In this document: positions 1 to 64,000 of the stretch, piece after piece
Position numbering within the stretch: the first letter of the stretch is position 1
Layout of the letters: the number at the start of each line of letters is the position of its first letter
NCBI GenBank assembly: GCA_903847385.1
Contig: CAINDO010000561.1
Coordinates: 10,328 to 74,327, forward strand
Source: an uncultured Myxococcales bacterium
Lineage (GTDB): Bacteria; Myxococcota_A; Bradymonadia; UBA7976; UBA1532
Direction: 5' to 3'
DNA length: 64,000 nt
Made by a program: the position numbers and the translations under genes
Notes under the pieces: generated by a model
What the model saw: the letters and a program-made list of their open reading frames with translations, nothing else
Told to the model about the DNA's origin: nothing
Databases searched by the model: none

Positions 1-2
1 AC

Positions 3-431
3 GGCGGCAAGGTGCGCGGGCGCCTGCGCCGCGTGCTCCCCGTGCGGTGGGACCTGTGGGCCGAGGAGATGCGGCGCGAGCCCGGCGGCCAGGCCGACTT
101 CGAGACGCAGCGCTGGCCGTCGCTCGAGGCCTTCATCGACGCCGTCGCCCGCGCCGACGCCGTGGCGATGGGCGAGCGCATCCGGGCGGACGAGAAGGTC
201 TTCTTCGTGGACGCCCGTGTCGAGCTGAACCCCTGGTCGGTGCAGGCCAAGACCCTGCCGCCCGAGGTGGGCGGAGGCCAGGGCGCCGGCGCCGCCCCCG
301 AGGCGATGTTCGACGCGTTTTTGCACTGGGCCGAGGACGGCCGACCGGGCAAGGCCGAGCGCGCGTTCTCGACCCGGGGCCACCCGTTCCGCGCGGATCG
401 GTTGCCGACTTTCAAGTCGGCCCCCCGATGA
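3..431 (+). CDS. hypothetical protein, 5'-truncated by window start; C-terminal end only
   Basis: Open frame from window start to TGA at 429-431. Amino-acid composition looks protein-like, not Arg-rich junk. Its stop overlaps the ATG of the downstream kinase (ATGA at 428-431), suggesting translational coupling. Confidence 0.45.
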   Translation, partial: GGKVRGRLRRVLPVRWDLWAEEMRREPGGQADFETQRWPSLEAFIDAVARADAVAMGERIRADEKVFFVDARVELNPWSVQAKTLPPEVGGGQGAGAAPEAMFDAFLHWAEDGRPGKAERAFSTRGHPFRADRLPTFKSAPR

Positions 432-2062
432 AGCTCACGTTCGGGCGCCTCGCCCCGAAGCTGCTGCTGCTCATGCTGCTCATGGCCGGCGTGCCGCTGC
501 TCGTGGCCTGGGGGCTCTCGGCGCGGCTTTTCGACCGCAGCCTGGGCGCAGGGCTCAATCCCGAGATCGGGCGGGCCCTGTCGGACGCCGTCGAGGTGTT
601 CGGCGAGCGCATCCGGGCCGAGAAGGCGCACCACCGCGCGGTCGCCGCCGGGTTGGCCGATGGCGCGCGCCTGCAGTTCGCCCTGCGCACGGGCGACCAC
701 GAGACCGCCGACCGCCTGCTCGACGCCGCGCTGGCGACGCCCGGGGCCCTGGCCGTGCGGCTCCGCCCCGTGGCCGACCGGGTCTTGCCCGAGCACACGC
801 GGGCCGTCGCGGCCCCGGCCCCGGACTGGCTGCGCGAGACCGTCTCACTGGCCCTGCCGGCGGACACGGGCTACGACCGCGTGGAATACACCTTCGGCCT
901 CGACCCCGCGTACCTGCAGCGCTTCCAGCGGATGGAGGCCGAGGTCATCACACCTTTCAATACACTCGAGGCCGACCGCGAGCGCCGAGCCTCGCTCTAC
1001 GCCTGGAGTTTCGTGGGCACGCTCGCCGCCGCCATCCTGGGCGCCGGCGCCATCGCGCTCATCGCCGGCGGCCGCGTCACGCGGCGCATCTATCGCCTGC
1101 AACGTGCCATGACACGGGTCGCCGCCGGTCGCTTCGACACACGCGTCGTCGTCTCCGGGCACGACGAGGTCACCGAGCTGATGACCGGCTTCAACCGGAT
1201 GACCGAGCAGCTGCAGGAGGGCCGCGCGCGCATCGAATACCTCACCCAGATTTCGGCCTGGCAGGGCATCGCGCGGCGGATGGCCCACGAGATCAAGAAC
1301 CCGCTCACGCCGATCCTGCTCTCCGTCCAGCAGGCCGAGAGCGCCTACCGCGGCGACGACGCCCAGCATCGACGCACGCTGGGCACCATGCGCACGATCG
1401 TCGAGCAGGAGGTCCAGACGCTGCGCCGCCTGGTGGACGCGTTCAGCCAGTTCGCCCAGTTGCCCCAGGTGCAGCGGGCGCCGACGGACCTCGCCGCCCT
1501 GTGTCGTGACGTCGTCGCCGCCCACCCCGAGATCGCCGGCCTGCGCGTGGAGGCCCCGAACGCCCCGGTGATGGCCCATGCCGACGCCGGCCTGCTCCGG
1601 CAGGCGTTGACCAACCTGATCAACAACGCCGCCCAGGCCATCGCCGGCGCCAGCGGGCGCGCCACGCCGAGCATCGGCCTCCGGTGCACGCAGACATCGA
1701 CCGGCGTCGAGCTCGCGGTGATCGACAACGGCCCCGGCGTGCCCGAGTCGGCGCGCGAGCGCATCTTCGAGCCCTACGTGACCGGCCGGGTCGACGGCAC
1801 GGGCCTGGGCCTGGCCATCGTGAAGCGCATCGCGCTGGATCACGAGGGGACGGTCGAGGTCGCGGCCCCCCCGGAGGGCGGTTCGGTGTTCCGCCTCTTC
1901 CTCCCGGCGCCCGGTTCGGCGACGATGGCGGACGCCGGTGACGAAGCGCGAGACAGCGACGCCACCGGCGGGGTCACAGCCTCCCGGGGACACGTCACCG
2001 GACAGCTCGATGCAGAGAGAGTCGCAGGTCGCGCCGTTGGACGAGAGCACCGCAGGTCGTGA
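428..2062 (+). CDS. sensor histidine kinase (membrane anchor, HAMP linker, HisKA, HATPase_c)
   Basis: MKLTFGRLAPKLLLLMLLMAGVPLLV N-terminal TM segment; HAMP-like linker; H-box 'MAHEIKNPLTPI'; N/G-box 'NLINNAAQA ... DNGPGVPE ... GTGLGLAIVKRIA'. The ORF-track start at 47 is an Arg-rich alternate-start extension; ATG at 428 is preferred. Confidence 0.85.
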   Translation: MKLTFGRLAPKLLLLMLLMAGVPLLVAWGLSARLFDRSLGAGLNPEIGRALSDAVEVFGERIRAEKAHHRAVAAGLADGARLQFALRTGDHETADRLLDAALATPGALAVRLRPVADRVLPEHTRAVAAPAPDWLRETVSLALPADTGYDRVEYTFGLDPAYLQRFQRMEAEVITPFNTLEADRERRASLYAWSFVGTLAAAILGAGAIALIAGGRVTRRIYRLQRAMTRVAAGRFDTRVVVSGHDEVTELMTGFNRMTEQLQEGRARIEYLTQISAWQGIARRMAHEIKNPLTPILLSVQQAESAYRGDDAQHRRTLGTMRTIVEQEVQTLRRLVDAFSQFAQLPQVQRAPTDLAALCRDVVAAHPEIAGLRVEAPNAPVMAHADAGLLRQALTNLINNAAQAIAGASGRATPSIGLRCTQTSTGVELAVIDNGPGVPESARERIFEPYVTGRVDGTGLGLAIVKRIALDHEGTVEVAAPPEGGSVFRLFLPAPGSATMADAGDEARDSDATGGVTASRGHVTGQLDAERVAGRAVGREHRRS

Positions 2063-2063
2063 C

Positions 2064-4556
2064 ATGTCGGCGACGCGCCCGTCCGAGCGGGCGCTGCGCA
2101 CGTCGACCTGGACACTCGCGGCCGTCGTGGTCGTGGCGCCGCTGCTGATTGGCGGCGCCCGGCCGGACCACCAGCTCTGGCTGTCGTTCGCGGCGGTGGC
2201 CGCGTTCTGCTTCACGGCCTGGACGCGGGTGGGCCACCGGATGCGCTTTCGCTGGCCCCTGTGGCCCTTCGCCGCGCTCTGCGTGCTGGGCGTGCTTCAG
2301 CTCCTGCCGCTGCCCGCGTCCGTGCTCGCCGCCCTCTCGCCCCGGGCGCACGAGCTCTTCGGCTACACGCTCGGCGATCTCGGGCTCTATGGCCCGGAGG
2401 CCGGACACGCCCTCTCCGTCGATCCGCCGTCGACGCTGCTCGCCACGGTCCATCAGCTCGGGTTTCTGGGGGTGGCCTGGGCGGCCGCCGAGGTGCCGCG
2501 GGGCTTCCGCCGCCACCTGGAGAACGCGCTGCTCTACGGCCCCGCGCTCGTCGCCGTGATCGGCTTCGTGCACCTCGCGTTCAGCTTCTCGACGATCTTC
2601 GGCTTCTACGCGCCCCTGAACGGCAGCCCGCTGCACGGGTACTTCTCCACCTTCGTCAACAACAACACGCTGGCGGCTCTCCTGGCCATGGGCACGCTCG
2701 TCGGGCTCGGGCAGGCCGCCGACACGGACGACACGGCCACGCAACGTCGAAGCCTGACCGCGGCGGCGCTCTGCGCGGCGGGCGTGTTCTTCAGCGCGTC
2801 GCGCGGCGGACAGGTCGCACTGCTCGCGGGCCTGGCCTGCTTCGCGGTGTTCGCGCACCTGCCGGGGCCGGACAGCGGGGACGCGCGCCACGAGCGGGCG
2901 CGCTCGCTCTCGCGGGTGGGCATGCTGCTGTCCGTCGTCGGCCTGGCGATGGCGGTGATGCTGCTGCCCGACTGGTCGCGCACCCCCTGGCAGAACCTGG
3001 GCGCGGAGAACAAGTTCGCCGCCTGGCCCGCCGCGGTCGAGTACGCCGGCGACTTCCCTCTCTTCGGCAGCGGGCGCGGCACCTTCGCGGTCACCTATCC
3101 GCTGTTCCAGTCGCTGCGCATGCCCAGCCTCGTGTCGCACCCGGAGAACATCGTCCTTCAGTTCCTCTGTGAGTGGGGCGTCGTGGGCGCGCTGGTGGCG
3201 CTGCTGGGCGGCCTCGCGGCCTGGCTGGCCTCGGCCCGCACCGCGGCCGGCAGCGAGGCGCGCCCCCGGCATTGGGGCCTGCTGGCGGGCCTGGCCGCGG
3301 TCGGTCTGGCGCAGCTCGCGGACTTCGGCCTCGAGGCCGCCGGCCTGGCCCTGCCCACCGCCGCGGCGTTCGGGCTGTGCGTCGCCCGCGTGCGCCGCGT
3401 TCGACGCCCCGCCACATGGTTCCGGGCCCGGCTGCCGCTCATCGCGGGCGTGGCGGGGGTCCTCACCCTGGCGCTGGTCGCGTGGCGGGGTCCCGTCGCG
3501 CTGGCCGCCCTGCCCGACCGGGCCATCGCCGAGCTGGAGGCCGCCCCGGCCGAGCCGGAGGCGATCCTGCGCGTCGCCACGGCGGCCGCCCCCCAGCACC
3601 CGGCGGACGCGTTCTTCGCGCTCAAGACGGCGCAGCGGCTCGTCGCGGCCCACGACGCCGACTTCCAGCGCGTGATGCGCTGGCTGAACCGGGCGCTGTT
3701 CCTGGCGCCCAACGGCGGCGAGGCGCGCCTCCTCGCGGCCCGCGTGCTCGCCCGGCGCGGCCTGTGGGCCCAGTCGGCCGACGAGTACCGCGCAGCGATG
3801 GAGGTCCTGCCCTGGGAGCTGATCCCGTTGATTCGCGAGGTCGCGGCGCGGTTCCCCAAGCCGGAGTTCGTGGTGCGCGCCACGGCGCAGACGCCGGAAC
3901 ATCGACGCGCGCTGGGCAACCGCCTGCTCACCGAGCGGTCGAACGCCTTCGCGCGGGAGGCCATCCGCGTGATGGAGGAGAGCACCCCGAACGACCCGGA
4001 TTTGATCGGGCTGCGGGCGCGCGCGTGCCTCGCGCTGGCCGACCTCGTCTGTGTCCGCGGCGCCGCCGACGCCCTGGAGAGCAACGGGCGCCCTCTCTTC
4101 GCGGCGACGCTGCGCGCACGGGTGGCGCTCCGGGAAGCCCGGCCGGACGACGCCCGGGCGCTCCTCGAAGGCGTCCGCGCGCTCGGCGCACGCGACCGCG
4201 ACTTCCTGCGCTCGGCCGCGACGCTCTATCGCGACATGGGTGACCTGAAGACCGCCCGCGAGTACCTGGACAAACTCTGGCCGATGGTCGCCCTGGAGCC
4301 CCGCCAGGCGGCCTCGGTGCTGGCCCAGCGCGCCTGGGCCGAGATGCGCCTGGGGGACGCCCAGCTCGCGCTCGTCGGGTTCGAGCGCGCCTGGCGCATG
4401 CACCCGGCCAAGGCCTACGCCCAGGGTCTGCGCGCCGCCGCCCGGAAGGCGGGCCATCCCGAATCCGCAGACGCGATCTTGCGGGAGCACCCACAGGGTG
4501 GTCTGGACGACCCCGAAGCCGCCGACCCCGAACCGACCGCCGCCACGACCGATTGA
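2064..4556 (+). CDS. O-antigen ligase/polymerase (Wzy_C) family polytopic membrane protein with C-terminal TPR-like domain
   Basis: Multiple TM segments. Wzy_C-type motifs 'NNNTLAALLAMG', 'SRGGQVALLAGL', 'HPENIVLQFLCEWGVVGAL'. C-terminal ~350 aa are helical-repeat (TPR-like). ATG at 2064 sits directly after the kinase stop at 2060-2062; an alternative start at 1938 would overlap the kinase. Confidence 0.75.
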   Translation: MSATRPSERALRTSTWTLAAVVVVAPLLIGGARPDHQLWLSFAAVAAFCFTAWTRVGHRMRFRWPLWPFAALCVLGVLQLLPLPASVLAALSPRAHELFGYTLGDLGLYGPEAGHALSVDPPSTLLATVHQLGFLGVAWAAAEVPRGFRRHLENALLYGPALVAVIGFVHLAFSFSTIFGFYAPLNGSPLHGYFSTFVNNNTLAALLAMGTLVGLGQAADTDDTATQRRSLTAAALCAAGVFFSASRGGQVALLAGLACFAVFAHLPGPDSGDARHERARSLSRVGMLLSVVGLAMAVMLLPDWSRTPWQNLGAENKFAAWPAAVEYAGDFPLFGSGRGTFAVTYPLFQSLRMPSLVSHPENIVLQFLCEWGVVGALVALLGGLAAWLASARTAAGSEARPRHWGLLAGLAAVGLAQLADFGLEAAGLALPTAAAFGLCVARVRRVRRPATWFRARLPLIAGVAGVLTLALVAWRGPVALAALPDRAIAELEAAPAEPEAILRVATAAAPQHPADAFFALKTAQRLVAAHDADFQRVMRWLNRALFLAPNGGEARLLAARVLARRGLWAQSADEYRAAMEVLPWELIPLIREVAARFPKPEFVVRATAQTPEHRRALGNRLLTERSNAFAREAIRVMEESTPNDPDLIGLRARACLALADLVCVRGAADALESNGRPLFAATLRARVALREARPDDARALLEGVRALGARDRDFLRSAATLYRDMGDLKTAREYLDKLWPMVALEPRQAASVLAQRAWAEMRLGDAQLALVGFERAWRMHPAKAYAQGLRAAARKAGHPESADAILREHPQGGLDDPEAADPEPTAATTD

Positions 4557-4609
4557 TGCCCCGAGCCACGGCGCGTATAAAGCGCCGGCCGCCCCGCCCC
4601 GAGAGTCCG

Positions 4610-5836
4610 ATGCACGTTCTCCTGCTCGCCCTGAACTACTGGCCCGACAAACTCGGCAACGCCCCCCTCATGGTGGGCATGTGCGAGGGTCTGGTCCGCC
4701 TCGGTCATCGCGTGACCGTGGTCTGTGCGTTCCCGCACCACGAGACCGGCCGCATCGAGGCGCCCTACCGGGGTCGCCTCTTCCAGCGCGACCACCACAA
4801 CGGCGTGGACATCCTGCGGACCTATATTTATGCGGGCGAACACGGCACGGCGGCCAAGATGGCCAACTACGCCTCGTTCACCGCCGCCGCGCTCGCCGCC
4901 GCCGCCACCGTGCGGGACGTCGACGTGATCTTCACGCCCTCCCCGCCGCTGACGCTCGGCATCGTCGACCACGCACTCGGGACGGCCCGGCGCATCCCCT
5001 GGGTCTACAATCTTCAAGATCTCTTCCCCGAGGCCGCCGTGCGCCTCGGCGTCTTGAAGAACCCCAAGGTGATCAAGGGCTTCGAACAGCTCGAGGCCTG
5101 GGTCTACCGCAAGGCGACCCGCCTCTGCGTCATCAGCGAGAGCTTCCGCCAGTACCTGCTCTCGAAGGGCGTGCCCGACGACAAGATCTCCATCGTCGAG
5201 AACTACACGGACACGGACCTGATCGTACCGACCCCGACCGCCGGCAACCCCTTCCGGGCCGAGCTCGGCCTGGACGACCGCTTCGTGGTGCAGTTCAGCG
5301 GGCGCATGGGCTACAGCCAGGGCCTCGAGGTCCTGGTCGAGGCCATGCCGCTCCTGGACGACCTGCCGGACCTGCACTGGATGCTCTGTGGAGACGGCCA
5401 GGCCCGCGAGATGCTCGAGACGGCCGTCACCGGCCGGAGCAACGCCACGCTGCTGCCCACCCAGCCCCGCGAGCGCCTGTGCGACCTGCTCAACGCCGCG
5501 GACGTAGGCCTCGCGCCCTTGCGGCACGGCATGGCGGGCACCAGCGTGCCCAGCAAGATCTTCGGCATCCTGGCCTCGGGCCGCCCCGTCGTCGCCGGGG
5601 TGGACGCCGGCAGCGACACGGATGTGATGGTCCGGCGGGCCGACTGTGGCGAGATCGTGCCGCCCGAGGACGCGCAGGCCCTGGCCGCGGCGATCCGCCG
5701 GCTGCACGGCGACCGCGAGCGCGCGCGGCGCCTGGGTGAGAACGGGCGCCGGCACGTCGTGTCGCACCATAGCCAGGCGGCGACGGTCGCGCGGTACGAG
5801 CGGATGCTGCTCGACGTCGTCGCGCGGGGGCGCTGA
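4610..5836 (+). CDS. family 4 glycosyltransferase (WcaI-like)
   Basis: GT-B fold, GT4-like sequence ('MHVLLLALNYWPDKLGNAPL...', C-terminal 'LEAMPLL...GTSVPSKIFGILASGRPVV' E-x7-E region). ATG at 4610 chosen over the track's upstream alternate start. Confidence 0.85.
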   Translation: MHVLLLALNYWPDKLGNAPLMVGMCEGLVRLGHRVTVVCAFPHHETGRIEAPYRGRLFQRDHHNGVDILRTYIYAGEHGTAAKMANYASFTAAALAAAATVRDVDVIFTPSPPLTLGIVDHALGTARRIPWVYNLQDLFPEAAVRLGVLKNPKVIKGFEQLEAWVYRKATRLCVISESFRQYLLSKGVPDDKISIVENYTDTDLIVPTPTAGNPFRAELGLDDRFVVQFSGRMGYSQGLEVLVEAMPLLDDLPDLHWMLCGDGQAREMLETAVTGRSNATLLPTQPRERLCDLLNAADVGLAPLRHGMAGTSVPSKIFGILASGRPVVAGVDAGSDTDVMVRRADCGEIVPPEDAQALAAAIRRLHGDRERARRLGENGRRHVVSHHSQAATVARYERMLLDVVARGR

Positions 5837-5841
5837 CCGAC

Positions 5842-7764
5842 ATGTGTGGCCTGGTCGGATACATCGGGGCGACCCCGCCCGTGGACCGCGCGGGCCTCGA
5901 GGCAATGCGCGACACGCTGGCCCACCGCGGCCCCGATGGCGCCGGCCTGTACACCCACGCGGACGCGGACGTCGCCGTCGGCCTCGGCTTCCGGCGGCTC
6001 TCGATCATCGACACGCGCACCGTCGGCCTGCAGCCCATGCACAATGAGGACGAGCGGCTCACGCTGGTCTTCAACGGCGAGATCTACAACTTCGCGGCGC
6101 TCCGGCAGGAGCTCGAGGCCACGGGGCGGCACACGTTCCGCACGCGAACGGACACCGAGGTCATCCTGCACCTGTACGAGGAGTGCGGGCCCGCCGTCGT
6201 GGAGCGGCTCGAGGGCATGTTCGCCTTCGCTTTGTGGGATGCCCGCGAGCGGCAGTTGCTCCTGGCCCGCGACCGCATGGGCAAGAAGCCCCTGCACTAC
6301 GGCACGGACGCCGCGGGCGCGCTGATTTTCGGCAGTGAGATCAAGGCGTTGATGGCCTCGGGCCGCCTGCCGGACACGCTGGATCTCCAGGCGCATCACG
6401 ACTACCTGGCGCTGAACTACGTGCCCGGCGAGCAGACGATGTTCGCCGCCGTGCGCAAGCTGCCGCCGGCCCACGCGCTGCTCTGGAAGGACGGCCGCGT
6501 ACGCACGTGGCGCTACTGGGACGTCCGCTTCCACAGCGAGGCGAGCCCCCCCGCGCGGGTCCCGAGCGAGGGCGAGGCCGCCCGGCAGACCCTCGATCTG
6601 CTGCGCGCCGCGGTGCGCGACCGCCTCGTGTCGGACGTGCCGCTCGGCATGTTCCTGTCCGGCGGCATCGACTCCAGCGCGGTGCTCCTGTGCATGGCCG
6701 AGGCCTCGCCCCGGCCCGTCGAGGCCTTCACCATCCGGTTCGAGGAGGCCAGCTACGACGAGTCGAAGCAGGCCGCCCGCGTGGCGAAGCAGTTCGGCGC
6801 GCACCACCACGTCGAGACCGTGCGGCCCGAGGCGGGCACGTTCCTGGCGCCCCTGGTGGACGCGCTGGACGAGCCGTACGCCGACAGCTCGGCCATCCCG
6901 CTCTGGTACCTGTCGCGGCTGGCCCGCCGGCACGTGACCGTCGCCCTCGGCGGCGACGGCGGCGACGAGCTCTACGCCGGCTACCGTACGCACAAGGCGC
7001 TGCGCCTCGCCCAGCTCTGGCGTCGGCTGCCCGCCGTGCTGCGGGAGACGCTGGCGCCTGCGCTCATCGCCCGACTGCCCGTGAGCCACCGCAAGGTCAG
7101 CTTCGACCTGAAGGCCCGCCAGTTCGTGCGCTCCGCCGGCCTCCCCCCGCCGGACGCCCACTACGGCTACAAGGAGTTCCTGGACGAGGACGCCCGCCGC
7201 GCGCTCACGCGCCTCGACGCGGACCCGTCCGCGGTCGAGCCCACCGTGCGCCTGTGGCGCGCCGCCTGTGCCGCGCACCCCTTCGGCGATCCGCTCGACG
7301 CGATCCTGTACAGCGACCTGCAGCTCTACCTGCCCGACGACATCCTGGTGAAGGTCGACCGCATCACGATGGCCCACAGCCTCGAGGCGCGCTCGCCGTT
7401 CCTCGACCGGCGCCTCGTCGAACATGCGGCGTCCCTGCCCGGGCGCTACAAGTTGCTCGGCACGCGCACCAAACACCTGCTCAAGCGCGCGCTGTGGGGC
7501 AAGCTGCCCCTCTCCATCCTCGAACGCGGCAAGGCCGGGTTCAACGTGCCCATGGCCACGTGGCTCAATGGCGAGCTGCGCACGCTGCTGCGAGACACGT
7601 TGTCCTCGGCCAGGGTCCAAGCGATGGGGCTCTGGTCTCCGGCCGCCGTCGACCGAATGATCGAGGCCCACGCCCGAAAAGAACGCGACCACAGCCGAAC
7701 GCTCTGGGCCCTGCTATGCTTCGCGGCCTGGAACGATCGGCATCGAGGAGGCCGTTCCCTTTGA
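5842..7764 (+). CDS. asnB: asparagine synthetase (glutamine-hydrolysing) AsnB-family amidotransferase
   Basis: N-terminal 'MCGLVGYIG' Ntn-Cys, 'SGGIDSS' PP-loop, 640 aa. This family is common in EPS loci. Confidence 0.9.
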   Translation: MCGLVGYIGATPPVDRAGLEAMRDTLAHRGPDGAGLYTHADADVAVGLGFRRLSIIDTRTVGLQPMHNEDERLTLVFNGEIYNFAALRQELEATGRHTFRTRTDTEVILHLYEECGPAVVERLEGMFAFALWDARERQLLLARDRMGKKPLHYGTDAAGALIFGSEIKALMASGRLPDTLDLQAHHDYLALNYVPGEQTMFAAVRKLPPAHALLWKDGRVRTWRYWDVRFHSEASPPARVPSEGEAARQTLDLLRAAVRDRLVSDVPLGMFLSGGIDSSAVLLCMAEASPRPVEAFTIRFEEASYDESKQAARVAKQFGAHHHVETVRPEAGTFLAPLVDALDEPYADSSAIPLWYLSRLARRHVTVALGGDGGDELYAGYRTHKALRLAQLWRRLPAVLRETLAPALIARLPVSHRKVSFDLKARQFVRSAGLPPPDAHYGYKEFLDEDARRALTRLDADPSAVEPTVRLWRAACAAHPFGDPLDAILYSDLQLYLPDDILVKVDRITMAHSLEARSPFLDRRLVEHAASLPGRYKLLGTRTKHLLKRALWGKLPLSILERGKAGFNVPMATWLNGELRTLLRDTLSSARVQAMGLWSPAAVDRMIEAHARKERDHSRTLWALLCFAAWNDRHRGGRSL

Positions 7765-7787
7765 GTCGTCGTGCCGTCAGCAGACCG

Positions 7788-9716
7788 ATGCCGACCCTCG
7801 CGCCCGCCCGCCCCAGCGGCGAGCGCGCGGTCCGGGCGTACTTTCCCAGCACGGCCGAGCTGCCTGCCAAACCCGTCTACGAGGCGGTGACGCGGGTCTA
7901 CAACTTCCTCGGCGCGCTCGTGGGCATTCTGCTGCTCTCGCCGCTGCTCATCGGCATCGCCGTCGCCGTCAAGGTGACCTCGCCCGGGCCGGCGCTCTAT
8001 CGCGGCGCGCGGGTCGGTCGCCACGAGCAGCCCTTCCACATCTTCAAGTTCCGCACGATGCACACCGGCGCGGAGCAGAAGATCGGCAAGCGCCTCGTCC
8101 AGCAGACGGAGAACCACTTCACGCCCATCGGCAAGTTCCTGCGCCGCTACCGGCTCGATGAGCTCGCGCAGCTCTTCAACATGCTCAAGGGCGACATGAA
8201 CCTGGTCGGTCCGCGACCCATCCGACCGATCTTCCTCGAGGACCACAAGAAGACCGTCCCCGGCTACGCCAAGCGGTTCTTCGTGCGTCCGGGCATCACG
8301 GGCAAGGCGCAGGTGCGCGGCGGCTACTACACCTCGCCCCGGCACAAGCTGTTCTACGAGGTCATCTACATCCGCAACCGCGGCGTCTGGATGGACCTGA
8401 ACCTGATCGTGCTGACCTTCCTGCGGGTGATGAACCGCATCTTCACGACGGGATTCCTCCTGGCGTGGCTCCTTTTGCTCGCTCTGGTGCTCCCGAGCGA
8501 CATCCAGGCCGAGTTCACGATCCGCGTGGGCACGATGCCCCTGAACCTGATGTACATCCTGCCGCCGCTGATCGCGGCCTGGCACGTCTTCGGTCGCGAG
8601 GTCACGGACCAGCGGCTCTACGCGCTGCGGACGCCCGTCGACACGGCGCTCCTGGGTTTCCTGGCGGTCACGCTGTTCATCGTGCCCTTCAGCCGGGTGC
8701 CGCTCGAGGCCCTCAAGGGCCTGGGGTGGTACGTCTGCAACGGCGTCGTCATCTTCTACATCGTGCTGAACTCCCGGCTGGTGACGGAGCGGCGCACCAC
8801 GCTGATCAACACGCTGGTGTTCGGCGCCGCGCTGGCCGGGCTGCTCTCGGCGGACGTCCTCTGGGGGCACCTGAAGAACGCGAGCCATTCGGACATGCGC
8901 CTGGGGACGGGCGGTGTCGCCGTCGTCTTGTCGGCCCTGGGCATCGTCACCACGCCCCTGGCCCTCGCCCGCTTCGAACAGGCCCAGCGGCCCTGGCGCC
9001 GCGTCGCCTACCTGCTCGCGGCGGTCATCGTCGCCGGCACCACGCTCATGGCCTGGCGCCGCAGCGGTCTGCTCTTCCTGGCGCTGGCGCTGTTCCTGTA
9101 CTTCTGGCGCGAGCGACGCCGCCTCGCAGTCCTGGTCGGCCTCGCCTACACCGGCACGCTCGCGGCGCTCCTGGCCACCGGCACGGCCGGCTACCGCCCC
9201 GAGACCATCGCCGCCGACCTCACCGCCGATGTCGACCGCCAGGTGGTCGTCCTCGGCCACGTGCAGCCGCTCCGCCTCGCCGTGGGCGTGGGGGCGCGCG
9301 CCCTGCCCGCCCACGCGCAGAAGGACCAGAACGTCCGCAGCGCCGCCCGCAAGGACCGCGATCGCAACGAACGCGTGCCGCGGGTGCCCTCGCCCAACAA
9401 CACCTGGCTCACGCTGCTCGCCGAGCACGGCCTGCTCGGGTTCGCCTTCTTCGCGGCCTTCATGCTGCGCGGGCTGGGGCTCATGTGGCGGGCGACGGGG
9501 CGAATCACGGACACGAGCGCCCGCAAGGACCTCTGGGCCACGGTCGCGGGCCTCATCGGCTTCGCCGGGCTCATGTGTACGGCGGATCTCTTCTACCGCC
9601 TGCCGATGCTGCTCATCTTCTGGTGCGCCATGGGCCTCGGCATCGGCACGGCGCTCATGCACCAGCCCGGGCCGCGCACCTACTACCGGCTCGTTCACTA
9701 CCGCCACAAGCTCTGA
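7788..9716 (+). CDS. fusion protein: monotopic phosphoglycosyl transferase (bacterial sugar transferase domain) + C-terminal Wzy_C/O-antigen-ligase-like membrane domain
   Basis: N-terminal single TM followed by the sugar-transferase catalytic core ('HIFKFRTM...', 'NLVGPRP'). C-terminal ~420 aa are polytopic with the ligase/polymerase motif 'NNTWLTLLAEHGLLGF'. The track ORF 6507-9716 is a run-on in this frame across asnB; ATG 7788 (or TTG 7761) is the plausible start. Confidence 0.75.
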   Translation: MPTLAPARPSGERAVRAYFPSTAELPAKPVYEAVTRVYNFLGALVGILLLSPLLIGIAVAVKVTSPGPALYRGARVGRHEQPFHIFKFRTMHTGAEQKIGKRLVQQTENHFTPIGKFLRRYRLDELAQLFNMLKGDMNLVGPRPIRPIFLEDHKKTVPGYAKRFFVRPGITGKAQVRGGYYTSPRHKLFYEVIYIRNRGVWMDLNLIVLTFLRVMNRIFTTGFLLAWLLLLALVLPSDIQAEFTIRVGTMPLNLMYILPPLIAAWHVFGREVTDQRLYALRTPVDTALLGFLAVTLFIVPFSRVPLEALKGLGWYVCNGVVIFYIVLNSRLVTERRTTLINTLVFGAALAGLLSADVLWGHLKNASHSDMRLGTGGVAVVLSALGIVTTPLALARFEQAQRPWRRVAYLLAAVIVAGTTLMAWRRSGLLFLALALFLYFWRERRRLAVLVGLAYTGTLAALLATGTAGYRPETIAADLTADVDRQVVVLGHVQPLRLAVGVGARALPAHAQKDQNVRSAARKDRDRNERVPRVPSPNNTWLTLLAEHGLLGFAFFAAFMLRGLGLMWRATGRITDTSARKDLWATVAGLIGFAGLMCTADLFYRLPMLLIFWCAMGLGIGTALMHQPGPRTYYRLVHYRHKL

Positions 9717-9754
9717 GGCGGCCGCCCGCGGGCCCTTGCCGGCCGGGGCCGCGC

Positions 9755-10378
9755 TCAGCCCCGGCGACCGTGCAGGGCCACGCTGTCGGCGAAACGCGCC
9801 GGGTCCTCGACCGCGTCGAAGGCGGCGAGCCCCGAGTCGCCGAGGCGGGCGGGCCGCACGTCCACGAAGCCCGCCGCGACGAGCTCCCGGGTCAGGCCCG
9901 GCTCGTCCCAAAGCCACAAGTGCGCGCCGTTGCCGAACAGCCGCGAGGCCAGGCCCTTCCAGCCCCGGTCTCCGCCCGCGCGCCCCAAGAGCGACTTCTG
10001 CATGAACTCCGAGCAGGCGTCCGGCGCGCCGCTCTCCAGATAGCGCTGTGCCAGCACCCGCAGGTCGGGCACCACCACGCGGAACACGCCCCCCGGCTGG
10101 AGCAGGCGCAGGCTGTTGCGCAGCGCCACGCGGGCGTCCGCCAGGGCCAGGTGCTCGACCACGTGCGAGGAGTACACCCCTGCGCAGCTCGCGTCCGGCA
10201 CGGGCAGACCGCGCACGATGTCGCCGTAGCGAACGGACGCGGGGAATCGGGCGGCGTTCTTCGTGTACAGCCGACCGACGACGGGCAGGCGTTCGAAGCG
10301 CAGCGTCGGGCTGGCGTCGTAGTTCTCCCAGCCCTCGGGCGCGCTCAGGCCGCAGCCATACTGAACAAAGCGGGACAT
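9755..10378 (-). CDS. class I SAM-dependent methyltransferase (type 11-like)
   Basis: 'MSRFVQYGCGLSAPEGWENYD' start at 10378; 'VVEHLALADARVALRNSLRLLQPGGVFRVVVPDL' methyltransferase-fold motifs. The track's upstream Arg-rich extension is rejected. Confidence 0.75.
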   Translation of the reverse strand: MSRFVQYGCGLSAPEGWENYDASPTLRFERLPVVGRLYTKNAARFPASVRYGDIVRGLPVPDASCAGVYSSHVVEHLALADARVALRNSLRLLQPGGVFRVVVPDLRVLAQRYLESGAPDACSEFMQKSLLGRAGGDRGWKGLASRLFGNGAHLWLWDEPGLTRELVAAGFVDVRPARLGDSGLAAFDAVEDPARFADSVALHGRRG

Positions 10379-10395
10379 GGGGCCTCGGGGGGCGC

Positions 10396-12606
10396 TCAGG
10401 CGGGTTTGGTGGGCTCGGGCGCCCGGGGATCCTCGGCGTAGTAGGTGCCGTGCTTGCGGTAGTACGGGTGGTAGTACTGGCCGTAGGCGCGGCGCGAGAC
10501 GTCCACGTTGTTCAAGAGCGCGCCGAGGACCGTGATCTTCACGTCCTCGAGCAGGCGCTTGGCCTTGCGGACCATCTCGCGGCTCGTCTCGCCGGCGCGC
10601 ACCACGATGATGGCGCCGTCGCACTGATTGCCCAGGATCAGCGCGTCCGTGACGACACACACCGGCGGCGAATCCAGGATGATGCGGTCATAGCGCTCCA
10701 GCAGGCGCTCCATGACCCGATTGAACGAGGGCGAGTGCAGCAGCTCCGCCGGGTTCGGCGGGATCGGGCCGCTGCACAGGATGTCCAGGTTCTCCACGTC
10801 GCTGATCTGGACCACCTGGTCCAGGGGCTTCTCGGGCTCCAGCACCAGGTTGCTCAGGCCGCGATCGTTGGTCATATCGAAGACCTTATGGATGCGCGGG
10901 CGCCGCAGGTCCGTGTCGATCAGCAGCACCTTGGTGCCGGAGGTCGCCATGCTGGCGGCGACGTTCACGGACGTGCTCGTCTTGCCCTCGCGCGGGCCGG
11001 CGCTGGTCACCAGGAGCTTGCGCAGGGGTCGACCGGGGGTCATGAAGAGCAGGTTCGTCCGCACGGTCCGCACGCACTCGGCGGCGGTGCTGTGCGGGTA
11101 CTCGAGCACGTAGCGGTCGGGGTCCACGGGGCCCGAGGCCTCGAAACGATTGGCCTTCTTGCCCCGCTGCTGCTTGATCTTCGGCACCATGCCCAGGAAC
11201 GTCAGGCCCAGCTCCTTCTCGAGCTGGTCCTGGTTCTTGACCGAGCTGTCCAGGCTCTCGACGAGCAGGGCCAGGCCGATGCCGCCGAACAGCGCCAGCA
11301 CCAGGGCCACGGACAGATTCAGCGCCAGGCGGGGCGAAACGGGGCGATCCGGCACCAGCGCGGCGTCCAGGATGCGCACGTTGTTGGCGCGCGCCTCGGC
11401 CTGGAGCTGGGCCTCCTTCAGACGAAGGGCGAGCTGACCGTAGAGGTCCTTCTTGCCCTGAACGGCGGCCTCGAGGCGCTTGTACTCGAGCTCGACCGCG
11501 GTCAGGCCCTGCATCTCGCGCCCGACGGCGGCCGCCTCGGCGGCGAGCTTCTGCTCGGTGCTCACGGCCGACTGGTACTTGCGCTCCAGGCTCTGCTGGA
11601 TGCCCTTCACCTCGAGCTCCAGGTTGTGGCGGATGCGGGCGATCTTCTCGTCCGCCGTCTTCACGTCCGGGTGGGACTCCAGGTAGCGCTGGAGCAGGTC
11701 GCTGCGCTCGTTCTGGAGCGCCACGAGCTGCTCCTTGAGCCGCTGCACCAGACCGTTGGCCAGGACCTCTTCGACGCTCGTCTGCACCTGCATCGGGTCC
11801 AGCTTGCGCACCTGCTCCAGCACCGAGGCCAGCCGGGCCGACTCGACGCGGGCCTCGCGGAGCACCCGGTCGGCGTCCTGCTCGCGTACGCCGAGCTGGT
11901 TCTGCTTGTCGCCGAGCGAGGCCGTCATGATGCTGTTCTGCTGCTTGAACTTCAGCAGGGCGTCCTCGGCGGCCTCGACCTCTTTCTTGCCCTGCTCGAC
12001 CTGGGTGTTGAGCCACTTGGCGGCTTCGCCGGTGAACGAGATCTTGCGGTCCAGGTTGGCGTCCCCGTAGGCGTTGCACACGGCGTCCGCCAGGCGCGCG
12101 GCGCGCTCCGGGTTCTCGTCGCGCACCTTGACCAGGACGATGTTGCTCTCCTCGATGGGCTCGATCACCAGGCGTGAGGTCAGCGCCTGGATGGGGTCGA
12201 CCCGCTCGCGGGCGCGGGCGCGCTCGGCCGGGTCCTCGATCTTGGTGATGCCCAGGAAGTCCAGGTCGTGGCCGAGGTCGAGGCGCTCGACCACCATGGC
12301 GCTGACCATGCGGCTCTTCAGGATGCGGTACTGCGTCTCGAAGTACTCGCGGGTGTTCCAGTTGTTGGCCGTGCCGAGCGCCACGACCTCCTGCCCGGCG
12401 GAGTTGGGCAGGTACTGCGGCGCCGACTGATCGATGACGAGCTGCGTGACCGCCTCGTAGATTCGCGGCTGCTGGCGAGTGAAAATCACCGTGGCCGAGA
12501 TCACCAGGGCCCCGAAAACGAGCACGAGCACTTTGTGCTTCCAGACGATCTGGAGGTAGTGACCCAGCCCGAGCCAGGGCTCCGGATTCGAGGCGTCGTT
12601 CGTCAC
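10396..12606 (-). CDS. wzc: polysaccharide co-polymerase / tyrosine autokinase (Wzc-like PCP-2a)
   Basis: N-terminal TM and GNVR-type periplasmic coiled-coil region, second TM. Walker A 'GPREGKTS', Walker B 'RIILDSPP'. C-terminal tyrosine cluster 'YGQYYHPYYRKHGTYY'. Confidence 0.9.
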   Translation of the reverse strand: MTNDASNPEPWLGLGHYLQIVWKHKVLVLVFGALVISATVIFTRQQPRIYEAVTQLVIDQSAPQYLPNSAGQEVVALGTANNWNTREYFETQYRILKSRMVSAMVVERLDLGHDLDFLGITKIEDPAERARARERVDPIQALTSRLVIEPIEESNIVLVKVRDENPERAARLADAVCNAYGDANLDRKISFTGEAAKWLNTQVEQGKKEVEAAEDALLKFKQQNSIMTASLGDKQNQLGVREQDADRVLREARVESARLASVLEQVRKLDPMQVQTSVEEVLANGLVQRLKEQLVALQNERSDLLQRYLESHPDVKTADEKIARIRHNLELEVKGIQQSLERKYQSAVSTEQKLAAEAAAVGREMQGLTAVELEYKRLEAAVQGKKDLYGQLALRLKEAQLQAEARANNVRILDAALVPDRPVSPRLALNLSVALVLALFGGIGLALLVESLDSSVKNQDQLEKELGLTFLGMVPKIKQQRGKKANRFEASGPVDPDRYVLEYPHSTAAECVRTVRTNLLFMTPGRPLRKLLVTSAGPREGKTSTSVNVAASMATSGTKVLLIDTDLRRPRIHKVFDMTNDRGLSNLVLEPEKPLDQVVQISDVENLDILCSGPIPPNPAELLHSPSFNRVMERLLERYDRIILDSPPVCVVTDALILGNQCDGAIIVVRAGETSREMVRKAKRLLEDVKITVLGALLNNVDVSRRAYGQYYHPYYRKHGTYYAEDPRAPEPTKPA

Positions 12607-13928
12607 AGCTTCACCACCTTGGGGTTGTTCCGGCCCGCGCTCGCCGTCAGGTTGCGCGTGTCGACGATGCGGCGCGCGTGACGGAGGATCTGCTCGGGCT
12701 CGTAGTAGCGGTGATCGGTGACGATGACGACGACGTCGTAGGTCCCCATCTCCGCGTAGCTCAGGGGGCGGCTCTGCATCAGGCGGGCTTCCCCGCCGCC
12801 GTGGGCGAGGTCGATCTCGGGTACGAAGTTGTCCTGGTATTCCACCATCGCTCCCCGCGCGAGCAGGCCGTCGATGACCGGGATCGCCGGGGACTCACGC
12901 CAATCCGTGATGTCCCGCTTGTAGGAGACCCCGAGCACCAGGACCTTGGACCCCCGCAGAGGCCGCGCTTCGCCAACATTGTTGAGGGCGAGCGAAACAC
13001 GGTCGACCACGTAGTCGGGCATGTGGGAGTTGATGTCGTCCGCCAGCTCGATGAAGCGCGTGCGGTAGTTCAGCGTGCGCAGCTTCCAGCTCAGGTAGTG
13101 GGGATCGATGGGGATGCAGTGGCCACCCAGGCCCGGGCCCGGGTAGAACGGCATGAAGCCGAAGGGTTTGGTGGCCGCGGCCTCGATGATCTCCCACACG
13201 TCCAGGCCGAGCTTGTCCGCGATGATGGCGACCTCGTTCACCAGGCCGATGTTCACGGCGCGGAACGTGTTCTCCACCAGCTTGACCATCTCGGCGGCCG
13301 TGGGGCTCGACACCGCCACGACCTTGTCGCAGACCGTGGCGTACAGCGCGTGGGCGATGTCCGTGCAGGTGGGGGTCACGCCGCCGACGATCTTGGGCGT
13401 GTTCTTCACGTTGTAGACCGGGTTGCCCGGATCGATGCGCTCGGGGCTGAAGGCGAGGTGAATGTCCGTGCCGACCTTCAGGCCGGTGGACTCCAGCGCC
13501 GGCGCGACGATCTCGTCCGTCGTGCCCGGGTACGTGGTGCTCTCCAGGATCACGGCCTGACCCGAGCGCAGGTGCTTCACGATCCGCTCCGTGGCGGACA
13601 CGATGTAGCTGATGTCCGGGTCGCGCGTCTTGCGCAGGGGCGTGGGCACGCAGACGCTGATGGCGTCGCAGAGCGCCAGGTCGGCGAAGTCGGCCGTGGC
13701 CTTGAACTTGCCCGAGGCGACGAGGCGGGCGACGTCCTCGGCGGGCACGTCCAGGATGTAGGACTCGCCGGCGTTGAGCGCCTTCACCTTGGCGGGATCG
13801 ATTTCGAAGCCGATCACGGTGAAGCCCGCGTCGGCGAAGCCGGTGGCCAGCGGCAGGCCCACGTAACCGAGGCCGACGACGCCGACGACGGCGGTGCGCT
13901 GGGAGATGCGTTCGAGGATCGTGCTCAT
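12603..13928 (-). CDS. nucleotide-sugar dehydrogenase (UDP-GlcNAc/ManNAc/glucose 6-dehydrogenase family)
   Basis: 'VVGLGYVGLPLA' Rossmann motif, catalytic 'GGHCIPIDP', 441 aa. 4-bp overlap with wzc. Confidence 0.9.
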   Translation of the reverse strand: MSTILERISQRTAVVGVVGLGYVGLPLATGFADAGFTVIGFEIDPAKVKALNAGESYILDVPAEDVARLVASGKFKATADFADLALCDAISVCVPTPLRKTRDPDISYIVSATERIVKHLRSGQAVILESTTYPGTTDEIVAPALESTGLKVGTDIHLAFSPERIDPGNPVYNVKNTPKIVGGVTPTCTDIAHALYATVCDKVVAVSSPTAAEMVKLVENTFRAVNIGLVNEVAIIADKLGLDVWEIIEAAATKPFGFMPFYPGPGLGGHCIPIDPHYLSWKLRTLNYRTRFIELADDINSHMPDYVVDRVSLALNNVGEARPLRGSKVLVLGVSYKRDITDWRESPAIPVIDGLLARGAMVEYQDNFVPEIDLAHGGGEARLMQSRPLSYAEMGTYDVVVIVTDHRYYEPEQILRHARRIVDTRNLTASAGRNNPKVVKL

Positions 13929-13967
13929 GGAGCCCTTTCTGTCGCCGCGCGGGGCGGCGGAATCGGT

Positions 13968-14909
<942 letters not shown>

Positions 14910-14999
14910 TCGACTCCTCAGACCCCGATGCGTGCGGCGCTGTTTCAGCCGGGCACGTCGCGATTGCATCCGCCCGCGGGCCGGCGCCAGGATGCCCCC

Positions 15000-15983
15000 G
15001 TGAACTCCGAGAGCCTGCGCACCTGCCTGAGAGCGTTCGTCGACGGCGACCGCGCGCTGCCCGCCCTCGGAGCCGAGGACGTGGCCATGGCGTCGGCGCA
15101 CCGTCTGGCGGGCACCCTCTACCACATGCGGGTGCCGTTGGGCCACGCCGAGCGACAATCCGTGCAGCGAACCTGGGCGTCGCAGGCGGCGGCGTACCTG
15201 CAGCGCGTGGCGGTGCTGCGGGCGCAGTGGCCGTCGCGCGCGCCGGCCCCGTTGCTCTTCAAGGGCGCCGACCTCGTCGAGAATCTGTACGGCGATCCCG
15301 GCGCGCGGCGCATGTCCGACCTCGACCTGATGCTGCCCCCCGCCGACTTCGACGCGGTCGCGACGTCGCTCGCGGCCCGCGCGGAGGCCAGCAGCACGCC
15401 CCGGGGCGAGGCCTTCGAGGGCGAGGCGGCCTATGAAATGGGCCTGCGCTTCGGCGACGTCACGCTGGAACTCCACCGTGCGCCGCAGCCGCTCCATCGC
15501 GGGGGGCCGAGCGCGGACGCGCTGTACGCGGCGAGCACGCCGGGCACGCTGGACGGCCTCGCCGTGCGTTTCCCCGCGCCCGAGGACCGCTGGCTGCTGT
15601 GGCTGACCAACCAGGCCAAGGGGTCGTTCCAGGGCGACCTGGCCGATCTGCTCGACCTCTGCCTGATTCTGCGCGCCCTGCCCGCCCCCCTGCCCTGGAC
15701 GCGGCTGCTCGCCCGTGCGCGCGCCGCCGGTCTCTCCCGGCCTGCAAGGCTGGCCCTGCGGAGGCTGGCCCGCGCCGGTCTCTGGAGCGGACCGCTCCCT
15801 GCCGTCGGCGAGGTCTCGGATGCGCTTGCCGACCGTCTGCTGCCCCCGCCGGACGCGCCGGCACTGGACATGCCGGCCTGGCGGTTTCAGGGCCTCAAGC
15901 TCTGGCTGGCCGATCCGTCGCGGCGAGCGGGCGTCTTGGCCCGGGCCGGCGCGACGCTCTGGCGGCGGCTGGACGCGCGCTGA
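15000..15983 (+). CDS. putative nucleotidyltransferase-family protein (uncharacterised NTase, PF14907-like)
   Basis: Real-looking 3' third of the artefactual 1101-aa track ORF. 'FKGADLVENLYGDPGARRMSDLDLMLPP' resembles the uncharacterised-nucleotidyltransferase family. The GTG 15000 start is uncertain (ATG 15087 is an alternative). Confidence 0.5.
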   Translation: MNSESLRTCLRAFVDGDRALPALGAEDVAMASAHRLAGTLYHMRVPLGHAERQSVQRTWASQAAAYLQRVAVLRAQWPSRAPAPLLFKGADLVENLYGDPGARRMSDLDLMLPPADFDAVATSLAARAEASSTPRGEAFEGEAAYEMGLRFGDVTLELHRAPQPLHRGGPSADALYAASTPGTLDGLAVRFPAPEDRWLLWLTNQAKGSFQGDLADLLDLCLILRALPAPLPWTRLLARARAAGLSRPARLALRRLARAGLWSGPLPAVGEVSDALADRLLPPPDAPALDMPAWRFQGLKLWLADPSRRAGVLARAGATLWRRLDAR

Positions 15984-16003
15984 CGCCCCGAGCGTTCAGG
16001 CGC

Positions 16004-16690
16004 TCAGAGCCAGGTCTCGGGCACGAAGATGATGTCGCCCGGCTGGAGTTGCACGTTCTGCTCGCGCCCGAGGCCGATGGCCTCCACGGGGGCGACGAAC
16101 TTCTTCTCGCTGCCGTCCACCACGCGCGTGATCACGGTGCGGTTCTTGTCGGCAAGATCCTTGAAGCCGCCGGCCATCGTGATGGCCTGCACCACGGTCA
16201 TGCTGTCCTCGAAGGCGAACGTCCCGGGTTTGTTGACCTCCCCGAGCACGAAGACCTTCTTGGAGTTGGACTCCTTCACGAAGACGGTCACCTGCGGATT
16301 GCGCAGGAAGCCCTCTTTCAGGCGCTCCGTGAGGTACTCGCTCAGGGCGCCGGGCGTCAGCCCGCCGGCCTTCACCTGCCCGACGAGCGGGTACTGGAAA
16401 GTCCCGTCCGTGGCCACGCGGAACAGGCCCGAGAGCCCCTGCTCCTCATAGACCCGCACCTCGACGACGTCCCCCACGCCGAGCAACGCGCCCTGAAGCA
16501 GCGCCGTCCGGTCGGGCGTCGGCGGCAGCGGCCGCTCCGGTGGCGCCTCGCTGCGCGGCGTACTGCCACATCCCACGATGAGCAGAAGCAGCAGCGGCAG
16601 GAGTCCCCGGAGCGCCCGGCGCAGGTCAGTAATTGACTTGCAGCTCGAGCATGACGAGCTGGCGGCTGTAGGCGACGGGGTCAAGACCAT
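16004..16690 (-). CDS. outer-membrane polysaccharide export (OPX, Wza-like) lipoprotein, short form lacking the C-terminal OM helix
   Basis: Lipobox 'LLLLLIVGC'. Poly_export motif 'GDVVEVRVYEE...F.V..DG....P..G.V...G'. One SLBB domain ('VFVLGEVNKPGTFAF...SMTVVQAITMAGG'). Ends 'FVPETWL' with no amphipathic C-terminal helix. The start is uncertain: ATG 16690 overlaps the upstream gene by ~65 nt; a non-ATG start nearer 'LRRALRG' is possible. Confidence 0.75.
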   Translation of the reverse strand: MVLTPSPTAASSSCSSCKSITDLRRALRGLLPLLLLLIVGCGSTPRSEAPPERPLPPTPDRTALLQGALLGVGDVVEVRVYEEQGLSGLFRVATDGTFQYPLVGQVKAGGLTPGALSEYLTERLKEGFLRNPQVTVFVKESNSKKVFVLGEVNKPGTFAFEDSMTVVQAITMAGGFKDLADKNRTVITRVVDGSEKKFVAPVEAIGLGREQNVQLQPGDIIFVPETWL

Positions 16691-17933
16691 CTCCCTCGGC
16701 GTTGATGGCAACACCGGACTCGAACTCGGACATGTTCTGCTGGCTGGCGACGTCGAGCTTGACGGTCATCCAGTCGCGGGGGTTGAAGCCCGCGTACACG
16801 TTGCCGCGCAGGACCGGGTCCGTGCGGCTGTCGCCCTGTCGATCCACGCCGCCTGCGTCGTCCGAGTAGGCGTAGTGGTCGAAACCGACCCGCCCGCCGA
16901 CGCTGAAGCGCCCGAGGAAGTAGAAGTCGACGCTGCCGTAGACCTGGTTCAGCGTGTAGAAGTTCGCGAACGCCGTGTCGCGCCCGTCGCGGTTGTAGCC
17001 GAGCGAAGCGCGCAGCGCCGGCTCGATCGCGTACGTGAGCTCCGCCGTGGCGATCAGGTTCGAGAACGAGGTGCCCTCGGCGTTGAACGTGTTCTTGTAG
17101 CCGGCCTTGAGCGTCGTCGAAATGTGCCGTGTGACGAGGCCCTTCACGCCGGCGAGCACGAAGAACGGCTGCGCGTCGCGGTTGGTCCGCACCGATGATG
17201 TCTGGCCGCCCGCACCGGCCACGGCCACGTCCAGCTGCTTGTCGTACGAGAGCGAGGTCCAGCCGACCTCGGCGAGGAGCGCGGTCTTCGGCAGGAAACG
17301 CCAGCTCGTCAGGAAACGCAGATGGTGCGCGTCCTTCTCACCCACGCTGGTGTTCAACTCCTCGGCGTCGTCCCCGATGAAGTTCACCGACTGCCAGCGG
17401 TAGCCCAGGCGGAGCTCGAACGGCCGCGAGTCGGGGTTGTCACCGGGCCGGAAGCGCAGGTCGACCCCGAGGCTGTTGTCCAGCATCCGGAAGCCGAACT
17501 CCGTGTCGTCGAAGGCCGGGTTGTCGCGGAAGTTGCCGTCCTCGTGGACCTCGACCGTGATCGGCGAGCGCGGCAGGAATCCGACGGTCGCGTTCAGGTT
17601 CGCCCGATCGATGGTGTTGCGCGCGCTGAACTCCTCGCCGGACTCGAAGTAGTGGCGGTAGCTCAGACCCGCCCCCGCCTGGAGGGAGAGTTTGTTCGGC
17701 GAGCGGTTCTCGAGGCCGACCCCGACGCCGGCGCGCATCAGCGACGACGACTCGGGCTCCTCGCCCGTGTCGTCGAAGAAGACGTTGTTGTCGAACGCGC
17801 CCTGCACGAAGGCGTCCGGGTGGATGACGAGATCCCCCGCCCGGATGCCCGGCCCCTCGGCGTGCGCGAGCCCGGTCGCCGAAACGACGAGGAGGGCGGC
17901 CCGAAAGAGGGGTCTCTGCACACGCGTGATCAT
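16626..17933 (-). CDS. outer-membrane beta-barrel protein (candidate OPX partner / GltH-NfsH-like)
   Basis: Signal peptide 'LLVVSATGLAHA'. 435 aa of alternating amphipathic beta-strand pattern rich in G/Y/F/N/D, ending '...LQVNY'. Immediately upstream of and overlapping the OPX gene. Confidence 0.7.
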   Translation of the reverse strand: MITRVQRPLFRAALLVVSATGLAHAEGPGIRAGDLVIHPDAFVQGAFDNNVFFDDTGEEPESSSLMRAGVGVGLENRSPNKLSLQAGAGLSYRHYFESGEEFSARNTIDRANLNATVGFLPRSPITVEVHEDGNFRDNPAFDDTEFGFRMLDNSLGVDLRFRPGDNPDSRPFELRLGYRWQSVNFIGDDAEELNTSVGEKDAHHLRFLTSWRFLPKTALLAEVGWTSLSYDKQLDVAVAGAGGQTSSVRTNRDAQPFFVLAGVKGLVTRHISTTLKAGYKNTFNAEGTSFSNLIATAELTYAIEPALRASLGYNRDGRDTAFANFYTLNQVYGSVDFYFLGRFSVGGRVGFDHYAYSDDAGGVDRQGDSRTDPVLRGNVYAGFNPRDWMTVKLDVASQQNMSEFESGVAINAEGDGLDPVAYSRQLVMLELQVNY

Positions 17934-17961
17934 CCGGACGTCCTCGTCGCCTTCCTACGCT

Positions 17962-18525
17962 TCAATAGGCCAAGGTGGCGGGAAACGGACGATCGATGTC
18001 GATCGGCTCGCCGGCCAGGATGTCGCCCTCGGTCGGGTCGTCCTGCCGGATGTCGGAATCGATGGTGCTCTCGACCTCGGTGCCGCCGGTGTACTGCGAC
18101 TGCTCACCGACGCAGCCCTCGATCTCCACGCGGAACGCCTCGACCCTCGCGCGGGCGAGGTCGATCTTCGTCACGTTGTGGTGGATGAGCTCGGGGCTCT
18201 TCGCGCCGATGGCCTCGCGGAGGGCCTGCCCGGAGAGCTCGCCGATCTGGACCAGGCCGCGGATGGCCTTCACCTTCGCGTTGATGCAGTTGTACCGCAT
18301 CAGGTCCTTCTCGCCGCGGGCCTGCTCCAGCCGATCGATGCCCTGCTTCAGGGTGTCCTGCATCTGGTCGATGGAGGTCGACGACTGCTCGAGGACCTCG
18401 TCGTCCGAGCGCTTCTCCGCGGGGTTGGCCCCGGCGGTGGGCCCCGAGGTCGCTGCCGCGACTGCGCCTGCAGCGCAGAAGCCGACGAGCGTGGCCACGA
18501 GGGCGAAGCGGACTGTACGAATCAC
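17962..18525 (-). CDS. hypothetical secreted protein
   Basis: Signal peptide 'VRFALVATLVGFCAAGAVAAA'. Largely helical, acidic C-terminus. No recognisable domain. Confidence 0.55.
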   Translation of the reverse strand: MIRTVRFALVATLVGFCAAGAVAAATSGPTAGANPAEKRSDDEVLEQSSTSIDQMQDTLKQGIDRLEQARGEKDLMRYNCINAKVKAIRGLVQIGELSGQALREAIGAKSPELIHHNVTKIDLARARVEAFRVEIEGCVGEQSQYTGGTEVESTIDSDIRQDDPTEGDILAGEPIDIDRPFPATLAY

Positions 18526-18632
18526 GGGAGCCTCCTGCCTGCGGCTTACTACTTTATGGACCCCGGTCAGTCAACGATACACTCAAAATCCTCTGAGCAA
18601 GTATCGGCACGACGGCAGGAGATTTCGAGGGG

Positions 18633-20033
18633 TCAATTCGAGGGCGCGAAGATGAAGGGGAACGAGACCGTCACCGTGCCACCTTCGGGGGGCGGGAAGC
18701 GCCAACGGTCCATCTGGCTCTTGATGCACTCGGCCACGGCCGGTTCGCCCATGGAGTCCGACTTCGCGGAGACGTCCATCACGCGGCCGCCTTCGTTGAT
18801 GGTGAACTGCATCACGATCTTGCCCTGGAGCTGCGGGTTGCGCTTGAGCTCCTTCTCGTAGCAGCCCTTCACGCCGCCGATGCGGCCCTTGACCGCCGAA
18901 GCGATCTTGCTGGTCTCCAGGGTGCCGGTGCCGAAGGTCTCCGAGGGCTCGGCGGCCTTCACGGTGCCCTTGACCTGGACCTCCTGGCCCTTGCTGCCGG
19001 ACTCGACGTTGCCCGTCGCGCCCTCGGCGTTGAGGTCGTCGCTCTTGAGCGTGCTGATCTTGCCCGTCCCGGCGGCGCCGGCGCGGCGGTCGCGGGCCTG
19101 GGTGTTGTTGTCGGCCACGGCGACGCCGGTGGCGCCCTCGAACGCGGTGTTGATGGCGACGTCTGCGCGATCGTTCCGCAGCGTGTCCACGATGGACGAA
19201 CCCTCGGCGCCGATGCCGGAGCCGAGCACGCCGATGATGGTCTTGCTGGCGACGGCCTTCTTCACGTCCTCGGCGTGCGCCTTCGCGTCCACCTCGGGCT
19301 TGGGCTTGTCGTCGGCGACGACCTTGGGCTTGTCGTCGACCCGCGGGCGCGGCGGCTCGTCCTTCTTCTTGGCGACCTCTTCCTTCTTCTCGTCCGCCTT
19401 CTCGTCCTTCTTCTCGTCCTTCTTTTCCTCGACCACCTTGGGCGGCTTCGGCTTGGTGATGATCTGGACGATGCGGTCGGGGAGTTGTTCGATGCCGACG
19501 GGCTTCTCGGGCACGTCCATGGTGACGACGTACACGACCAGCGCGATCTGCATCACGAGGCTGCCCGTCAGCGTGGCCGTGAACGGCCAGTCCATGCTGT
19601 GCATCCAGCCGCCCTTGACGTTGGCGGGGAGCTGCAGGCGCGAGGGCGGCGGCGGCGGCATGACGAACTGGAAGAGCAGCGTGACGTCGCCCACGACGAC
19701 CTTGCCGCGGCTCTTCTCGGAGAGCGGCAGGGTCCAGAACTCGCCCTTGCGATCGGCGAGCTTCTTGGCGACCACCCCCTTGAAGTCCAGCACGGCGTCG
19801 TCGATGGAGACGCGGCCGTCCATGCCGTCCTTGAAGACGAGGTGGTACACGCCGCTCTTCAGCTCGAAGAGCACGTGGCTGCGCGCGAAGGGCGCCGTCG
19901 GCAGGACGAAGGTGTTGCGCGGCGACTGGCCGATCGTGACGGGATCGCGCTTCCGGAGCAGCCGCTCCTCGATGATCTTCCCGCTCTGGATGATCCCGAT
20001 GCGCAGGATCTTCCGGTCGTTTCTCTGGGCCAT
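18633..20033 (-). CDS. FHA-domain / TonB_C-domain bitopic inner-membrane protein (GltG/AgmX/NfsG-like)
   Basis: N-terminal FHA-like region ('VTIGQSPRNTFVL...ARSHVLFE...GVYHLVF...GRVSID'). One TM ('LTGSLVMQIALVVYVV'). Pro/Lys/Glu/Asp-rich linker. C-terminal TonB_C-like domain ('GKIVMQFTINEGGRVMDV...AECIKSQMDRWRFPPPEGGTVTVSFPFIF'). Confidence 0.7.
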   Translation of the reverse strand: MAQRNDRKILRIGIIQSGKIIEERLLRKRDPVTIGQSPRNTFVLPTAPFARSHVLFELKSGVYHLVFKDGMDGRVSIDDAVLDFKGVVAKKLADRKGEFWTLPLSEKSRGKVVVGDVTLLFQFVMPPPPPSRLQLPANVKGGWMHSMDWPFTATLTGSLVMQIALVVYVVTMDVPEKPVGIEQLPDRIVQIITKPKPPKVVEEKKDEKKDEKADEKKEEVAKKKDEPPRPRVDDKPKVVADDKPKPEVDAKAHAEDVKKAVASKTIIGVLGSGIGAEGSSIVDTLRNDRADVAINTAFEGATGVAVADNNTQARDRRAGAAGTGKISTLKSDDLNAEGATGNVESGSKGQEVQVKGTVKAAEPSETFGTGTLETSKIASAVKGRIGGVKGCYEKELKRNPQLQGKIVMQFTINEGGRVMDVSAKSDSMGEPAVAECIKSQMDRWRFPPPEGGTVTVSFPFIFAPSN

Positions 20034-20105
20034 CTGCGTTGTCCCTTACCTGTCTGACCTTCTACGCGATTCGACATTCCGCCGGGGGAAAGGTTCCCGT
20101 GCGGT

Positions 20106-20354
20106 TCAGAACGGTTCCTTCTCGACGCTCTGCAGAATCTCGGGCAGGAAACTCTTCTTCGGCTCGAGGCCTTTGAAGTTCACGTCGCCCTTCTGGAGGA
20201 TGTAGAAGGCCTCGGGCTTCTGAATCTGACCCTCGACCTTGAGGGCGTCGATCTGGATGACCTTGCCTTTCCCCTTGTCGCGCTTCTTCTCCTGCGCGGC
20301 GGCGGGGGTGGCGGCGATGATCAGGGCCAGACAGGCCAGGACGAAAGTCTTCAT
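20106..20354 (-). CDS. small secreted protein (GltF/NfsF-like position)
   Basis: 82 aa, signal peptide 'FVLACLALIIAATPAAA'. 4-bp overlap with the upstream TPR lipoprotein gene. Confidence 0.5.
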   Translation of the reverse strand: MKTFVLACLALIIAATPAAAQEKKRDKGKGKVIQIDALKVEGQIQKPEAFYILQKGDVNFKGLEPKKSFLPEILQSVEKEPF

Positions 20355-21616
20355 TTCTCTCCCCCATCGGCGGAAGCGGGCGCCGCTGCGGGCGCGGGCT
20401 TCGGGTCCTTGCGGGCGGCTTCGGCCTTCTTCTGCTCGACCACGATGCGCTTGTTGGCCTCGGCGATGTACTGATCGACGGGGTCGTTGGCGGCGGGTCG
20501 GCCGGGGGCCTGCTTGTAGCGCTGGAAAAAGTCGACGGCCTGCTGCAGGCGCGACAAGGGCTCGACGCCCGGGAGCTGGCCGTCCAGGTAGAGGATGCCC
20601 AGGTTGAACAGGACATCCCCCGAGTTCGGATTGAGCTCGAGCGCGCGCTTCATGGCAGCATCTGCATCGGCGTACTTCTGCTGGCCCTTGAGCGCGTTGC
20701 CCAGGTTCATCTGGGCCGCCAGGAACTGCGGGTGCCGGCTCAGCGACTGGCGGAACATGCCCTCGGCGCCGGCGTAGTCGCCGGCCTCGTGATAGACCAG
20801 CCCGAGATCGTTGTAGACCTCGGCGCTCGCGCCCCCGGGGAGCGCGACGGCTTTCTCCAGCTGCAGGCGGGCCTGGGGCTTCTCGTTGAGCGCGACGTAG
20901 CTGCGCGCCATCTTGGCGTAGGGCTCGGGATCGTTGGGATCGTTGGCCGAAGCGCTGGCGAGCACGGCGATGGCCAGCTCGTGTTTGCCCTGGCGCGCGT
21001 AACCGGCGCCGAGGACCTTCATGGCCTCGACGTTCTTCTCATCCGCCCGAAGGACGCCCGTCGCGTCGGCGATCGCGCCGGCGACGTCGTTGTTCGCCAA
21101 CTTGAGGCGCGCGACCGCGTTGCGCACGCCCGTGCTCTCCGGGGCCTTCTCCAGCCGCTCCTGCGCGAAGGACAACGCCGCGGCGGCGTCCCCCTTGCGG
21201 AGCATGATCTGGGCGATGGCGGTGACGGCGGGGCCGAACTCGGGGCGGGCGTCGAGGGCCTGCTTGTAGAAGCGACGCGCCTCGACGTCGTTGCCCTGCC
21301 GCTCGGCGAGGACACCGAGGTTGTACAGCGGCTCGGGCGCAGAGCTGTCGGTGGAGGCGGCGGACTCGTAGGCGCGGCGCGCGGCGTCCAGATTGCCGGC
21401 GGCGGCCTCGCGCTGACCCTGCTCGAGCTGGCCGGCGATCTCCGGGGAAACCGTCGCCTGGGGCGCGGCCTCGGGGATGTGCGTCGAGCCCGAGGAGTCG
21501 CCGGCGACGGGCGCAGCGCCTCCAGAGGCGGCGGTACCGGACTTGCCCTTGGGGCCACCGCCACAGGCGGACGTCAGGGTGAGCGCGACGAGCGCGATGG
21601 TCAGGTGGGTCTTCAC
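20351..21616 (-). CDS. TPR-repeat lipoprotein (GltE/AglT/NfsE-like)
   Basis: Lipobox 'LTLTSAC', then repeated TPR-like helices (Y/A/L/G/N periodicity). 4-bp overlaps on both sides. Confidence 0.75.
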   Translation of the reverse strand: MKTHLTIALVALTLTSACGGGPKGKSGTAASGGAAPVAGDSSGSTHIPEAAPQATVSPEIAGQLEQGQREAAAGNLDAARRAYESAASTDSSAPEPLYNLGVLAERQGNDVEARRFYKQALDARPEFGPAVTAIAQIMLRKGDAAAALSFAQERLEKAPESTGVRNAVARLKLANNDVAGAIADATGVLRADEKNVEAMKVLGAGYARQGKHELAIAVLASASANDPNDPEPYAKMARSYVALNEKPQARLQLEKAVALPGGASAEVYNDLGLVYHEAGDYAGAEGMFRQSLSRHPQFLAAQMNLGNALKGQQKYADADAAMKRALELNPNSGDVLFNLGILYLDGQLPGVEPLSRLQQAVDFFQRYKQAPGRPAANDPVDQYIAEANKRIVVEQKKAEAARKDPKPAPAAAPASADGGEK

Positions 21617-24600
21617 TTCTCACCCTCCTCGGCTTCGGCCGGCGCCGCGTCCGAGGGCGCGGGGGTGGGCGGCGGCGGAGGCGCGGTGAGGAGCCGGGCC
21701 GGGGTCATGTCCTCGCCGGAGAACACGCGCCGCTCCTCCTTGAAGAGCGGGTAGTCCGCCGGCTTGAACTTGTTCAGCGAGGTCAGGATTCGCTTCGTCC
21801 ACTCGTTCGTGACCTTGAACTCGCGGGCCTTGTCGTAGGCCGTGACGTAACGCTTGACCGCCTCGTCCTCGATCGGCAGCGCGATGTCCTCGAGCTGGGT
21901 CCGGTAGGCGTCCTGCTCCTCCTCGGAGAGCCCCGGGGGAATCGGAGCGTCGTACAGCGCCTGCGCGAAGACCTGGTACATGTGGCCGAGCCGGTAGAAC
22001 GCCGCGAGCGTCCACTCGAACGCCTTGTAGTCGATGACCTCGGCGTACTGGCGCTGCAGGTCCTTGATGCGGCCCTGCATGTCCTTGATGGTCTTGCCCT
22101 GGTTCTGGAGCGAGCCGGTGAGCTTGAGGGCCTCGTACTTCTGGAACTCGAGCTCGACGATCTTGAAGCGCGCCTTGGCCGGGTGGACCGCGATGGGCGT
22201 GCCGCCCTGGAGGCCACGGGCGTTGAACTCGTTGATGATGCGGTCCCAGGTCTGGCGCGCCGAGCGGCCGTTGCCCTGCTCCTCGTAGATGTCCGCCGAC
22301 CGCGAGAGGCCGGTGATGACCTTCTCGGCGTTCGCCCGATCCACGCCGTACTTCTTGATGAAGGTGTCGTAGATGCGCAGGGCGTTGCGGGTGTCCTTGA
22401 GCTTCTCGTAGTTCCGAGCCGCGCGGAAATAGGTCTCCGCAGCGTCGGGCTGGCCCGGGAACATGTCCGCGTACTTCTCGAAGTTCGCCGCGGCGCGCTG
22501 GTACTGCTGGGTCTCCTCCTGCAGTTCCGCCGCCTGGAGCAGCGACTCGGAGCGGTGCTCCGACGCCGGGTACTTCTCCATCAAGAGCAGGTGGCTGCTG
22601 ATGGCGCGGTCGTAGTCGAAGAACCGCTCGGAGTTCACCGCCACGCGGAAGAGCGCCTCGCTGGCGAACTCGCTCTGCGGGTACTCCTGGTAGATGCGCT
22701 GATAGGTGTTCGTCGCCGACTCGAAGCGCCGGACCTGCTCGAACGCCACGGCGGCGTTGTTCAAGGCCTTGTCGGCGAACTTGTTCTTGGCGTCCTTATC
22801 CACGAGCTCGACGTACTTGAGCGCGGCGGCCTCGTACTTCTTGTCGTTGAACAGGGCCTCGGCCTGCTTGAAAGCCGCGCCGGTCTCGAGCTTGCGGATC
22901 TGCTCCGCCAGGACACCCTGCTCCTCTTTGGAGCCGATGTTCGCGGCGCTGAGCTTCCCGGCCCAGAGCTTCATGTTGTCCCAGTCGTTCGCGGCGCGGT
23001 ACGTCTGAATGATGTTGTTCGCGGCGAAGTAGGCGACCTTCTCCTGCGGGTACTTCTCGACGACGAAGGAGAACCACTTCCGGGCCTCGTCGTAGTGTTT
23101 GTACTCGTAGAAGACCTCGCCGGCCTTGTAGGCCACGCGGGGCAGCTTGCCGGCGTCGGCCGGGTCCTTGAGGCCCTTCTCGACGTAGGCGACGCGAGCG
23201 TTCACGAGCTTCATGACCACCGGCGGGATCGGCTCCGGCTCGATGACCCGGATCGACTCGGTGCCATCGCCGACGGGTTTGTCCCCCGTGGCCTTGGCCG
23301 CCGTGCTCTCGATGGGCTGGTTGAGCAGCGACGGGCGTGACTCGATCTTGCCGCTGTCGATGTCCTGCTTGACCGTCGACTCGTTCGACAGGATCGCGCT
23401 GAAGCCGGCGAGTTCCTGGTACTTCGTGCCCAGGCTCGAGTCGCGCACGGCCTCGTACTGGGTGGCGGCCTCGCCGAACCGGAACGAGTAGAAAAGGCAC
23501 TCGGCGTAGAAGAAGCCGAGCTCGTAGGCGTTCTCGGAGGTCGGGTACTTGCGCAGGTAGTTGTCGTAGGCGACGGCGGCGAGTTTGTACTCCTTGATCG
23601 CCTCGTCCTCGGCCTCGACCTTGCCCGCCTTCGCTTCTTCTTTGAGGGCCTGCGCGCGCGTGTGGTGGTACTGGGCGGCGGTGATCAGCGCCCCCTCGAC
23701 CAGCTTCTCCGCGTTCCGGATGACCTCGGTGTTCGAGCGGTTCGCCTCGTGCCAGGCGGAGCCCTCGCCATAGCTGCGGGCCAGCGTGTCGCGCTCGGCG
23801 AAGGCGTCGTCGAAGCGACGCAGGCGCTCGTAGGCGACGATCACGTTCTGGCTGAGCGCCGGGTTCTCCGGGTTGTTCGGGAACTTCTTGATGAGGAACC
23901 GCGTGGCCTCGATGCTCTCCTCGTACTTCGAGTTGTCGAAGTAGATCTGAGCGATGCCCTTGAGGACCTCGACCTCGTAGGGCTTGTCGCCCGACAGGTA
24001 GCGCAACGCCCGGTTGAAGCCCGCGTCGTCGTCCGGCCGACCGTCGCCGTCCCAGTCCTCTTCCTGGAGCGAGATCGCCAGGTACTGGATGGCCTCGGCG
24101 CGGAGGTCCGAGCCCTTCGCCCCGGACTTGGCCGCCTGCTCGTCGCTGTACTCGACCAGCGACTTGAAGCGCTTGATGGCGTCGTCGTACTGGTCGTTGC
24201 GGTAGTAGGTCCAGGCGAGCTTGTACAAGGCCTTGTCGTAGAAGGGCGTGTCCTTGTACGCGAGGACCTTGGAGTAGGCGTCGATCGCCTTGGGCAGGTC
24301 GTTGTAGTCGAAGAAGTACTCACCGATGCGCAGCCACGCCTCGGGAACAAACTTGCTGTCCGGGTACTTCTCCACCAGCGTCGTGAACTGGTCCAGCGCC
24401 GGCTTGTCCTCGCCCATCTCCTTGAGGCAGTAGCCCTTCAGGTACATGGCGCCGTCGGCGTTGCGGTTGTCCGGCCAGCGCCCGAGGAGGCGGTCGAAGA
24501 GCGAGATCGTCGAGCGGTAGTCCTGGCGCGGCTCCGAGGGCGGCTCGGGCATCTCGCCGGCGTCGAACTTCTTCAGGTCGCCCTCGTACTGCTCGAGGGC

Positions 24601-25128
24601 CTCGAGGTAGCCGTCGTAGGCCTTCTCGAAGTGCAGCTCGGCGAGCCGGAACAAGGCGTCCGGCGTGTACTGCGGGTGGTCCGGGTAGCGGTTGAGGAAC
24701 TCCTCGAAGCGCAGGATGGCCTCTTCGCGGCGCTTGCGCTCCTCCTCGACGTACTTGGAGACCGCGGCGTCGTACTTCTGCTGCACCTCGACCTTCTTCA
24801 GGGCGAACTGCTGCTCGACGAGCTTGGCGACGTCCTTGCGGAAGTCGACGATCTCCTTCTCGAAGCTGGCCATCTCCTCGGCCAGTTCGATCATCTCGGG
24901 GGACACGCCCCCCTGCTCCGTTGCGGGGGCCGGGGCTGCCGCCACGGGGGCCGCAGAGGCGGGCGCGGAGGCTTCGGAGGCGGGTGCGGGGGCTTCCGAG
25001 GCCGGGGCCGCGGGGGCGGCATCCTGACCGTGGGCGTCCACGAGGGGCGTGGAGGTCAAGGCCGCCGCGAGCAGGAGCTGCTGGCGTCCGCGATGCCATG
25101 CGCGCCGTTTGAGGGTCCGCTCAGTCAC
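21613..25128 (-). CDS. large secreted TPR-repeat protein, 1171 aa (GltD/AgmU/NfsD-like)
   Basis: Signal peptide, Ala/Pro-rich linker, then >20 TPR-like repeats ('YPDHPQYTPDALFRLAE', 'YPDSKFVPEAWLRIGEYFF', ...). Size and architecture match the AgmU family. Confidence 0.8.
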   Translation of the reverse strand: MTERTLKRRAWHRGRQQLLLAAALTSTPLVDAHGQDAAPAAPASEAPAPASEASAPASAAPVAAAPAPATEQGGVSPEMIELAEEMASFEKEIVDFRKDVAKLVEQQFALKKVEVQQKYDAAVSKYVEEERKRREEAILRFEEFLNRYPDHPQYTPDALFRLAELHFEKAYDGYLEALEQYEGDLKKFDAGEMPEPPSEPRQDYRSTISLFDRLLGRWPDNRNADGAMYLKGYCLKEMGEDKPALDQFTTLVEKYPDSKFVPEAWLRIGEYFFDYNDLPKAIDAYSKVLAYKDTPFYDKALYKLAWTYYRNDQYDDAIKRFKSLVEYSDEQAAKSGAKGSDLRAEAIQYLAISLQEEDWDGDGRPDDDAGFNRALRYLSGDKPYEVEVLKGIAQIYFDNSKYEESIEATRFLIKKFPNNPENPALSQNVIVAYERLRRFDDAFAERDTLARSYGEGSAWHEANRSNTEVIRNAEKLVEGALITAAQYHHTRAQALKEEAKAGKVEAEDEAIKEYKLAAVAYDNYLRKYPTSENAYELGFFYAECLFYSFRFGEAATQYEAVRDSSLGTKYQELAGFSAILSNESTVKQDIDSGKIESRPSLLNQPIESTAAKATGDKPVGDGTESIRVIEPEPIPPVVMKLVNARVAYVEKGLKDPADAGKLPRVAYKAGEVFYEYKHYDEARKWFSFVVEKYPQEKVAYFAANNIIQTYRAANDWDNMKLWAGKLSAANIGSKEEQGVLAEQIRKLETGAAFKQAEALFNDKKYEAAALKYVELVDKDAKNKFADKALNNAAVAFEQVRRFESATNTYQRIYQEYPQSEFASEALFRVAVNSERFFDYDRAISSHLLLMEKYPASEHRSESLLQAAELQEETQQYQRAAANFEKYADMFPGQPDAAETYFRAARNYEKLKDTRNALRIYDTFIKKYGVDRANAEKVITGLSRSADIYEEQGNGRSARQTWDRIINEFNARGLQGGTPIAVHPAKARFKIVELEFQKYEALKLTGSLQNQGKTIKDMQGRIKDLQRQYAEVIDYKAFEWTLAAFYRLGHMYQVFAQALYDAPIPPGLSEEEQDAYRTQLEDIALPIEDEAVKRYVTAYDKAREFKVTNEWTKRILTSLNKFKPADYPLFKEERRVFSGEDMTPARLLTAPPPPPTPAPSDAAPAEAEEGEK

Positions 25129-27391
25129 CGGTGGCCTCTTTCAACTCGCGCTCCATGACCTCGAGCTCTTCGCGCTCCTTGGCCCGGGTGTCGGCAATCA
25201 GCTTCGACTGGTCCTGTTTCTGCTTCCAGGCGATGTCCACGTTGCCGACGTCCGCCTCGAGCACGACGGAGGCGATGCGGTCGAGCACCGCGCGGAAGCT
25301 GCGGGCCGCGATCGTGCCGCCGAGCGACTCGGTCTGCCCCTGATAGGTCACGAGTTCACCGCCGTAAGTCCCGATGTTCTGCCGCTCGCGGTCCACCTGA
25401 TGCTTGAGCTCGGCGACCTTCTCATCGACCACCGTCGCGGTCTTCTGAAGGAAGGCGACCGCCCGCGCGTCGAGCTGCGAGATCCGGCTGCGTTCGGAGG
25501 CGGCGACCGGCGCGCCGTGCCCGGCCAGATAGGCCTCCTCGGCGTCCAGGGCCGCGGCGAGCGACTGGCGGATCTTCTCGTCCTCGTTCGAGGCCGAATC
25601 GTTCACGCCGACGCTGAGGCGCTGCATCTCGATGCCACGCGCCATCTTCTCGTACTCGCCCCGGAGGGCGACGGTCTCGGCGAGCTCCCGGGCGACCTGG
25701 TCGTAGACGGCCTTCTCTCGGCCCGTCGCCCCCTTGCTGGCGACCGTGTCCTCGACGTACTTGGAGATCGCGGCCAGCTGGGCCTCGAGTCCACGAATCT
25801 GCACGTTGAGCGCGAAGCCGGTCTTGTCGAGCTCGCGGATCTGGGCGTCGACCTTCTTGTCGCGCTGCTGGAGCGCCTGGGCCGTGCGGGGGATCTCGGC
25901 GTAGCGGGACTCCCAGCCGCGGCGGGCCTCGCGCAGGCGGGCGTACTCCGGATCGCTGCGGAGCGCCGGCGTCGCCGTCTTCTCGTTGAGCTGGACGCGC
26001 GCGGCGGCGAGCGTCGCGCGCGCCTCGAGCCCCTGCAGGACGCCCTCGAGCAGGTTCGGGAACACCTCGACGCGGTTGGGCGCGTTGAGGAGCGCGTCCA
26101 GCCGCTCGATGGTGCGCTGCGCCTCGTCGACGTCCCGCTTCTCCTGGGCGAGGTCTCCGACGAGCACGACGGCCCGGTCGGCCTCCATGTCCGGGCCGGC
26201 GAACTCGGCGGCCTTGGCCGGCAGGAACGTGGTGAGATCGAAGTTGGCCAGGTTGCGGCCGATGACCCGGTTGAAGTGCCCCTCGAGATCACCCTTCGCG
26301 CCGTCGACGACCTTCTGCATGTCGTCGCGGATGGGGTTGAACTCGTAGAGGACCTGATTGAAGGAGCTCTGGGCTTCTTCGTAGCGGCCGAGCATCAGGA
26401 GGAGCCGGCCCTGCAAGAGTCGCGAGTCCGCGCCGTGGAGAACGTCGGGCTGCGCGATCAGGAGGATCTCGAGCTTCCGGACGGAGGCCTCGTAGTCCTT
26501 CTCTTTGATGGAGATCCAGACGCTCTCGTAGACGCCCTTGTCGTAGTGCTTCGAGGCCTTGTCGATGGACTCGTAAGCCTCGACCGCCTTCACCAGCTCG
26601 CCGCGCTCGTACAGAATGCGCGCGACGGCCAGGCGGGCGAGGTCGCCGATCTCGGCCTCCTCGGCCTCGTCCGCCTGCCCCGCGGGGTCGGCGGCGACGG
26701 AGATCGCGTGTTCGAAGGCGCTCGTGGCCTCCGCGAGTTTGTTCTGCCGAATGAACGCGACACCGGCGAAGTACAGCGAGCGCCGGTGGAGCGCGTGGCT
26801 CTCCGGGATGCGCTGGAACCAGGCCGTCGCCTCGGCGAAGTTCGACTGCCGATAGTGGAACTTGCCGATCGCGTAGTAGAGCGTCGGCTCCTCGCCCTGG
26901 TTGGCCAGCTCACCGGCGCGGGCCAGGTAGGTCTGCGCAGCGGCGGCGTCGTGCGTCGCCAGCGCGATCTCGAGCAACCGCGCCACGGACTGCTGCCGCT
27001 GGTTCGGCGTCCCGATGCTCGTCACCTCGGCGTAGTACTGCGAGGCCGGGCGATAGTTCCGCAGGGCGAAGAGGGACTCGGCGAGATAGAAAAGCGCGTC
27101 CCGATAGGCCGGGTGCGAGCGGTTCTTCGAGTCGTCGACCACGTCGAGCAGGGCCATGGCCGCCCGGTCGTAGTCCTTCATGATGAAGAGAAGCTGACCG
27201 TCGTTCAGCCGCGCGGTGAGCCGATTGCTCCGCTCCATCATCTCGGGCACGAGGTATCGCCGCTCGAGGTTCGAGAGCGACTCGTCCACCTGCTGCAGGT
27301 CCACCCGAGCCCCGCCGAGGTCGGCAGCGAACGCGGGAACACCGATCAAGAACGCGCACGCCTGGAGCGCGCGCCTGCTCCCGCGCTTCAT
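25121..27391 (-). CDS. secreted TPR + coiled-coil protein, 756 aa (possible GltC/NfsC-like)
   Basis: Signal peptide 'ACAFLIGVPAFAA'. N-terminal TPR-like repeats, C-terminal coiled coil. 8-bp overlap with the downstream gene. Confidence 0.7.
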   Translation of the reverse strand: MKRGSRRALQACAFLIGVPAFAADLGGARVDLQQVDESLSNLERRYLVPEMMERSNRLTARLNDGQLLFIMKDYDRAAMALLDVVDDSKNRSHPAYRDALFYLAESLFALRNYRPASQYYAEVTSIGTPNQRQQSVARLLEIALATHDAAAAQTYLARAGELANQGEEPTLYYAIGKFHYRQSNFAEATAWFQRIPESHALHRRSLYFAGVAFIRQNKLAEATSAFEHAISVAADPAGQADEAEEAEIGDLARLAVARILYERGELVKAVEAYESIDKASKHYDKGVYESVWISIKEKDYEASVRKLEILLIAQPDVLHGADSRLLQGRLLLMLGRYEEAQSSFNQVLYEFNPIRDDMQKVVDGAKGDLEGHFNRVIGRNLANFDLTTFLPAKAAEFAGPDMEADRAVVLVGDLAQEKRDVDEAQRTIERLDALLNAPNRVEVFPNLLEGVLQGLEARATLAAARVQLNEKTATPALRSDPEYARLREARRGWESRYAEIPRTAQALQQRDKKVDAQIRELDKTGFALNVQIRGLEAQLAAISKYVEDTVASKGATGREKAVYDQVARELAETVALRGEYEKMARGIEMQRLSVGVNDSASNEDEKIRQSLAAALDAEEAYLAGHGAPVAASERSRISQLDARAVAFLQKTATVVDEKVAELKHQVDRERQNIGTYGGELVTYQGQTESLGGTIAARSFRAVLDRIASVVLEADVGNVDIAWKQKQDQSKLIADTRAKEREELEVMERELKEATGD

Positions 27392-27394
27392 GCC

Positions 27395-28207
27395 TTACCT
27401 GTCTTCCTCGGCCTTGCCGTCCGCTGCGGCAGTGGGCGCGCCGCGCTTGACGTCCAGAAGTTCGGTGTCGAAGCGGATGGCCGGGCGGTCCTTGAGGTCC
27501 GTCGTCATGCCACCCTTTTCGTAGCCAACGACCTTCAGGCGCGCCAGCTTGCCCTCCTCGGCGCGGAAGGTATAGGAGCTGCGAAGCGTGAACACGTAGC
27601 CGTTCAGGTACGAGAAGATGCCGTAGCCGTTGCCACGGTAGACCATCACGACGGAGACGAGGTGGTTGCCGGGCACGATCGGACCGTTGAAGATCTCGAT
27701 CTCCTCCTGGTCGTCCAGCTTGCCCTCGCCCTCGGCGCGGCTGAAGATTTGCGAGCCGTCGAGGCTGTAGCTGACCTTCTCGAGCCGGAAGCTGGACCCC
27801 ATCTCGTTGCGGTGGACGATCTGGGCCTCGGAGCCGGCGATGCTGCTCGCCAGGACGGTCTCCTTGAGGATGGCCAGCCTGGACTTGGAGCGGAAGATCT
27901 TCTCTTTGAGCTCGTTGACGTGGGTCTCGAGCTCCTGAACCTTGAGCTTGTAAGCGTCGTCGCCGTTGCCGGCTGCCTGCGCCGGGGCCTCGGTGGGCTT
28001 GGCCACCTCGACCTCGGCGGGCGCGCCGGGCGGCGCAGGTGTCGCCGCTGCGGCGGGCGCTGCGCTCGCCGGGGCCGGGGCGGCTGACGGCGCGAGGCTC
28101 GCCGGCGCCGTGGCCGGGGAGGGCGCACTCGCAGGCGCCCCCTGACCGACGGCCCAGCCCGGTGCCGCAAGGAGGATCGTCGCGAAAAGGAGAATGAGGC
28201 TTCGCAT
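27395..28207 (-). CDS. secreted hypothetical protein (first gene of the operon)
   Basis: ATG 28207 preceded by GGGAG at -7. Signal peptide 'MRSLILLFATILLAAPGWAVGQ', Ala/Pro-rich linker, short coiled coil, beta-rich C-terminal domain. The track's upstream alternate start is rejected. Confidence 0.6.
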   Translation of the reverse strand: MRSLILLFATILLAAPGWAVGQGAPASAPSPATAPASLAPSAAPAPASAAPAAAATPAPPGAPAEVEVAKPTEAPAQAAGNGDDAYKLKVQELETHVNELKEKIFRSKSRLAILKETVLASSIAGSEAQIVHRNEMGSSFRLEKVSYSLDGSQIFSRAEGEGKLDDQEEIEIFNGPIVPGNHLVSVVMVYRGNGYGIFSYLNGYVFTLRSSYTFRAEEGKLARLKVVGYEKGGMTTDLKDRPAIRFDTELLDVKRGAPTAAADGKAEEDR

Positions 28208-28249
28208 TCGAGGACTCCCTACGGCGCAGACACCCGGGGTGGTTCGTCG

Positions 28250-28278
28250 ACCTAACACAGCCCCTTTCGGTATGTCAA
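28250..28278 (-). promoter_or_regulatory. candidate sigma70-type promoter for the glt-like/OPX operon
   Basis: Minus-strand TTGACA (28278-28273), 17-nt spacer, TTAGGT (28255-28250). ~40 nt upstream of the GGGAG SD and ATG 28207. Confidence 0.3.
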
Positions 28279-28324
28279 CCAGGAGAGTTTACTGCGACGA
28301 CCTGCGCTGCTTGAAAAAGTTCAA

Positions 28325-29353
28325 TCATTCCGAAGGGTTGGACGGTCGCTTTCGCGACCAGCGGCCGCCCGCGGCCAACGCGTCGGCCACGGCCTTTCGC
28401 AGAGCGTCCATCCCCTGCCCCGTGACGGCGGAGATGGCCAGCACCGGTCCGACCTCGGCTTCGAAGGCGGGGAGGAGCTCCGCGACGTCCGGCCGATCCA
28501 TCTGAGTGAGCACGACGAAGGCGGGCCGCGTCAAGAGTCCCGGGTCGTGCCGGCCGAGTTCCGCGCGCAGCGTGCGCAGATCGGACACGGGATCGCGGCC
28601 GGGGCCGTAGTCCAGCGTGACCAGGTAGAGGAAGAGGCCGGTCCGCTCGATGTGCCGCAGGAACCGGAGCCCGAGGCCCGCGCCCTCGGCGGCGCCCTCG
28701 ATGATCCCCGGAATGTCGGCCATCACGTAGCTGCGCTCGTCGTCCACCGACACCACCCCGAGGTTGGGGACGAGTGTGGTGAACGGGTAGTCGGCGATCT
28801 TGGGCTTCGCGCGGCTCAGCACGCTGATGAGCGTGGACTTGCCGGCGTTGGGGAACCCGACGAGCCCGACGTCCGCGAGCAGCTTGAGCACCAGGACGAT
28901 CTCGCGCTCCTGGGCATCTTCGCCCGGTTGCGCGTAGTCCGGCGCCTGGCGCCAGGGCGTCGCAAAGTTCTGGTTGCCGAGCCCGCCGCGGCCACCCTTC
29001 AGCAGGATGAGCTCCTGGTCGTCCTCGGTGAGGTCGCCAATCAGCTCGCCGGTGGCCGCGTCGTGGAGCTCGGTCCCGACGGGCACGCGCAGGACGAGGT
29101 CTTGCCCGTCTGCGCCGTGGCAGTTGTTGCCCTCGCCGGCCCGACCGTTCTGCGCGGCGTACTGACGCCGGTAGCGGTAGTCCTGCAAGGTGGCGAGCGT
29201 CGAGTCGGCGCGGAGGATGACATCTCCTCCGCGACCGCCGTCACCGCCATCGGGGCCTCCGCGCGGGACGAATTTCTCCCGCCGGAATGATACGCACCCC
29301 TGCCCGCCTTTTCCGGAGCGGACGAGGAGCTTGGCCTCGTCGATGAACTTAAT
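28325..29353 (-). CDS. obg: GTPase Obg/CgtA
   Basis: In-frame N-terminal Obg fold '[46 protein letters not shown]', G-domain '[10 protein letters not shown]', 'DIPGIIEGA'. No ATG/GTG/TTG upstream of KFIDE in frame, so start is probably ATT at 29353-29351, overlapping the rpmA stop. Confidence 0.85.
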
Positions 29354-29603
29354 TGGGGTAGACCGCGACGCGAGTGCGCCCAGCGGGCGTGGTCTCGAAC
29401 TTGACCTTGCCGTCCACGAGGGAGAACAGGGTGAAGTCCCGGCCGATGCCGACGTTCTTGCCGGGGTGGTAGCGCGTGCCGCACTGGCGAACCAGGATGT
29501 TGCCGGCGACGACGACCTGGCCCTCGAACCGCTTCACGCCGCGGTACTTCGGCTGAGAGTCGCGGCCGTTCCGAGTGCTACCCTGACCTTTTTTGTGTGC
29601 CAT
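29349..29603 (-). CDS. rpmA: 50S ribosomal protein L27
   Basis: '[16 protein letters not shown]...' canonical L27. Confidence 0.95.
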
Positions 29604-29619
29604 CTCAGTGACTCGACTT

Positions 29620-29931
29620 TCAGGCCGAAATGCCGGTGATCTTCAACTCGGTGAAGTACTGGCGGTGACCGATCTTCTTGTGGAAGCCCTTGCGGCGCTT
29701 CTTCTTGAAGACGAGGATCTTCTTGGCTCGGGCGTGGCGGGTGATGCTGGCCGTGACCGATGCACCCTCGACGAGGGGGCGGCCGATCTTGGCGTCGCCG
29801 TTGCCACCGACCAGGAGAACCTGGTCGAGGGTGACCGTGCTGCCGATCTCGCCCGCGAGCATTTCAACGCGGAGCGCCTGGCCTTCGGTCACGCGGTACT
29901 GCTTACCGCCGGTCTTCACGATTGCGTACAT
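29620..29931 (-). CDS. rplU: 50S ribosomal protein L21
   Basis: '[14 protein letters not shown]...' canonical L21. rplU-rpmA-obg order is conserved. Confidence 0.95.
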
Positions 29932-29976
29932 GATTCGATTCCCGGTGAGAGGGGTCTCAAGAACTACGGGCCGCGG

Positions 29977-30005
29977 AGGCTACTCGCCTCGCGCGGGGAA
30001 GTCAA
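29977..30005 (-). promoter_or_regulatory. candidate sigma70-type promoter for rplU-rpmA-obg
   Basis: Minus-strand TTGACT (30005-30000), 17-nt spacer, TAGCCT (29982-29977). ~45 nt upstream of the rplU ATG, embedded in the 3' end of mtnA. Confidence 0.25.
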
Positions 30006-31063
30006 CTGCGGACAGAGAGTTTATCGAGGCCTGGGCCGAAGGGAGGCGAGACGACCCCACGCTCGGTGATGAGCGCGGTGATCAACGCCGCGGGCGTGAC
30101 ATCGAAGGCGGGATTGTGCACGGGCACGCCCTCCGGCACCAGTCGCTTCTCACCGACGTGTGTCACTTCTCGCGTCGGCCGCTCCTCGATGGGGATCGAA
30201 GCGCCGGTCGGGAGCGTCAGATCGAGCGTGCTCGTCGGGAAAACGACGTAGAACGGGATGCCGTGCGCGCGGGCGGCGAGCGCCAGCCCGTAGGTGCCGA
30301 TCTTGTTCGCGGCGTCCCCGTTGGCGGCGACGCGATCCGCACCGACGAGCACGGCGTCCACCTTGCCCTGGTGCATGAGCCACGCGGCCATGTTGTCCGT
30401 GATGACGGTGACGGGGATGGCGTCCTTGTGGAGTTCCCAGGCCGTCAGGCGGGCGCCCTGCAGGAACGGGCGCGTCTCGTCCGCCAGCACGGAGTGGAGT
30501 TTGCCCTGGCGCCACGCGCTGCGGATGACGCCGAGCGCCGTCCCGTAACCGGCCGTCGCGAGGCCGCCGGCGTTGCAGTGGGTCAGGACACGACAGCCGT
30601 CGGGCAGGAGCGCCGCGCCGTGATCCCCCATCGCCCGGCACATGGCCAGGTCCTCGCGCCAGATTTCGAGCGCCTCGGCCTCGAGGTGCTCGACCAGCGT
30701 CGCGGCGGGTCCGGTCGCGGTGCCCAGCACGCGTCGCATGCGGTCGAGCGCCCAGAAGAGGTTCACCGCGGTAGGCCGCGTGCCCGCGAGCAGATCGACG
30801 GCCGGAGCCAGCGCTGCAGCGAGGGCCGTCGCCTGGCCGAGCGTGCCGGCGAGTCGCCGCGCCTCGACGACGACGCCGAACGCCGCCGTGATGCCGATGG
30901 CCGGGGCGCCGCGCACGACCATGTCGCGGATGGCCGTCGCGGTGGCCTCGGCCGTGGCGCAGGTCACGTAGACCTCTTCGTCCGGCAGGCGGCGCTGGTC
31001 GATCAGGCGGACGCCGTCCCGCTCGAGCGTGACGGTGTCGAAGGCGGCGTGGGGGCGTTCCAT
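30002..31063 (-). CDS. mtnA: S-methyl-5-thioribose-1-phosphate isomerase (eIF-2B alpha/beta/delta family)
   Basis: 353 aa; '[12 protein letters not shown]', '[20 protein letters not shown]', '[17 protein letters not shown]'. Confidence 0.85.
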
Positions 31064-31064
31064 C

Positions 31065-32510
31065 TCAGGTTTCCTGGTCCGTGGCCTGGGCGAGCAGGCG
31101 GTCGAGGATCTCGTTCACGAGGGCCGGGTTCAACTTGCCGCCGCTCTGGCGCATGATCTGCCCGATGAAGAAGCCGCGCACGGTCGTCTTCCCGGCCCGG
31201 AACTGGGCGACCTGGGCCGGGTTCGCGGCGACGACGGCCCGAACGGTCGCTTCGATGGCGCCGGTGTCCGTGACCTGCCGGAGCCCCTCGGCGTCGATGA
31301 TGGCGTCCGGCGTCTCGCCGCTGAGGAGCATCTTCTCGAAGATCGTCTTGGCGATCTTGCCGCTGATGGTCTGGTCGTCGATGAGCGCGACCAGGCGGGC
31401 GAGGCGCTCCGGCGTGACTGGACAGGCGGCCAGCGCCGACACGGGGACACGGCCGAGCAACTCCGTCGTCAGCCAGTTGCAGAGGGCCTTGGCGTTCGGG
31501 TGCGCGGCGACCGCGGCGTCGAACCAACGGACGAGCGCCGGCTCGCCCGTGAGGACGGCGGCGTCGTAGGTGCTCAGGCCGTGGTCTTCCACGAGGCGCC
31601 GGCGAATCGCACGCGGCAGCTCGGGCAGGGCCGCACGGACGGCCTCGACGCGGTCCGGCGCGACGACGAGCGGCGGCAGATCCGGCTCGGGGAAGTACCG
31701 ATAGTCGTGGGCGTCCTCTTTGCCGCGCATTGCCCGACTGCGCCCGGCGTTCTCGTCCCAGAGACGCGTCTCCTGGTCGATCCGGCCGCCGTCCTCGAGC
31801 ACCTGGATGTGCCGGGCGATCTCGTACTCCACCGCCCGCTGCACGCCCCGAAACGTGTTCATGTTCTTCAGCTCGGTGCGGGTGCCGAGCGTGCGCTGGC
31901 CGACGGGACGCACGGAGACGTTGGCGTCACAGCGGAAGCTCCCCTCCTCCATGTTGCCATCGCAGACCCCCGTGAACCGGACGATCTCGTGGAGCGCTTT
32001 GAGGTACGCCACGGCCTCGTCCGCGCTGCGCAGGTCCGGGTCGCTCACGATCTCGATGAGCGGCACGCCGGCGCGGTTCAAGTCGACCAGCGTCGCGCCG
32101 GAGTCGGCGTGGATCGACTTGCCGGCGTCCTCCTCCATGTGGATGCGGCGGATGCCGATGTCCCGCGAGGCGCCGTCGACCTCGATGGCCAGGTGGCCGA
32201 ACTCGAGGATGGGCGCCTCGTACTGGGTGACCTGATAGCCCTTGGGCAGGTCCGGGTAGAAGTAGTGCTTGCGCGCGAAGACGCTGGGGCTGCGGACGCG
32301 GCAGTCGAGCGCCAGCCCGGCGGTCAGGGCGAGCGCGACGGCCTCGCCGTTGAGCACGGGCATCACGCCTGGAAAACCGAGGCAGATCGGGCACGTGTGG
32401 TCGTTCACGGCCCCGCCGAAGGTCGTCGGACAGCCGCAGAAGAGCTTCTCTCGCGTCAGGAGCTGGCAGTGGACCTCGAGGCCGATGACGGCCTCCCAGC
32501 GAATGCTCAT
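31065..32510 (-). CDS. gatB: Asp/Glu-tRNA(Asn/Gln) amidotransferase subunit B
   Basis: '[17 protein letters not shown]' start at 32510 (ATGA overlap with gatA stop); '[11 protein letters not shown]' and C-terminal GatB/YqeY domain. The track's 5' extension is rejected. Confidence 0.95.
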
Positions 32511-34006
32511 CGGGGGACCTCCTGAGCGACGAAGGGCTCCCGAGGCCGGTGCCCGGCGGTGCCGGAGGCGTCCTCGTACGCGGCGGCGATCCGGAACAGG
32601 CCAGCCTCGTCGAAGGGACGACCGAGGAGCTGCAGGCCGATGGGGAGGCCCGCCGCGTCGAAGCCGCACGGCATCGACAAACCCGGCAGCCCGGCGAGGT
32701 TGCAGGCGATGGTGAAGATGTCCGCGAGGTACATCTGGAGCGGGTCCGCGAGGCGCTCACCGAGCGGAAACGCCGTGGTGGGCGACGTCGGCGTCACGAG
32801 GGCGTCCACCTGAGCGAACGCCGCCTCGAAGTCGCGGCGAATGAGCGTCCGCACCTGCGCCGCCTTGCCATAGTAGGCGTCCTGGTAACCCGCGGAGAGC
32901 GCGAAGGTGCCCAGCATGATGCGGCGCGCGACCTCGAGGCCGAACGCCTCGCCCCGCGACCGCGCGTAGAGGGTCTGCAGGTCGGCGGGCGCGGCCGTGC
33001 GGTGGCCGTAGCGGACGCCGTCGAAGCGGGCCAGGTTGCTCGAGGCCTCGGCCGTGGCGATCAGGTAGTAGGTCGAGATGGCATATTGTGTGTGCGGTAG
33101 TGACACCGAGACGATCTCGGCGCCGAGGCCGCGCAGGACCTCGACGGCGGACTCGACGGCGGCGCGGACGTCGGGCGCCAGGCCTTCATCGGGGAAGTAC
33201 TCCCGGGGCAGGCCGATGCGCAGCCCGGAGAGGTCGCCGTCGGCACGCAGGGCCGACCCGAGCGCGGGCATGGGCGCCTCCGTCGAGGTCGAATCGGCCG
33301 GGTCGAAGCCGCCGATGGCCTCGAAGAGGGTCGCCGTGTCGCGCACGTCCCGCGCCATCGGGCCGACCTGGTCCAGGCTGCTGGCGAAGGCGATGAGGCC
33401 GAAGCGGCTGACCCGCCCATAGGTGGGCTTCAGGCCGACGACGCCGCAGAACGACGCGGGCTGTCGGATCGAGCCGCCCGTGTCCGACCCCAACGCGCCG
33501 GCGCAGAGGCCCGCCGCGACCGCCGCCGCGCTGCCACCGCTGCTGCCCCCGGGCGCGCGGCGCAGGTCCCACGGGTTGCGCGTGACCTGAAAGGCGCTGT
33601 TCTCCGTCGAGGAGCCCATGGCGAACTCGTCCATGTTCAGCTTGCCGAGAACGACCGCGTCGGCCTCTCGCAGGCGCCGCACCACGGTCGCGTCGCAGGG
33701 GGGCACGAAGCGATCGAGCATGCGGCTCGCGCACGTCGTGCGGAGGCCCTGGGTCAGCAGGTTGTCCTTCAGGCCGAGGGGTACCCCGGCCAGGGCGCCG
33801 AGCGCCTCGCCGGCCCGGCGCCGCGCGTCGATCGCGTGGGCCTGCGCCAGGGCGCCTTCGGCGTCGACCGTGAGGTACGCACCCACGGCGGCGTCGAGCC
33901 GCTCGATCCGGTCGAGGTGATGGCGCGTGGCCTCCACGGCGGAGACCTGCCCCGCGACGAGCGCGTCGCGCAGGGCGCGGAGTCCTTCGGGCATCGCGTG
34001 CTGCAT
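32507..34006 (-). CDS. gatA: Asp/Glu-tRNA(Asn/Gln) amidotransferase subunit A (amidase signature)
   Basis: Amidase signature '[15 protein letters not shown]', '[15 protein letters not shown]'; 499 aa. Confidence 0.95.
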
Positions 34007-34015
34007 CGGCGACCC

Positions 34016-34327
34016 TCAGAGCACGCGAGGCACGCGGAACGCCGCGTCCTCGTGATCGGGGGCGTTCGCCACGTGCTCGCCGGGCGCCAGCGCGACGCGC
34101 AGACCCTCGGGACGCAAACGGGTCGCTTCGCCCGAGAGCGTCGTGGGGGGCACCCCGGTCGTGTCGAGCCCGGTCAGCTGCTCGATGTGCCCGAGGATCG
34201 CGCCGAGATCGCGCCGCAGGCGCTCGGCGGCCTCGGGTGCGATCTCCAGACGGGCGAGCCGGGCGATGTGCGCGACCGTGGCGGGTTCGAGGTCGTGTTC
34301 GGGCGAGGTGCTCACCGGTCTCTCCAC
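34016..34327 (-). CDS. gatC: Asp/Glu-tRNA(Asn/Gln) amidotransferase subunit C
   Basis: 'VAHIARLARLEI...' GatC motif. GTG start (34327, or 34315). Confidence 0.85.
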   Translation of the reverse strand: MERPVSTSPEHDLEPATVAHIARLARLEIAPEAAERLRRDLGAILGHIEQLTGLDTTGVPPTTLSGEATRLRPEGLRVALAPGEHVANAPDHEDAAFRVPRVL

Positions 34328-34363
34328 GGGGGACGGTGCGCGGTTTATAGGAGCCCGACGGCC

Positions 34364-36559
34364 TTACTGCAACCGCTCCAGCCGCCGGCGCGCCATGTCG
34401 GCCCGGCGACCGTTGGGGTGTGCCTCGAGGAAGGTCTTGTAGGCCCCCACGGCGTCGCTCGTCTTGCCGGCCTTCTCGTAGGCCTCGGCGACGCCGTAGA
34501 GCGCATCGGAGTAGCGCGGGCTGCGGTCGAGGGCCTGCTGAAACTGCGCCAGCGCCTCGGCGTACCGGTGCTGGTCGACGTAACACCAGCCGAGGTTGGC
34601 GAAGGGCTCCGGGCTGCGCGGCTTCGCCTGGCTGGCCTTCTCGAAGAAGCGCGCGGCGACCTCCGGCTTGCCGGCCTCGAGGTTCCGGGCGCCCCGGAGC
34701 ATCAGGCCGTCGAAGTCGTCCCCGGCGTGGATGGGCGTGGGCTCCTCTGCGACTCGCACGGCGCCGGGCGCCGCGGTCGGCGCTGCGGACACCGGCGCCC
34801 GGACGGCGGCAGCGGTGACCGGCGCAGGGGCCGCGGTGACCGGCGCAGGGGCCGCGGTGACCGGCGCAGGGGCCGCGGTCACGGGCGCGGAAGGTGCCAG
34901 GCTCGCCGCCACGGGCGGGGCCGTGCCGCTCGTCAGGCGTGTCTTCAGGTCGATGCCCTGCACATGGCTGGGCGTGGCTCGAAGGAGCTCCATCGCGACC
35001 TGCAGCGCTTCGTCCCGGCGCCCGGACTTCTCGAGCGCGAGGCCGCGGATCAGCAGGACCCGCGGCACCGACCGCGCCTCGGGCGGGAGCGCGGCCAGGC
35101 GGTCCGAGACGGCGCCGGGGTCGTCCGAGCCCTCGATCATCGCCCGGAGAAAGACATACTCCGGCCGAGACGAGGCCTTGGGCGCCGCCGCATCCAGGAA
35201 GTTGCGAACGCTCACGCGCTCGTCGCGCAGGCGGAGGCTGTCCGCCCAGGCGAGCTCGATGTCCGGCAGGTCCGGGGCGTGCACGCGGGCGGTGCCCAAC
35301 AGGTCGTTGACCTTGGCCAGCATCGCGCCCGGGGCATCTCCGCCGAGCATCCGGTGCTCGGCCCGGGCCAGCAGCACCCGGGCCTTGCCCACGAGCGCCC
35401 GCGCCGCGAGGACGCGGTCCGAGGGCGGCTCGCCGAGGGCGGCCAGGATGGCGTCGTACTCGGGGATGGCCAGGTCGAGCTCGGAGTCGGCGTCCGTCCG
35501 GACCCGTGCGTCGGCGGCGTCGAGCCGCGTCGGCAGGTCGAGCACGGCCGTGGTCGCCGGGGCCGGCGCGCGGTCGGGGCCGGCGGAGAGCGGCGCGGGC
35601 CTGGACAGGGCGGAGCGGCCCTTGTCGGTGTTCAGGTGCTCGAACGCGCCGTAGGCGACGGCGAAGAGCGCGCCCGTGACGCCGACGCCGATCACGAACC
35701 CGCGAGCCGTGTTGCCCCGCGTCGCCGGTGCGGCGCCGCCGCCGAGGTCGAAGCCCGGCACCGAGGGCTCCTGCCGCAGGGGGGGGCGCGGCGCGGGCGT
35801 GCGCATCACCGTGACCTGGGGTCCCGGCTCGGAGACCGGGATCTGCACGCGGCGCATCGCGGCCGTCTCGGTGATGACCGGCGCGGGGGTCGGCGCCTGC
35901 GGCGCGACCTGGATCTGGGCCATCGATTGGGTCCCCATCAGCGGCGCGCTGACGGGCGTGGGCGCCTCGCCGGGCCCTTCCAGCCGGAACTGGCCGGTGT
36001 CCAGCAGGTCGTCCCGGCCGCGGGGTGGCGCGGGCGGGGCGGGCGGCGCGAGGTTCGGTCGGACCGGCGCCATCTGGCTCGAGGTCTGGGTCGGCGGCGC
36101 GGGCGGCTCCGGCGTGGAGGCGGGCGGGTTGTTTCGCAGCGCCTCGCCCTCGACCACGAGGAAGAAGCTGGAGAGCTCCACGATGGAGCCGAGGGGCTTC
36201 CAGCTCTCACCGGTCTTCGAGATCTCGTCGTCCCGGGAGACCTTGCGCTCGAGGATCCACTTCTGGAGCGTGGAGAGGTCCTTGAACTCGAGGACGTCCG
36301 TGCTGCGCTCCTTGCGGATCATCCAGCCGCGGGTGCGGGCCGGCGCACCCGCCCGAGGCAGTTGCGCCATCTCGGTCGTCGTCGTCGGTCGGGAGGGACG
36401 CGCCTCGGCGATCACGGGCCGCTCGTCCACGGTCACGCTGTGACGCGTCACGCGGAAGAGGAACCCGCAATGGGTGCACTTCACGGCGATGCCCGCGTCC
36501 GTGACCTTGGCGTCATCGAATTCGTATTCGGTGCCGCACTGCTCGCATCTGACGTCCAT
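34364..36559 (-). CDS. zinc-ribbon + GYF(DUF4339-like) domain bitopic membrane protein with periplasmic linker repeats and C-terminal TPR domain
   Basis: 'MDVRCEQCGTEYEF...VKCTHCGFLF' MJ0042-type CxxC...CxxC zinc ribbon. GYF-like 'GWMIRKERSTDVLEFKDLSTLQKWILERKVSRDDEISKTGESWKPLGSIVEL'. Pro/Ala-rich linker, TM 'GFVIGVGVTGALFAVAYGAF', (APAPVTA)x4 repeat, C-terminal TPRs ('NLGWCYVDQHRYAEALAQFQQAL...'). Confidence 0.7.
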   Translation of the reverse strand: MDVRCEQCGTEYEFDDAKVTDAGIAVKCTHCGFLFRVTRHSVTVDERPVIAEARPSRPTTTTEMAQLPRAGAPARTRGWMIRKERSTDVLEFKDLSTLQKWILERKVSRDDEISKTGESWKPLGSIVELSSFFLVVEGEALRNNPPASTPEPPAPPTQTSSQMAPVRPNLAPPAPPAPPRGRDDLLDTGQFRLEGPGEAPTPVSAPLMGTQSMAQIQVAPQAPTPAPVITETAAMRRVQIPVSEPGPQVTVMRTPAPRPPLRQEPSVPGFDLGGGAAPATRGNTARGFVIGVGVTGALFAVAYGAFEHLNTDKGRSALSRPAPLSAGPDRAPAPATTAVLDLPTRLDAADARVRTDADSELDLAIPEYDAILAALGEPPSDRVLAARALVGKARVLLARAEHRMLGGDAPGAMLAKVNDLLGTARVHAPDLPDIELAWADSLRLRDERVSVRNFLDAAAPKASSRPEYVFLRAMIEGSDDPGAVSDRLAALPPEARSVPRVLLIRGLALEKSGRRDEALQVAMELLRATPSHVQGIDLKTRLTSGTAPPVAASLAPSAPVTAAPAPVTAAPAPVTAAPAPVTAAAVRAPVSAAPTAAPGAVRVAEEPTPIHAGDDFDGLMLRGARNLEAGKPEVAARFFEKASQAKPRSPEPFANLGWCYVDQHRYAEALAQFQQALDRSPRYSDALYGVAEAYEKAGKTSDAVGAYKTFLEAHPNGRRADMARRRLERLQ
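34814..34876. repeat. perfect 21-bp tandem repeat x3 (plus a degenerate 4th unit) inside the CDS; encodes (APAPVTA)n
   Basis: gtgaccggcgcaggggccgcg repeated at 34814, 34835 and 34856, followed by a diverged copy. Confidence 0.8.
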
Positions 36560-37825
36560 TCACTCCCCGCCTGACCGCGCTCTCGTTCGCCGGTACTCCG
36601 CCAAGGCGGTCCGCGCCTCGCGATCCCGCCCGCCCAGTTTCGAAAGCGTCAACGCAAGATAACGAAAGACGCGCGGGTCGTCTTTTTCGCTGCGTGCGGC
36701 TTGTTGAAGGAGTTGTTCGGCGGCCGTGTAACGTTCGGCCTCGAAGGCCTGCAGAGCGGCCTGCAGCGCGGGTCCGGGGGGGGTCGCATCGATCGGGACC
36801 GCGGCCGCGGCCACGACGGGTGCGGGGGTCGACGGCGTGACCGCGGTCAGCACCTGCGCGACGACGAGTGCGACGCCGACCGTCCCGCCGGCGAGCACGA
36901 GCGCGAAGCCCGTGCCGAAGGTGCGCCCTGCGGGGGCCGGGCGAGCCGCCGTGCGTGCCCCGGGGGCGCCCGGAGAGGCCGCAGCGACGGGACTTCGCGC
37001 GGCCGGCGCGCGGGACTCGGGCCGTTGAGCCGCCGGGGCCCGCGAGCCTTGCGGCTTGCGACCGGCCAGTTCCAGCTCGAGCTTGGGCGCGGCGCCCTCG
37101 TTCGACGAGAATCCGCCGGCCGCAGGGCGCATCCCGAGGCGGGTCATCACCTCGGGGTAGTCCTCGACCGTCCGGAAGGCGCCACCGCCGCGGGCGATGC
37201 GGATGCCGTCGAAGGAGTCCTTGTTCTGCAGCCACTGGATCACGGACTCGATGGAGACCATGTCGTAGACGGTGCCGGCGGCGTTGCGCACGCGCCAGCC
37301 CTCGCCCGCGTTCCCACCGGACTCCTTGGCCCGACCGCCGGCCATCGATCCGCCGGCCATCGACCCGCCGACCGCCTCGAGCGAGAGCTCGTCCGGTGTG
37401 GCTTCGTCGAGGTTGCCGAGATCGGCGGCGGGGCCGGCGTCTGCGCCAGGGAACGTGAACGCCGGGACGAAACCGCCGCGACCGGCCGTCGTGACGGGGG
37501 CCGGGGGCGCCGAAGGGATCCCGCCGCCGTCGAGGATGGCCGAGAGGTCGAAGGCGTCGGCGTCGTTCCCCGCCGGCATGTCGCCCAGGCTGGAGTTGTG
37601 TCCCCCGGGCGAGGCGTCGCCGCGCGCCGGTGGCGGGCCGAGGTCGCCGAGCTCGATGGACCCCGCGGCCCGGGGCTCCAGCAGGCCTCGACCGGCGCGA
37701 GGGGCCGGCCGTTCGGGACCGACGGCGTGACCGCACGCCCGGCAGACGGCATCGCCGGCGCCGAGCAACCCACCACACTCAGGACAACGACGACTCATGT
37801 GAAGGCCGACGTTGCCACAGGACAC
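36560..37825 (-). CDS. zinc-ribbon + GYF(DUF4339-like) domain bitopic membrane protein (paralogue of the downstream gene)
   Basis: 'RRCPECGGLLGAGDAVCRACGH' zinc ribbon. GYF-like 'GWRVRNAAGTVYDMVSIESVIQWLQNKDSFDGIRIARGGGAFRTVEDYPEV'. TM 'FGTGFALVLAGGTVGVALVVAQVL'. Short C-terminal helical domain. Stop abuts the start of the next gene; alternative start at 37798. Confidence 0.65.
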   Translation of the reverse strand: MSCGNVGLHMSRRCPECGGLLGAGDAVCRACGHAVGPERPAPRAGRGLLEPRAAGSIELGDLGPPPARGDASPGGHNSSLGDMPAGNDADAFDLSAILDGGGIPSAPPAPVTTAGRGGFVPAFTFPGADAGPAADLGNLDEATPDELSLEAVGGSMAGGSMAGGRAKESGGNAGEGWRVRNAAGTVYDMVSIESVIQWLQNKDSFDGIRIARGGGAFRTVEDYPEVMTRLGMRPAAGGFSSNEGAAPKLELELAGRKPQGSRAPAAQRPESRAPAARSPVAAASPGAPGARTAARPAPAGRTFGTGFALVLAGGTVGVALVVAQVLTAVTPSTPAPVVAAAAVPIDATPPGPALQAALQAFEAERYTAAEQLLQQAARSEKDDPRVFRYLALTLSKLGGRDREARTALAEYRRTRARSGGE

Positions 37826-37851
37826 CCCCGGAGGCCAATGCCAATCACGGG

Positions 37852-40089
37852 TCAGGTGTCCCAGTGGTCACCCGGGTCTTCGTAGACGGAGAGGAACCGC
37901 GCCACGATGGTGCGGCGCCCGACCCCCGGAAACTCCACGACGGCCGTCGCGCCGTGCCCGCGCCCCACGGACACGACCTTGCCGCGGCCGAGCTCGCCGT
38001 GCCAGACGGAGACGCCGGCCCGCAGGCCCCCGGCGTCGCCGTCGCCGTCGGCATCGTCCCAGGTGGCGTCCCGGTAGAGGTCGTCGTCGGGACGGGGGAG
38101 CTGCTTTCCGAAGCGCGGCCGGAGCGTCTGCGCGGGCGCGGGCGTGTGGTCGACGTGCGGCTCGACGTCGGCGGACGGAATCTCGGCCAGGAACCGGCTC
38201 GGGGGGTTGCGACGCGTCTCGGCGAAGGTCCGCCGCTCCCGGCACCAGGTCAGGGCGAGTCGGCGCCGCGCTCTTGTGAGGGCGACGTAGCAGAGGCGGC
38301 GCTCCTCCTCGATGGCGTCGGGATCGTCCTCGCCGCGACGGTGCGGGAAGACGCCGTCCTCCAGCCCGACCACGAAACAGACCGGAAACTCCAGCCCCTT
38401 GGCGGCGTGGATCGTCAGCAGCGCGATGGCGCCGCGGCTCGGATCGTGGTCGTCCGCGTCGGAGACGAGCTTGACGGACTCGAGCCAGTCGCCCAGCCCG
38501 CCGGCGGGGTTCTCCTGCCGCCAGGACTGCAGCGCCACGAGCAGGCGCTCCACGTTCTCGGCGCGGGCGCGGGCATCCTCGTTGCGGGCGCCCTCGTGGC
38601 GGAGGCGCTCGCGGAGCGGTTCCAGCAGCGTCGCGGCGATGCGCTCGGCGGGTGCGCCCACCCCGACCGCTGCCCTGGCCTGGGCCAGCTCGGTCAAGAA
38701 CCCGCGCAGGCCCTCGACGGCCGCCCCCCGAAGCGCAACGAGCCCGCGGCCGGAGGCGGTGTGCAACGACACGCCTGCGGCCTGGGCGGCGGCGGCGAGC
38801 TTGTCCACGCTCGTTTCCCCGACGCCGCGCGGCGGGGCGCCCAGGGCGCGCCGGAAGGCGACGTCGTCGTCCGGGTTGACCACGAGGCGCAGCCAGGCCA
38901 CGGCGTCGCGGACCTCGGCGCGCTCGTAGAACGACCGGCCCCTCAGCGTGACGCTCGGCAGGCGCGCGCCCCGAAGCGCCTCCTCGAGGTCGAGCGAGAG
39001 GGCGTTGGTGCGCAGCAGAATCGCGAAGTCCGCCGGCGTGTGGCCCTCGTCCCGGCAGAGCGTCTGGATGCGCTGCGCCACCCAGCGCGCCTCGTCCCGG
39101 GGCGTGGCGAAGGAGCGGACCTCGAGCCGGTCCCCCGCCCCGTCCTCCGTGAAGAGGGTCTTGCCGAGTCGGCCCCGGTTCTGGGCGATCACGCCGTTGG
39201 CCGCGCCCAGGATGTGACCCGTGCTGCGGTAGTTGCGCTCCAGGCGCACCGTCGTCGCGCCGGGCCAAGTCTGCGCGAAGTTCAGGATGTTGCCCACGTC
39301 CGCGCCGCGCCAGCCGTAGATCGACTGGTCGTCGTCCCCGACGACGCAGAGATTCGATGTGGCTTCGGCGGGCGCGAGCTGCTGCAACCACGAGAGCTGC
39401 GCCGCGTTGGTGTCCTGGAACTCGTCCACGAGCACCCACGGCCAGCGCGCCCGGACGGACGCGGCGAGCGCGGGGTCCGCGGCCAGCAGCTCCGCCGGTC
39501 GGATGATCAGGTCGCCGAAGTCGAAGGCGTTGGCCCGGGCGAGCATCTCCTCGTAGCGCGCGCCGATGTCCGCCCCGCCGGCCGAGAGGATCTCCGGCGG
39601 CAGATCCGCGGCCGCAAGGGGCCGTCCGGCGTTCTTGGCCCGGTCGAGCGCATCCCGCACCTCGCGGGCCTCGCTCGCGCGCTGTCCCAGGCCGCTCGCC
39701 TCGAACACGCGCTTGAGCAGCGCCACCTGATCGTCGTCATCGTAGAGCGTGAAGTCCGGCGTTCGCCCGAGCCGCGCGGCGTGGCGACGCAGAAAACGGG
39801 CGCCGAAGCTGTGGAACGTCGACACCGTCAGGTCGCCGATGTTCGCGACGCCGGGCATCAAGTCCGCGCACCGCGACCGCATCTCGGCGGCCGCCTTGTT
39901 CGTGAAGGTCAGCGCCAGGATGTGGCCGGGGGGCACGCCGTCGCGAACGAGCCGCGCGATGCGGAACGTGACGACGCGCGTCTTCCCGCTCCCCGCGCCG
40001 GCGAGCACCAGCAGCGGGCCGGCGCCGTGCGACACGGCCGCGCGCTGCGCGGGGTTCAGGGCGGCGATCTGGCGGTCGAGGTCGCTCAA
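37852..40089 (-). CDS. ATP-dependent DNA helicase, UvrD/PcrA/Rep superfamily 1
   Basis: Walker A 'GAGSGKTRV', 'LTFTNKAAAEM', 'VDEFQDTN', 'YRST'; C-terminal tudor-like region. 745 aa. Confidence 0.9.
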   Translation of the reverse strand: MSDLDRQIAALNPAQRAAVSHGAGPLLVLAGAGSGKTRVVTFRIARLVRDGVPPGHILALTFTNKAAAEMRSRCADLMPGVANIGDLTVSTFHSFGARFLRRHAARLGRTPDFTLYDDDDQVALLKRVFEASGLGQRASEAREVRDALDRAKNAGRPLAAADLPPEILSAGGADIGARYEEMLARANAFDFGDLIIRPAELLAADPALAASVRARWPWVLVDEFQDTNAAQLSWLQQLAPAEATSNLCVVGDDDQSIYGWRGADVGNILNFAQTWPGATTVRLERNYRSTGHILGAANGVIAQNRGRLGKTLFTEDGAGDRLEVRSFATPRDEARWVAQRIQTLCRDEGHTPADFAILLRTNALSLDLEEALRGARLPSVTLRGRSFYERAEVRDAVAWLRLVVNPDDDVAFRRALGAPPRGVGETSVDKLAAAAQAAGVSLHTASGRGLVALRGAAVEGLRGFLTELAQARAAVGVGAPAERIAATLLEPLRERLRHEGARNEDARARAENVERLLVALQSWRQENPAGGLGDWLESVKLVSDADDHDPSRGAIALLTIHAAKGLEFPVCFVVGLEDGVFPHRRGEDDPDAIEEERRLCYVALTRARRRLALTWCRERRTFAETRRNPPSRFLAEIPSADVEPHVDHTPAPAQTLRPRFGKQLPRPDDDLYRDATWDDADGDGDAGGLRAGVSVWHGELGRGKVVSVGRGHGATAVVEFPGVGRRTIVARFLSVYEDPGDHWDT

Positions 40090-40096
40090 GGGCGCG

Positions 40097-41926
<1,830 letters not shown>

Positions 41927-41948
41927 GGGCGTCTCCTTCGGTGTCGTG

Positions 41949-43382
41949 CTACTCGGTCTTCGACTTCTGCGCGGCCTCGCGGGCCTGCCGCTTGCGCTCG
42001 ACCCACCCCTCGATGGTGCGCCGGGGCGCGCGCGTCATCGCCAGGGCGCCGTCGGGCACGTCCGCCGTGAGGGTCGTGCCGGCGCCCACGTAGGCGCCAT
42101 CGCCGACCCGCACGGGCGCGACGAGCTGCGTATCCGAACCGATGAACGCGCCCGCGCCGACGTGGGTCTGGAACTTGTTCACGCCGTCGTAGTTGCAGGT
42201 GATGGTGCCGGCGCCGATGTTGGCCTTGGCGCCGATCGTCGCGTCCCCCAGGTAGCTCAGGTGGTTGGCCTTGGCGCCCTCGCCCATCGTCGTCTTCTTG
42301 GTCTCGACGAAGTTGCCGACGCGGACCTTCGCGCCGAGGATCGTGCCTTCACGAAGTCGCGCGAAGGGGCCGATGTGCGCTGCGGCGCCGATCTGCGCCT
42401 TCTCCGAGAGCGTGTAGGCGTGCACGATCACGTCGTCGGCCACGGTCGTGTCCACGAGTCGGACGCCCTGCTCCAGCACGCAGTTCGCGCCGACGCGGGT
42501 CGCGCCGAGCAAGGCGACGTCCGGCTCGAGGACCGTGTCGGCGCCGATCTCGACGCCGTCGTGCAGGTAGCTGCGCGCGGGGTCGATGAAGCTCACGCCG
42601 GCCCGCATGTGGATGCGGCGGAGATGGGCCTGCATGCGCTGCTCGGCCTCGGCCAGCTCGACGCGGTCGTTCACGCCCAGGAGGTCCGCCGCGGCGTCGC
42701 CGACGAGCACGTGGGCCGACGCGCCCAGGCCCGCCTGGTGGGCGTGCTGGACGAGATCCGTGAGGTAGTACTCACCCTGCGCGTTGTTGCGGCCCAGGCG
42801 CCCGAGCGTGTCGAAGAGGAACGCCGAATTCACGGCGTAGATGCCCGCGTTGACCTCGCCGATCGCGCGTTGGGCCGGCGTGCAATCCTTGAACTCCACG
42901 ATGCGCGCCAGGGCGTCGCCCTCGCGCACCAGGCGCCCGTACTGCGCCGGATCCCGAGGCGCCATGCCGATGAGGCGCAAAGCGCCGGGCAGATCCGCCA
43001 GGGGGGCGAGGGCCTCGGCGCGGAGGTTCGGCACGTCCCCGGAGAGGATGTAGACGTCCCCCTCGAAGCCGGCGAGGTGCGGCACTGCACAGGAGACCGC
43101 GTGGGCCGTCCCCAGGGGCTCGGGCTGCTCGGCGAAGAACAGCGGCTCCCCCGCGAAGGCGCCCCGCAGGTAGGCCTCGACGCGCTCGCGCTGATGACCG
43201 AGCACGACGACCACCCGCTCGGCGCCGAGCTGCAGGCCGAGGCGGACCGAGTAGTGGATCATCGGACGGCCGGCGACCGGATGGAGAACCTTGATGAGCT
43301 GAGACTTCATCCGGGTGCCCAGGCCGGCGGCCATGATGACCACGGCCTTGCGGCGGCTCGTTCCGAGGGCACTCGTCCCCAT
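41949..43382 (-). CDS. glmU: bifunctional UDP-GlcNAc pyrophosphorylase / GlcN-1-P acetyltransferase
   Basis: 'AVVIMAAGLGTRMKS' NTP-transferase motif. C-terminal left-handed beta-helix hexapeptide repeats. ATG at 43382 preferred over the track's upstream alternate start. Confidence 0.9.
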   Translation of the reverse strand: MGTSALGTSRRKAVVIMAAGLGTRMKSQLIKVLHPVAGRPMIHYSVRLGLQLGAERVVVVLGHQRERVEAYLRGAFAGEPLFFAEQPEPLGTAHAVSCAVPHLAGFEGDVYILSGDVPNLRAEALAPLADLPGALRLIGMAPRDPAQYGRLVREGDALARIVEFKDCTPAQRAIGEVNAGIYAVNSAFLFDTLGRLGRNNAQGEYYLTDLVQHAHQAGLGASAHVLVGDAAADLLGVNDRVELAEAEQRMQAHLRRIHMRAGVSFIDPARSYLHDGVEIGADTVLEPDVALLGATRVGANCVLEQGVRLVDTTVADDVIVHAYTLSEKAQIGAAAHIGPFARLREGTILGAKVRVGNFVETKKTTMGEGAKANHLSYLGDATIGAKANIGAGTITCNYDGVNKFQTHVGAGAFIGSDTQLVAPVRVGDGAYVGAGTTLTADVPDGALAMTRAPRRTIEGWVERKRQAREAAQKSKTE

Positions 43383-43552
43383 GCGCACACTCCTCTTTGC
43401 TGATGGACGGGCCGGGCTCGTTGCGTCGAGAGACCCCGGCGGGAGTGCATCGGTATTCGGTTGAACCCGGCGTGTCAATCGGCAGCGAGGCGTCCGGCGG
43501 CGGACATCGGGTATCATCGGCGCTCCCCCCCTTGCGAACGGCGGAGCGACCG

Positions 43553-44491
43553 ATGGCCATGGAATTGAAGTCCGACAAGATCTGGCTCGACGGCGAGCTG
43601 GTCGACTACGAGCGCGCCCAGGTGCACGTGCTCACCCACACGCTGCACTACGGCTATGGCGTGTTCGAGGGCATCCGGGCCTACCGGCGGGCGGACGGCA
43701 GCAGCCACGTCTTCCGGCTCGCCGAACACATCGCGCGCCTCTTCGACAGCGCCCACATCCTCGCGCTCGACATCCCCTACACGCGCGACGCGCTCGTGGC
43801 GGCCTGCGTCGAGACGCTTCAGGCGAACCGCTACGCCGAGGGCTACATCCGGCCGCTCGTCTTCCTGGGGAGCGAGGCCCTCGGGCTCGGCGCGCTGAAC
43901 AACCGGGTGCGCGTCGCGATCGCCTCGTTCCATTGGGGCGCCTACCTCGGTGAGGACGGCCTGCGCAACGGCATCCGCGCCAAGGTCAGCTCCTTCAACC
44001 GGTCACACGTGAATGTGAACATGGTGAAGGGCAAGATTTGCGGACAGTATGTCAACAGCGTCATAGCGAAGCGCGAGGCCCTCAAGGCCGGCTACGACGA
44101 GGCGATCATGCTCGACACGCAGGGCTACGTGTCCGAGTGCACGGGCGAGAACCTGTTCATGGTCCGCCATGGAACGATCTACACCGCGCCTTACGGGAGC
44201 GCCATTCTGGGCGGCATCACGCGCGATACGGTGCTGACGCTCGCCCACGACCGGGGCGTGCCCGTGGTCGAGCGGCTCTTCACACGCGACGAACTGTACT
44301 GCGCGGACGAGATCTTCCTGTGCGGCACCGCGGCCGAGATCACGCCGGTGCGCGAGGTCGACGACCGCAAGATCGGATCCGGCAGCCCCGGCCCGATCGG
44401 CACCCTGATCTCAAAGACATTCTTCGACGTGGTGGCCGGCGGCAGCGAAATGCACCCGGAGTGGCGCCACGCCTACGTTTCCGCTCGCTGA
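43553..44491 (+). CDS. ilvE: branched-chain amino acid aminotransferase
   Basis: 'KIWLDGELVDYERAQVHVLTHTLHYGYGVFEGIRAY', 'GTAAEITPV' (class IV PLP-dependent). ATG at 43553. Confidence 0.9.
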   Translation: MAMELKSDKIWLDGELVDYERAQVHVLTHTLHYGYGVFEGIRAYRRADGSSHVFRLAEHIARLFDSAHILALDIPYTRDALVAACVETLQANRYAEGYIRPLVFLGSEALGLGALNNRVRVAIASFHWGAYLGEDGLRNGIRAKVSSFNRSHVNVNMVKGKICGQYVNSVIAKREALKAGYDEAIMLDTQGYVSECTGENLFMVRHGTIYTAPYGSAILGGITRDTVLTLAHDRGVPVVERLFTRDELYCADEIFLCGTAAEITPVREVDDRKIGSGSPGPIGTLISKTFFDVVAGGSEMHPEWRHAYVSAR

Positions 44492-44592
44492 GGCATCACG
44501 GCACGATTCTCGCATGTCGTTCCTCCTGAGTTTCTGCTGAACCCCGCCGACCGGCGACTACAGGAATCCAGGAATCAAAGGAGCGCATCGCG

Positions 44593-45345
44593 ATGGGAAC
44601 CGAGTTCATTCGTGCCCTGGAACACCACCGCGCCCAGGCCCAGTCGGGCCCGCCTGCGGTCACGCCGCCCGCCCGCCTGCTGATGTCGTGGATCCACCAC
44701 GACAACATGCTCGAGGGCGAGATGTTCACGCCGCAGGAGATTCAGCAGGCGCTCATCGGCGCCGACGACGATCTCGACCGGTACCTGCACCCCCTCATGG
44801 ATCGGATCCGGCGCTACGCCGAGACCATCATGACCGTGTGGTCGCACGCCGACGGCGGCGCCCGGGCCGTGAACCTGGACAACCTGAAGCTCATCAACCG
44901 GATGCTGAACCCGGACCCGACGGATCGCGGTGGTCTGTATCGGCAGACGTCCCCTGTGCATCGGGACTACTACCAGCGCATCTGCCCGCCGGACAAGGTC
45001 ACCTACCACCTGCGCAAGCTCTTCGAGCAGGTGGAGACCGAGTGCGACTCCGCCTGTGATCCCGTCGCGTTCGCCGCCGAGATCCATCACAAGCTGATGG
45101 GCATCTACCCGTTCCGGAAGCAGCCCGGCACGACGGCGCGGCTCTTCACCAACCTCCTGCTCATGTCCCGCGGTTACCCGCCGGCCATCATCCCGGGCAA
45201 CCTGCGCAGCGAGTACTACGAAGCGCTCTGTAGCAATGAACCGGCCGACCTCGCCCGGATCTTCCGCATCAGCGTGCAGGGTTTCATGCGCGACCAGGGC
45301 GGGCGTGTCCTTCGCCCCGTGTCGGTTCAGGTCGGCCTGACCTGA
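44593..45345 (+). CDS. Fic/DOC (Fido)-family protein with non-canonical active-site motif
   Basis: Fido-fold helices. Motif region 'IHHKLMGIYPFRKQPGTTARLFTNLL' aligns to HPFx[DE]GNGRxxR but reads YPFRKQPGTTAR. Confidence 0.7.
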   Translation: MGTEFIRALEHHRAQAQSGPPAVTPPARLLMSWIHHDNMLEGEMFTPQEIQQALIGADDDLDRYLHPLMDRIRRYAETIMTVWSHADGGARAVNLDNLKLINRMLNPDPTDRGGLYRQTSPVHRDYYQRICPPDKVTYHLRKLFEQVETECDSACDPVAFAAEIHHKLMGIYPFRKQPGTTARLFTNLLLMSRGYPPAIIPGNLRSEYYEALCSNEPADLARIFRISVQGFMRDQGGRVLRPVSVQVGLT

Positions 45346-45359
45346 CTTCGCCCGAGCGG

Positions 45360-45899
45360 TCAGTTCGTCCAGATCGCGTCGACGAGCGTTCGCCCGTTCG
45401 AGAGGCAGGTCTCGGGGCCGAGCAACCGGTCCACCACGACGGGGTCGAGCGCCTCGCCCTTCTCGCGGCCGATGCGGATGCGCGCCACCGGGTTCGCGCT
45501 GCGCGACTGCACGTAACCCTGCTGCGCGTCGACGGCGAGGCGCGTCTCGAGCGAATAGAACACGAGCGAAACGGACTGGACGTCCGGGAGCGCCCGGAAG
45601 AGCGCGCCGATTCCATCCGCCCCCGCCAGGCGGCCCACGAGCAGCCAGCGGATCCCCTGGCACACGGCCGCATCGCGCCGTGCCGGGGGCAGCGTGCGCA
45701 GGAATCGGATCTCCAGCTCACCGTGGTCGTCGAGCGACAGACCCTCGCCGCTCTCCCGCCGCTCCGGCAGCGTGAGGAAGATGTGCAGGTGTTTGCGGAC
45801 CGCGGCCTCCAGCGCCGCGGGCTCGGGCGCGCCCGACGCCGGGCCCGCCGCCATCAGCCCGACGAGCGCGAGCGCCCGCCCCGCGGCGCGCTTTCGCAT
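45360..45899 (-). CDS. hypothetical secreted protein
   Basis: Real-looking 3' part of a junk 458-aa track ORF. Starts 'MRKRAAGRALALVGLMAAGPASGAPE' (signal peptide) at 45899. Confidence 0.5.
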   Translation of the reverse strand: MRKRAAGRALALVGLMAAGPASGAPEPAALEAAVRKHLHIFLTLPERRESGEGLSLDDHGELEIRFLRTLPPARRDAAVCQGIRWLLVGRLAGADGIGALFRALPDVQSVSLVFYSLETRLAVDAQQGYVQSRSANPVARIRIGREKGEALDPVVVDRLLGPETCLSNGRTLVDAIWTN

Positions 45900-45926
45900 C
45901 CGGACCGCATGGGCTAGGCTCGCCGC

Positions 45927-46742
45927 ATGCGCGAGCGCGATGGAGACAGGGTTTCGACGGGCCGGGTCCGGCATGGCACGCTCCGCCGGGTCGGGCTCGC
46001 CGGCTGTCTCGCATTGTGCCCGGGCGCGGTCTTCGCGGAAAGCGGCACGGAGACGGGCGTCACGCTGATCGCCGGGGCCGGGGTGTCGCACGCGTCGCTG
46101 GCGTTCACCGCCCCGAACGCGCTGGTCTCGACGCGCATCGACGCGCTGCCCGTCCTGCGGCTGGGCGTCGAGGCCTGGCCGGAGCGCGCGCTCGGTCTCC
46201 ACGCGGAGCTGGACCTCGGGACGGGCGCACAGCTCGGCGTGCCGGGCACGAACGCCCGCCTGGCCTACAACGCGCACCAGCTCCGCGCGGGTGGCTGGTA
46301 CCGGTGGCAGCCGGCGCCCGGCGGCGACGGCTGGGACGTTCGTCTCGGCCTGGGCCTCCAGGCGGTGTCGCAGCATGTGCAGGCGCAGAATCCAGCGCTC
46401 CTGGTCGAGAGTCAGGTGGCCGGGCCGGCGCTCGAGTCGCGCGTGGACAAGTTCTTCCTCTCCCGCCGCCTCCACCTCGGGCTCGGCGTCGGCGCCGCGC
46501 TGCCGTTCTTCGTCCGCGAGACGCCGCGCGACTCCGGTGACGCCGGCCGTTTCTACGCCTGGGGCGTCGGATTCGACGCCGGGTTCGCCCTCGGGCCCGC
46601 GCTCGCCCTCGCCCTGGACGTCCGGCACATCGACCAGACAGTGGTCTTCCGCGGCGAGGGCACGCGCGCGACGGGGACGAGCCGCGGCCGCACGCACGAC
46701 GCCTTCACGACCGGCGTGCTCTCGACCCGCTGGCACCTGTAG
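45927..46742 (+). CDS. hypothetical secreted protein, possibly outer-membrane beta-barrel
   Basis: Signal-peptide-like 'LRRVGLAGCLALCPGAVFA' and alternating hydrophobic/polar beta-strand pattern. Start uncertain. Confidence 0.45.
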   Translation: MRERDGDRVSTGRVRHGTLRRVGLAGCLALCPGAVFAESGTETGVTLIAGAGVSHASLAFTAPNALVSTRIDALPVLRLGVEAWPERALGLHAELDLGTGAQLGVPGTNARLAYNAHQLRAGGWYRWQPAPGGDGWDVRLGLGLQAVSQHVQAQNPALLVESQVAGPALESRVDKFFLSRRLHLGLGVGAALPFFVRETPRDSGDAGRFYAWGVGFDAGFALGPALALALDVRHIDQTVVFRGEGTRATGTSRGRTHDAFTTGVLSTRWHL

Positions 46743-46745
46743 CGC

Positions 46746-47276
46746 TCAGCGACGGAAGCAGCAGACGTCCAGCACGGTAGGGTCGTCGCACGCCGAATCG
46801 CCGGGCGTCTCGACGTCGCAGTCGATGTCCTGCGGGCGCGGATCCTCGGCGGCGTCCCAGGAGATCCAGGCCAGAAGCTTCCGGTACGCGCAGCTCTCCC
46901 TGGACTTCCAGCACACGGTGACGTGCGTCGCCCCGGGCGCCACGCTCTTCGGCAAGAGGTCGGCGATCAGCGGGCTCCCTTCGGCGACGTTCAGGTCGAG
47001 CTTCGCCTTCGTCGCGAGGTAGTTGTCGTCCAGCGCGGCGGCGCCCGGAGACACGACGAGCTTCAGGTCGCCCTGGGGGCCGCTGTGGCAGAGCGTGCCC
47101 GCGCTGCACCCAAGCCGCTCGAAGATCGGCTGAATCTCGGCGGCGAAGTCGTCTTTCCGCGGGCGCACGACGAGATGGGCGCGTTCAATCTCGCCGCAGG
47201 CGGTGACTGCGCCCACGAGCGTCAGCCAGGTTGTGAGATGGCGCGCCCGGGCTGCGCCCGCGGACCCGCGGCTCAC
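46746..47276 (-). CDS. hypothetical lipoprotein, Cys-rich
   Basis: Lipobox 'LVGAVTAC'. 9 further Cys. 4-bp overlap with the upstream gene. Confidence 0.5.
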   Translation of the reverse strand: MSRGSAGAARARHLTTWLTLVGAVTACGEIERAHLVVRPRKDDFAAEIQPIFERLGCSAGTLCHSGPQGDLKLVVSPGAAALDDNYLATKAKLDLNVAEGSPLIADLLPKSVAPGATHVTVCWKSRESCAYRKLLAWISWDAAEDPRPQDIDCDVETPGDSACDDPTVLDVCCFRR

Positions 47277-48316
47277 GCCACTTCGCGCGGGGCCACCTGG
47301 TTGAGCACCACGCCCAGGACCCGCTCCCGCCCCAGGCGGCCGACCGCCTTGTTCATCTCCGCGACGGAGGTCGACTCGGCGCGGAAGACCATGAACATGC
47401 CGTCGACCTTCTGCTTGATCACCAGCGCGTCGTCCTGCCCGAGGACCGCAGGGGCGTCCATGATGACCAGGTCGAACGCCTCATACAGCCGGTTCAGGAA
47501 GACGTCGAACTGGGGCGAGTTCAGGATCGTCATGCTCGAGTCGTACTGACCGCCGGTGTGGAGCAGGTACAGGTTGCGACCCTCGACCTTCTTCAGCGCG
47601 GCGTCCAGGCTGGCCCGCCCGCTGAGCACGTGCAGGAGCCCCGGATCACCATCCGGCACGCGCATGAGCCGGCCGAGGTCGGGCTTGCGGAAGTTCAGAT
47701 CGAGCAGCGCGATCTTCAGCCAGGGGTTCTCGCTCATCACGATGGCGAGGTTGAGCGCGGTCGTCGTGCGACCCTCGCCCGCGCGGGTGCTGGTGATGGC
47801 GATGGAACGGTAGCGAAGCTGGTCGATGATGCCCTCGACCTTGATCTTCAAGAGCCGGAACTGGCTGACGGCGGCGTGGGTCGGCGCCGTGAACGCCAGC
47901 ACGCCGGGCGCGAAGGCGGCGACGGGGAGTTCGGCCGTCAGGTCGTCGGGCGCGGGCACCTGCAGACCCGTGCGCGACGTGCGGCCGAGCAGCAGCGCCC
48001 GCCCACCGTCGACCTGGGTCGCCGCGCCGTCGACCACACCATCGAAGCCGCGCTCGGCGCTGGCCGAAGGCGCGCTCGTCGCGATGGCGTAGTTGCTGCC
48101 GCTCGGGCGCGCCGGAGCCTGATCCACGGCGGCGCTGATGTCGAAGAGCTCGATGACCTCTTCGCTGTCCGCGACCATCGCCTCCATGCTGTCGTAGATG
48201 AGATCGCGCTCTTCCGCACCGGCCTCGATGGTCCGGGCGTCGTCCGTGACCTCGTGGCCATCCAGCGTGAAGATGGAGGGCTTGCCGAGCGGCCCGCGTC
48301 GGTCGTCTTGGGACAT
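47273..48316 (-). CDS. BY-kinase/CpsD-like P-loop ATPase domain protein with degenerate Walker A (GEGRTT) and no C-terminal Tyr cluster
   Basis: Acidic, disordered N-terminal ~130 aa. Then 'ITSTRAGEGRTTTALNLAIV' (Lys->Arg in the P-loop), 'LLDLNFRKP', 'LVIMDAPAV'. C-terminus '...LNQVAPREVA' has no tyrosines. Confidence 0.7.
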   Translation of the reverse strand: MSQDDRRGPLGKPSIFTLDGHEVTDDARTIEAGAEERDLIYDSMEAMVADSEEVIELFDISAAVDQAPARPSGSNYAIATSAPSASAERGFDGVVDGAATQVDGGRALLLGRTSRTGLQVPAPDDLTAELPVAAFAPGVLAFTAPTHAAVSQFRLLKIKVEGIIDQLRYRSIAITSTRAGEGRTTTALNLAIVMSENPWLKIALLDLNFRKPDLGRLMRVPDGDPGLLHVLSGRASLDAALKKVEGRNLYLLHTGGQYDSSMTILNSPQFDVFLNRLYEAFDLVIMDAPAVLGQDDALVIKQKVDGMFMVFRAESTSVAEMNKAVGRLGRERVLGVVLNQVAPREVA

Positions 48317-48397
48317 GGGGAGCGGTTTCTACTCCGACACCGGGATTCCGGTCACGAGACTAGGTCAACGGGGGGTCGACCACAAGGCACTTCGGGT

Positions 48398-49525
48398 TTA
48401 CCCCCGGGCCGCCCAGGCGCCCATCAGGGACGCGCGGCACTCGGCGAGATCGCTGGGGCTCTTGATGGGCACGAACCTTGTTTCGGCGCCGACCCGCGGA
48501 ACCCTGAGCCAACACGTCGATTCGAAGGCCGTGAGCTCCCCGACGAGCCGCTCGAACTGCACCACGGGCCGCCCCTCGACCTCCTTGCGGACGACGAACC
48601 AGGTCAGCGCGTGCGCACGCGTCAGGGCCTCGGTCTGGAACCAGAGCGTGTTGGTGTTGAAGACCGGGATCGACGCCTGGTCGAAGTCGGCGGGAAACCG
48701 GAACGACTCGACGATCTGGAGCCGCCCGCCCACCCGTGCGGGCGCGCCACCGGCGTCACCGACCCACTTGTCCACCAACTCCACGGAGATGTTCTGCCCC
48801 GACGCCAGGTGCCGGCCGAGGAGCGTGGGATCGAGCGTCGCGACGACGTTGTCGACGTTGCTCATCAGCAGCGTTCGCCCGCCGGTGGCCTCGAAGCGTC
48901 CGAGCAGGCCGCTCGCGCGCAGGCATGGCCCCAAGTCTCCGTGGCCCGGACCGTAGAACGAAGGTTCGCCGTCCGCCTCGATGAAGACGTCACCCGCGGC
49001 GTCGAGCCGGGCGGTCCACTGCTGCTCGAAGGACCAGACGCGCTCCCTCGGATAGCCGAAGAAGTCGTTCTCCTCGAGATGGGCCTGCGTCGCCGCCTGG
49101 GTGGCGCGGCTGTTCATCAGGATCACGATGGGCGGCGGTGCGCCGTGCGCCCGGGCAACCCGCGCGGCGTCCAACAACTTGAGCGCGAGGAAGGAGTGAG
49201 CGCCGTCGACGGGCACGACGCCCTTGACCACCCCGCCGAACCGCGTCGCCATGCCGCCGTTGAGGACGACGAGGCCGACGTGTCCGGCGCGCAGCGAGGC
49301 CTCGCCCAGCGCCCGCGCTTCGGTGGCGGCCGGCAGGTCGGCACGGGACGCATCGATGATGTCCCCCGGCGTGGGCGGCAGGACCTCGCCCGTGACGCGG
49401 TTGCGCTCGCCGCCGAGTTCACCGGCGAGCCACGCGGCCCGGAGGCCGGCCAGCGTCGAGGCCCCGGGCGGGTGAGCGTCCAGTCGAGCGCGGAGCGCGG
49501 GGTCATCGGGCCAGGGGGCGGTCAT
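48398..49525 (-). CDS. UDP-sugar pyrophosphorylase family protein (UDPGP/UGPase-UAP-type nucleotidyltransferase)
   Basis: ATG at 49525 with AGGAGA SD; 'GLVVLNGGMATRFGG' pyrophosphorylase glycine-rich motif. The track's 5' Arg-rich extension is rejected. ATGA overlap with the rlmE stop. Confidence 0.75.
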   Translation of the reverse strand: MTAPWPDDPALRARLDAHPPGASTLAGLRAAWLAGELGGERNRVTGEVLPPTPGDIIDASRADLPAATEARALGEASLRAGHVGLVVLNGGMATRFGGVVKGVVPVDGAHSFLALKLLDAARVARAHGAPPPIVILMNSRATQAATQAHLEENDFFGYPRERVWSFEQQWTARLDAAGDVFIEADGEPSFYGPGHGDLGPCLRASGLLGRFEATGGRTLLMSNVDNVVATLDPTLLGRHLASGQNISVELVDKWVGDAGGAPARVGGRLQIVESFRFPADFDQASIPVFNTNTLWFQTEALTRAHALTWFVVRKEVEGRPVVQFERLVGELTAFESTCWLRVPRVGAETRFVPIKSPSDLAECRASLMGAWAARG

Positions 49526-50181
49526 CCGTTCTCTCCTGTATCGGACGTGGGCTCCGGGGCGCTCGGCTCTCCGGCGACGACGGGCGCCCCGGTGAAGCCG
49601 ATGCCCACGAAGAAGACCTCGACGCTCTCGGTGCGCGTGCCCTTCGGCTTGAGGCGCCGGAACTCGCTGAACCGCTCGCGGAAGGCGGCGGCGAGCACGG
49701 GGATGTCCTCGCCCTCGAAGGCCTTGCACACCACGGTGCCTCCCCGGCGCAGGGAGCGGTCGGCGACCGCGAGCACCCTGTGGCAGAGCTCCATCGAGCG
49801 GACGTGATCCGTGAATCGATTGCCGATGGTCGAGGGCGCCATGTCCGACACGACCACGTCGAACAGCTGGCCCGCCTCGAGGAGCGCCTCGACGGGGGTC
49901 TCGAAGGCGTCCGCCTGGAGCGTCCGGACGTGCGGCGGCAGCGGCACCTTGACCGGCTTGAGATCCAGCCCGACGACCCGGCCGTTCGGTCCGACCACCT
50001 TGCCGATGTACTGCAGCCAGGACCCCGGAGCGCACCCCAGGTCGAGCACCTTCTGGCCCGAGCGCAGAATCCGGTGCTTCTGGTCGATCTCCTCGAGCTT
50101 GTAAATGCTGCGCGCGGCGAACCCGTCCTTCTTCGCCTTGTGGAAGAAGTGGTCCTGTCGATGGTCGGTTCGGTTCTTCAC
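49522..50181 (-). CDS. rlmE: 23S rRNA (uridine-2'-O)-methyltransferase RlmE (FtsJ)
   Basis: 'VKNRTDHRQDHFFHKAKKDGFAARSIYKLEEIDQKHRILRSGQKVLDLGCAPGSWLQY' aligns with the E. coli RlmE N-terminus from the GTG at 50181. 'DVVVSDMAP' K-D-K-E family motifs. The track's longer N-terminus (to 50622) is Arg-rich and overlaps the upstream gene. Confidence 0.8.
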   Translation of the reverse strand: MKNRTDHRQDHFFHKAKKDGFAARSIYKLEEIDQKHRILRSGQKVLDLGCAPGSWLQYIGKVVGPNGRVVGLDLKPVKVPLPPHVRTLQADAFETPVEALLEAGQLFDVVVSDMAPSTIGNRFTDHVRSMELCHRVLAVADRSLRRGGTVVCKAFEGEDIPVLAAAFRERFSEFRRLKPKGTRTESVEVFFVGIGFTGAPVVAGEPSAPEPTSDTGENG

Positions 50182-50438
50182 GGGCGAACCCTGCCGCAGC
50201 GGTTCGCGCCGCGCAAGGGCCAGCAGGCGGGCCCGCCGCGCGGCCACGCTCGCGGCGCGCCGTGCGGCCGAGCGCACGACCGGCCCGTGGAGGTCGGTCA
50301 GCGCGTCCCCGGGCATCAGCTCCACCGGGAGTTCGGCCCGGGCGACATCGGCGACCCGGCCGTCCTCACTCGTGAAGACGCCGACGTCGCCCTCCCAACG
50401 GTCGAGCACCCAAAGGAGCCAGAACGCCACCAGCGCGC

Positions 50439-51206
50439 TCACGACGGTCGCCCCGCGCCGCCCTCGTCGTCCACGCCGGCCACGGGCCATGCCCGGGTGC
50501 CACCGGCGATCACGACCCCGGCGAACGGCAGATCGACCAGGCGCGCGGCGGCCAGAATCCGCTCGGCGGCCTCGATCTCGCGTTTCTGCGGCGCGCCGCC
50601 GGGCCGGACGCCGACCAACCACCAGGCACCTTCACCGGGGACCGCGAGCAGGCGGGCCAGCACGGCCCCCGCCCGGGTGTCGCTGCCCAGCGCGGAGCCC
50701 AGGGCGAGCGTCACCGGGCTCTCGGGCCGCTCCAGCCGGAACGCCAGCAGCGCGCGCTCTCCGATGGCCACCTGACCGCGCATCGCCTCGGCCACCTGAC
50801 GCCAGAGCGGCTGCGGCGCCTCGGTCGGCGTCGACGTGGGTGGCGGCGGCGTCTCGGCCGTCGCCCCGGTCGCCGCCCTCTGCCCCCCGCCCCGCCGTCC
50901 GAGCTCGAAGGCCGCGGCGATGCGCGTGGCTTTGACCGGCCCGACGCCATCCAGCCCCACCAACGCGGGCAGGTCGGCCCGGGCCAGGTGGGCCAGTCCA
51001 CCGTTCTCCCGCAAGAGCCGCTGGGCCAGCCCCAGGGCGTCCTCCCCGCTCCCGCGCCCGGTGCCCAGCACGACGGCCAGCAGCTCGGCGTCCTGCACGG
51101 CCGCGGTCCCCAGCGTCAACATGCGCTCCCGCGGTCGCTCGGACACGGGCATCTCCATCAGTCTCATCGTGACCTCCATCGTCGGTTGTGCGACGGAGAA
51201 CTTCAC
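50439..51206 (-). CDS. RadC-like (UPF0758) protein with HhH N-domain and degenerate JAB/MPN domain
   Basis: 'MPVSERPRERMLTLGTAAVQDAELLAVVLGTGRGSGEDALGLAQRLL...LVGLDGVGPVKATRIAAAFELGRR' RadC N-terminal domain. C-terminal region aligns to the JAMM core but 'HNHPSG' is replaced by 'GVRPGG'. Start codon uncertain (several Met near the N-terminus). Confidence 0.65.
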   Translation of the reverse strand: MKFSVAQPTMEVTMRLMEMPVSERPRERMLTLGTAAVQDAELLAVVLGTGRGSGEDALGLAQRLLRENGGLAHLARADLPALVGLDGVGPVKATRIAAAFELGRRGGGQRAATGATAETPPPPTSTPTEAPQPLWRQVAEAMRGQVAIGERALLAFRLERPESPVTLALGSALGSDTRAGAVLARLLAVPGEGAWWLVGVRPGGAPQKREIEAAERILAAARLVDLPFAGVVIAGGTRAWPVAGVDDEGGAGRPS

Positions 51207-51326
51207 GACTCATGCCGCGGAGATTCATCAACAGATTCGAGCACTTGGCTCGGCGAACCGGTGCGCGGGCGTCCAGAATCGCACCAACGGGTGTCCAGAT
51301 TCGCACCACCGCGCACCAGCACCCGG

Positions 51327-51757
51327 TCACCCGAGCAGGTACTCCGCGGCGGGCAAGAGCGCCGTGCGCGCCCAGTAGCGGGCGAACTGCTCGACGGCGG
51401 CGGGGGCCACGTCCGGCGGCAGCGCGACGACGTTGGCCACGCCGAGGCCATGGCAGATGGTGACGGCGTCCGGATCGTCCGGATGCCCGACCACCACCCG
51501 CGGCACGCAGCGCCACACCGGCGCCCGTTCGAGGAGACGGAGCAGCGCCCAGTCGTCGGCGCGCGCCGCCTCGACGGGCACCACCAGCAACTGCGGCAGG
51601 CCCCGAACCTCGGGCATCGCGCCCGTTCGGCGCCAGGTGTCCGCCTGCGCCTCGGCGACGAGCTCGACCGCCATGCCGTGCGAGGCGAGCTGGGCGGTCA
51701 GCGGGGCGCGCCAGGGCGCGGCCTCGGCCGCGATCAACCAGGTCGTTCGACCCGCGC

Positions 51758-51761
<4 letters not shown>
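51327..51761 (-). CDS. hypothetical protein, possible degenerate receiver-like (pseudo-REC) domain
   Basis: 144 aa. ATGA overlap with the pilin gene stop. Alternating beta/alpha hydrophobic pattern ('TWLIAAEAA', '[19 protein letters not shown]', '[10 protein letters not shown]') reminiscent of the CheY fold, without the canonical DD...D...T...K residues. Confidence 0.4.
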
Positions 51762-52342
<581 letters not shown>

Positions 52343-52400
52343 TGCGTCACTCCTTGCCGCCCCCGTTCAGCGGCACCGATTTCATTGCACGACCGGAGAC

Positions 52401-52420
52401 TCAGCAAACCGCATGCCAAC
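52401..52420 (-). promoter_or_regulatory. sigma54 (-24/-12) promoter upstream of pilA
   Basis: Minus-strand 5'-TTGGCATGCGGTTTGCTG-3' = TGGCAtG-N4-TTGCt, with exact consensus spacing. ~60 nt upstream of the pilA ATG. A sigma54 enhancer-binding protein (pilR) is encoded in the window. Confidence 0.6.
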
Positions 52421-52543
52421 CGCAGCCTCCAGCGTCCTCCCCCTCGACTCGATTTCAAATGCGGGGAACGCTTGAGGTTTTTCCACAGTGGGCCGTTCGC
52501 GTCTCCCGTTTCTCACGTCGGAAAGTAACAAGTTTTGCGAGGG

Positions 52544-52560
52544 GTGACAATTCTTGTCAC
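52544..52560. promoter_or_regulatory. perfect 7-3-7 palindrome GTGACAA-ttc-TTGTCAC, ~140 bp upstream of the sigma54 -12 element (candidate enhancer/UAS)
   Basis: Exact inverted repeat. The distance is typical for bEBP upstream activator sites. Contains TGTC half-sites. Confidence 0.3.
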
Positions 52561-52591
52561 ATCAAAAAAAAACATCACCACTGCAACGGGC

Positions 52592-52619
52592 AAAAAAAAG
52601 GCCGACCCGAAGGCCGGCC
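52592..52619 (-). terminator. Rho-independent terminator downstream of the OM beta-barrel gene
   Basis: Minus-strand RNA GGCCGGCC-UUCG-GGUCGGCC (8-bp stem with one G-U, UUCG tetraloop) followed by U8. Lies 35 nt after the stop at 52655. Confidence 0.65.
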
Positions 52620-52654
52620 CCCTGCGCGCGCGCCCCGTCAGGGCGCGCCGTGGC

Positions 52655-53293
52655 TCACCACCAGAACGTCGCGCCGATCCCGGCAAACTGATCGAAGACG
52701 CCGAACTGCGAGGTCTTCTTCGGGAGGCCCCCGGCGACGGGCCCGCTGTCGGTGCCGGCGGCGGCGATGGCCTCGGCGCTGACCTCGGGCTGCGGGGTGG
52801 GCTGCTTGCCCGCAAAGACGTTGCCGTCGTCACTGGCGAGCGCGAAGCGGATGCCGGACTCGAAGTGGAAGGAGAAGTGCTCGTCGGCGAACCAGTAGAG
52901 GCGGATCGGCAGGTCGAACGCGATGGAGGTCGCGTTCTTGGTCTGCGGGTTGCCGCTGGAGTCCGGCTTGTCCTGGACCGTGGTCAGGCCGAAGTTGAAG
53001 CGACCGCCGGCCGACAGCGCGGCCTTCTCGGCCCGAAGCGCGAAGAAGTGCGCGCCGAGGCCGAGGTCGAAGTTCGTGAAGGCGTCGCCCTTGTCCGGGT
53101 TGGTCACGCTGAAGCCGAGACCGCCCTCGATGACCAGGTTGCCGACGCCGTAGCCGAAGGCCGCGTTGGCGTTGCCGCCCGCGATGGGCGCCGAGATGGA
53201 GATCCCCTTCTTGCCGTCCACCAGATCGCTGGCCTGGGCCGCGCCGGCCGCGAGCGCCGTGACCACGCCGGCCACCACACCGAGATGCTTCAT
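52655..53293 (-). CDS. small outer-membrane beta-barrel protein (OmpA-like TM / OMP_b-brl family)
   Basis: ATG 53293 with GAGGAG SD. Signal peptide 'MKHLGVVAGVVTALAAGAAQA'. Alternating aromatic/Gly beta-strands, C-terminal '...GIGATFWW'. Confidence 0.7.
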   Translation of the reverse strand: MKHLGVVAGVVTALAAGAAQASDLVDGKKGISISAPIAGGNANAAFGYGVGNLVIEGGLGFSVTNPDKGDAFTNFDLGLGAHFFALRAEKAALSAGGRFNFGLTTVQDKPDSSGNPQTKNATSIAFDLPIRLYWFADEHFSFHFESGIRFALASDDGNVFAGKQPTPQPEVSAEAIAAAGTDSGPVAGGLPKKTSQFGVFDQFAGIGATFWW

Positions 53294-53553
53294 CGTCCTG
53301 TTCTCCTCTTCGAGGGGCACACCCGTCGGGCGGGCGCCGCCGGTTCAGGGCAAAGGCCCGAAACATGACGCACAGCAGCCGACATCGACTGCAATGCACT
53401 ACATACCACCACAATGTAAGCGCAGCGGACGGACCGCGCAAATCTCCGCCCTTCTTTTTTTTTCGAACCGGCCGCCCCATCGACGCGCATCCATGGGAAA
53501 ATCGCCGCGACGCTCCCTCCCCGCCCGCAGACAGAAGAACACGCCCCCCCGAG

Positions 53554-54531
53554 ATGGAGATCCTTCGACACTTTCGCGATCTCGCGCCCGCCCAGGCCGG
53601 CACGGCGCTCACGATCGGCAACTTCGACGGCGTCCACCGCGGCCATCGCGCCCTGGTCGCCCGCGTCAAGGCCGCCGCCGAGGCGCGCGGTCTCTCGGCC
53701 GGCGTGCTGACGTTCGAGCCGCACCCGGCCCGATTCCTGGGCGGCCGCGCGCCGCCGCCCCTGCTCTCGACGCGCGCGGACAAGCGGCGCCTCCTCGCCG
53801 GCCTCGGCGTCGACTTCCTGATCGAGCAACCGTTCGACGCCGACTGGGCGAGCCTGACCCCGGAGCGGTTCGTGTCCGAGGTCCTGCTCGAGGGCCTCCG
53901 CTGTCGTCACCTCGTGGTCGGCTACGACTTCGTATTCGGCGCGCGGCGTGCGGGCACCGTGGACACGCTGCGCATCGCCGCCGACGCCCACGGCTTCACC
54001 GTCGAGGTCGTCTCCGCGCTGGCGCCCGAGGGACAGGCCGTGGCCTCGAGTTCGCGCATTCGCGCCGCGGTGCAGGCGGGCGAGTTCCCCGTGGCGACGA
54101 CGCTGCTGGGGCGTCCGTATCATTTACATGGCCGCGTGGTCGCCGGAGCGCAACGCGGGCGCCAGATCGGGTTCCCCACCGCGAACCTGCAGGGTGACAA
54201 CGAGCTGCTGCCCCCGCCCGGGGTCTACGCGGGCTGGCTGGACTGGGGCGAGGGCCAGCGCGCCGCCGCGATCAGCGTGGGTGACAATCCCACCTTCGGC
54301 GACACCGGCTTCACCGTCGAGGCCCACGTGCTGGCCGAGGCCATCGCGCCCGGCGCGGACCTCTACGGCCGGGAGTGCCACCTCTCGTTCGCCGCGCGGC
54401 TGCGCGGAATGATCCGGTTCTCGGGCCCGAACGCCCTGGCGGACCTCATCGCGGCCATCGGCGCCGACGTGGAGGCCACTCGGGCCCTGCTCGCCACGCT
54501 CTCCCCACCCCCGTCGCTGCTCGGTCCGTGA
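53554..54531 (+). CDS. ribF: bifunctional riboflavin kinase / FAD synthetase
   Basis: 'GNFDGVHRGHRAL' (H/G-x-G-H), 'GRPY...G.V..G...GR..GFPTAN' riboflavin kinase motifs. ATG 53554 preferred over the track's upstream start. Confidence 0.9.
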   Translation: MEILRHFRDLAPAQAGTALTIGNFDGVHRGHRALVARVKAAAEARGLSAGVLTFEPHPARFLGGRAPPPLLSTRADKRRLLAGLGVDFLIEQPFDADWASLTPERFVSEVLLEGLRCRHLVVGYDFVFGARRAGTVDTLRIAADAHGFTVEVVSALAPEGQAVASSSRIRAAVQAGEFPVATTLLGRPYHLHGRVVAGAQRGRQIGFPTANLQGDNELLPPPGVYAGWLDWGEGQRAAAISVGDNPTFGDTGFTVEAHVLAEAIAPGADLYGRECHLSFAARLRGMIRFSGPNALADLIAAIGADVEATRALLATLSPPPSLLGP

Positions 54532-55385
54532 CCCCCGGCCCGCCGCGCTGGCGCTTCGCGCTCGTGGGCTCCCCCGTGGCCCACAGCCGATCGCCGGACC
54601 TCTTCGCCGCGCTCGCGGCCGGCGCGGGGACGACCTGCGACTACACCCTCGCGGACATCTCCGGCCCGGCCCTCGACGCCTGGTGGTCCGGCCCGGCCCG
54701 GGAGCTGCACGGGTTCAATGTCACGGTTCCCCACAAGACGACGGCCGCGGCCCGCTGCACCGCGCTCAGCGGGCCGGCCGCGCGGATCGGCGCCGTCAAC
54801 GCCGTGCGCCTGGAGCCCGACCGGGGCACGACCGGCACGAACACGGACGCGGCCGGTTTCGATCTGACCCTCGGCGACGCCGCGTTCGAGCGCGCGGTCG
54901 TCCTCGGCGCGGGCGGCGCCGCGAGGGCCGTCGTGGACGTGCTGCTCGGCCGGGGTGTGGCTCGGGTCCGCCTGGTGAACCGGTCCCCCGCGCGCGCCGC
55001 CGAGCTCGTCGCGTCCCGGTCGGCTTCCGAGCGTGCGCGCGTCTCGACGACGCCCTGGTCACACCTCGCCGACGCGCTCGATGGTGCGGATCTCGTCGTC
55101 CAGACCACTTCGGCGGCGCTGTCGGCGCCCGAGGCCCTCGCCACGCTCCCCTGGGAAAGCACGACCGCCAGCGCCCTCGCCGTGGATCTCGTCTACCGCC
55201 CGCGGCGCACCGCCTTCCTGCTCGGCGCCGCGCGGGGCGGTCGCCGGACCGCGGACGGTCTGACCATGCTGGCCGGTCAGGCCGCCGCCGCGTTCGACTT
55301 CTTCCGGGGCGTCGAATCGGACCCGCAGGTGTTCTCCGGGGTCGCCCGCGGGCTGGCCGACAGTCTCCGCGCGGGCGTCGATTGA
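54528..55385 (+). CDS. aroE: shikimate dehydrogenase
   Basis: 'FALVGSPVAHSRSPDLF', 'GFNVTVPHK', 'GAGGAARAV'. GTG 54528 overlaps the ribF stop. Confidence 0.85.
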   Translation: MTPGPPRWRFALVGSPVAHSRSPDLFAALAAGAGTTCDYTLADISGPALDAWWSGPARELHGFNVTVPHKTTAAARCTALSGPAARIGAVNAVRLEPDRGTTGTNTDAAGFDLTLGDAAFERAVVLGAGGAARAVVDVLLGRGVARVRLVNRSPARAAELVASRSASERARVSTTPWSHLADALDGADLVVQTTSAALSAPEALATLPWESTTASALAVDLVYRPRRTAFLLGAARGGRRTADGLTMLAGQAAAAFDFFRGVESDPQVFSGVARGLADSLRAGVD

Positions 55386-55460
55386 CACCCGGCGCAGCGC
55401 CTCCTTATATAGCGGCTACGCCGCAAAGCGCTCCCCCGCTCCGTCAGCACAGAGAGGCCC

Positions 55461-57158
55461 ATGTCCGACCATCGTCTCGGCGAGCTCCTGATTCGAGAGA
55501 ACCTGATCACCCTCGTCCAGCTCAAGGACGCGGATGAGACGCGACGCAAGACGGGCGAGAAGCTCGGCTACACGCTGACCAAGCTGGGATTCATCGGCGA
55601 GCGCGAGCTCACGAGCTTCCTGAGCAAGCAGTACGGCGTCCCCTCGATCAACCTGAACGAGTTCGAGATCGACGCGGAGGTCATCAAGCTGATCCCGCGC
55701 GAGATGGCGCAGCAACATCAGGTCATCCCGGTGCAGCGCGCCGGCAACGCCCTGATCGTCGCCATGGCCGATCCGTCGAACCTCCACGCCATCGACGACG
55801 TGAAGTTCCTCACGGGCTACAACATCGAGCCCGTCGTCGCGAGCGAGGAGGCCATCCGCAACGCCATCGAGCGGTACTACTCGCAGAAGTCCAACATCGC
55901 CGCGTTGATGGAGGAGTTCAGCGAAGAGGACGTCGAGGTCGCCGAGCAGGAGCAGGACGAGGACGTCCTCGACCTCGAGCGCTCCAGCGAGGAGGCCCCC
56001 GTCGTCCGCCTCGTGAACATGGTCCTCGTCGAGGCCATCAAGCGCGGCGCCTCCGACATCCACATCGAGCCCTACGAGAAGTCGTTCCGCGTCCGCTACC
56101 GCATCGACGGCGTGCTCTACGAGATCCTCAACCCGCCGATGAAGCTGCGCAACGCGATCATCAGCCGCGTGAAGATCATGTCCAACATGGACATCGCCGA
56201 GCGCCGCCTCCCGCAGGACGGCCGCATCAAGATCAAGCTCGGCGGCGGCCGCGAGATGGACTTCCGCGTCAGCGTGATGCCCACGCTGTTCGGCGAGAAG
56301 ATCGTGTTGCGTCTGCTCGACAAGGGCAACCTGCAGCTCGACATGACGAAGCTCGGCTTCGAGGAGCACACCCTCAGCCGCTTCAAAGAGGCCATTCACA
56401 AGCCCTACGGCATGGTGCTCGTCACCGGCCCCACGGGCTCCGGCAAGACGACGACGCTGTACTCGGCCCTCTCCGAGCTCAACAAGACGAGCGAGAACAT
56501 CTCGACCGCCGAGGATCCCGTGGAGTTCAACCTCCCCGGCATCAACCAGTGTCAGATGAACGACTCGATCGGCCTGAACTTCGCCGCCGCGCTCCGCTGC
56601 TTCCTGCGGCAGGACCCCGACATCATCATGGTGGGCGAGATCCGCGACTTCGAGACGGCGGAAATCGGCGTCAAGGCCGCCTTGACGGGCCACTTGGTGC
56701 TCTCGACGCTCCACACGAACGACGCGCCGTCCACGGTGCATCGTCTCCTGAACATGGGCGTCGAGCCCTTTCTCGTCACGGCCTCGGTGAACGCCATCGT
56801 CGCCCAGCGTCTGGCCCGCAAGATCTGCAACGAGTGCAAAGAGGTCCTGAAGCTGCCCCCCCAGGCGCTCATCGATCTCGGGGTGCCGCCGGACCGGGCC
56901 GCCAAGGCCACCGTGTACAAGGGCAACGGCTGCCGCAACTGCAACGACACCGGCTACAAGGGCCGCGTGGCGCTTTACGAGGTCATGGTGCTCGACGACG
57001 AGCTCAAGGACTTCATCCTCCAGGGTGTCTCGAGCGTCGAGCTCAAGCGCGAGGCCGTGCGCCTCGGCATGAAGACGCTGCGTCAGGCCGCTTTGACCAA
57101 GCTGCTCGATGGCGTCACCACCACCGCCGAGGTCGTCCGAAACTCCGCCGCCGACTGA
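55461..57158 (+). CDS. pilB: type IV pilus assembly ATPase PilB (GspE family, N-terminal MshEN/T2SSE_N domain)
   Basis: Walker A 'GPTGSGKTTT', Asp box, His box. Tetracysteine 'CNECKE...CRNCNDTGYKGR'. Confidence 0.95.
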   Translation: MSDHRLGELLIRENLITLVQLKDADETRRKTGEKLGYTLTKLGFIGERELTSFLSKQYGVPSINLNEFEIDAEVIKLIPREMAQQHQVIPVQRAGNALIVAMADPSNLHAIDDVKFLTGYNIEPVVASEEAIRNAIERYYSQKSNIAALMEEFSEEDVEVAEQEQDEDVLDLERSSEEAPVVRLVNMVLVEAIKRGASDIHIEPYEKSFRVRYRIDGVLYEILNPPMKLRNAIISRVKIMSNMDIAERRLPQDGRIKIKLGGGREMDFRVSVMPTLFGEKIVLRLLDKGNLQLDMTKLGFEEHTLSRFKEAIHKPYGMVLVTGPTGSGKTTTLYSALSELNKTSENISTAEDPVEFNLPGINQCQMNDSIGLNFAAALRCFLRQDPDIIMVGEIRDFETAEIGVKAALTGHLVLSTLHTNDAPSTVHRLLNMGVEPFLVTASVNAIVAQRLARKICNECKEVLKLPPQALIDLGVPPDRAAKATVYKGNGCRNCNDTGYKGRVALYEVMVLDDELKDFILQGVSSVELKREAVRLGMKTLRQAALTKLLDGVTTTAEVVRNSAAD

Positions 57159-57165
57159 GTCCTCC

Positions 57166-58248
57166 ATGGCCAATCTGCACCAGCTCCTGAAGGTCATGGT
57201 CGAGAAGGGGGCGAGCGACCTGCACATCACGTGCGGCTCCCCGCCCCAGCTCCGGATCGATGGCCACCTCATCCCCCTCAAGACGCCGCCCCTGAGCCGC
57301 GAGGACACGCAGCAGCTCTGCTACTCGTTCCTCACGGAGTCGCAGAAGCACAAGTTCGAGGAGACCAACGAGCTCGACCTCAGCTTCGGCGTGAAGGGCA
57401 TGAGCCGATTCCGCGCGAACCTGTTCATGCAGCGCGGCGCCGTGTCGGCCACGTTCCGAGTCATCCCGATGAAGATCCACACGTTCGAGGAGCTCGGACT
57501 CCCGAACACCATCGGCGACATGACCAACAAGACCAAGGGTCTCATCCTGGTCACGGGCCCCACGGGCTCCGGCAAGTCCACCACGCTCGCCGCGATGGTG
57601 GACAAGATCAACGCCGAGAAGCACTACCACATCCTCACCATCGAGGACCCGATCGAGTACCTGCATCCCCACAAGAGCTCGATCGTGAACCAGCGCGAGA
57701 TCGGCAGCGACACGGTCGATTTCAAGACCGCGCTGAAGTACGTGCTACGCCAGGATCCGGACGTGGTGCTGGTGGGCGAGATGCGCGACCTCGAGACGGT
57801 CGAGGCCGCCCTGACCATCAGCGAGACGGGCCACTTGTGCATGGCCACGCTGCACACGAACGGCGCCGTGCAGGCGATCAACCGCATCATCGACCTCTTC
57901 CCGCCCCACCAGCAGGGACAGATCCGGTCGCAGTTGAGCTTCACGCTCGAGGCCGTCGTCGCGCAGCAGCTCATCATGCGCTCCTCCGGTGTGGGCCGGG
58001 TGCTGGCCTGCGAGGTCATGATCCCCACGCCGGCCATTCGCAATCTCATCCGCGAGGACAAGATCCACCAGATCTACAGCCAGATGCAGGTCGGCCAGAC
58101 CCGCTTCGGCATGCAGACCATGAATCAGTCCCTCCTGGGCCTGTACCAGCGGGGCGAGATCACGCTCGAGGACGCGCTGGCTCACTCCAACGACGTCGAC
58201 GAGATGCGCACCATGATCGCCGGCGGAAACACGGCCAGCGCGCGCTGA
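57166..58248 (+). CDS. pilT: type IV pilus retraction ATPase PilT
   Basis: 'MANLHQLLKVMVEKGASDLHI', Walker A 'GPTGSGKSTT', 'AIRNLIRE' PilT motif. 361 aa. Confidence 0.95.
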   Translation: MANLHQLLKVMVEKGASDLHITCGSPPQLRIDGHLIPLKTPPLSREDTQQLCYSFLTESQKHKFEETNELDLSFGVKGMSRFRANLFMQRGAVSATFRVIPMKIHTFEELGLPNTIGDMTNKTKGLILVTGPTGSGKSTTLAAMVDKINAEKHYHILTIEDPIEYLHPHKSSIVNQREIGSDTVDFKTALKYVLRQDPDVVLVGEMRDLETVEAALTISETGHLCMATLHTNGAVQAINRIIDLFPPHQQGQIRSQLSFTLEAVVAQQLIMRSSGVGRVLACEVMIPTPAIRNLIREDKIHQIYSQMQVGQTRFGMQTMNQSLLGLYQRGEITLEDALAHSNDVDEMRTMIAGGNTASAR

Positions 58249-58264
58249 GCGAGATCCCCGACCG

Positions 58265-59923
58265 ATGATCAAGGCATTCAACGCGTGGCCCGAGTGGGCC
58301 CGGTACGGGTTCGTCTTCGCTTTCGCGCTGCTGTTCTGGAGCCCCAGCCTCTTCAACGAGTTCGCCTGGGACGACACGAACAACCTCGTCGACTCGGACC
58401 GACTGCGCGGCTGGGCCGCGTTCGCCGAGTGTTTCCGGCACGACGCGATGTGGTCCGCCCGAATGAACGCCGCGGCCATCGGCACCTACCGGCCGATCTC
58501 CCTGGCGTCGTTCGTCGTGGACTACCAGCTCTTCGGCGGCTCGGCGATCTCGTACCACTTCACCAGCCTGTTCTGGCACGCCCTGGCCTGCGTGGTGGTC
58601 TTCGCCGTGCTACGCCGCTTCATGGGGCTCGTCGAGTCGCTCGTTGCGACGTGCCTCTTCTGCGTCGTCCCCGTGAACGCCGAGGCCGTGGCCTGGGTGA
58701 ACGGCCGCTCCGAGATCTTCGCCCTGCTCTTCGGAGGTCTGGGCGTCGTCGTCGCCACGAGCCCGCGGCTGCCCTGGTTCGTGCGCCTCGCCGGCACCGC
58801 GCCCCTGCTGCTTCTGGGCATGCTCGGCAAGGAGACCGGGGTGATCTTCTGTGCCGTCGCCGTGCTGCTCGGCACCGAGGCGCGCCATCGCCGCGTCGAG
58901 GCGCCCCGTCTGTGGTTGCGCAGCCTGGACCTGACGGCGCTGCTCTCCGGCGTGCTCGCGCTGGCCGGTTACCTGTGGATCCGCCACCTGGTCTTCGGCG
59001 GCAATCCCCTCCCCGGCGCCACGGAGAAGCTCTCCAGCAGCGCCGACCTGATGGGCATCCTGGCGCAGGCCGCCTCGATCGTGTGGAAGTGTTTCGCCAC
59101 GGTGGTCATCCCCGATCGCATCTCCGTCGGCTACTTGTACAACTGGGCCCAGGCCCTGACGCGAACGGATCTGATCGTCGCCTGGAGCGCCCTCGCCGTC
59201 GTGGCGGCGGGGCTCGTGTTCGCCTGGCTGCGCGGTCATCGCCTCGCGATCCTGATGCTGGCGTGGTGGGGCTTCTCCATCGCGCCGGTGCTCATCCTGG
59301 TCGGGCGCGACTGGCCGGGGCTCGCGCGCTGGCTCTACATGGGCGGCCCGGGGCTCGTCGCCGCCGGCGCGCTGCTGCTGCGCCTCGTCCCGTGGCGCAC
59401 GGTCACGACCTTCGTCGGCGCGGCCTACGGCCTCGTCTGGTCCGTGCAGGCGCAGCGCAGCATCGAGGTCTGGCACGACTCGGGGACACTCTTCGAGCGC
59501 ATGATCATCGAGGAGCCGGGCGAGCGGTTCGGGTACCTGAGCCTCTCCTGGTATTACCTGCGCATCGCCGACTACCCCAACTCCGAGAAGATGGCGCGCA
59601 AGGTGCTCGAGCTCGGCCCGCGGGGCCACGATCCGCTGCCCTTCCTGGCGGCGGCGTTGGCCGCCCAGGACAAGTGCGACGAGGCCCGCAAGACCGTCTA
59701 TGAGCCGACGCCGATGCCGACACGCGCCGCCTGGATGATGTTCTCGGTGGGCGCCTGTTACGAGCGCGCCGGCCGACCGGCGGACGCCCTGCCGCTCTAC
59801 AAGGACTGCGTCGCTGGCGACAAGGCCTGCGAGTCGAAGGCCGCGACGCTGAGCGCGAGCCTGGCCAGCGCTGCCCCCGAGAGCGCCGAGCCGAGCGCGC
59901 CGGCGACGGTCGCACCTCGCTGA
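58265..59923 (+). CDS. GT-C fold membrane glycosyltransferase, PMT/TMTC(DUF1736)-like, with C-terminal TPR domain
   Basis: ~11 TM helices. N-terminal loop 'FNEFAWDDTNNLVDSD' (DD/DE-type motif of PMT/ArnT-like GT-C enzymes). C-terminal soluble TPR-like repeats ('YLSLSWYYLRIADYPNSEKMARKVLELGP...'). Confidence 0.7.
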   Translation: MIKAFNAWPEWARYGFVFAFALLFWSPSLFNEFAWDDTNNLVDSDRLRGWAAFAECFRHDAMWSARMNAAAIGTYRPISLASFVVDYQLFGGSAISYHFTSLFWHALACVVVFAVLRRFMGLVESLVATCLFCVVPVNAEAVAWVNGRSEIFALLFGGLGVVVATSPRLPWFVRLAGTAPLLLLGMLGKETGVIFCAVAVLLGTEARHRRVEAPRLWLRSLDLTALLSGVLALAGYLWIRHLVFGGNPLPGATEKLSSSADLMGILAQAASIVWKCFATVVIPDRISVGYLYNWAQALTRTDLIVAWSALAVVAAGLVFAWLRGHRLAILMLAWWGFSIAPVLILVGRDWPGLARWLYMGGPGLVAAGALLLRLVPWRTVTTFVGAAYGLVWSVQAQRSIEVWHDSGTLFERMIIEEPGERFGYLSLSWYYLRIADYPNSEKMARKVLELGPRGHDPLPFLAAALAAQDKCDEARKTVYEPTPMPTRAAWMMFSVGACYERAGRPADALPLYKDCVAGDKACESKAATLSASLASAAPESAEPSAPATVAPR

Positions 59924-60026
59924 ACGGCCGAATTCCGTCCCCCCCCAGGCCGCAGGTTGCGGTCCCCGATGCATGGGCATAACATCCCACGGGTTCGGTC
60001 GGGATCGGTCGGTGGAGGAGGAGCGC

Positions 60027-61235
<1,209 letters not shown>

Positions 61236-61247
61236 CGGCCGCCCAGC

Positions 61248-62978
61248 GTGTTCCGCCGCTCCTCCGACGCCCCGCCCGACCCCGCCCCTCCGGCCGTCCC
61301 CGAGATCGTCAGCAAGATCCAGTGGCTGATGTTCTTCCGGGTGATCATGGTCACCGTCCTGCTCGGGTCGACCCTGATCGTCAACGTCAAGGACGCCGAC
61401 CTGCTGTCGGATCCCGGGACCCTGACCGTCCTCGGGCTCATCGTCGGCACCTACCTGCTGACGATCGCCTACGCGCTGTTGCTCCCGCGGCTGAAGCAGC
61501 ACCGGCCGTTCGCGTACGTGCAGCTCGTCGGCGACCTGCTGACGTCGTTCGTGCTGATCCTCCTCACGGGGGGCGTGGAGAGCGTCTTCACGTTCATGTT
61601 CGCGCTCACCGTGATGAACGGCGCGATCCTGCTGTTCCGGCGCGGCGCGATCACGATGGCGCTGCTCTCCGCGGTGCTCATCGGCCTGATCGTCGTCCGC
61701 GACTGGGCGCACATGCCGGGGGCCGGCGCGTCGCCGAGCGCCAGCCGCGGCCTCGTGTTGTGGGCGATGACCAACGTGAGCGCGGTGCTCCTCGTGGCGC
61801 TGCTGGCCGGGTATCTCAGCGACCAGCTCAGCTTCGCCGGGCAGCGCATCCAATCGCAGAGCGAGGACCTGGAGCAGCTGCGAACGCTCAACCAGCACAT
61901 CATCACGAGCCTGCAGTCGGGGCTCGTCAGCCACACGCTCGACGGCCGGGTCATCTTCTTCAACCAGGCGGCGGAGCGCATCACCGGCCTCCGGGCGGAC
62001 GACGTCCTCTACCAGGACGTGCGCACGATCTTTCCGCGTCTCGAGCCCGACGCCCCGCCCGGCGGGGCGGCGGCCACGGGGCTGAACCGCTGGGAGGAGA
62101 CCTTCGAGACCCCCGACGGACAGGTGCGCATCCTGGGCATGAGCCGCTCTCCCCTGCTGGACTCGGGCGGCGCGAGCCGTGGCGCCGTCGTCGTGTTCCA
62201 GGACCTCACCCCGATGCGGACGCTGGAGCAGCAGATTCGACGCAGCGAGAAGTTCGCCGCCATCGGCAAGATGGCCGCGGGCATCGCCCACGAGATCCGC
62301 AACCCGCTCGCCAGCATCAGCGGCAGCATCCAGATGCTCAAGCGGGGCGCCAACCTGGAGAAGACCGACAGCCGACTGATGGAGATCGTCCTGCGTGAGG
62401 TCGAGCGCCTCAACGCGTTGATCACGGACTTCCTCCGATTCGCCCGGCCGGCGCCGCCACAGCTCGAACGCACGCACCTCGGCGCCCTGCTGAACGAGGT
62501 GATCGAGGTCTTCCGCTACATGCAGAGTCAGGGTGAGGGCGGTCCGCGCTACGACGTCGACCTGATGGTCGGAGACTCGGTCATCGTTCAGGCCGATCCC
62601 CGGCAGCTCAAACAGGTCGTCTGGAACCTCTTGAACAACGCCGTGGACGCCATGCCGAGCGGCGGCCTGATCCAGATGCAGGCCGTCGTGACCGGGACGT
62701 CCGGCGCCGACGACGACGGCGTCGAGCTGCGGCTGTCGGACACGGGGATCGGCATCACCGCCGAGAACCTGTCGCGCGTGTTCGACCCGTTCTTCAGCAC
62801 CAAACCACGCGGGAGCGGCCTCGGCCTCGCGCTCGTCCACCGGATCGTGGAGGAGCACGGCGGCACAATCCACGTGGAGAGCGAGCCGGGCAAGGGCACC
62901 ACCATGATCATCCGTTTCCCGGCCCCGGCGAACGCTCCGGTCATCCGGCAGCCGTCGCCCTCGGAGATGCTCACATGA
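61248..62978 (+). CDS. pilS: sensor histidine kinase PilS-like (polytopic membrane domain, PAS, HisKA, HATPase_c)
   Basis: Six N-terminal TM helices, PAS-like region, H-box 'AAGIAHEIRNPLASI', N/G boxes 'NLLNNAVDAM...DTGIGI...GSGLGLALVHRIV'. GTG 61248. Confidence 0.85.
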   Translation: MFRRSSDAPPDPAPPAVPEIVSKIQWLMFFRVIMVTVLLGSTLIVNVKDADLLSDPGTLTVLGLIVGTYLLTIAYALLLPRLKQHRPFAYVQLVGDLLTSFVLILLTGGVESVFTFMFALTVMNGAILLFRRGAITMALLSAVLIGLIVVRDWAHMPGAGASPSASRGLVLWAMTNVSAVLLVALLAGYLSDQLSFAGQRIQSQSEDLEQLRTLNQHIITSLQSGLVSHTLDGRVIFFNQAAERITGLRADDVLYQDVRTIFPRLEPDAPPGGAAATGLNRWEETFETPDGQVRILGMSRSPLLDSGGASRGAVVVFQDLTPMRTLEQQIRRSEKFAAIGKMAAGIAHEIRNPLASISGSIQMLKRGANLEKTDSRLMEIVLREVERLNALITDFLRFARPAPPQLERTHLGALLNEVIEVFRYMQSQGEGGPRYDVDLMVGDSVIVQADPRQLKQVVWNLLNNAVDAMPSGGLIQMQAVVTGTSGADDDGVELRLSDTGIGITAENLSRVFDPFFSTKPRGSGLGLALVHRIVEEHGGTIHVESEPGKGTTMIIRFPAPANAPVIRQPSPSEMLT

Positions 62979-64000
62979 GTCGAATCCTCGTCGTCGACGA
63001 CGAACTCTCGCTGCGGGAGATGCTCGAAATCTTCCTGAGCCAGGAGGGCCACGAGGTCCTCACGGCGGCCGACGGCGCCAAGGCCATCGCGATCCTGACG
63101 GAGGAGGACAACATCGACCTCGTCATCACGGATCTGCGCATGCCCGGCGCCCACGGGATGGTGGTGCTGGACCGCTGCCGCGAGCTGCACCCCAACACGC
63201 CCGTGGTGGTCATGACCGCCTTCGCATCCCATCAGACCGCCACCGAGGCGATGAAGATGGGGGCGTACGACTACTTCTCCAAACCGTTCGAGCTCGACGA
63301 GATCAACCAGACGGTGGAGCGAGCGCTGGAGCGGCGGCGCCTCGTCGTCGAGAGCCGGCGCCTGAAGGAGACGCTCCAGTCGGAGAGCGCGCTGCGGGCC
63401 ATCGTGGGCAACAGCCGCGCGATCCAGCAGGTGTTCGACATCGTGCGTCGCGTGGCCAAGACGCGCACCAACGTCCTCGTGCTCGGCGAAAGTGGCACCG
63501 GCAAGGAGCTCATCGCCCGGGCGCTCCACGACCAGAGCGAGCGACGCGGCGGGCCCTTCGTGGTCATCAACTGCGGCGCCGTGCCCGAGAACCTGCTCGA
63601 GTCGGAGTTCTTCGGCCACAAGCGCGGCTCGTTCACCGGCGCCAACACGGACAAAGAGGGCCTCTTCAAGGCGGCCAACGGCGGCACGCTGTTCCTCGAC
63701 GAGGTCGGCGAGCTCCCTCTGAGCATGCAGGTCAAGCTGTTGCGGGTGCTGCAAGAGCGTCGGGTGAAGCCCGTCGGCGACCTCCGCGAGATCCCCATCG
63801 ACGTCCGCGTCATCTCCGCCACGAACCGGAACCTCGAGGCCGAGGTCAAGGCCGGGCGATTCCGCGAGGACCTCTACTACCGGCTGAACGTGATCAGCGT
63901 GCAGTTGCCCGCGCTCCGCGACCGACCGGGGGACATCCCGCTGCTCGCCTACCACTTCCTGCGGCAATACGCGGAAGAGCAGGGCAAACACATCGCGGAC
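62975..64000 (+). CDS. pilR: sigma54-dependent response regulator PilR (NtrC family), 3'-truncated by window end
   Basis: REC 'ILVVDDE...DLVITDLRMPG'. AAA+ sigma54-interaction domain 'VLVLGESGTGKELIARALH', 'GAFTGA'-type 'GSFTGA', 'ESELFGH'-like 'ESEFFGH'. ATGA overlap with the pilS stop. Not in the ORF track because no stop codon falls before the window end. Confidence 0.9.
   Translation, partial: MSRILVVDDELSLREMLEIFLSQEGHEVLTAADGAKAIAILTEEDNIDLVITDLRMPGAHGMVVLDRCRELHPNTPVVVMTAFASHQTATEAMKMGAYDYFSKPFELDEINQTVERALERRRLVVESRRLKETLQSESALRAIVGNSRAIQQVFDIVRRVAKTRTNVLVLGESGTGKELIARALHDQSERRGGPFVVINCGAVPENLLESEFFGHKRGSFTGANTDKEGLFKAANGGTLFLDEVGELPLSMQVKLLRVLQERRVKPVGDLREIPIDVRVISATNRNLEAEVKAGRFREDLYYRLNVISVQLPALRDRPGDIPLLAYHFLRQYAEEQGKHIAD

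Follow-up and report, generated by a model that had tools for sequence, protein, structure and literature searches.

Nine minus-strand genes in the 64,000-nucleotide stretch of DNA analysed here (the window), designated A, C, D, E, F, G, X, barrel and OPX (Table 1), probably encode a conserved Tol/TonB-like core-complex transducer coupled to an OPX/porin translocon of the BPS type. The region, from an uncultured Myxococcota genome, is very probably the orthologue of Myxococcus xanthus G4 (MXAN_1919-1924) plus wzpB-wzaB (MXAN_1916-1915), and the recurrent pairing in dozens of genomes suggests a job for G4, a Glt paralogue cluster (MXAN_1919-1923) to which no function was assigned (PMC3169522) and which has been without one since 2011. 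A sequence-only reading had placed the nine genes between 28207 and 16004; the open reading frames were confirmed, and the tight junctions were reproduced exactly, with a 3-nt gap at A/C, overlaps of 8 nt at C/D and 4 nt at both D/E and E/F, and gaps of 72 nt at F/G, 107 nt at G/X and 28 nt at X/barrel. This spacing makes co-transcription as one operon plausible. Because the same gene order recurs in ~80 species-level genomes, the array is far beyond chance, and the 72-nt and 107-nt gaps are the exact sites of insertions in relatives, which have motor genes in the first and a cNMP-binding gene or a larger insert in the second.

Table 1. Features of the nine-gene array and the adjacent polysaccharide locus (window positions; polysaccharide coordinates approximate, calls from Pfam).
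Feature	Coordinates	Strand	Remarks
Gene A	27395-28207	-	ATG start; alternative GTG at 28258
Gene C	25121-27391	-	756 aa; GltC-like; position of MXAN_1923
Gene D	21613-25128	-	1171 aa; GltD/AgmU-like; position of MXAN_1922
Gene E	20351-21616	-	421 aa; GltE/AglT-like; position of MXAN_1921
Gene F	20106-20354	-	82 aa, secreted; GltF-position small protein; position of MXAN_1920
Gene G	18633-20033	-	466 aa; GltG-like; position of MXAN_1919
Gene X	17962-18525	-	187 aa; position of MXAN_1917
Barrel gene	16626-17933	-	435 aa; WzpB/EpsX type; position of MXAN_1916
OPX gene	16004-16690	-	~200 aa, WzaB-like; start codon uncertain; position of MXAN_1915
Wzy_C protein	1824-4556	+	
GT4 glycosyltransferase	4244-5836	+	
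AsnB-like amidotransferase	5773-7764	+	
Bac_transf priming transferase	7806-9713	+	
Wzc PCP-2a, kinase fused	10426-12558	-	
UDP-sugar dehydrogenase	12606-13928	-	
NAD epimerase/dehydratase	13968 to ~14915	-	
NTP_transf_5	15000-15983	+	convergent with OPX

All nine proteins have collinear one-to-one homologues in Archangium violaceum, whose locus reads mglB-mglA-A-C-D-E-F-G-cNMP-X-barrel-OPX and fits the M. xanthus numbering from MXAN_1926 to MXAN_1915. The window was linked to M. xanthus by way of Archangium, gene numbers and the 9n9a_A sequence. In M. xanthus, wzpB and wzaB (MXAN_1916 and MXAN_1915) serve BPS export, and MXAN_1919-1923 (447/91/490/1111/809 aa) appear among the glt homologues in the supplement of Luciano et al. 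2011, whose main text names MXAN_1922 the gltD homologue of G4 (PMC3169522). The two organisms have gene order, genes A and X, a barrel and a Class-3 OPX in common, with similar sizes of 756/1171/421/82/466 aa for C to G in the window against 809/1111/490/91/447 aa, and identities, compared through the Archangium version, of only 24-55%. Upstream, the window has obg-rplU instead of mglBA; no cNMP-binding gene separates its G and X, and it keeps Wzc/Wzy/PGT genes next door, whereas the M. xanthus copies are 1 Mb away, the distance that separates wzaB from the other BPS genes (PMC7310880). A contrast with M. xanthus drawn in the sequence-only reading, which had set the fused arrangement here against separate loci there, fell away: by numbering, M. 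xanthus also has G4 (MXAN_1919-1923) beside wzpB/wzaB, as do dozens of Myxococcota genomes, and the union of a Glt-like set with an OPX gene is an ancestral, conserved trait rather than a peculiarity of the window.

Two proteins of the array, A and X, had no match in Pfam, NCBIfam or PDB. The A product is a secreted protein of 270 aa (N-terminus MRSLILLFATILLAAPGWAVG) with a signal peptide and an Ala/Pro-rich linker, together with a coiled coil and a C-terminal domain that is conserved; it is 54% identical to an Archangium 254-aa protein encoded between mglA and the GltC-like gene, and its position matches that of MXAN_1924. The X product is secreted, largely helical and 35% identical to an Archangium 187-aa protein.

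The central genes had been read as Glt homologues, which is borne out by significant sub-threshold NCBIfam matches for gltC, E, F and G and by orthology for gltD. Periplasmic protein C, with an N-terminal TPR region (Pfam) and a C-terminal coiled coil, matched gliding_GltC (E 9.8e-15, 54 bits; cut-off 450) and is 28% identical over its full length to Archangium C788. The E product, a TPR lipoprotein (lipobox LTSAC) that is 32% identical to Archangium E429, matched gliding_GltE (E 2.7e-36, 125 bits; cut-off 225) at model positions 4-389 of 411, and F, 55% identical to Archangium F89, matched gliding_CglF (E 1.6e-4, 22 bits; cut-off 90), for which its Archangium orthologue gave E 2.7e-10. Protein D is a periplasmic TPR protein with YbgF/BamD-type TPR matches and 38% identity across 1087 aa to Archangium D1096; because no NCBIfam GltD model matched, its homology to GltD rests on the published assignment (PMC3169522) and orthology. 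Profile similarity expected for the 1171-, 421- and 466-aa proteins was found for the 421-aa (GltE) and 466-aa (GltG, AgmX/PglI) proteins, and the 1171-aa protein had no GltD model match. The C, E, F and G matches all lie under equivalog cut-offs, and Archangium G4-type proteins show the same pattern.

Protein G, at the inner membrane, comprises a cytoplasmic FHA-like domain (residues 9-124), a TM helix (149-171), a disordered Lys/Glu/Pro-rich linker (183-350) and a TonB-CTD-like AgmX/PglI domain (356-464). This FHA-TM-TonB_C architecture, proposed earlier from motifs, is supported by an AF2 model whose best Foldseek matches were FHA domains and TonB C-terminal domains, and by an NCBIfam match of the AgmX/PglI tail (E 1.8e-30). 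Against NCBIfam GltG (E 1.5e-42, 146 bits; cut-off 650), residues 28-465 align to model positions 224-648 of 650, so that the first ~200 residues of GltG have no counterpart. Since the alignment starts only at position 224, G keeps the FHA and TM segments, modelled in GltG as binding AglR, and lacks the GltI-binding N-terminal FHA of the GltG domain map (PMC11761067).

It is extremely unlikely that this organism's cluster is a bona fide machine for gliding (Agl-Glt) or for the spore coat (Agl-Nfs). The window does share C, D, E, F and G homologues with the Agl-Glt machinery (GltA-K, AglRQS, CglB), including the FHA-TM-linker-TonB-CTD architecture of G and a similar predicted transducer logic, and the matches of C, E, F and G to Glt models, like the Nfs precedent of polysaccharide pairing, would fit such a role. 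However, those matches reach only 54/450, 125/225, 22/90 and 146/650 bits of their cut-offs, the cluster lacks the GltA/B/H/K/CglB adhesin module, GltI, GltJ and a motor, G is missing the first FHA domain, and at the outer membrane the partner is a polysaccharide porin with an OPX nearest to WzaB, the BPS exporter. The proteins are orthologous to those of G4, in which motility on hard and soft agar stayed wild-type after polar disruption of MXAN_1922 by plasmid insertion (PMC3169522). Agl-Nfs, which handles the Exo/MASC polymer exported by a Class-3 OPX (PMC3858216), likewise pairs a Glt paralogue set with a Wzx/Wzy polymer and a Class-3 OPX and barrel (ExoA/ExoB), but nfs and exo are separate loci and Nfs also has homologues of the A, B and H barrels, whereas the window has its WzaB-like OPX and barrel inside the array.

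The barrel protein, earlier taken for a GltH-type part of a Glt/Nfs complex, is modelled instead as an AlgE-like 18-stranded outer-membrane beta-barrel, with AlgE, PgaA, BcsC and PelB among its nearest solved folds. It represents the partner porin of Class-3 OPX proteins, of the type of WzpB and EpsX, both published as AlgE-like barrels (PMC9601211), and an 18-stranded porin has been described as the partner of Class-3 OPX proteins (PMC9601211, PMC9603273). The OPX, with Poly_export and SLBB domains and a clear lipobox (LLLLLIVGC), belongs to Class-3 (D1D2), its sequence having no D3/D4 region. Its best PDB match was 9n9a_A (186 aa; E 3e-57, 55% identity end to end), taken here as the WzaB of M. 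xanthus; the OPXs that Myxococcaceae MAGs encode in this gene context are 75-77% identical to 9n9a_A. As in the EpsY-EpsX and WzaB-WzpB translocons, a short OPX, lipidated but lacking an outer-membrane helix and ending in a hydrophobic C-terminal dipeptide, adjoins an AlgE-like barrel with a PCP-2a Wzc nearby. The dipeptide, WL in the window, aligns with the porin-binding motif F203-F204 of WzaB (PMC12819527), and R-N stands where WzaB has R106-R107. In the text searched, the models published for these translocons leave out the Glt-like neighbours (PMC9601211, PMC9603273, PMC12819527). Pfam upheld the placement of OPX and barrel after the Glt-like genes and beside a Wzc/Wzy/PGT locus: positions 1824-15983 are a BPS-type Wzx/Wzy polysaccharide locus adjoining the array and collinear with surveyed locus L001/L010. 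Within the window, no gene for a Wzx flippase was observed.

The reported absence of motor genes from the window was confirmed, with no MotA/ExbB or ExbD found by tblastn or by Pfam on large ORFs. In relatives, a motor of MotA/ExbB and two ExbD lies between F and G in 24 of 67 loci, which share the C-D-E-(F)-motor-G order of Gura_3077-3070; gltC-D-E-G plus aglRQS form the ancestral core complex in Geobacter and gammaproteobacteria (PMC3169522), and the motor genes were lost from, or never in, the window. Alternatively, the TPR proteins might be a passive scaffold or chaperone for the AlgE-like barrel that performs no motor work, with G merely an anchor, on the model of AlgK, the PgaA N-terminus and the BcsC TPR region in synthase-dependent export. 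The solved folds closest to the barrel, weak matches of E and D to PgaA and BcsC TPR models and the motorless window point that way, but we regard this as very improbable, given the motor genes embedded in 24 of 67 related loci, the motor-binding FHA-TM module and TonB-like C-terminal domain kept by G, and the identity of the C-D-E-(motor)-G set with the published proton-motor core complex.

The survey looked for OPX genes inside glt-like clusters and found them widely. Among 52 loci with 9.5 kb of upstream sequence, C was present in 51, D and E in all 52, F in 51 and A in 32, A being pushed past the 10-kb flank where the motor is present; among 61 loci with enough flank, X was present in 58, the barrel in 56 and the OPX in 49. 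The genes always lie on one strand and in one order. The translocon is kept with the Glt-like set far more often than Wzc is (OPX 41/50, barrel 46/50, Wzc only 16/50), and linkage persists down to ~35% identity in G, across MAGs labelled Polyangia, Myxococcaceae, Nannocystaceae and Bradymonadia.

This conservation bears on whether two independent systems are simply neighbours through inherited synteny, C-G serving another envelope function (Tol-Pal-like outer-membrane tethering or another cargo, for example) and barrel and OPX working with Wzc only. The WzcB-WzaB-WzpB trans-envelope model is described as complete and requires no extra factors (PMC12819527), an adjacent OPX is absent from 12 of the 61 loci (a few also lack X and barrel), and the 107-nt G/X gap, an insertion hotspot holding 1.5-5.4 kb in relatives, would allow X, barrel and OPX to be transcribed as a unit of their own. 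In M. xanthus, no spreading defect was reported for the polar MXAN_1922 mutant (PMC3169522), whereas BPS-minus mutants spread poorly by T4P-dependent motility (PMC7310880), which argues for independent wzpB/wzaB expression, at least in that species; BPS export may thus manage without G4 under laboratory conditions, and wzpB/wzaB may be driven by a promoter of their own. Against separate systems, linkage endures across the four MAG groups at low G identity and survives where biosynthesis genes moved away, strand and order are constant, and the family-specific proteins X and A are conserved with both modules. We consider independence a rather doubtful but serious alternative, and the comparative evidence leaves the chances of a genuine functional coupling about even.

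If the modules are coupled, evolution would have kept together a force transducer and a translocon. G, anchored in the inner membrane, would dock through its membrane-proximal FHA and TM segments onto a TolQR/AglRQS-type proton motor, presumably encoded elsewhere in this genome and inside the cluster in about one-third of relatives. Its long disordered linker would cross the periplasm so that the TonB-CTD-like domain could engage D, while E, F and C would complete a periplasmic scaffold, as modelled for GltC-G. The Class-3 OPX and 18-stranded barrel would form a composite translocon exporting an acidic polymer of BPS type that the adjacent Wzc/Wzy/PGT genes would produce. Through physical contact along this path, proton-motive force might be relayed from G to D, E and F, and C, and so energise porin and OPX at the outer membrane, with porin gating, polymer pulling or surface distribution as possible outcomes, the last as in Agl-Nfs with spore-coat polysaccharide.

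Where OPX translation begins is constrained by its reading frame. Since this contains no ATG, GTG or TTG between 16684 and 16576, the start is either the ATG at 16690, which gives a 65-nt overlap with the barrel gene, or a non-canonical codon just past the barrel stop.

ORF calls recovered nine genes on the minus strand, with the lengths given by the sequence-only reading, and we refer to these genes and their products, in order, as A, C, D, E, F, G, X, barrel and OPX (Table). Their spacing was also as that reading had described, with a 3-nt gap at A/C, an 8-nt overlap at C/D, 4-nt overlaps at D/E and E/F, and larger gaps at F/G (72 nt), G/X (107 nt) and X/barrel (28 nt). Because no canonical start codon lies between the barrel stop and the OPX lipobox (LLLLLIVGC), OPX would start either at an ATG from which it would overlap the barrel gene by 65 nt and have an unusually long n-region, or at a non-canonical codon just 5′ of the lipobox. 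The G+C content of the window is ~70%. Upstream of the array are obg and rplU on the same strand, and downstream the OPX stop faces a convergent NTP_transf_5 gene. A scan for sigma-70 promoters gave no match, terminator-like matches did not exceed the shuffle level, and RNA folds of the G/X and post-OPX intergenic regions were no better than those of shuffles (z = −0.85 and +0.13, respectively).

Table. Positions of the array and accompanying features in the window and in related loci (L numbers)
Sequence	Position	Strand	Feature
Window	28207-16004	−	Nine-gene array, A to OPX
Window	16690		OPX start option, ATG
Window	16684-16576		ATG, GTG and TTG absent
Window	near 16636-16645		OPX start option, CTG or ATT
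Window	2-2062	+	Sensor kinase
Window	34364-36559	−	731-aa protein
Window	47273-48328	−	Second ParA/AAA_31 protein
Window	55413-62978	+	Type IV pilus set
L082	847-1925		mglB-mglA
L078	20-1098		mglB-mglA
L082	11398-11847		cNMP_binding gene
L078	12372-12818		cNMP_binding gene
L018	12404-12856		cNMP_binding gene

The array is very probably a distant orthologue of the Myxococcus xanthus Glt-paralogue cluster G4 (MXAN_1919–1923) together with wzpB and wzaB, as judged from collinearity with Archangium, MXAN gene numbering and OPX similarity. The complete genome of Archangium violaceum has the layout mglB(159)-mglA(195)-254-788-1096-429-89-452-cNMP_binding(149)-187-426-203(OPX), and all nine window genes have collinear homologues there, with identities of 54% (A), 28% (C), 38% (D), 32% (E), 55% (F), 36% (G), 35% (X), 24% (barrel) and 44% (OPX). 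Counted from mglB and mglA, which we take to be MXAN_1926 and MXAN_1925, this layout maps onto MXAN_1924 through MXAN_1915. The link to M. xanthus was thus made through proxies, namely the A. violaceum homologues, gene numbering and the sequence of PDB chain 9n9a_A; in a protein search, no M. xanthus orthologue of G was among the best 120 matches. Luciano et al. listed MXAN_1919 (447 aa), MXAN_1920 (91 aa), MXAN_1921 (490 aa), MXAN_1922 (1111 aa) and MXAN_1923 (809 aa) as glt homologues, with MXAN_1922 as the gltD homologue of a cluster, 'G4', to which no function was assigned (PMC3169522), and MXAN_1916 and MXAN_1915 encode the BPS-pathway proteins WzpB and WzaB (PMC7310880). Protein sizes agree with the supplementary table of the former study. 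In its supplement file 5, the Glt-counterpart column is reversed for MXAN_1919–1923 (from 1919 to MXAN_2541 through 1923 to MXAN_4867); protein sizes and the main text contradict that column and fix the mapping. OPX proteins from Myxococcaceae MAG loci with the same layout are 75–77% identical to 9n9a_A. The contrast with M. xanthus implied by the sequence-only reading, in which the fusion of Glt-like and OPX genes set this genome apart, did not hold: gene numbering places G4 and wzpB/wzaB side by side there as well, and recurrence in relatives and in Archangium rules out a fusion unique to this genome. In Myxococcia-type genomes (L082, L078, L071 and L055), mglB-mglA lie immediately 5′ of A on the same strand, 89–96% identical between loci, whereas the window has obg-rplU in that place.

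Profile searches bore out the Glt-like character of C, E, F and G at sub-threshold scores. C matched the NCBIfam model for GltC (E = 1e-14; 54 bits against a cut-off of 450), E matched GltE over nearly its full length (E = 3e-36; 125 bits against 225), F matched CglF (E = 1.6e-4; 22 bits against 90) and G matched GltG (E = 1.5e-42; 146 bits against 650), with the C-terminal domain of G also matching AgmX/PglI (E = 2e-30). None of the four reached its equivalog cut-off, and the Archangium homologues gave the same pattern. D had only generic YbgF/BamD-type TPR matches and, since no NCBIfam GltD model gave a match even at E ≤ 10, its homology to GltD is drawn from the literature and orthology. 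The FHA-TM-TonB_C architecture proposed for G agrees with its AF2 model, which has a confident N-terminal beta-sandwich and C-terminal alpha/beta domain joined through a TM helix (149–171) and a disordered linker (183–350), and with Foldseek, in which FHA domains and TonB C-terminal domains were the top matches. GltG itself has FHA domains at 1–114 and 190–329, a TM helix at 330–348 and a TonB-CTD at 544–640 (PMC11761067); the alignment of G with the GltG model starts at position 224, so the motor-proximal FHA domain and TM helix are retained and the GltI-binding first FHA domain is absent. By gene content and Glt models, GltA/B/H/K, CglB, GltI and GltJ are missing from the cluster, and A, X and the barrel matched no NCBIfam Glt model. 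For the secreted proteins A (270 aa) and X (187 aa), Pfam, NCBIfam and PDB sequence searches detected no family. Compared by gene content and synteny with the eight-gene nfsA-H set of Agl-Nfs, the window cluster lacks NfsA/B/H-type small barrels and is syntenic with G4, both of which speak against its being such a set.

The two last genes of the array encode a polysaccharide translocon of the WzpB/WzaB type. OPX belongs to Class 3 (D1D2), having Poly_export and a single SLBB domain in ~200 aa, a lipobox and no Wza_C outer-membrane helix, and a PDB sequence search aligned it end to end with 9n9a_A (55% identity, E = 3e-57). The deposited name of this 186-aa chain is 'Polysaccharide export protein'; we take it to be the crystallized M. 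xanthus Class-3 OPX, WzaB. At the Wzc-binding R106-R107 of WzaB, OPX has a putatively equivalent R-N, and at the Wzp-binding F203-F204 a hydrophobic C-terminal W-L that may be equivalent; among 54 sequences, 50 have R or K at the R106 position, and only one departs from a hydrophobic or aromatic C-terminal dipeptide. The barrel, which had been read as a Glt/Nfs component of the GltH type, instead has the features of a Wzp/EpsX-type porin, with an SPI signal peptide, an 18-stranded AlgE-like barrel and an adjacent Class-3 OPX gene. Its N-terminus carries a conserved GPGIRxGD segment. A PDB sequence search with it gave nothing meaningful, and on the grounds of its fold and OPX partner we rejected the GltH-like assignment.

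A candidate BPS-type locus in the window encodes Wzy_C, Bac_transf and a PCP-2a Wzc (Wzz+GNVR+AAA_31), together with an epimerase and a UDP-sugar dehydrogenase; the window showed no gene for Wzx. The order is contiguous (OPX, NTP_transf_5, epimerase, UDP-sugar dehydrogenase, PCP-2a Wzc, PGT, AsnB-like, GT4, Wzy_C), a state shared with the nearest relatives (L001–L003 and others). Published work describes M. xanthus wzaB as 'orphan-like', separated by 1.016 Mb from the remaining BPS genes, and its Sandaracinus counterpart as contiguous with them (PMC7310880). A HAMP/HisKA/HATPase sensor kinase gene adjoins the Wzy gene at the left edge of the window, and a second, BY-kinase-like ParA/AAA_31 protein gave a weak match from the Wzc kinase domain (Table).

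G belongs to a large protein family. A pattern scan of a species-representative genome collection found its relatives in 288 stretches, from which we kept 80 loci, all from MAGs and mostly labelled as Myxococcota lineages; a protein search also found G-like proteins in the cultured genera Archangium, Hyalangium and Vitiosangium. In 81 loci, stop-to-stop ORFs were searched with iterated HMMs, and OPX genes inside Glt-like clusters, as seen in the window, recurred. Among loci with at least 5 kb downstream of G, X occurred in 58/61, the barrel in 56/61 and OPX in 49/61, and C, D, E and F were present in 51–52 of the 52 loci with at least 9.5 kb upstream; the surveyed genes were always on one strand. 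With at least 9 kb downstream, the barrel (46/50) and OPX (41/50) were retained beside the Glt-like set, and Wzc (16/50) and the sugar dehydrogenase (14/50) were far rarer. The G4-type set is linked to a WzpB/WzaB-type translocon in most of ~80 species-level genomes, and the translocon parts from its own biosynthesis genes more readily than from the Glt-like set. Two loci (L018 and L022) have no X, barrel or OPX within 7–10 kb of G. One of them, L018, carries a full motor-containing core set, with genes for a carbamoyltransferase and a 1608-aa FG-GAP protein taking the place of X, barrel and OPX downstream, and the genes downstream of G in the two loci (FG-GAP, carbamoyltransferase, amine oxidase) formed no alternative partner theme. 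As the sequence-only reading had noted, an AglRQS/TolQR-type motor (MotA/TolQ/ExbB plus two ExbD/TolR) is found nowhere in the 64-kb window. In 24 of 67 related loci a motor (MotA/ExbB plus two ExbD) is sited between F and G, and these relatives have the gene order of the published 'core complex' (the gltC-D-E-G plus aglRQS-type set), for example Geobacter Gura_3077–3070. In nine loci (L082, L078, L018 and six others), a cNMP_binding protein is encoded between G and X, accompanied in L078 and L018 by a 326–342-aa protein without assigned function; this gene, which the window does not have, points to possible regulation by cyclic nucleotides in certain lineages.

Our comparisons show a block that is inherited as a unit and in many cases includes a TolQR-type motor. 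It encodes a TonB/TolA-like protein of the inner membrane, three TPR proteins of the periplasm, a small bridging protein and the secreted proteins A and X, along with an AlgE-like porin and a Class-3 OPX that is lipidated. In the AlphaFold model of Agl-Glt, AglR5QS contacts GltG, the GltG C-terminal domain contacts GltD, GltF bridges GltC, GltD and GltG, and GltC docks outer-membrane barrels via strand insertion (PMC11761067); Agl-Nfs moves the Exo polymer (PMC3858216). By analogy with these two systems, we infer that proton-motive force is relayed to the porin and OPX, where it would either gate the porin or act on the polymer, by pulling or distributing it. Tentatively, and with doubts that outweigh our confidence, we suggest that the Agl/Glt core complex began as, and in most Myxococcota may remain, a proton-motor-driven accessory of a Class-3 OPX/beta-barrel polysaccharide translocon. 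If so, export or surface handling would be energized from the inner membrane via the TonB-like GltG protein and a TPR scaffold, and an energized polysaccharide-secretion machine would have specialized later for gliding motility and for spore-coat assembly by Nfs. A real coupling would tie the origin of gliding to polysaccharide secretion; if the coupling is not real, the region is simply a well-conserved neighbour pair.

Counting against coupling, the published WzcB-WzaB-WzpB model of BPS export is self-sufficient (PMC12819527). A polar plasmid-insertion mutant of MXAN_1922 is wild type in both motility modes (PMC3169522), whereas BPS-minus strains spread poorly (PMC7310880), so BPS export under laboratory conditions may not require G4, and wzpB/wzaB may have a promoter of their own. 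The F/G and G/X gaps of the window fall where insertions are found in relatives, namely the motor in the first case and, in the second, the cNMP-binding gene or 1.5–5.4 kb of other sequence. With these gaps and the mutant phenotype, a single operon of nine genes is no more than plausible.

The gene set was already known in pieces, G4 since 2011 and WzaB/WzpB since 2020–2022, and the window holds a new, divergent member rather than a new kind of system. Our literature search found no paper stating a link between the G4-type set and the WzpB-WzaB translocon. Glt/Agl and OPX/WzaB/WzpB terms occurred together only in one unrelated CglB paper, MXAN_1919, 1921, 1923 and 1924 appeared in no main text, and Glt and Nfs terms, looked for in three OPX papers (PMC12819527, PMC9603273 and PMC7310880), gave no mention of Glt-like neighbours. 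Since 2011, the Glt paralogue sets G4 and G5, like the wider core complex, have been without assigned function, and polymer passage through Class-3 OPX/porin translocons, with any energy need of that step, is still under study. As the linkage is not stated in the papers searched, its conservation is a useful, testable lead on what G4 and the core complex do.

Elsewhere in the window, a 731-aa protein that combines a Zn_ribbon_4 domain at its N terminus with TPRs at its C terminus gave only weak, TPR-level tblastn matches with D and E, and a type IV pilus set encodes a pilB-like protein (T2SSE+MshEN), a pilT-like T2SSE protein, a TPR protein, pilC (T2SSF) and a PilS-like histidine kinase (6TM_PilS+PAS+HisKA).

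Follow-up and report, generated by a model that had tools for sequence, protein, structure and literature searches.

A short OPX lipoprotein and an overlapping beta-barrel protein of a freshwater myxococcote as a probable counterpart of the WzaB/WzpB translocon

Can an OPX protein that has no helix of its own to span the outer membrane export a polysaccharide together with a separate beta-barrel? This question is raised by two overlapping genes on the reverse strand of the window, by which we mean the whole stretch of 64,000 nucleotides analysed here. The DNA, with about 70% GC, comes from an uncultured lineage of freshwater Myxococcota. Composite translocons of an OPX protein and a porin have been published by Schwabe 2022 (PMC9601211) and Saidi 2022 (PMC9603273), and a Class-3 OPX/porin translocon was dissected in 2026 (PMC12819527). 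The pair in the window is an ordinary member of this already described kind, a Class-3/D1D2 OPX plus a Wzp/EpsX porin, and provides a further example of a well-documented translocon class from an uncultured freshwater Myxococcota. We asked which characterised pair it resembles most closely, where translation of the OPX gene starts, and what the neighbouring genes might contribute. For the family survey, we used the best 80 genome loci with a homologue of the barrel, all from MAGs, of which 54 are fully flanked.

The short OPX protein and its beta-barrel neighbour

Both open reading frames sit where the original prediction had placed them, and their third-position G+C is as expected of real genes in DNA of this composition, at 0.88 (OPX gene) and 0.92 (barrel gene). 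The OPX gene occupies 16004..16684 (-) when read from the TTG at 16684 to the TGA at 16006-16004, and encodes 226 residues. Pfam identified a Poly_export domain (PF02563, E 4e-21, 75.4 bits against a cutoff of 28) and a single SLBB domain (SLBB and SLBB_2 with E 2e-13 and 7e-13, respectively), and the same scan found neither Wza_C nor any domain beyond these two. The lipobox LLLLLIVG-C was read from the sequence by eye. Its cysteine codon at 16568..16570 (-) marks where the mature protein of 188 residues, running from Cys 16570 to 16007 (-), is predicted to begin with an acylated residue. Among the best 80 loci, a hydrophobic run followed by a cysteine recurs in the OPX at 63 of the 64 barrel-linked loci, and the mature length stays within 179-188 residues in 63 of these 64 homologues. 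About half of the Class-3 OPX proteins have a lipoprotein signal peptide, and WzaB needs one. The domain matches and the lipobox bear out the original prediction of a short OPX with a lipobox, a PES motif, and one SLBB domain. Its length, 206-228 residues depending on the start, lies below the working cutoff for Class-3 OPX proteins of about 280 residues or less (Schwabe 2022, PMC9601211), and the protein combines this short length with a PES-containing D1, SLBB as the only further domain, and no D4 helix or GfcC domain. In the phmmer alignment with the Class-1 protein Wza (2W8I), the window protein has 3- and 8-residue deletions in D1 between the first strands, in the loop region from which Wza builds its gate. 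Judged from that alignment alone, it would lack the tyrosine-ring loop that gates Wza.

The absence of a C-terminal outer-membrane helix, also part of the original prediction, agrees with several observations. The SLBB_2 match stops at residue 231 of the 236-codon reading frame, which ends with ...FVPETWL before the TGA, no Wza_C was matched, and the crystal structure of M. xanthus sWzaB (9N9A) aligns with the protein end-to-end (180 aa, 52% identity, 196.7 bits, E 3e-57). A helix encoded in an extended frame, which would have contradicted the prediction, was looked for and is excluded by the stop codon and by the convergent NTP_transf_5 gene (15000..15983 (+)). Because the end of that gene lies only 20 nt from the OPX stop, no C-terminal extension is possible; extension via read-through or a frameshift is ruled out for the same reason and because 63 of 64 homologues are co-terminal. 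The terminal dipeptide W-L represents a hydrophobic end of the WzaB type, and nearly all of the 63 barrel-linked homologues end in two hydrophobic or aromatic residues (IL in 17, WL in 14, IW in 8, FF in 2, and others).

The barrel gene, encoding a WzpB/EpsX-type porin of 435 residues, lies at 16626..17933 (-), from an ATG at 17933 with a GAGGA motif 7 nt ahead of it to the TGA at 16628-16626. The signal peptide, as read from the sequence, covers approximately residues 1-25 with the signal-like N-terminus MITRVQRPLFRAALLVVSATGLAHA, and the C-terminal residue is Tyr. The AlphaFold2 model (mean pLDDT 84.8, pTM 0.79) is a beta-barrel with DSSP elements read as 18 strands, including one long kinked hairpin at 217-266. 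A non-barrel fold would have spoken against the original prediction of a signal-peptide barrel with 16-18 strands, and the model instead matches its upper figure. Foldseek revealed a moderate likeness to AlgE (TMq 0.47-0.50, E ~1e-7), which is among the best size-matched structural neighbours together with the OccK porins, although TonB-dependent receptors outrank AlgE by E-value. Pfam and NCBIfam searches with the barrel itself returned no match, and a profile search of the PDB sequences returned only a chance match, whereas 17 of 29 barrel family members match PF10082 (BBP2_2).

The pairing of the two genes is not due to chance, because a short OPX gene follows immediately downstream of the barrel homologue at 64 of the best 80 loci; the barrel-then-OPX order is found at 41 of the 54 fully flanked loci. 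The adjacency proposed by the original prediction holds at most loci of the family. In the window, the 3' end of the barrel gene and the 5' end of the OPX gene overlap by 59 nt (16626..16684 (-)), with the OPX frame at +1 relative to the barrel frame. A fusion of the two proteins by a +1 frameshift is ruled out, since the barrel could not do without a C-terminal strand of its own ending with Tyr, an internal lipobox would go unprocessed, and relatives with normal starts at the junction have two separate genes.

The translation start of the OPX gene

The original prediction pointed out that there is no ATG, GTG, or TTG near the signal peptide of the OPX protein and that the nearest ATG overlaps the barrel gene by 65 nt, leaving translational coupling or a rare start codon as possibilities. 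The puzzle is real and the ATG is correctly placed, but the TTG at 16684-16682 had been overlooked, and further GTG/TTG codons are present at 16714/16711. The interval from barrel stop to lipobox contains neither ATG nor TTG, and its only GTG is two codons ahead of the cysteine. The ATG itself (16688..16690 (-), 228 aa) is an unlikely start and is disfavoured because an SD-like motif directly adjoins it, leaving no spacer, and because it is missing in two relatives, L085 and L086.

From the sequence comparison, we consider the TTG at 16684 inside the barrel gene the most likely start. This TTG, located 59 nt inside the barrel gene, is kept in all seven clade members without a start at the junction. 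It arises from an NTT codon of the barrel, a type rare in the operon (CTT 2.3%, GTT 3%, and ATT 4.7%), and the CTT behind the TTG at 16684 is the sole CTT among the 40 Leu codons of the barrel. An SD-like GAGGGAG is present 6 nt upstream within the barrel coding sequence (16691..16697 (-)). A similar motif is found 5-6 nt upstream of the TTG in six of the seven clade members, although the local barrel residues differ: GAGGA, AGGAGG, and AGGAG precede it at 5-6 nt in L084, L085, and L086, and L090 has no such motif. Neighbouring genes carry AGGAGG or GAGGA at 6-7 nt before their starts. A promoter/terminator scan of 15800-20400 detected no signal above that of shuffled sequences. The embedded GAGGGAG would thus serve the TTG, giving the 59-nt overlap and a signal sequence of 38 residues with a long n-region. 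Several points count against the TTG: that n-region of 26 residues is unusually long, L090 has no SD-like motif, and the TTG persists in L004 and L005 despite their normal ATG at the junction.

In an alternative reading, the OPX protein starts at a non-canonical codon at the junction through termination-reinitiation after the barrel. In the subclade of the window, this codon would be the CTG at 16622..16624 (-), 1 nt past the barrel stop, with the product MRRALRGLLPLLLLLIVGC, and in L085 and L086 an ATT overlapping the stop would take its place. The resulting lipoprotein signal peptides of 19-20 residues (MRRALRGLLPLLLLLIVGC and MERAFAALL...FGC) resemble textbook examples. The CTG, which occurs in five of the seven clade members without a junction start, sits exactly at the position of the GTG in L006 and L007 from sister clades, and the OPX start is 0-60 nt past the barrel stop in most other loci. 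However, initiation at the junction requires two different rare codons within one clade, the CTG at 16624 has no SD-like motif ahead of it, and the retention of a rare NTT codon and a purine-rich motif across seven sequences would be left unexplained. We regard the junction start as possible but clearly the less probable choice. The conserved upstream TTG with its SD-like motif is also a simpler answer than the rare start codon that the original prediction had left open.

The missing canonical start could alternatively mean that, in this lineage, the OPX gene is a pseudogene that is decaying or poorly expressed. Apart from the GTG two codons before the cysteine, there is indeed no ATG, GTG, or TTG from the barrel stop to the lipobox, and one gene caller gave only a truncated product of 160 aa. 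Such decay is highly improbable, since the frame is intact with a third-position G+C of 0.88, the mature length of 188 residues is constant in relatives at 68-100% identity, and the folded part shares 55% identity with a functional orthologue that has been crystallised. On identical contigs, gene callers chose either the TTG at 16684 (226 aa) or the truncated start (160 aa); given this disagreement, the TTG start within the barrel gene, favoured by the comparison, is useful for annotation and expression work. The signal peptide is cleaved, and every candidate start therefore leads to the same mature protein, so that N-terminal proteomics is unable to tell the starts apart.

Neighbouring genes and the export pathway

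Directly upstream of the barrel gene, a gene at 17962..18525 (-) encodes a secreted helical protein of 187 residues (u187), with AGGAGG 6 nt ahead of its GTG start. An ORF of this family is located upstream of the barrel at 73 of the best 80 loci, or 73 of the 76 assessable ones, and the family comprises 1,111 representative clusters at E<=1e-3. The AlphaFold2 model shows a three-helix bundle for residues 41-136 (pLDDT >90) and a conserved disordered tail. We found no Pfam family and no literature for the u187 family, nor any papers in a literature search on MXAN_1917, MXAN_7419, and MXAN_3224. This periplasmic protein may function as a third subunit or an assembly factor of Wzp-type porins. 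Being near-obligate, it is a candidate partner to consider in the genetically tractable WzpB/WzaB system.

Further upstream, in the same orientation as the barrel, lies a Glt-like gene set of the G4 type (18633..27394 (-)). It encodes GltG-like (18633-20033), GltF/CglF-like (20106-20354), and GltE-like (20351-21616) proteins, a GltD-like TPR protein (~21613-25140), and a GltC-like TPR protein (~25121-27394), all on the reverse strand. The NCBIfam matches to GltG, CglF, GltE, and GltC are below the equivalog cutoffs, and the Pfam matches in the set are TPR and TonB_C. In sizes and order, these genes match MXAN_1919-1923 of M. xanthus, which adjoin wzpB (MXAN_1916) and wzaB (MXAN_1915). Glt-like D/E/G genes are found upstream of the barrel at 22 of the 54 fully flanked loci.

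This neighbourhood could mean that the barrel serves mainly as the outer-membrane component of the Glt-like complex, as the positional equivalent of GltH/NfsH, and that it lies beside the OPX gene by coincidence. The barrel gene follows the GltC/D/E/F/G-like genes with short gaps, the Glt-like set of the window contains no other obvious outer-membrane component, and four of the 22 loci with upstream D/E/G-like genes have no downstream OPX. Yet M. xanthus GltH has only 209 residues with an autotransporter-like beta domain weakly matching PF03797 (PMC3169522), unlike the 18-stranded barrel of 435 residues, for which Pfam reported no PF03797 match. The barrel is accompanied by the OPX, and usually by the PCP, without any Glt-like genes at 23 of the 54 fully flanked loci. 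In addition, the homologous position in M. xanthus belongs to WzpB, a binding partner of WzaB on which BPS export depends (PMC12819527). Size and co-occurrence (OPX at 41 but Glt-like genes at 22 of the 54 loci) speak against the GltH/NfsH identity that the original prediction had considered for the barrel, and a primary role within the Glt-like complex is improbable.

Downstream of the OPX gene, the window encodes a Wzc-like PCP-2a co-polymerase with a fused tyrosine kinase (10396..12606 (-), 736 aa; Pfam Wzz, GNVR, and AAA_31; NCBIfam TIGR01005 and TIGR01007), which is the likely inner-membrane partner of the OPX. Genes for Wzy_C, GT4, Bac_transf, the PCP-kinase, a nucleotide-sugar dehydrogenase, and a TviC-like epimerase are all located within 15 kb. 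We propose that the OPX and the barrel form the outer-membrane terminus of a Wzx/Wzy-type pathway for a polysaccharide, of the kind with a Class-3 OPX, and are the counterpart of WzaB/WzpB. By analogy with M. xanthus (PMC9601211, PMC9603273, PMC12819527), the OPX precursor would be cleaved and acylated at the cysteine encoded at 16570-16568 and anchored to the outer membrane at its inner leaflet. Once lipidated, it would oligomerise, with eight as the probable number of subunits, into a periplasmic ring of two tiers, D1 (Poly_export) and D2 (SLBB). This ring would lack the membrane-spanning D4 helix of Wza and probably also its tyrosine-ring gate. The C-terminal W-L might dock on the periplasmic rim of the 18-stranded barrel, which would serve as the actual outer-membrane pore for the polymer, and the Wzc-like PCP, encoded 3.4 kb downstream, might extend from the inner membrane as far as the ring. 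Taken as a whole, we consider this explanation, in which translation of the OPX most likely starts at the TTG at 16684, very probable.

Comparison with known export systems

The original prediction likened the pair to the EpsY/EpsX-type arrangement. The domains, the barrel model, the synteny, and the WzaB match agree with that architecture, but sequence comparison places WzaB/WzpB of the BPS pathway nearest among the characterised pairs: 9N9A reaches 196.7 bits, and the NCBIfam EpsY equivalog reaches 89.8 bits where its cutoff is 320. WzaB/WzpB share with the window the barrel-then-OPX gene order, an OPX lipoprotein of about 200 residues with only D1 and D2, and a co-terminal hydrophobic dipeptide. 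WzpB is of similar size with 18 strands, its likeness to the window barrel resting on size, fold, and the neighbours MXAN_1915 and MXAN_1919-1923. The upstream Glt-like G4 genes and a PCP with a fused kinase are likewise common to both.

There are also differences. WzaB binds its porin via the C-terminal F203-F204, where the window protein ends with W-L. The twin-arginine R106-R107, by which WzaB binds WzcB, is R-N in the window (FLRNPQV against YVRRPQV). Among the 31 of 63 homologues in which the site could be located by pattern, the first position is occupied by Arg (27) or Lys (4), with N, D, or S as the usual second residue. The two genes overlap by 59 nt, or would abut with the CTG start, whereas a 23-bp gap separates wzpB from wzaB in M. 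xanthus. Here, the OPX gene forms one contiguous group with the PCP, Wzy, glycosyltransferase, and sugar-nucleotide genes, but the BPS cluster of M. xanthus is split over more than 1 Mbp (PMC9603273). The contiguous layout of Glt-like genes, small helical protein, porin, OPX, sugar-nucleotide genes, and PCP is probably ancestral.

EpsY/EpsX (WzaX/WzpX) and ExoA/ExoB (WzaS/WzpS) of M. xanthus also couple a D1D2 OPX without an outer-membrane helix to an 18-stranded AlgE/PgaA-like barrel, and their OPX and barrel proteins are mutually dependent (PMC9601211). EpsY is, however, more distant in sequence from the window OPX than WzaB, and in both clusters the OPX gene is upstream of the barrel gene (PMC9603273), not downstream as here. 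The Class-1 OPX Wza of E. coli (2J58, 2W8I) is an N-terminal lipoprotein with homologous D1 (PES) and D2 (SLBB) domains (E ~6e-20), whereas its D3, the D4 helix forming the outer-membrane pore, and probably the tyrosine-ring gating loop have no equivalent in the window protein. P. aeruginosa AlgE is an 18-stranded barrel like that of the window. Despite the similar fold, AlgE and E. coli PgaA, which belong to synthase-dependent pathways, share only ~9-10% sequence identity with the window barrel and work with TPR proteins or domains instead of an OPX ring.

The Nfs (Glt-like G3) and Exo systems for sporulation in M. xanthus likewise bring together a Glt-like envelope complex and an OPX/barrel exporter (PMC3169522). 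The recurrent linkage of Glt-like genes to the barrel offers a concrete hypothesis for the G4 cluster of M. xanthus, an orphan since 2011. We tentatively suggest, as a rather speculative idea, that the Glt-like G4 complex might be mechanically or spatially coupled to the exporter, as for Nfs and Exo, with u187 as an undescribed third subunit or assembly factor. If so, G4 could be a motor-linked device for the deposition or export of a BPS-like polymer. Whereas nfs and exo are separate loci in M. xanthus (PMC3169522), the Glt-like set and the exporter genes are contiguous in the window.

The short OPX protein and the adjacent barrel

The OPX gene (16004-16684/16690, minus strand) encodes a Poly_export domain (E 4e-21) and a single SLBB domain, the match to which ends 5 residues short of the stop, and the domain search found no match to Wza_C. 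The closest match among all PDB sequences was 9N9A (E 3e-57), in which WzaB of M. xanthus was crystallised in soluble form; 180 positions align at 52% identity, and identity in the folded part is 55.5%. This alignment spans the OPX protein from just past the lipobox linker to the penultimate residue. In E. coli Wza, D1 and D2 alone align with our OPX protein, which is 3 and 8 residues shorter in the D1 loop region forming the Wza gate. We searched for an extended frame carrying a C-terminal helix and found none, because the DNA past the stop is the antisense of a convergent gene. The original prediction of a short OPX protein without the C-terminal outer-membrane helix is thereby borne out.

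The gene directly upstream (16626-17933, minus strand) encodes a 435-aa protein without a match in Pfam or NCBIfam, and 17 of 29 relatives matched PF10082 (BBP2_2). The AlphaFold2 model, built from a 29-sequence alignment (pLDDT 84.8, pTM 0.79), is all-beta beyond the signal-like N-terminus. We read 18 transmembrane strands from the DSSP elements, with one long kinked hairpin at 217-266, in agreement with the barrel of 16-18 strands expected from the sequence. Foldseek against the PDB returned outer-membrane barrels exclusively. The alginate exporter AlgE, also reported as a structural neighbour of EpsX (PMC9601211), had the top scores among size-similar targets (TMq 0.47-0.50).

The best 80 genome loci encoding a homologue of the barrel (22-70% identity) include 64 in which the next gene downstream is a short OPX gene. 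The best-matching loci are all from uncultured Myxococcota/Bradymonadia MAGs, many of them lake-derived, and several metagenomes contain identical contigs. The mature OPX protein, from the lipobox Cys to the end, has 179-188 aa in 63 of the 64 barrel-linked loci. Its last two residues are hydrophobic or aromatic nearly without exception, in parallel with WzaB, which uses its F203-F204 motif to bind WzpB (PMC12819527). Of the 54 loci flanked by 8 kb or more upstream and 1.5 kb or more downstream, 41 had the OPX gene and 13 lacked it. Domain content, the 9N9A match, the barrel model and the conserved pairing together uphold the proposed composite OPX/barrel architecture.

The start codon of the OPX gene

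The OPX start is indeed ambiguous, as had been noticed. The stretch from the barrel stop (TGA, 16628-16626) to the Cys of the lipobox at 16570 contains no usable start of the ATG, GTG or TTG type, the sole candidate being a GTG two codons ahead of the Cys. Gene callers produced proteins of 160 aa (truncated) or 226 aa on identical contigs. We compared this junction in the window and 12 related loci. The sister lineages have a junction start: ATG at +4 or +7 in L004 and L005, GTG at +1 in L006 and L007, and GTG or ATG at -14 in L008 and L009. No such start occurs in the seven own-clade sequences (the window, L088, L089, L084, L090, L085 and L086), with OPX proteins 68-100% identical.

What the seven have in common is a TTG located 59 nt inside the barrel gene (16684-16682 in the window) and made by a T-ending barrel codon (CTT, GTT or ATT, varying by member) followed by GAY. 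T-ending Leu, Val and Ile codons are rare in the operon (2.3%, 3.0% and 4.7%), and the CTT at this TTG is the only one among the 40 Leu codons of the barrel gene. Six of the seven carry a purine-rich, Shine-Dalgarno-like motif (GAGGGAG, GAGGA, AGGAGG or AGGAG) 5-6 nt upstream; the barrel residues it encodes differ among members and sit in a low-confidence loop. Neighbouring genes have similar signals: AGGAGG precedes the GTG of the 187-aa gene by 6 nt, and GAGGA precedes the ATG of the barrel gene by 7 nt. Because of the shared TTG, the rare codon, the upstream motif and the neighbours' signals, we favour TTG 16684 as the probable start, albeit with modest confidence. Termination-reinitiation at a near-cognate CTG, 1 nt past the barrel stop, is a less likely but possible solution: this CTG occupies the exact position of the GTG in L006 and L007 and is found in five of the seven own-clade sequences, but L085 and L086 have an ATT overlapping the stop instead. 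The ATG pointed out in the original prediction is unlikely, as the Shine-Dalgarno-like motif abuts it and it is missing from L085 and L086. The mature acylated protein is identical under every candidate start.

L004 and L005 keep the in-frame TTG at -59 via rare ATT codons despite their normal ATG 4-7 nt past the barrel stop. They have no strong Shine-Dalgarno-like motif ahead of this TTG, which may be used or may be ancestral baggage.

Gene neighbourhood and linkage across genomes

In this window of about 70% G+C, a string of minus-strand genes, all in one orientation, extends from about 28.3 kb to 16.0 kb. It opens with a 297-aa protein without assigned function and continues with two large TPR proteins (the first matching NCBIfam GltC, the second of 1,175 aa with TPR/YbgF-type repeat matches), a GltE-like TPR lipoprotein, an 82-aa CglF/GltF-like protein, a 466-aa GltG-like protein with an AgmX/PglI/TonB_C tail, a secreted 187-aa protein (17962-18525), the barrel and, at the end, the OPX protein. 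The GltC/D/E/F/G-like set (18633-27394), each member under its NCBIfam equivalog cutoff, is thus part of the string that also holds the porin and OPX genes. Past the OPX stop, a convergent plus-strand gene for an uncharacterised nucleotidyltransferase (NTP_transf_5, about 15000-15983) ends after 20 nt; it is wedged between the OPX and epimerase genes, likewise in the close relatives L001, L002, L086 and L088-L090. Farther down are minus-strand genes for a TviC-like epimerase, a nucleotide-sugar dehydrogenase (UDP-ManNAc/GlcNAc type) and a 736-aa Wzc-like co-polymerase (PCP) with a fused tyrosine kinase (10396-12606). The GTG start of the last overlaps the TGA stop of the dehydrogenase gene (GTGA, 12603-12606), a classic translational-coupling junction. 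The plus strand upstream encodes a Bac_transf phosphoglycosyl transferase, an AsnB-like amidotransferase (best NCBIfam match, below cutoff, the XrtA/PEP-CTERM system amidotransferase), a GT4 glycosyltransferase and a Wzy_C protein. With the Glt-like set on one side and polysaccharide genes on the other, the OPX/barrel pair therefore lies at the junction of the Glt-like set and a Wzx/Wzy-type cluster. These polysaccharide genes (1938-14909), which include one for a methyltransferase, are contiguous with the OPX gene, whereas the corresponding BPS genes of M. xanthus are more than 1 Mbp away from wzaB.

Luciano et al. 2011 list a Glt-like cluster of M. xanthus, 'G4', whose gene order and sizes agree with those of the upstream genes: MXAN_1919 (447 aa; 466 aa in the window), MXAN_1920 (91; 82), MXAN_1921 (490; 421), MXAN_1922 (1111; 1175) and MXAN_1923 (809; 757). 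The G4 cluster adjoins wzpB (MXAN_1916) and wzaB (MXAN_1915). GltD/E/G-like genes are upstream of the barrel in 22 of the 54 fully flanked loci, 18 of those also with OPX; this synteny is thus found in 18 of the 41 barrel and OPX loci, and in M. xanthus by gene numbering. Another 23 of the 54 have OPX without Glt-like genes, usually with the PCP gene next. The linkage recalls the Nfs-Exo partnership and, by analogy, hints that the orphan G4 cluster may help to handle a BPS-like polymer.

The barrel had alternatively been proposed to be GltH/NfsH-like. M. xanthus GltH has 209 aa and a weak autotransporter beta-domain match, and has been modelled as a small accessory barrel (PMC11761067). We reject this identity because our barrel has 435 aa and 18 strands and because, across its family, the association with OPX genes is closer than that with Glt-like ones. 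The porin may additionally be the outer-membrane contact of the Glt-like complex, and the window encodes no other outer-membrane component of it.

In 73 of the 80 loci, the gene immediately upstream of the barrel encodes a member of the 187-aa protein's family; of the other seven, four are contig ends, hence 73 of 76 assessable loci. This linkage is tighter than that of barrel and OPX, and it includes 'orphan' pairs without nearby OPX or Glt-like genes. Eight loci from Myxococcaceae and Polyangiales MAGs (L022, L036, L042, L050, L060, L063, L073 and L074; barrel at about 10001-11260) have such a pair, and within 10 kb of it there is no OPX, PCP or Glt-like gene; an M18 aminopeptidase and an epimerase are among the neighbours in L022 and L060, the two loci inspected. 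The 187-aa protein belongs to no Pfam or NCBIfam family; at E<=1e-3, a profile of its close relatives retrieved 1,111 representative clusters, most of them of 175-230 aa. Its signal peptide is followed by a three-helix bundle, predicted with confidence (41-136, pLDDT above 90), in which two cysteines are invariant, and by a highly conserved yet disordered acidic/proline C-terminal tail, DIRQDDPTEGDILAGEPIDIDRPFPATLAY. The GltG-like gene and the 187-aa gene are separated by 107 nt (18526-18632, minus strand) that are visibly less GC-rich than their surroundings and have AGGAGG at the end. This gap could hold an internal promoter for the three downstream genes; a sigma-70 consensus scan found nothing.

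Relation to known translocons

The OPX/barrel observation is confirmed and its interpretation supported, and the translocon class is already known. Three things deserve follow-up: the start codon embedded in the barrel gene, the helical protein as a near-obligate neighbour, and the linkage to G4. The pair is a composite translocon of the published kind, described as a D1D2 OPX with an 18-stranded barrel by Schwabe et al. 2022 (PMC9601211) and as a Class-3 OPX with a Wzp porin by Saidi et al. 2022 (PMC9603273). The mechanism of WzaB/WzpB/WzcB was dissected by Mellouk et al. 2026 (PMC12819527): WzaB octamerises under the outer membrane dependent on lipidation, docks its C-terminus on the WzpB porin and contacts the PCP WzcB. 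The WzcB-binding R106-R107 of WzaB is R-N in our OPX protein, at a position variable across the family. The EpsY/EpsX-type arrangement of the original prediction holds for the translocon class but not for the nearest relative, since the NCBIfam EpsY equivalog scores far under its cutoff, and the closest characterised pair is WzaB/WzpB.

Follow-up and report, generated by a model that had tools for sequence, protein, structure and literature searches.

A tandem pair of predicted zinc ribbon-GYF membrane proteins with TPR-type tails in Myxococcota

Two real, abutting minus-strand genes, designated P2 (upstream) and P1, lie in the 64-kb window (the whole stretch of DNA that was analyzed) (Table 1). 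A first-pass annotation had described two adjacent genes without an intergenic gap, and this was confirmed: the ATG of P1 follows the TGA stop of P2 without a gap, and third-position GC is 0.83 for P2 (36560..37825) and 0.93 for P1 (34364..36559; overall, ~0.73). The mechanical open reading frame of P2 reaches a GTG at 37825, beyond the ATG at 37798; every full-length ortholog begins at the ATG, which is therefore most likely the real start. The pair had also been placed between gatC and a UvrD-like helicase, and both flanking genes were found there.

Table 1. Features of the P2-P1 locus and its flanks (window coordinates)
Feature	Coordinates	Strand	Details
PcrA/UvrD-type helicase	37852-40089		Flank of P2, confirmed
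P2 gene	36560..37798	(-)	412 aa from ATG at 37798; protein begins MSRRCPECGG
P2 zinc ribbon	37721..37798	(-)	Residues 1-26; C5-x2-C8-x10-C19-x2-C22
P2 ZnR-GYF linker motifs (two)	37445..37558	(-)	DAFDLSAIL (residues 81-89), FVPAFTFPG (110-118)
P2 GYF-fold domain (predicted)	37127..37300	(-)	Residues 167-224 (WRVRN...RLGMR)
P2 TM helix	36842..36916	(-)	Residues ~295-319; Kyte-Doolittle maximum 2.22
P2 TPR-like tail, predicted extracytoplasmic	36584..36772	(-)	Residues 343-405
P1 gene	34364..36559	(-)	731 aa
P1 zinc ribbon	36452..36559	(-)	Residues 1-36; C5, C8, C28, C31
P1 GYF-fold domain (predicted)	36152..36328	(-)	Residues 78-136
P1 proline-rich segment, predicted cytoplasmic	35705..36142	(-)	Residues 140-285; 23% Pro (composition)
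P1 TM helix	35639..35701	(-)	Residues 287-307; Kyte-Doolittle maximum 1.95
21-bp tandem repeat	34808..34888	(-)	3.9 copies, 95% matches (Tandem Repeats Finder)
P1 C-terminal TPR repeats	34367..34720	(-)	Residues 614-731
gatC	34016-34327		Flank of P1, confirmed
GltC-, D-, E-, G-like genes	18633-27394		Sub-threshold matches

The two proteins share one order of parts, namely a four-cysteine zinc ribbon (ZnR), a linker, a GYF-fold domain, one transmembrane (TM) helix, and a predicted extracytoplasmic TPR part. P1 has an MJ0042-type ribbon, a short linker, and a proline-rich segment between its GYF-fold domain and the helix, which is followed by a helical/TPR region, PAPVTAA repeats, and C-terminal TPR. 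P2 combines a shorter ribbon with a long linker bearing conserved motifs and ends in a short TPR-like tail; its domains are more divergent than those of P1.

An N-terminal zinc ribbon had been annotated on both proteins and is present on both. The P1 ribbon (CxxC-x19-CxxC) scored above cut-off against Zn_ribbon_4 (50.2 bits; cut-off, 30.3) and TIGR02098 MJ0042_CXXC (28.6 bits; cut-off, 20.9), and aligned to the solved structures of ZitP (2nb9, E 0.0049, the best match) and the GltJ ZnR (7zok, E 0.02). Its residues M1, D2, V3, C5, C8, E11, Y12, C28, C31, and F35 were invariant in 28 diverse relatives. The shorter P2 ribbon (CxxC-x10-CxxC) stays below the cut-off of both families and is sub-threshold in Pfam (Zn_ribbon_3, E 1.5e-3), with C5, C8, C19, and C22 retained in 13/13 full-length orthologs. 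Distant P2-like partners carry the full Zn_ribbon_4 (51 to 54 bits), a family matched by 13 of 47 sequences (P2 plus 46 relatives).

Linkers between the ribbon and the GYF-fold domain are of low complexity and variable length. In the P1 family they span 8 to 86 aa (median, 30; ~40 in P1 itself) and are unconserved. P2-family linkers are longer (median, 122 aa), and the two motifs contain columns invariant across 17 sequences (D81, A82, F83, D84, L85, S86, I88, and L89; P112, F114, F116, and G118). The segment from GYF to TM in the P1 family has a median length of 126 aa and is 21.6% Pro, so proline richness is family-wide.

The GYF-like domains that had been annotated stand as a predicted fold, which structure comparison of the models supports, and not as members of Pfam GYF_2 (PF14237). 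The P1 domain scored 12.7 bits (E 0.12; gathering cut-off, 25.8 bits), full-length P1 gave nothing at E<=1, and 41 of 53 P1 relatives matched GYF_2 at E<=10 (best E, 2.2e-5); P2 and its relatives gave no match. With Foldseek, all of the top nine matches of the P2 domain were GYF domains (9/9).

TPR repeats had been annotated at the C terminus of the larger protein alone. They are above cut-off in P1 (TPR_2, 60.7 bits; TPR_19, 51.5; TPR_16, 45.7), where residues 499 to 533 and 614 to 727 were matched by several TPR families, and the smaller protein also ends in a short TPR-like unit. A second TPR-like helical region of P1 spans residues ~340 to 535, and the 21-bp tandem repeat, which encodes the PAPVTAA units, sits in the spacer between the two. 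The P2 tail scored 21.6 bits against TPR_19, under the cut-off of 25, and this family was matched by 24/47 sequences (P2 plus 46 relatives); the ortholog alignment contains many invariant residues from P343 to R403.

Each protein has one hydrophobic segment, and no signal peptide was found in either. Lysine and arginine residues, counted within 15 residues before and after the helix and averaged per family, were 3.4 versus 1.9 for P1 and 2.5 versus 0.9 for P2 (3 versus 0 for the window's P2; 2 versus 3, which is ambiguous, for its P1). This bias places the N termini in the cytoplasm and agrees with the annotated topology of a single helix, the ZnR-GYF part inside, and the C-terminal part outside; the periplasmic placement of the TPR parts is a prediction from hydrophobicity and the charge rule, not from a dedicated predictor.

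The description of the genes as tandem paralogs held for the ZnR-GYF module, whose homology appears in profile-profile comparison. BLASTP of P1 against P2 gave no significant similarity (best E, 0.09), and hhalign matched the two modules at 94.7% (98.9%, E 1.8e-17, in another comparison), with full-length profiles collinear over ZnR and GYF (98.7%, E 3.7e-16). Distant paralogs, probably derived from an old tandem duplication, are the best explanation of these sequence relationships.

We read P1 and P2 as new, uncharacterized members of the already known class of bacterial ZnR-GYF membrane proteins: both have a four-cysteine ribbon with a predicted GYF-fold domain next to it, a variable linker, and a C-terminal membrane module. 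The class is represented by GltJ (AgmX), a focal-adhesion switch protein of Myxococcus xanthus (PMC11135422, PMC11761067; PDB 7zok for ZnR, 7z3c for GYF). The first-pass annotation had treated this membrane-borne combination as a feature of GltJ, which is too narrow, as a ZnR adjoins the GYF domain in ~44% of bacterial GYF proteins (PMC11135422). ZnR lies N-terminal to GYF mainly in myxobacteria and planctomycetes, usually with a membrane module after it, and these prevalent proteins, joined to transmembrane or extracellular regions, have been proposed as versatile switches with variable partners (PMC11135422). In our literature search, GltJ was the only characterized bacterial ZnR-GYF protein found, and no paper was found on the P1 or P2 families.

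P1 had 181 homologs, named "zinc-ribbon domain-containing protein"; those with taxon labels were all myxobacterial (Myxococcota, Myxococcales, Myxococcaceae, Kofleriaceae, and Sandaracinus). Relatives of P1 were located at 405 loci in GTDB species-representative genomes. Among the best 80 of these, 77 are labeled as myxobacterial or deltaproteobacterial in their record titles, gatA/gatB follows the P1 homolog in 38, a P2-like gene lies directly upstream in 26, and 28 have gatCAB but no P2-like gene. P2 had 18 homologs in a word-indexed search, and in a set of 1.84 billion proteins its domain profile matched only 54 cluster representatives. The pair is also kept in distant loci, where P1 identity is 26 to 29% and the P2-like protein carries a full MJ0042-type ribbon. 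In many lineages P1 is present without P2 and therefore does not need it. These data are best explained by a P1 family that is widespread in the phylum Myxococcota, with P2 as its partner in part of the phylum.

The pair had been proposed as further components or regulators of a nearby Glt-like machine, with homologs 6 kb away. GltC-, D-, E-, and G-like genes, with sub-threshold matches, are indeed present, at ~7 kb from P1 instead of 6, with gatC, gatA, gatB, mtnA, obg, and one unassigned gene in between. As an accessory part or regulator of this Glt/Nfs-like envelope machine, the pair would provide in trans what GltJ provides in Myxococcus, a ZnR-GYF module. GltJ is the precedent for this; the local cluster has a GltG-like protein, which carries an AgmX/PglI tail (NF033768, E 1.8e-30) without ZnR or GYF, and no GltJ-like protein. 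The close lineage keeps the order glmS-uvrD-P2-P1-(gatCAB)-mtnA-obg-x-gltC-gltD, and in three of its loci that lack gatCAB the pair is ~4 to 5.7 kb from the gltC-like gene. Beyond the intervening genes, the distribution speaks against such a role. Co-occurrence with glt-like clusters did not extend past the closest lineage, which contributes all 9 loci with glt C/D-like genes within reach of P1 (best 80 of 405), and in most of the 38 loci with gatA/gatB after P1, glt-like genes are absent from the nearest 10 kb. Eight distant loci keep P2-P1 with no glt C/D-like match in 5 to 10 kb of downstream flank, and P1 also occurs in Myxococcaceae-type genomes, the family of M. xanthus with its own GltJ. 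Neither P1 nor P2 has the TonB-C-like tail by which GltJ and GltG are modeled to dock on GltD (PMC11761067). A specific role in the neighboring machine is not indicated, the link is weak, and we consider this proposal unlikely.

Two other roles are less probable still. If the pair were an adaptor tied to a polar landmark or to type IV pili, it would act as Caulobacter ZitP does, whose MJ0042-type ribbon binds a polar hub in the cytoplasm while its periplasmic part acts on pilus biogenesis. Among solved structures, ZitP matches the P1 ribbon best, the likeness of the ZitP and GltJ ribbons has been noted, and the ZitP ribbon binds the polar organizer PopZ (PMC11135422). The P1 TPR region also has sub-threshold matches to PilW (E 8e-9) and Tgl, but these are generic, with similar matches to PrsT, MamA, SctY, YbgF, BamD, and LapB, all far under cut-off. 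A pilB-pilT-pilC-pilS cluster lies at 55.4 to 63 kb of the window, yet 18 kb off across unrelated genes, and conserved linkage was not seen; a ZitP-type periplasmic domain was not reported in P1 or P2, and we regard this role as improbable. A general cell-envelope role, for instance coordinating peptidoglycan or outer-membrane processes as the TPR proteins CpoB/YbgF, BamD, or LapB do in the periplasm, would fit the array of glmU, glmS, uvrD, gatCAB, and obg; these flanks are housekeeping genes, among them glmS/glmU for the synthesis of UDP-GlcNAc, a cell-wall precursor. P1 occurs in the same context across classes of the phylum and weakly matches YbgF, BamD, and LapB through its TPR. However, housekeeping synteny can be historical (a pcrA...gatCAB neighborhood is presumably present in Bacillus too), the TPR matches are non-specific, and ZnR-GYF modules have so far had no tie to envelope biogenesis, so that this role likewise seems a poor prospect.

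We favor P2-P1 as a conserved single-pass inner-membrane adaptor pair running from cytoplasm to periplasm (probability, roughly 0.55). Each protein would hold its ZnR-GYF module in the cytoplasm and its TPR repeats on the periplasmic side. If GltJ is a guide, the cytoplasmic modules may be adaptors or switches that bind other proteins, with the GYF domain taking a partner segment, possibly proline-rich, and the ribbon and linker taking other partners; the TPR parts could serve as a scaffold for periplasmic proteins, and the pair may couple a cytoplasmic cue to an envelope assembly. That the genes abut, in a constant order, suggests joint action of P1 and P2, perhaps with a GYF domain docked on the proline-rich segment of P1. 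The division of labor looks asymmetric: P2, with its long linker and two invariant short motifs, is the candidate switch element, and P1 would combine a short, unconserved linker and a long proline-rich segment with a large TPR scaffold.

A bolder version of the adaptor pair, which we hold to be a long shot, makes P2-P1 a heteromeric trans-envelope switch that predates GltJ and is spread more widely through Myxococcota. The invariant P2 linker motifs would bind an MglA-type small GTPase or its regulator in competition with a ribbon, a GYF domain would sit on the proline-rich segment of P1, and the periplasmic TPR array of P1 would organize an envelope assembly. If so, the pair would be a core polarity-to-envelope coupler and the GltJ switch a specialized offshoot.

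Identity of P1 or P2 with GltJ was rejected: against the NCBIfam equivalog model NF033761, P1 scored 20.9 bits (cut-off, 450; E 1.6e-4; best over residues 3 to 74) and P2 gave no match, and neither protein matched NF033768 or TonB_C. Where GltJ has a TonB-C-like/AgmX-PglI C-terminal domain, P1 and P2 have periplasmic TPR parts; they are two tandem genes, and their neighbors are uvrD and gatCAB, not gltI. Similarity of their GYF-like domains to GltJ GYF was not detectable by hhalign (E 0.26 and 0.007; probabilities <6%). The GltJ module had been cited as binding MglA-GTP and AglZ; AglZ does bind the GYF domain, through a proline-rich sequence, whereas the binding site of MglA-GTP is the linker, not the ZnR (PMC11135422). 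That linker motif, L86-T107, binds both MglA-GTP and the ZnR; P2 has invariant linker motifs of its own, and the P1 linker differs in being short and unconserved. No AglZ-like gene was noted within the window. One GltJ-like contig is broken by frameshifts.

ZitP of Caulobacter crescentus is a membrane protein with an N-terminal cytoplasmic MJ0042-type ribbon like that of P1. It is not known to have a GYF domain, and its periplasmic domain is of the DUF3426 type; P1 and P2 combine a GYF domain with TPR repeats, and profile searches reported no DUF3426 domain for either. Eukaryotic GYF domains (CD2BP2, GIGYF1/2, Smy2) have the same strand-strand-helix-strand-strand fold and were among the top structural matches of both models, at 11 to 22% sequence identity. 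The G, Y, F signature is absent from nearly all bacterial GYF domains, and GltJ binds through a different, sheet-based surface (PMC11135422); because of these features and the low identity, eukaryotic ligand specificity is not transferable. P1 and P2 fit the description of the wider ZnR-GYF class (Attia et al. 2024) and differ from it in two respects: their GYF-like domains have diverged too far to be recognized by Pfam GYF_2, and the operon partner of P1 is a second ZnR-GYF protein.

Two adjoining minus-strand genes, P1 and P2, encode membrane proteins with an N-terminal zinc ribbon (ZnR), a GYF-like domain and one transmembrane (TM) helix, as the first-pass annotation had proposed and as third-position GC, domain searches and the helices confirmed. 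The G+C content of the window is ~70%, and the third-position GC of each frame (see the table) indicates that both are coding; a 912-aa plus-strand open reading frame overlapping P1 (33836..36574) failed the same filter and was taken as a shadow frame. The P1 ATG directly follows the P2 TGA (0 bp between). Downstream of the pair lie gatC, gatA, gatB and mtnA, and upstream a PcrA/UvrD-type helicase gene (uvrD), glmS and a glmU-like gene, all on the same strand (gaps, 53 bp for uvrD-P2 and 36 bp for P1-gatC). Translation of P2 most likely starts at the ATG at 37798 (412 aa), the point at which every full-length orthologue begins, with MS..C..C. P0122, a public gene model of the same sequence (339 aa; 100% identity across the covered region), begins at an internal Met, with loss of the ribbon. 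Public starts are likewise internal, and the ribbon cut off, in the orthologues P0123, P0127, P0130 and P0133 (324 to 339 aa with P0122); the four ribbon cysteines are conserved in P2 orthologues wherever upstream sequence is taken in.

The ribbon of P1 scored 28.6 bits on TIGR02098 (cut-off, 20.9). When the N-terminal halves and domain profiles of both proteins were searched by sequence against the PDB, meaningful matches were returned for this ribbon only, which matched ZitP (2nb9; E, 0.005) and the ribbon of the Myxococcus xanthus focal-adhesion protein GltJ (7zok; E, 0.02); P2 profile matches to designed helical repeats were discarded as compositional noise. The linker leading to the conserved domain is short and unconserved, with a family median of 30 aa. 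Pfam GYF_2 was not reported on full-length P1 at E ≤ 1; on isolated P1-family domain segments it was the sole recurrent Pfam family, matched by 41 of 53 (best E, 2e-5), and the segment from the window scored 12.7 bits, below the cut-off of 25.8. The proline-rich segment that follows has a family median of 126 aa and 21.6% Pro. Beyond the helix come a helical TPR-like region, a spacer of four PAPVTAA units and three clear C-terminal TPR repeats.

The P2 ribbon falls below Pfam thresholds and is separated from the conserved domain by a long Gly/Ala/Pro-rich linker. In Pfam scans, GYF_2 matched neither the P2 domain nor that of any P2 relative. An AF2 model of the P2 domain has the same order of secondary-structure elements as that of P1, and Foldseek returned GYF domains at all of ranks 1 to 9 (GIGYF1/2, Arabidopsis GYF, Smy2 and GltJ 7z3c; probabilities, 0.82 to 0.99; E, 0.012 to 0.14). 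The GYF assignment made at first pass holds for both proteins at the level of fold; in the window, GYF_2 is below cut-off for P1 and absent for P2. TPR_19 was matched by 24 of the 47 sequences scanned (P2 plus relatives). The tandem repeats in the P1 spacer and the P2 linker are likely length-variable spacers.

Features of P1 and P2 and of other loci in the window (nucleotide positions unless residues are stated)
Feature	Position	Strand	Details
P1	34364..36559	-	731 aa; third-position GC, 0.93
P1 ribbon, MJ0042-type	residues 1-36		Zn_ribbon_4, 50.2 bits (cut-off, 30.3)
P1 conserved domain	residues 78-136		37-97% identity in ~120 relatives; most conserved stretch of the family
P1 proline-rich segment	residues 140-285		23% Pro
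P1 hydrophobic helix	residues 287-307		single in protein
21-bp tandem repeat, in frame	34808-34888		3.9 copies, PAPVTAA; P1 periplasmic spacer (predicted)
P2 open reading frame	36560..37825	-	third-position GC, 0.83
P2 ribbon, short	C5, C8, C19, C22		four Cys kept in 13/13 full-length orthologues
P2 linker motif DAFDLSAIL	residues 81-89		invariant
P2 linker motif FVPAFTFPG	residues 110-118		invariant
15-bp tandem repeat, in frame	37335-37370		2.4 copies, GGSMA; P2 cytoplasmic linker (predicted)
P2 conserved domain	residues 167-224		
P2 helix	residues ~295-319		K/R, 3 before and 0 after
P2 short TPR-like tail			TPR_19, 21.6 bits (cut-off, 25)
GltC-like	25121-27394	-	below equivalog cut-off
GltD-like	21613-25140	-	below equivalog cut-off
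GltE-like	20351-21619	-	below equivalog cut-off
GltG-like	18633-20033	-	below equivalog cut-off; AgmX/PglI tail, E 1.8e-30
Wza-like	16004-16714		
Sugar epimerase and dehydrogenase	12603-15995		
Wzc-like tyrosine kinase	10396-12894		
Wzy-like, glycosyltransferase and asparagine synthase genes	1824-7764		
Type IV pilus genes	51758-52366 and 55413-62978		

The two genes had been described as tandem paralogues, which stood for an old relationship and failed for a close one. BLASTP of P1 against P2 found no significant similarity (best E, 0.09), rejecting close paralogy and calling for profile methods. Comparing the two domain families profile to profile gave 94.7% (E, 6e-8); widening the P2 alignment raised this to 98.9% (E, 1.8e-17; 74 columns), and the full-length family profiles were collinear over ribbon and domain (98.7%; E, 3.7e-16; 122 columns). 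In more distant genomes, the upstream neighbor of the P1 homologue encodes a full MJ0042-type ribbon (51 to 54 bits) within the same layout of ribbon, linker, domain, TM helix and short TPR part. Because the profiles are collinear and the distant upstream partners have a full ribbon and the same order of parts, P1 and P2 are, on sequence comparison, old tandem paralogues. The ribbon of the window's P2 is shortened.

A signal peptide is absent from both proteins, and each has one hydrophobic segment. Family means of K+R, counted over 15 residues either side of the helix, were 3.4 before versus 1.9 after in the P1 family (126 proteins) and 2.5 versus 0.9 in the P2 family (70 proteins). By rule of thumb, this bias and the single helix without a signal peptide predict that the ZnR-GYF modules (ribbon, linker and GYF-fold domain) are cytoplasmic and the TPR parts periplasmic, in agreement with the orientation first proposed.

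A word-indexed search found 181 P1 homologues, named only "zinc-ribbon domain-containing protein", and every taxon-labelled one was myxobacterial. When a single genome from each GTDB species was scanned, P1 relatives proved to be encoded at 405 places, the closest (69% identity) being labelled Bradymonadia, a class of Myxococcota. Labels were myxobacterial or deltaproteobacterial at 77 of the best 80 of these loci; the other three were an unlabelled "bacterium" MAG, a Thermoanaerobaculia MAG and one labelled "Deming_bin". Among 1.84 billion proteins, the P2 domain profile matched just 54 cluster representatives. The P1 family is strongly conserved and spread across Myxococcota, with a paralogous partner in part of the phylum. 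Among the best 80 of the 405 loci, gatA/gatB lay downstream of the P1 homologue at 38 (Myxococcaceae, Archangiaceae and Anaeromyxobacteraceae labels included), a P2-like gene directly upstream at 26 and a helicase gene upstream at 20, and gatCAB was present without a P2-like gene at 28. Three related MAGs (L008, L010 and L013), in which the pair lies ~4 to 5.7 kb from a gltC-like gene, have no gatCAB between the P1 homologue and mtnA, so the position of gatCAB is not fixed even within the close lineage.

The window also carries a Glt/Nfs-like envelope cluster (16004-28288, minus strand), in which all GltC, GltD, GltE and GltG scores were below the NCBIfam equivalog cut-offs, and which includes a 435-aa protein (16626-17933; resembling an outer-membrane protein by eye) and two small further genes. 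The cluster continues directly into polysaccharide export and synthesis genes. A Glt-type machine beside an export system is reminiscent of the Myxococcus Nfs/Exo spore-coat pairing. The type IV pilus genes encode, in order, a pilin-like protein whose N terminus carries a methylation motif, PilB-like (T2SSE and MshEN) and PilT-like proteins, a TPR protein, a PilC-like protein (T2SSF) and a PilS-like histidine kinase. The interval from the glmU-like gene to the pilus region holds a gene for a Fic/DOC family protein (44530-45345, plus strand; E, 4.5e-9), which adjoins a class IV aminotransferase gene.

We read P1 and P2, with a probability of roughly 55%, as a pair of adaptors joining cytoplasm to periplasm. 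P2 is a candidate switch element because, as in GltJ, its ribbon and GYF domain are joined by a long linker that contains short invariant motifs. P1 would supply a large periplasmic TPR scaffold, and its proline-rich segment may represent the type of ligand bound by GYF domains. That the genes abut in fixed order suggests that the two proteins act jointly.

Membership in the neighboring Glt-like machine, put forward at first pass as a possibility, was not supported. Between the cluster and P1 lie obg, mtnA, gatB, gatA, gatC and another gene (27395-28288); glt C/D-like genes occurred in the fetched flanks of only 9 of the best 80 loci, all in the closest lineage (L001 to L014); and distant loci keeping the P2-P1 pair gave no glt-like match in the 5- to 10-kb downstream flank by tblastn (E, 1e-5), a search whose divergent TPR queries can miss distant glt relatives. 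A specific role of the pair in that machine is accordingly unlikely. A ZitP-like polar or pilus role, with which the ribbon match to ZitP is consistent, appears more doubtful still. A general envelope role carries similarly little weight.

GltJ begins with its ribbon (residues 1-42). The 95-residue linker that follows carries a motif, L86-T107, that engages either MglA-GTP or the ribbon, and the GYF domain (138-222) binds a stretch of AglZ rich in proline. Beyond the TM helix (385-405), the periplasmic part comprises a disordered region and a TonB-C-like domain (584-674) that has been modelled onto GltD; after release, the ribbon aids MglB recruitment (PMC11135422, PMC11761067). ZnR-GYF proteins are prevalent, always with a variable linker, and outside Myxococcales are uncorrelated with MglA-MglB or AglZ; the GltJ authors predicted that the module serves generally as a switch, with partners that differ from those of GltJ (PMC11135422). 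GltJ was the sole characterized bacterial ZnR-GYF protein found in our literature searches, which returned no paper on the P1 and P2 families; the kind is already described, and these families are uncharacterized members of it. At another locus (L081, 5001-6047; ENA contig_89823), a GltJ-like gene is split by apparent frameshifts into at least three called open reading frames (ribbon, linker and a GYF_2-positive piece that matches PDB 7z3c; E, 7e-33). A faint likeness of its "EDEIGAVFDQVL" to P2 "DADAFDLSAIL" was set aside, the linker being unreliable in a frameshifted contig.

The likeness to GltJ noted at first pass extends to the cytoplasmic design, which P1 and P2 have in common with it, but not to its periplasmic domain, which both lack; P1 scored 20.9 bits on the GltJ model (cut-off, 450), which did not match P2. 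The hhalign comparison of both domain families with a single GltJ-type GYF sequence found no significant similarity, so no specific kinship to the GltJ GYF domain is claimed. The practical value lies in a candidate list and domain boundaries rather than a new principle. P1 and P2 provide a concrete second system for testing whether the switch logic of GltJ generalizes, with a linker for which ribbon and GTPase are alternative ligands, a GYF domain that binds a proline-rich partner and a signal relayed to a periplasmic scaffold.

Follow-up and report, generated by a model that had tools for sequence, protein, structure and literature searches.

Fic enzymology has been built on one signature motif and one catalytic histidine. 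The inhibitory motif of class II Fic proteins reads, in its canonical form, [ST]xxxE[GN], and its Glu pairs with the second Arg of the signature motif. In FICD, AMPylation and deAMPylation both require His363, a divalent cation, the nest of backbone NH groups of G368-N-G370 and Arg371, while Glu234 places the hydrolytic water (PMC8373988). The FIC signature motif is conserved in only about half of all Beps, and BepC, a non-canonical FIC domain without detectable activity, works by binding GEF-H1 (PMC8401265). Catalysis by AvrB and AvrC is cation-independent and relies on an Arg and on backbone amides acting on the beta-phosphate of an NDP-linked donor (PMC10866546). Because AvrB is active without the Fic motif, a protein that has lost this motif may still be catalytic. 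Besides, the retrieved passages of Khater & Mohanty 2015 describe Doc D2 and Fic F3 as in-silico clades with substituted catalytic residues (His to Gln in Doc D2) that are maintained by selection (PMC4454073).

The gene considered here lies in a 64-kb window, i.e., the whole stretch of DNA that was analysed:

44593..45345, + strand: coding sequence of a predicted His-less class II Fic-fold protein, 250 aa plus stop (Pfam, phmmer, AF2 model)
44578..44583, + strand: Shine-Dalgarno sequence AAGGAG, 9 nt before the ATG, read from the sequence

This plus-strand frame is taken as the real coding sequence because of its GC3 of 0.90 (0.92 in the neighbouring ilvE), its many homologues and a dN/dS of 0.155-0.17 against its closest orthologues, at loci L019 and L001. 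A longer minus-strand ORF overlapping it (44575-45663) was rejected as a high-GC artefact.

Fold and degenerate active site

In the Pfam scan, PF02661 (Fic) matched residues 94-190 with E=3.6e-9 and 37.8 bits, above its curated gathering cut-off of 24 bits, which places the 250-aa protein in the Fic/Fido superfamily, as the sequence-only reading had proposed. The NCBIfam scan of the protein returned XopAC and mob_myst_B below threshold and nothing else. A phmmer search against PDB sequences found FICD/Fic-1 at E=3e-15, with the query segment 'giYPFrkqPGttARLftnlllmsrGYPP' opposite 'yiHPFidgNGrtsRLlmnlilmqaGYPP' and its part 'iYPFrkqPGttARL' also opposite 'vHPFtdgNGrtARL', and the family profile aligned with FICD over residues 21-223 at E=1e-22. 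An AF2 model computed from 55 family sequences had a pLDDT of 91.1 and a pTM of 0.89. When this model was compared with the PDB by Foldseek, the top 50 matches were all Fic proteins, with FICD leading and TM values of 0.69-0.76. The all-helical Fido fold, on which the earlier claim depended, is thus predicted with high confidence, and the 250-aa product is, judging by sequence and model, a well-folded Fic-type protein, probably of the FICD-like class II.

The active-site loop departs from that of FICD at the following positions:

45106..45141, + strand: degenerate Fic loop Y172-P-F-R-K-Q-P178-G-T-T-A-R183, aligned to FICD H363-P-F-I-D367-G-N369-G-R371-T-S-R374
Y172: opposite FICD H363, the catalytic residue in FICD
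K176: opposite FICD D367, a Mg2+ ligand in FICD
Q177-P178-G179: opposite FICD G368-N369-G370, the anion-binding nest in FICD
T180: opposite FICD R371, a phosphate contact in FICD
R183: opposite FICD R374, the partner of the gatekeeper Glu in FICD

In both the phmmer and the profile alignments, YPFRKQPGTTAR is the column-for-column counterpart of HPFxDGNGRxxR, and the only canonical residues that survive in it are P, F, the second G and the last R. The aligned loop therefore lacks the signature HxFx(D/E)GN(G/K)RxxR with its catalytic His. The replacement of His by Tyr and of D/E-G-N-G-R by K-Q-P-G-T, with the terminal Arg retained, had been read from the letters exactly as the HMM alignments give it, and no intact His motif was found elsewhere, the pattern H.F.[DEN][GA]N[GK]R being absent from all six frames of 44300-45600. 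Four catalytic changes are combined, namely His to Tyr, the Mg2+-binding acid to Lys/Arg, the anion-nest Asn to Pro and the first motif Arg to Thr. As a matter of general chemistry, a Pro at the Asn369 position takes one backbone NH from the anion nest. Since His, cation and nest are required and four elements are changed here, canonical AMPylation and deAMPylation are taken to be excluded for the Fic-like protein on the grounds of its sequence.

Other motifs of the FICD-like fold were located around this loop:

44701..44718, + strand: inhibitory-helix-like D37-N-M-L-E41-G42, aligned to FICD T230-V-A-I-E234-G
44950..44985, + strand: flap signature S120-P-V-H123-R124-D-Y126-Y-Q128-R-I-C131, aligned to the FICD flap TTQVLVGH--HIP
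45205..45219, + strand: helix motif R205-S-E-Y208-Y209, aligned to FICD RSDYY

In the profile alignment, E41 falls on the FICD gatekeeper Glu234 (TVAIEG). The literal [S/T]xxxE[G/N] motif is absent because its S/T position is occupied by an invariant Asp; the E, the G and the putative partner R183 are invariant in the sequence alignment. No other stretch of the protein is as conserved as the flap, which exceeds that of FICD by 3 residues; it is also the least confident part of the AF2 model, with a pLDDT of 67-73.

Core family and wider His-less clade

A first homology search yielded 92 orthologue clusters (~250 aa, 40-88% identity) and one canonical Fic outgroup. The named sources of these core-family clusters were Myxococcota/Bradymonadia MAGs only, from 28 species, and the ORF is intact in all 28. 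Conservation was scored over 55-93 family sequences. The loop consensus Y-P-F-R-[RK]-[NQ]-P-G-T-T-x-R is almost invariant, with Y in 90/91, P in 91/91, R in 89/91, R/K in 90/91 and N/Q in 87/91 sequences for its first half, and P in 90/91, G in 91/91, T in 83/91, T in 80/91 and the last R in 91/91 for its second half. Among 55 representatives, down to 40% identity, 30 columns are invariant. They include D37, E41 and G42 of the inhibitory-like helix, R117, the flap residues S120, P121, V122, H123, R124, Y126, Q128, I130 and C131, H165, the loop residues Y172, P173, P178, G179 and R183, and R205 and Y208 of the RxxYY helix, whose Y209 is found in >90% of family sequences. This pattern indicates that the surroundings of the old catalytic site (loop, Glu41, Arg183, RxxYY helix, Arg117 and flap signature) are under very strong constraint.

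Then, an exhaustive profile search covering 1.84 billion representatives was considered. About 10 core-family representatives scored >200 bits and were followed by a long series with E from 1e-51 to 1e-22, in which the loop reads [FY]P[FW]xxxSGK[VI][AG]R; the canonical HPFxDGNGR first appeared at about rank 143. Two further searches gave >900 and 1,431 clusters, the first of them being saturated. Comparison of the core family with this wider clade by hhalign gave a probability of 100% and E=2.4e-59 over 237 columns at 32% identity, and both have in common the SWIxHDxxLEG, flap, loop and ERQxYY signatures. The former His position is occupied by Y, F and W in 144, 91 and 5 cases, respectively, among 249 wider-clade sequences; Ser stands at the Asn position in 213 of them, the first Arg has given way to Lys in 187 and is kept in 36, and the last motif Arg is invariant over all 249. 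Loop positions 4-6 drift freely. The EG of the inhibitory motif is kept in 206/214 wider-clade sequences, and the flap reads P-x-H(212/213)-R(213/213)-x-Y(213/213)-[FY]-H(211/213). The window protein itself carries the marks of the clade: an aromatic residue at the His position, the xxx[SP]G..R loop, DxxxEG and the flap P-x-H-R-x-Y-[FY]-[HQ]. Sequence comparison thus nests the core family in a His-less clade of well over 1,000 clusters. The divergent motif pointed out in the sequence-only reading is real and belongs to one branch of a very large clade rather than to an isolated oddity.

The wider-clade taxa are Polyangiales, Sandaracinaceae and one Bacteroidota MAG, and cultured carriers include Sorangium cellulosum, many Sorangium sp. 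strains and Chondromyces crocatus. The clade is myxobacterial and vertically inherited. Many Polyangiaceae members carry an N-terminal tail of 100-450 aa that is rich in Lys, Ala and Pro and resembles histone H1/HC2. Named members appear in databases only as 'Fic family protein', 'hypothetical protein' or 'protein-threonine AMPylation protein', and, given their motifs, the AMPylation label is almost certainly wrong. In full-text literature searches, no description was found of the clade, of its loop or of its flap signature.

Promoter element and gene neighbourhood

Promoters of the sigma-54 type follow the pattern TGGCAC-N5-TTGCW, with GG and GC exactly 10 nt apart. A sequence of this kind is present on the coding strand upstream of the Fic-like gene:

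44500..44514, + strand: candidate sigma-54 (RpoN)-type -24/-12 element GGCACGATTCTCGCA, from a strict match and its conservation among orthologues

Its GG lies at 44500-44501 and its GC at 44512-44513. The element starts 8 nt past the ilvE stop and 93 nt ahead of the Fic-like ATG, and transcription predicted to start near 44525 would give a 5' UTR of ~68 nt. No other strict match occurs in the 64-kb window; this is not significant on its own, since one or more matches also arise in 31/100 shuffles, and the loose pattern shows no enrichment in the window (6 observed vs 6.8 expected). Hence, it is conservation across species that carries the promoter assignment. Within 100 nt upstream of the orthologue start codons, a common GGCACG-N4-TYGCA block was found. 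The loose pattern occurs 48-98 nt upstream, on the coding strand, in 21/28 loci, against a background density, both strands counted, of 0.13 per kb. With a weighted score, 22/28 loci attain 19/22 or more vs 0.8% of random 160-nt windows, and 26/28 loci attain 18 or more vs 3.4% of random windows. In the anchored profile, which picks the best site per locus and therefore inflates the weighted columns, information is found only in YGGCAYG and YGCA, the 4-nt spacer and the flanks holding ~0 bits. The element persists at L001 and L019, where ilvE is missing, and is absent from wider-clade loci.

No terminator or sigma-70 promoter was detected in the scan between ilvE and the Fic-like gene. Obligatory membership of an ilvE operon was nevertheless rejected, given a sigma-54 element that is conserved and that persists where ilvE is absent. 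We infer that the Fic-like gene is probably an independent, RpoN-dependent transcription unit. No bEBP gene lies next to it, and the nearest bEBP-like ORF (GSFTGA) is ~18 kb off, at the end of the window.

The upstream neighbour ilvE encodes a class IV aminotransferase (PF01063, E=2e-54), and the three small genes downstream have no Pfam matches and signal-peptide- or lipoprotein-like N-termini. The genes are arranged as glmS(-) glmU(-) ilvE(+) Fic-like(+) small secreted(-) beta-barrel-like(+) lipoprotein(-). The Fic-like gene had been described as sitting alone between ilvE and small secreted or lipoprotein genes, which is correct and can now be completed with its own conserved, putative sigma-54-type promoter. 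This gene order is kept down to 41% Fic-like identity in 29 loci of 28 species-level genomes, and in the lineage of the window the Fic-like gene lies between glmS-glmU and a UDPGP-family gene. As ilvE is missing in the two closest relatives, it is not an obligatory partner. The Rfam scan of the window gave no match. The setting is that of a single-copy, syntenic, housekeeping gene.

The wider-clade genes lie in other housekeeping settings, and their neighbours vary: AhpC/Trx together with a histidine kinase and thiE, lysA, argH, an RND pump accompanied by MscS, or HhH-GPD with UvrA were found. Among tail-bearing members, an HhH-GPD glycosylase gene comes directly after the Fic-like gene in 2/3 loci, and a UvrA paralogue is also present in one. 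The three small downstream genes of the window do not accompany the wider-clade genes. Neighbourhoods being lineage-specific, the genomic context yields no universal partner.

Taken with its strict conservation and its place in a large myxobacterial clade, this putative promoter of its own argues that the protein is repurposed rather than a dead enzyme, its active site having been rebuilt and not lost. The sequence-only reading of an inactive, pseudo-enzymatic or mechanistically divergent Fic protein is supported, except that 'inactive' fails if decay was meant, as the loop is near-invariant in ~90 clusters and dN/dS is ~0.16.

Function and comparison with known systems

The favoured reading, to which we give a probability of about 0.45, is that of a repurposed groove binding a phosphate ligand or a target. 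According to this reading, the product would be a cytoplasmic, single-domain, class II (FICD-like) Fic-fold protein, whose ancestral AMP-transferase site would have been rebuilt in a vertically inherited myxobacterial clade. R117, H123, R124, Y126, R175, K/R176, R183, R205 and Y208 would line the old nucleotide/target slot as a basic groove. Such a groove may hold a small ligand bearing phosphate, or else a conserved housekeeping partner by a segment that is phosphorylated or nucleotidylated. The protein would act by binding, i.e., by sensing, sequestering or regulating, with no group transfer, and would be transcribed on demand from its own sigma-54 promoter via an enhancer-binding protein.

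We lean to a binding role because of the replacement by Phe or Trp at the former His position, the drift at loop positions 4-6 and the precedent of BepC. Indeed, the mixture of Tyr, Phe and Trp means that the hydroxyl is not needed clade-wide, and a dispensable hydroxyl favours a role in packing or binding and disfavours a nucleophile. The drift at positions 4-6 is what would be expected if no precise catalytic geometry were kept in the wider clade. Tyr172 was also considered as a covalent nucleophile, which is disfavoured by Phe or Trp in ~40% of sister-clade sequences.

Some observations weigh against the binding reading. Gene neighbourhoods differ between lineages and point to no partner. 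The invariant polar residues probably cluster at the old active site, and the invariant His123, Arg124, Tyr126, Gln/His128 and Glu41 look more like an enzyme or small-molecule site than like a docking surface. For canonical Fic proteins, binding of the target through the flap has been described as sequence-independent (PMC8373988); docking of this kind would therefore need no such conservation of side chains, which counts against the binding reading. Besides, AvrB was long considered non-enzymatic and proved to be a metal-independent glycosyltransferase (PMC10866546).

A rewired enzyme is only slightly less probable. Its catalytic centre would have shifted from the loop to the flap, whose residues His123, Arg124, Tyr126 and Gln128, with Glu41 and Arg183, would support a metal-independent reaction on a phosphate-linked substrate, such as hydrolysis of a phosphodiester-linked modification or NDP-X transfer similar to that of AvrB with UDP-rhamnose. 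This is consistent with a flap P-x-H-R-x-Y-[FY]-[HQ] that is invariant in the core family and the wider clade at ~30% overall identity, and with an almost invariant core-family loop, although Pro178 costs the anion nest one backbone NH in the core family. His123 is at +2 from the flap-start Pro, P121, and in Bep/IbpA structures the flap-start+2 residue points inward and walls the target side-chain slot beside the catalytic His (PMC8401265); the model, however, is weakest precisely at the flap. Glu41 and Gly42 are invariant with no AMPylation left to inhibit, and the FICD counterpart of this Glu positions the hydrolytic water, but the Glu-Arg pair may be kept for structure alone. AvrB offers the precedent of a His-less Fido protein acting as a cation-independent transferase, with Arg and Gly on the beta-phosphate. 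Finally, UDP-sugar genes (glmS, glmU and the UDPGP-family gene) are neighbours in the lineage of the window, whereas this neighbourhood is not common to the wider clade.

A more far-reaching proposal, which we regard as doubtful, is a new Fido enzyme class whose catalytic centre would have moved from the alpha4-alpha5 loop to the flap (His123/Arg124/Tyr126 with Glu41 and Arg183) and would act, independently of metal, on a nucleotide- or phosphate-linked substrate. In the lineage of the window, such an enzyme might catalyse an AvrB-like UDP-sugar transfer, given its glmS-glmU and UDPGP-family neighbours, and in the histone-H1-tailed relatives of Sorangium and Chondromyces, encoded beside HhH-GPD and UvrA, its substrate might be DNA or chromatin.

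A conventional AMP- or NMP-transferase with Tyr172 acting as base in place of His is very improbable: the Fic fold, the terminal Arg and the RxxYY helix are retained, but four catalytic elements are changed at once, Phe replaces Tyr in 91/249 sister-clade sequences, and the gatekeeper Glu, which blocks productive ATP binding, is invariant. Just as little credit can be given to a toxin, active or inactivated, of a FicTA-type toxin-antitoxin or phage-defence module, to which the PADLOC models SoFic and PDC-S04 point through weak generic matches of 19-29 bits. Class I FicTA modules place beside the toxin gene a small antitoxin gene whose product supplies the inhibitory helix, in surroundings that are mobile or variable. 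The Fic-like locus is arranged otherwise: it has no small partner ORF, and its neighbours are ilvE and a convergent secreted-protein gene. Moreover, the putative inhibitory helix is intramolecular (class II), glmS-glmU synteny is stable over 28 species, GC3 is native, and no antitoxin, mobile-element or defence context was seen around the Fic-like loci. A decaying, functionless Fic relic, suggested by the loss of all canonical catalytic residues, is refuted by an ORF intact in 28 species, 30 invariant columns, a dN/dS of ~0.16 and a conserved promoter element and RBS.

Whichever of the binding and enzymatic readings holds, a large clade has apparently put an aromatic residue in the place of His and given up the Mg2+/phosphate site, while retaining the gatekeeper Glu and acquiring an invariant His-Arg-x-Tyr in the flap that docks targets. 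If its members are pseudoenzymes, they would form a large bacterial Fic family in a housekeeping, non-effector role; if they are enzymes, they would represent an unrecognised Fido chemistry, as was the case for AvrB. Clean point mutants of the signature residues, together with the existence of cultured hosts, put the question within direct reach of experiment, and the conserved, putative sigma-54-type promoter may serve as a handle on when the protein is needed.

Among known systems, FICD/HYPE and Fic-1 (PDB 4u04, 6i7g, 5jj6) are the best match in both sequence and structure. FICD and the window protein have in common the terminal motif Arg (equivalent to R374), an AxxxHxxL helix that precedes the loop, the GYPP turn and the RxxYY helix; in addition, the putative inhibitory helix of the window protein is N-terminal and intramolecular like that of FICD, with a Glu aligned to Glu234. 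Unlike FICD, the window protein has no TM or TPR region and only 250 aa, the alignment beginning at residue 21; no TPR match was obtained in its Pfam scan, and it does not qualify as a FICD/HYPE orthologue. From FICD to the window protein, His363 becomes Tyr, Asp367 Lys, Gly368 Gln, Asn369 Pro and Arg371 Thr, the S/T of the inhibitory motif becomes Asp, and the longer flap holds an invariant H-R-x-Y that is absent from FICD. As in Bartonella BepC/Bep8-type domains, a canonical fold is combined with a degenerate signature motif; unlike the window protein, all Beps keep PFxxGN, and BepC retains its catalytic His, H146 (PMC8401265). Beps belong to class I (antitoxin-derived) and are T4SS effectors of host-associated bacteria, equipped with OB and BID domains, whereas the window protein is chromosomally encoded in a housekeeping context of free-living Myxococcota.

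Like AvrB and AvrC, the window protein has a Fido fold that lacks the catalytic His motif. No similarity to them is detectable at the sequence level, Pfam giving PF02661 only and not AvrB_AvrC, and AvrB and AvrC, unlike the window protein, are T3SS plant effectors. The clade resembles Doc D2 and Fic F3, as these appear in the retrieved passages of PMC4454073, in being a conserved clade with replaced essential residues; those passages contain neither the His-to-aromatic change, nor the S-G-K or P-G-T loop, nor the flap H-R-x-Y. Doc proteins differ in lacking the flap and in belonging to toxin-antitoxin modules, and the window protein, with another loop and a long conserved flap, does not show the Doc features (HxFx(D/N)(A/G)NKR, no flap). 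Degenerate Fic motifs are thus already known in Beps, Doc D2 and AvrB.

A conserved sigma-54-type element

A -24/-12 element of sigma-54 type was found 5' of the Fic-like gene, which encodes a His-less Fic-fold protein, at window positions 44500-44514 (+), and it was kept across most orthologous loci (L001-L029, 28 species-level genomes). In these loci, its distance from the start codon was 48-98 nt. It was also kept in orthologous loci without ilvE, the gene preceding the Fic-like gene in the window, and it was absent from the loci of the wider His-less Fic clade.

In the two nearest relatives of the window, L001 (7566-8001) and L019 (7509-8001), with 80-82% identity, the interval from glmU to the Fic-like gene contained no ilvE. 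The class IV aminotransferase encoded upstream in L013 and L024 is a different one, since it shared only 28-31% identity with ilvE of the window.

A further good sigma-54-like match, GGCATGCGGTTTGCT, lies in the window at 52403-52417 (-). Besides, an ORF at ~63626 (+), extending past the window end, carries GSFTGA, a signature of bacterial enhancer-binding proteins, in a Walker-type context. The ORF, which may encode a sigma-54 activator, is separated from the Fic-like gene by about 18 kb.

Gene surroundings in the window

The genes around the Fic-like gene in the window, among them glmS, glmU, the P-loop ATPase and the pyrophosphorylase, have a UDP-sugar and polysaccharide theme; listed with them are the three small genes downstream of the Fic-like gene:

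40097-41926 (-), glmS
41949-43517 (-), glmU
45360-45926 (-), small gene 1, signal-peptide or lipoprotein-like N-terminus
45927-46742 (+), small gene 2, signal-peptide or lipoprotein-like N-terminus
46746-47276 (-), small gene 3, signal-peptide or lipoprotein-like N-terminus, Cys-rich
47273-48316 (-), P-loop ATPase, ParA/AAA_31 matches below threshold
48398-50035 (-), UDPGP-family pyrophosphorylase, N-terminal extension of ~250 aa

Most of the 28 genomes kept the small genes in synteny with the Fic-like gene, and they were not found alongside its wider-clade relatives; none of them was matched by Pfam or PADLOC. The P-loop ATPase resembles BY-kinases.

His-less Fic relatives with additional regions

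In P0104, a 788-aa relative from a 4.2-kb ENA contig, a long linker appears to connect a His-less Fic domain with the NAD(P)HX repair domains YjeF_N and Carb_kinase. This fusion could be genuine or an artefact of gene calling.

In Polyangiaceae (Sorangium, Chondromyces), the His-less relatives carry long Lys/Ala/Pro-rich N-terminal tails that are histone-H1/HC2-like:

Proteins: P0103, P0109, P0110, P0124
Loci (own positions): L039 6001-8040; L040 5001-9896; L041 5001-6245

Directly 5' of the tail-bearing gene lies an ORF of 126-141 aa (L040 4579-5004, L041 4580-4960), overlapping it by 4 bp in L040 and itself preceded by a gene for a giant Ser/Thr-kinase-TPR protein. This ORF had no Pfam match and no counterpart in the window; it may be a partner in that subclade. 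On the 3' side, an HhH-GPD DNA glycosylase gene directly followed the tail-bearing gene in two of the three loci examined, with a UvrA paralogue in addition in one. Together with the histone-H1/HC2-like tails, these 3' neighbours hint at a DNA-associated role for the Polyangiaceae subclade.
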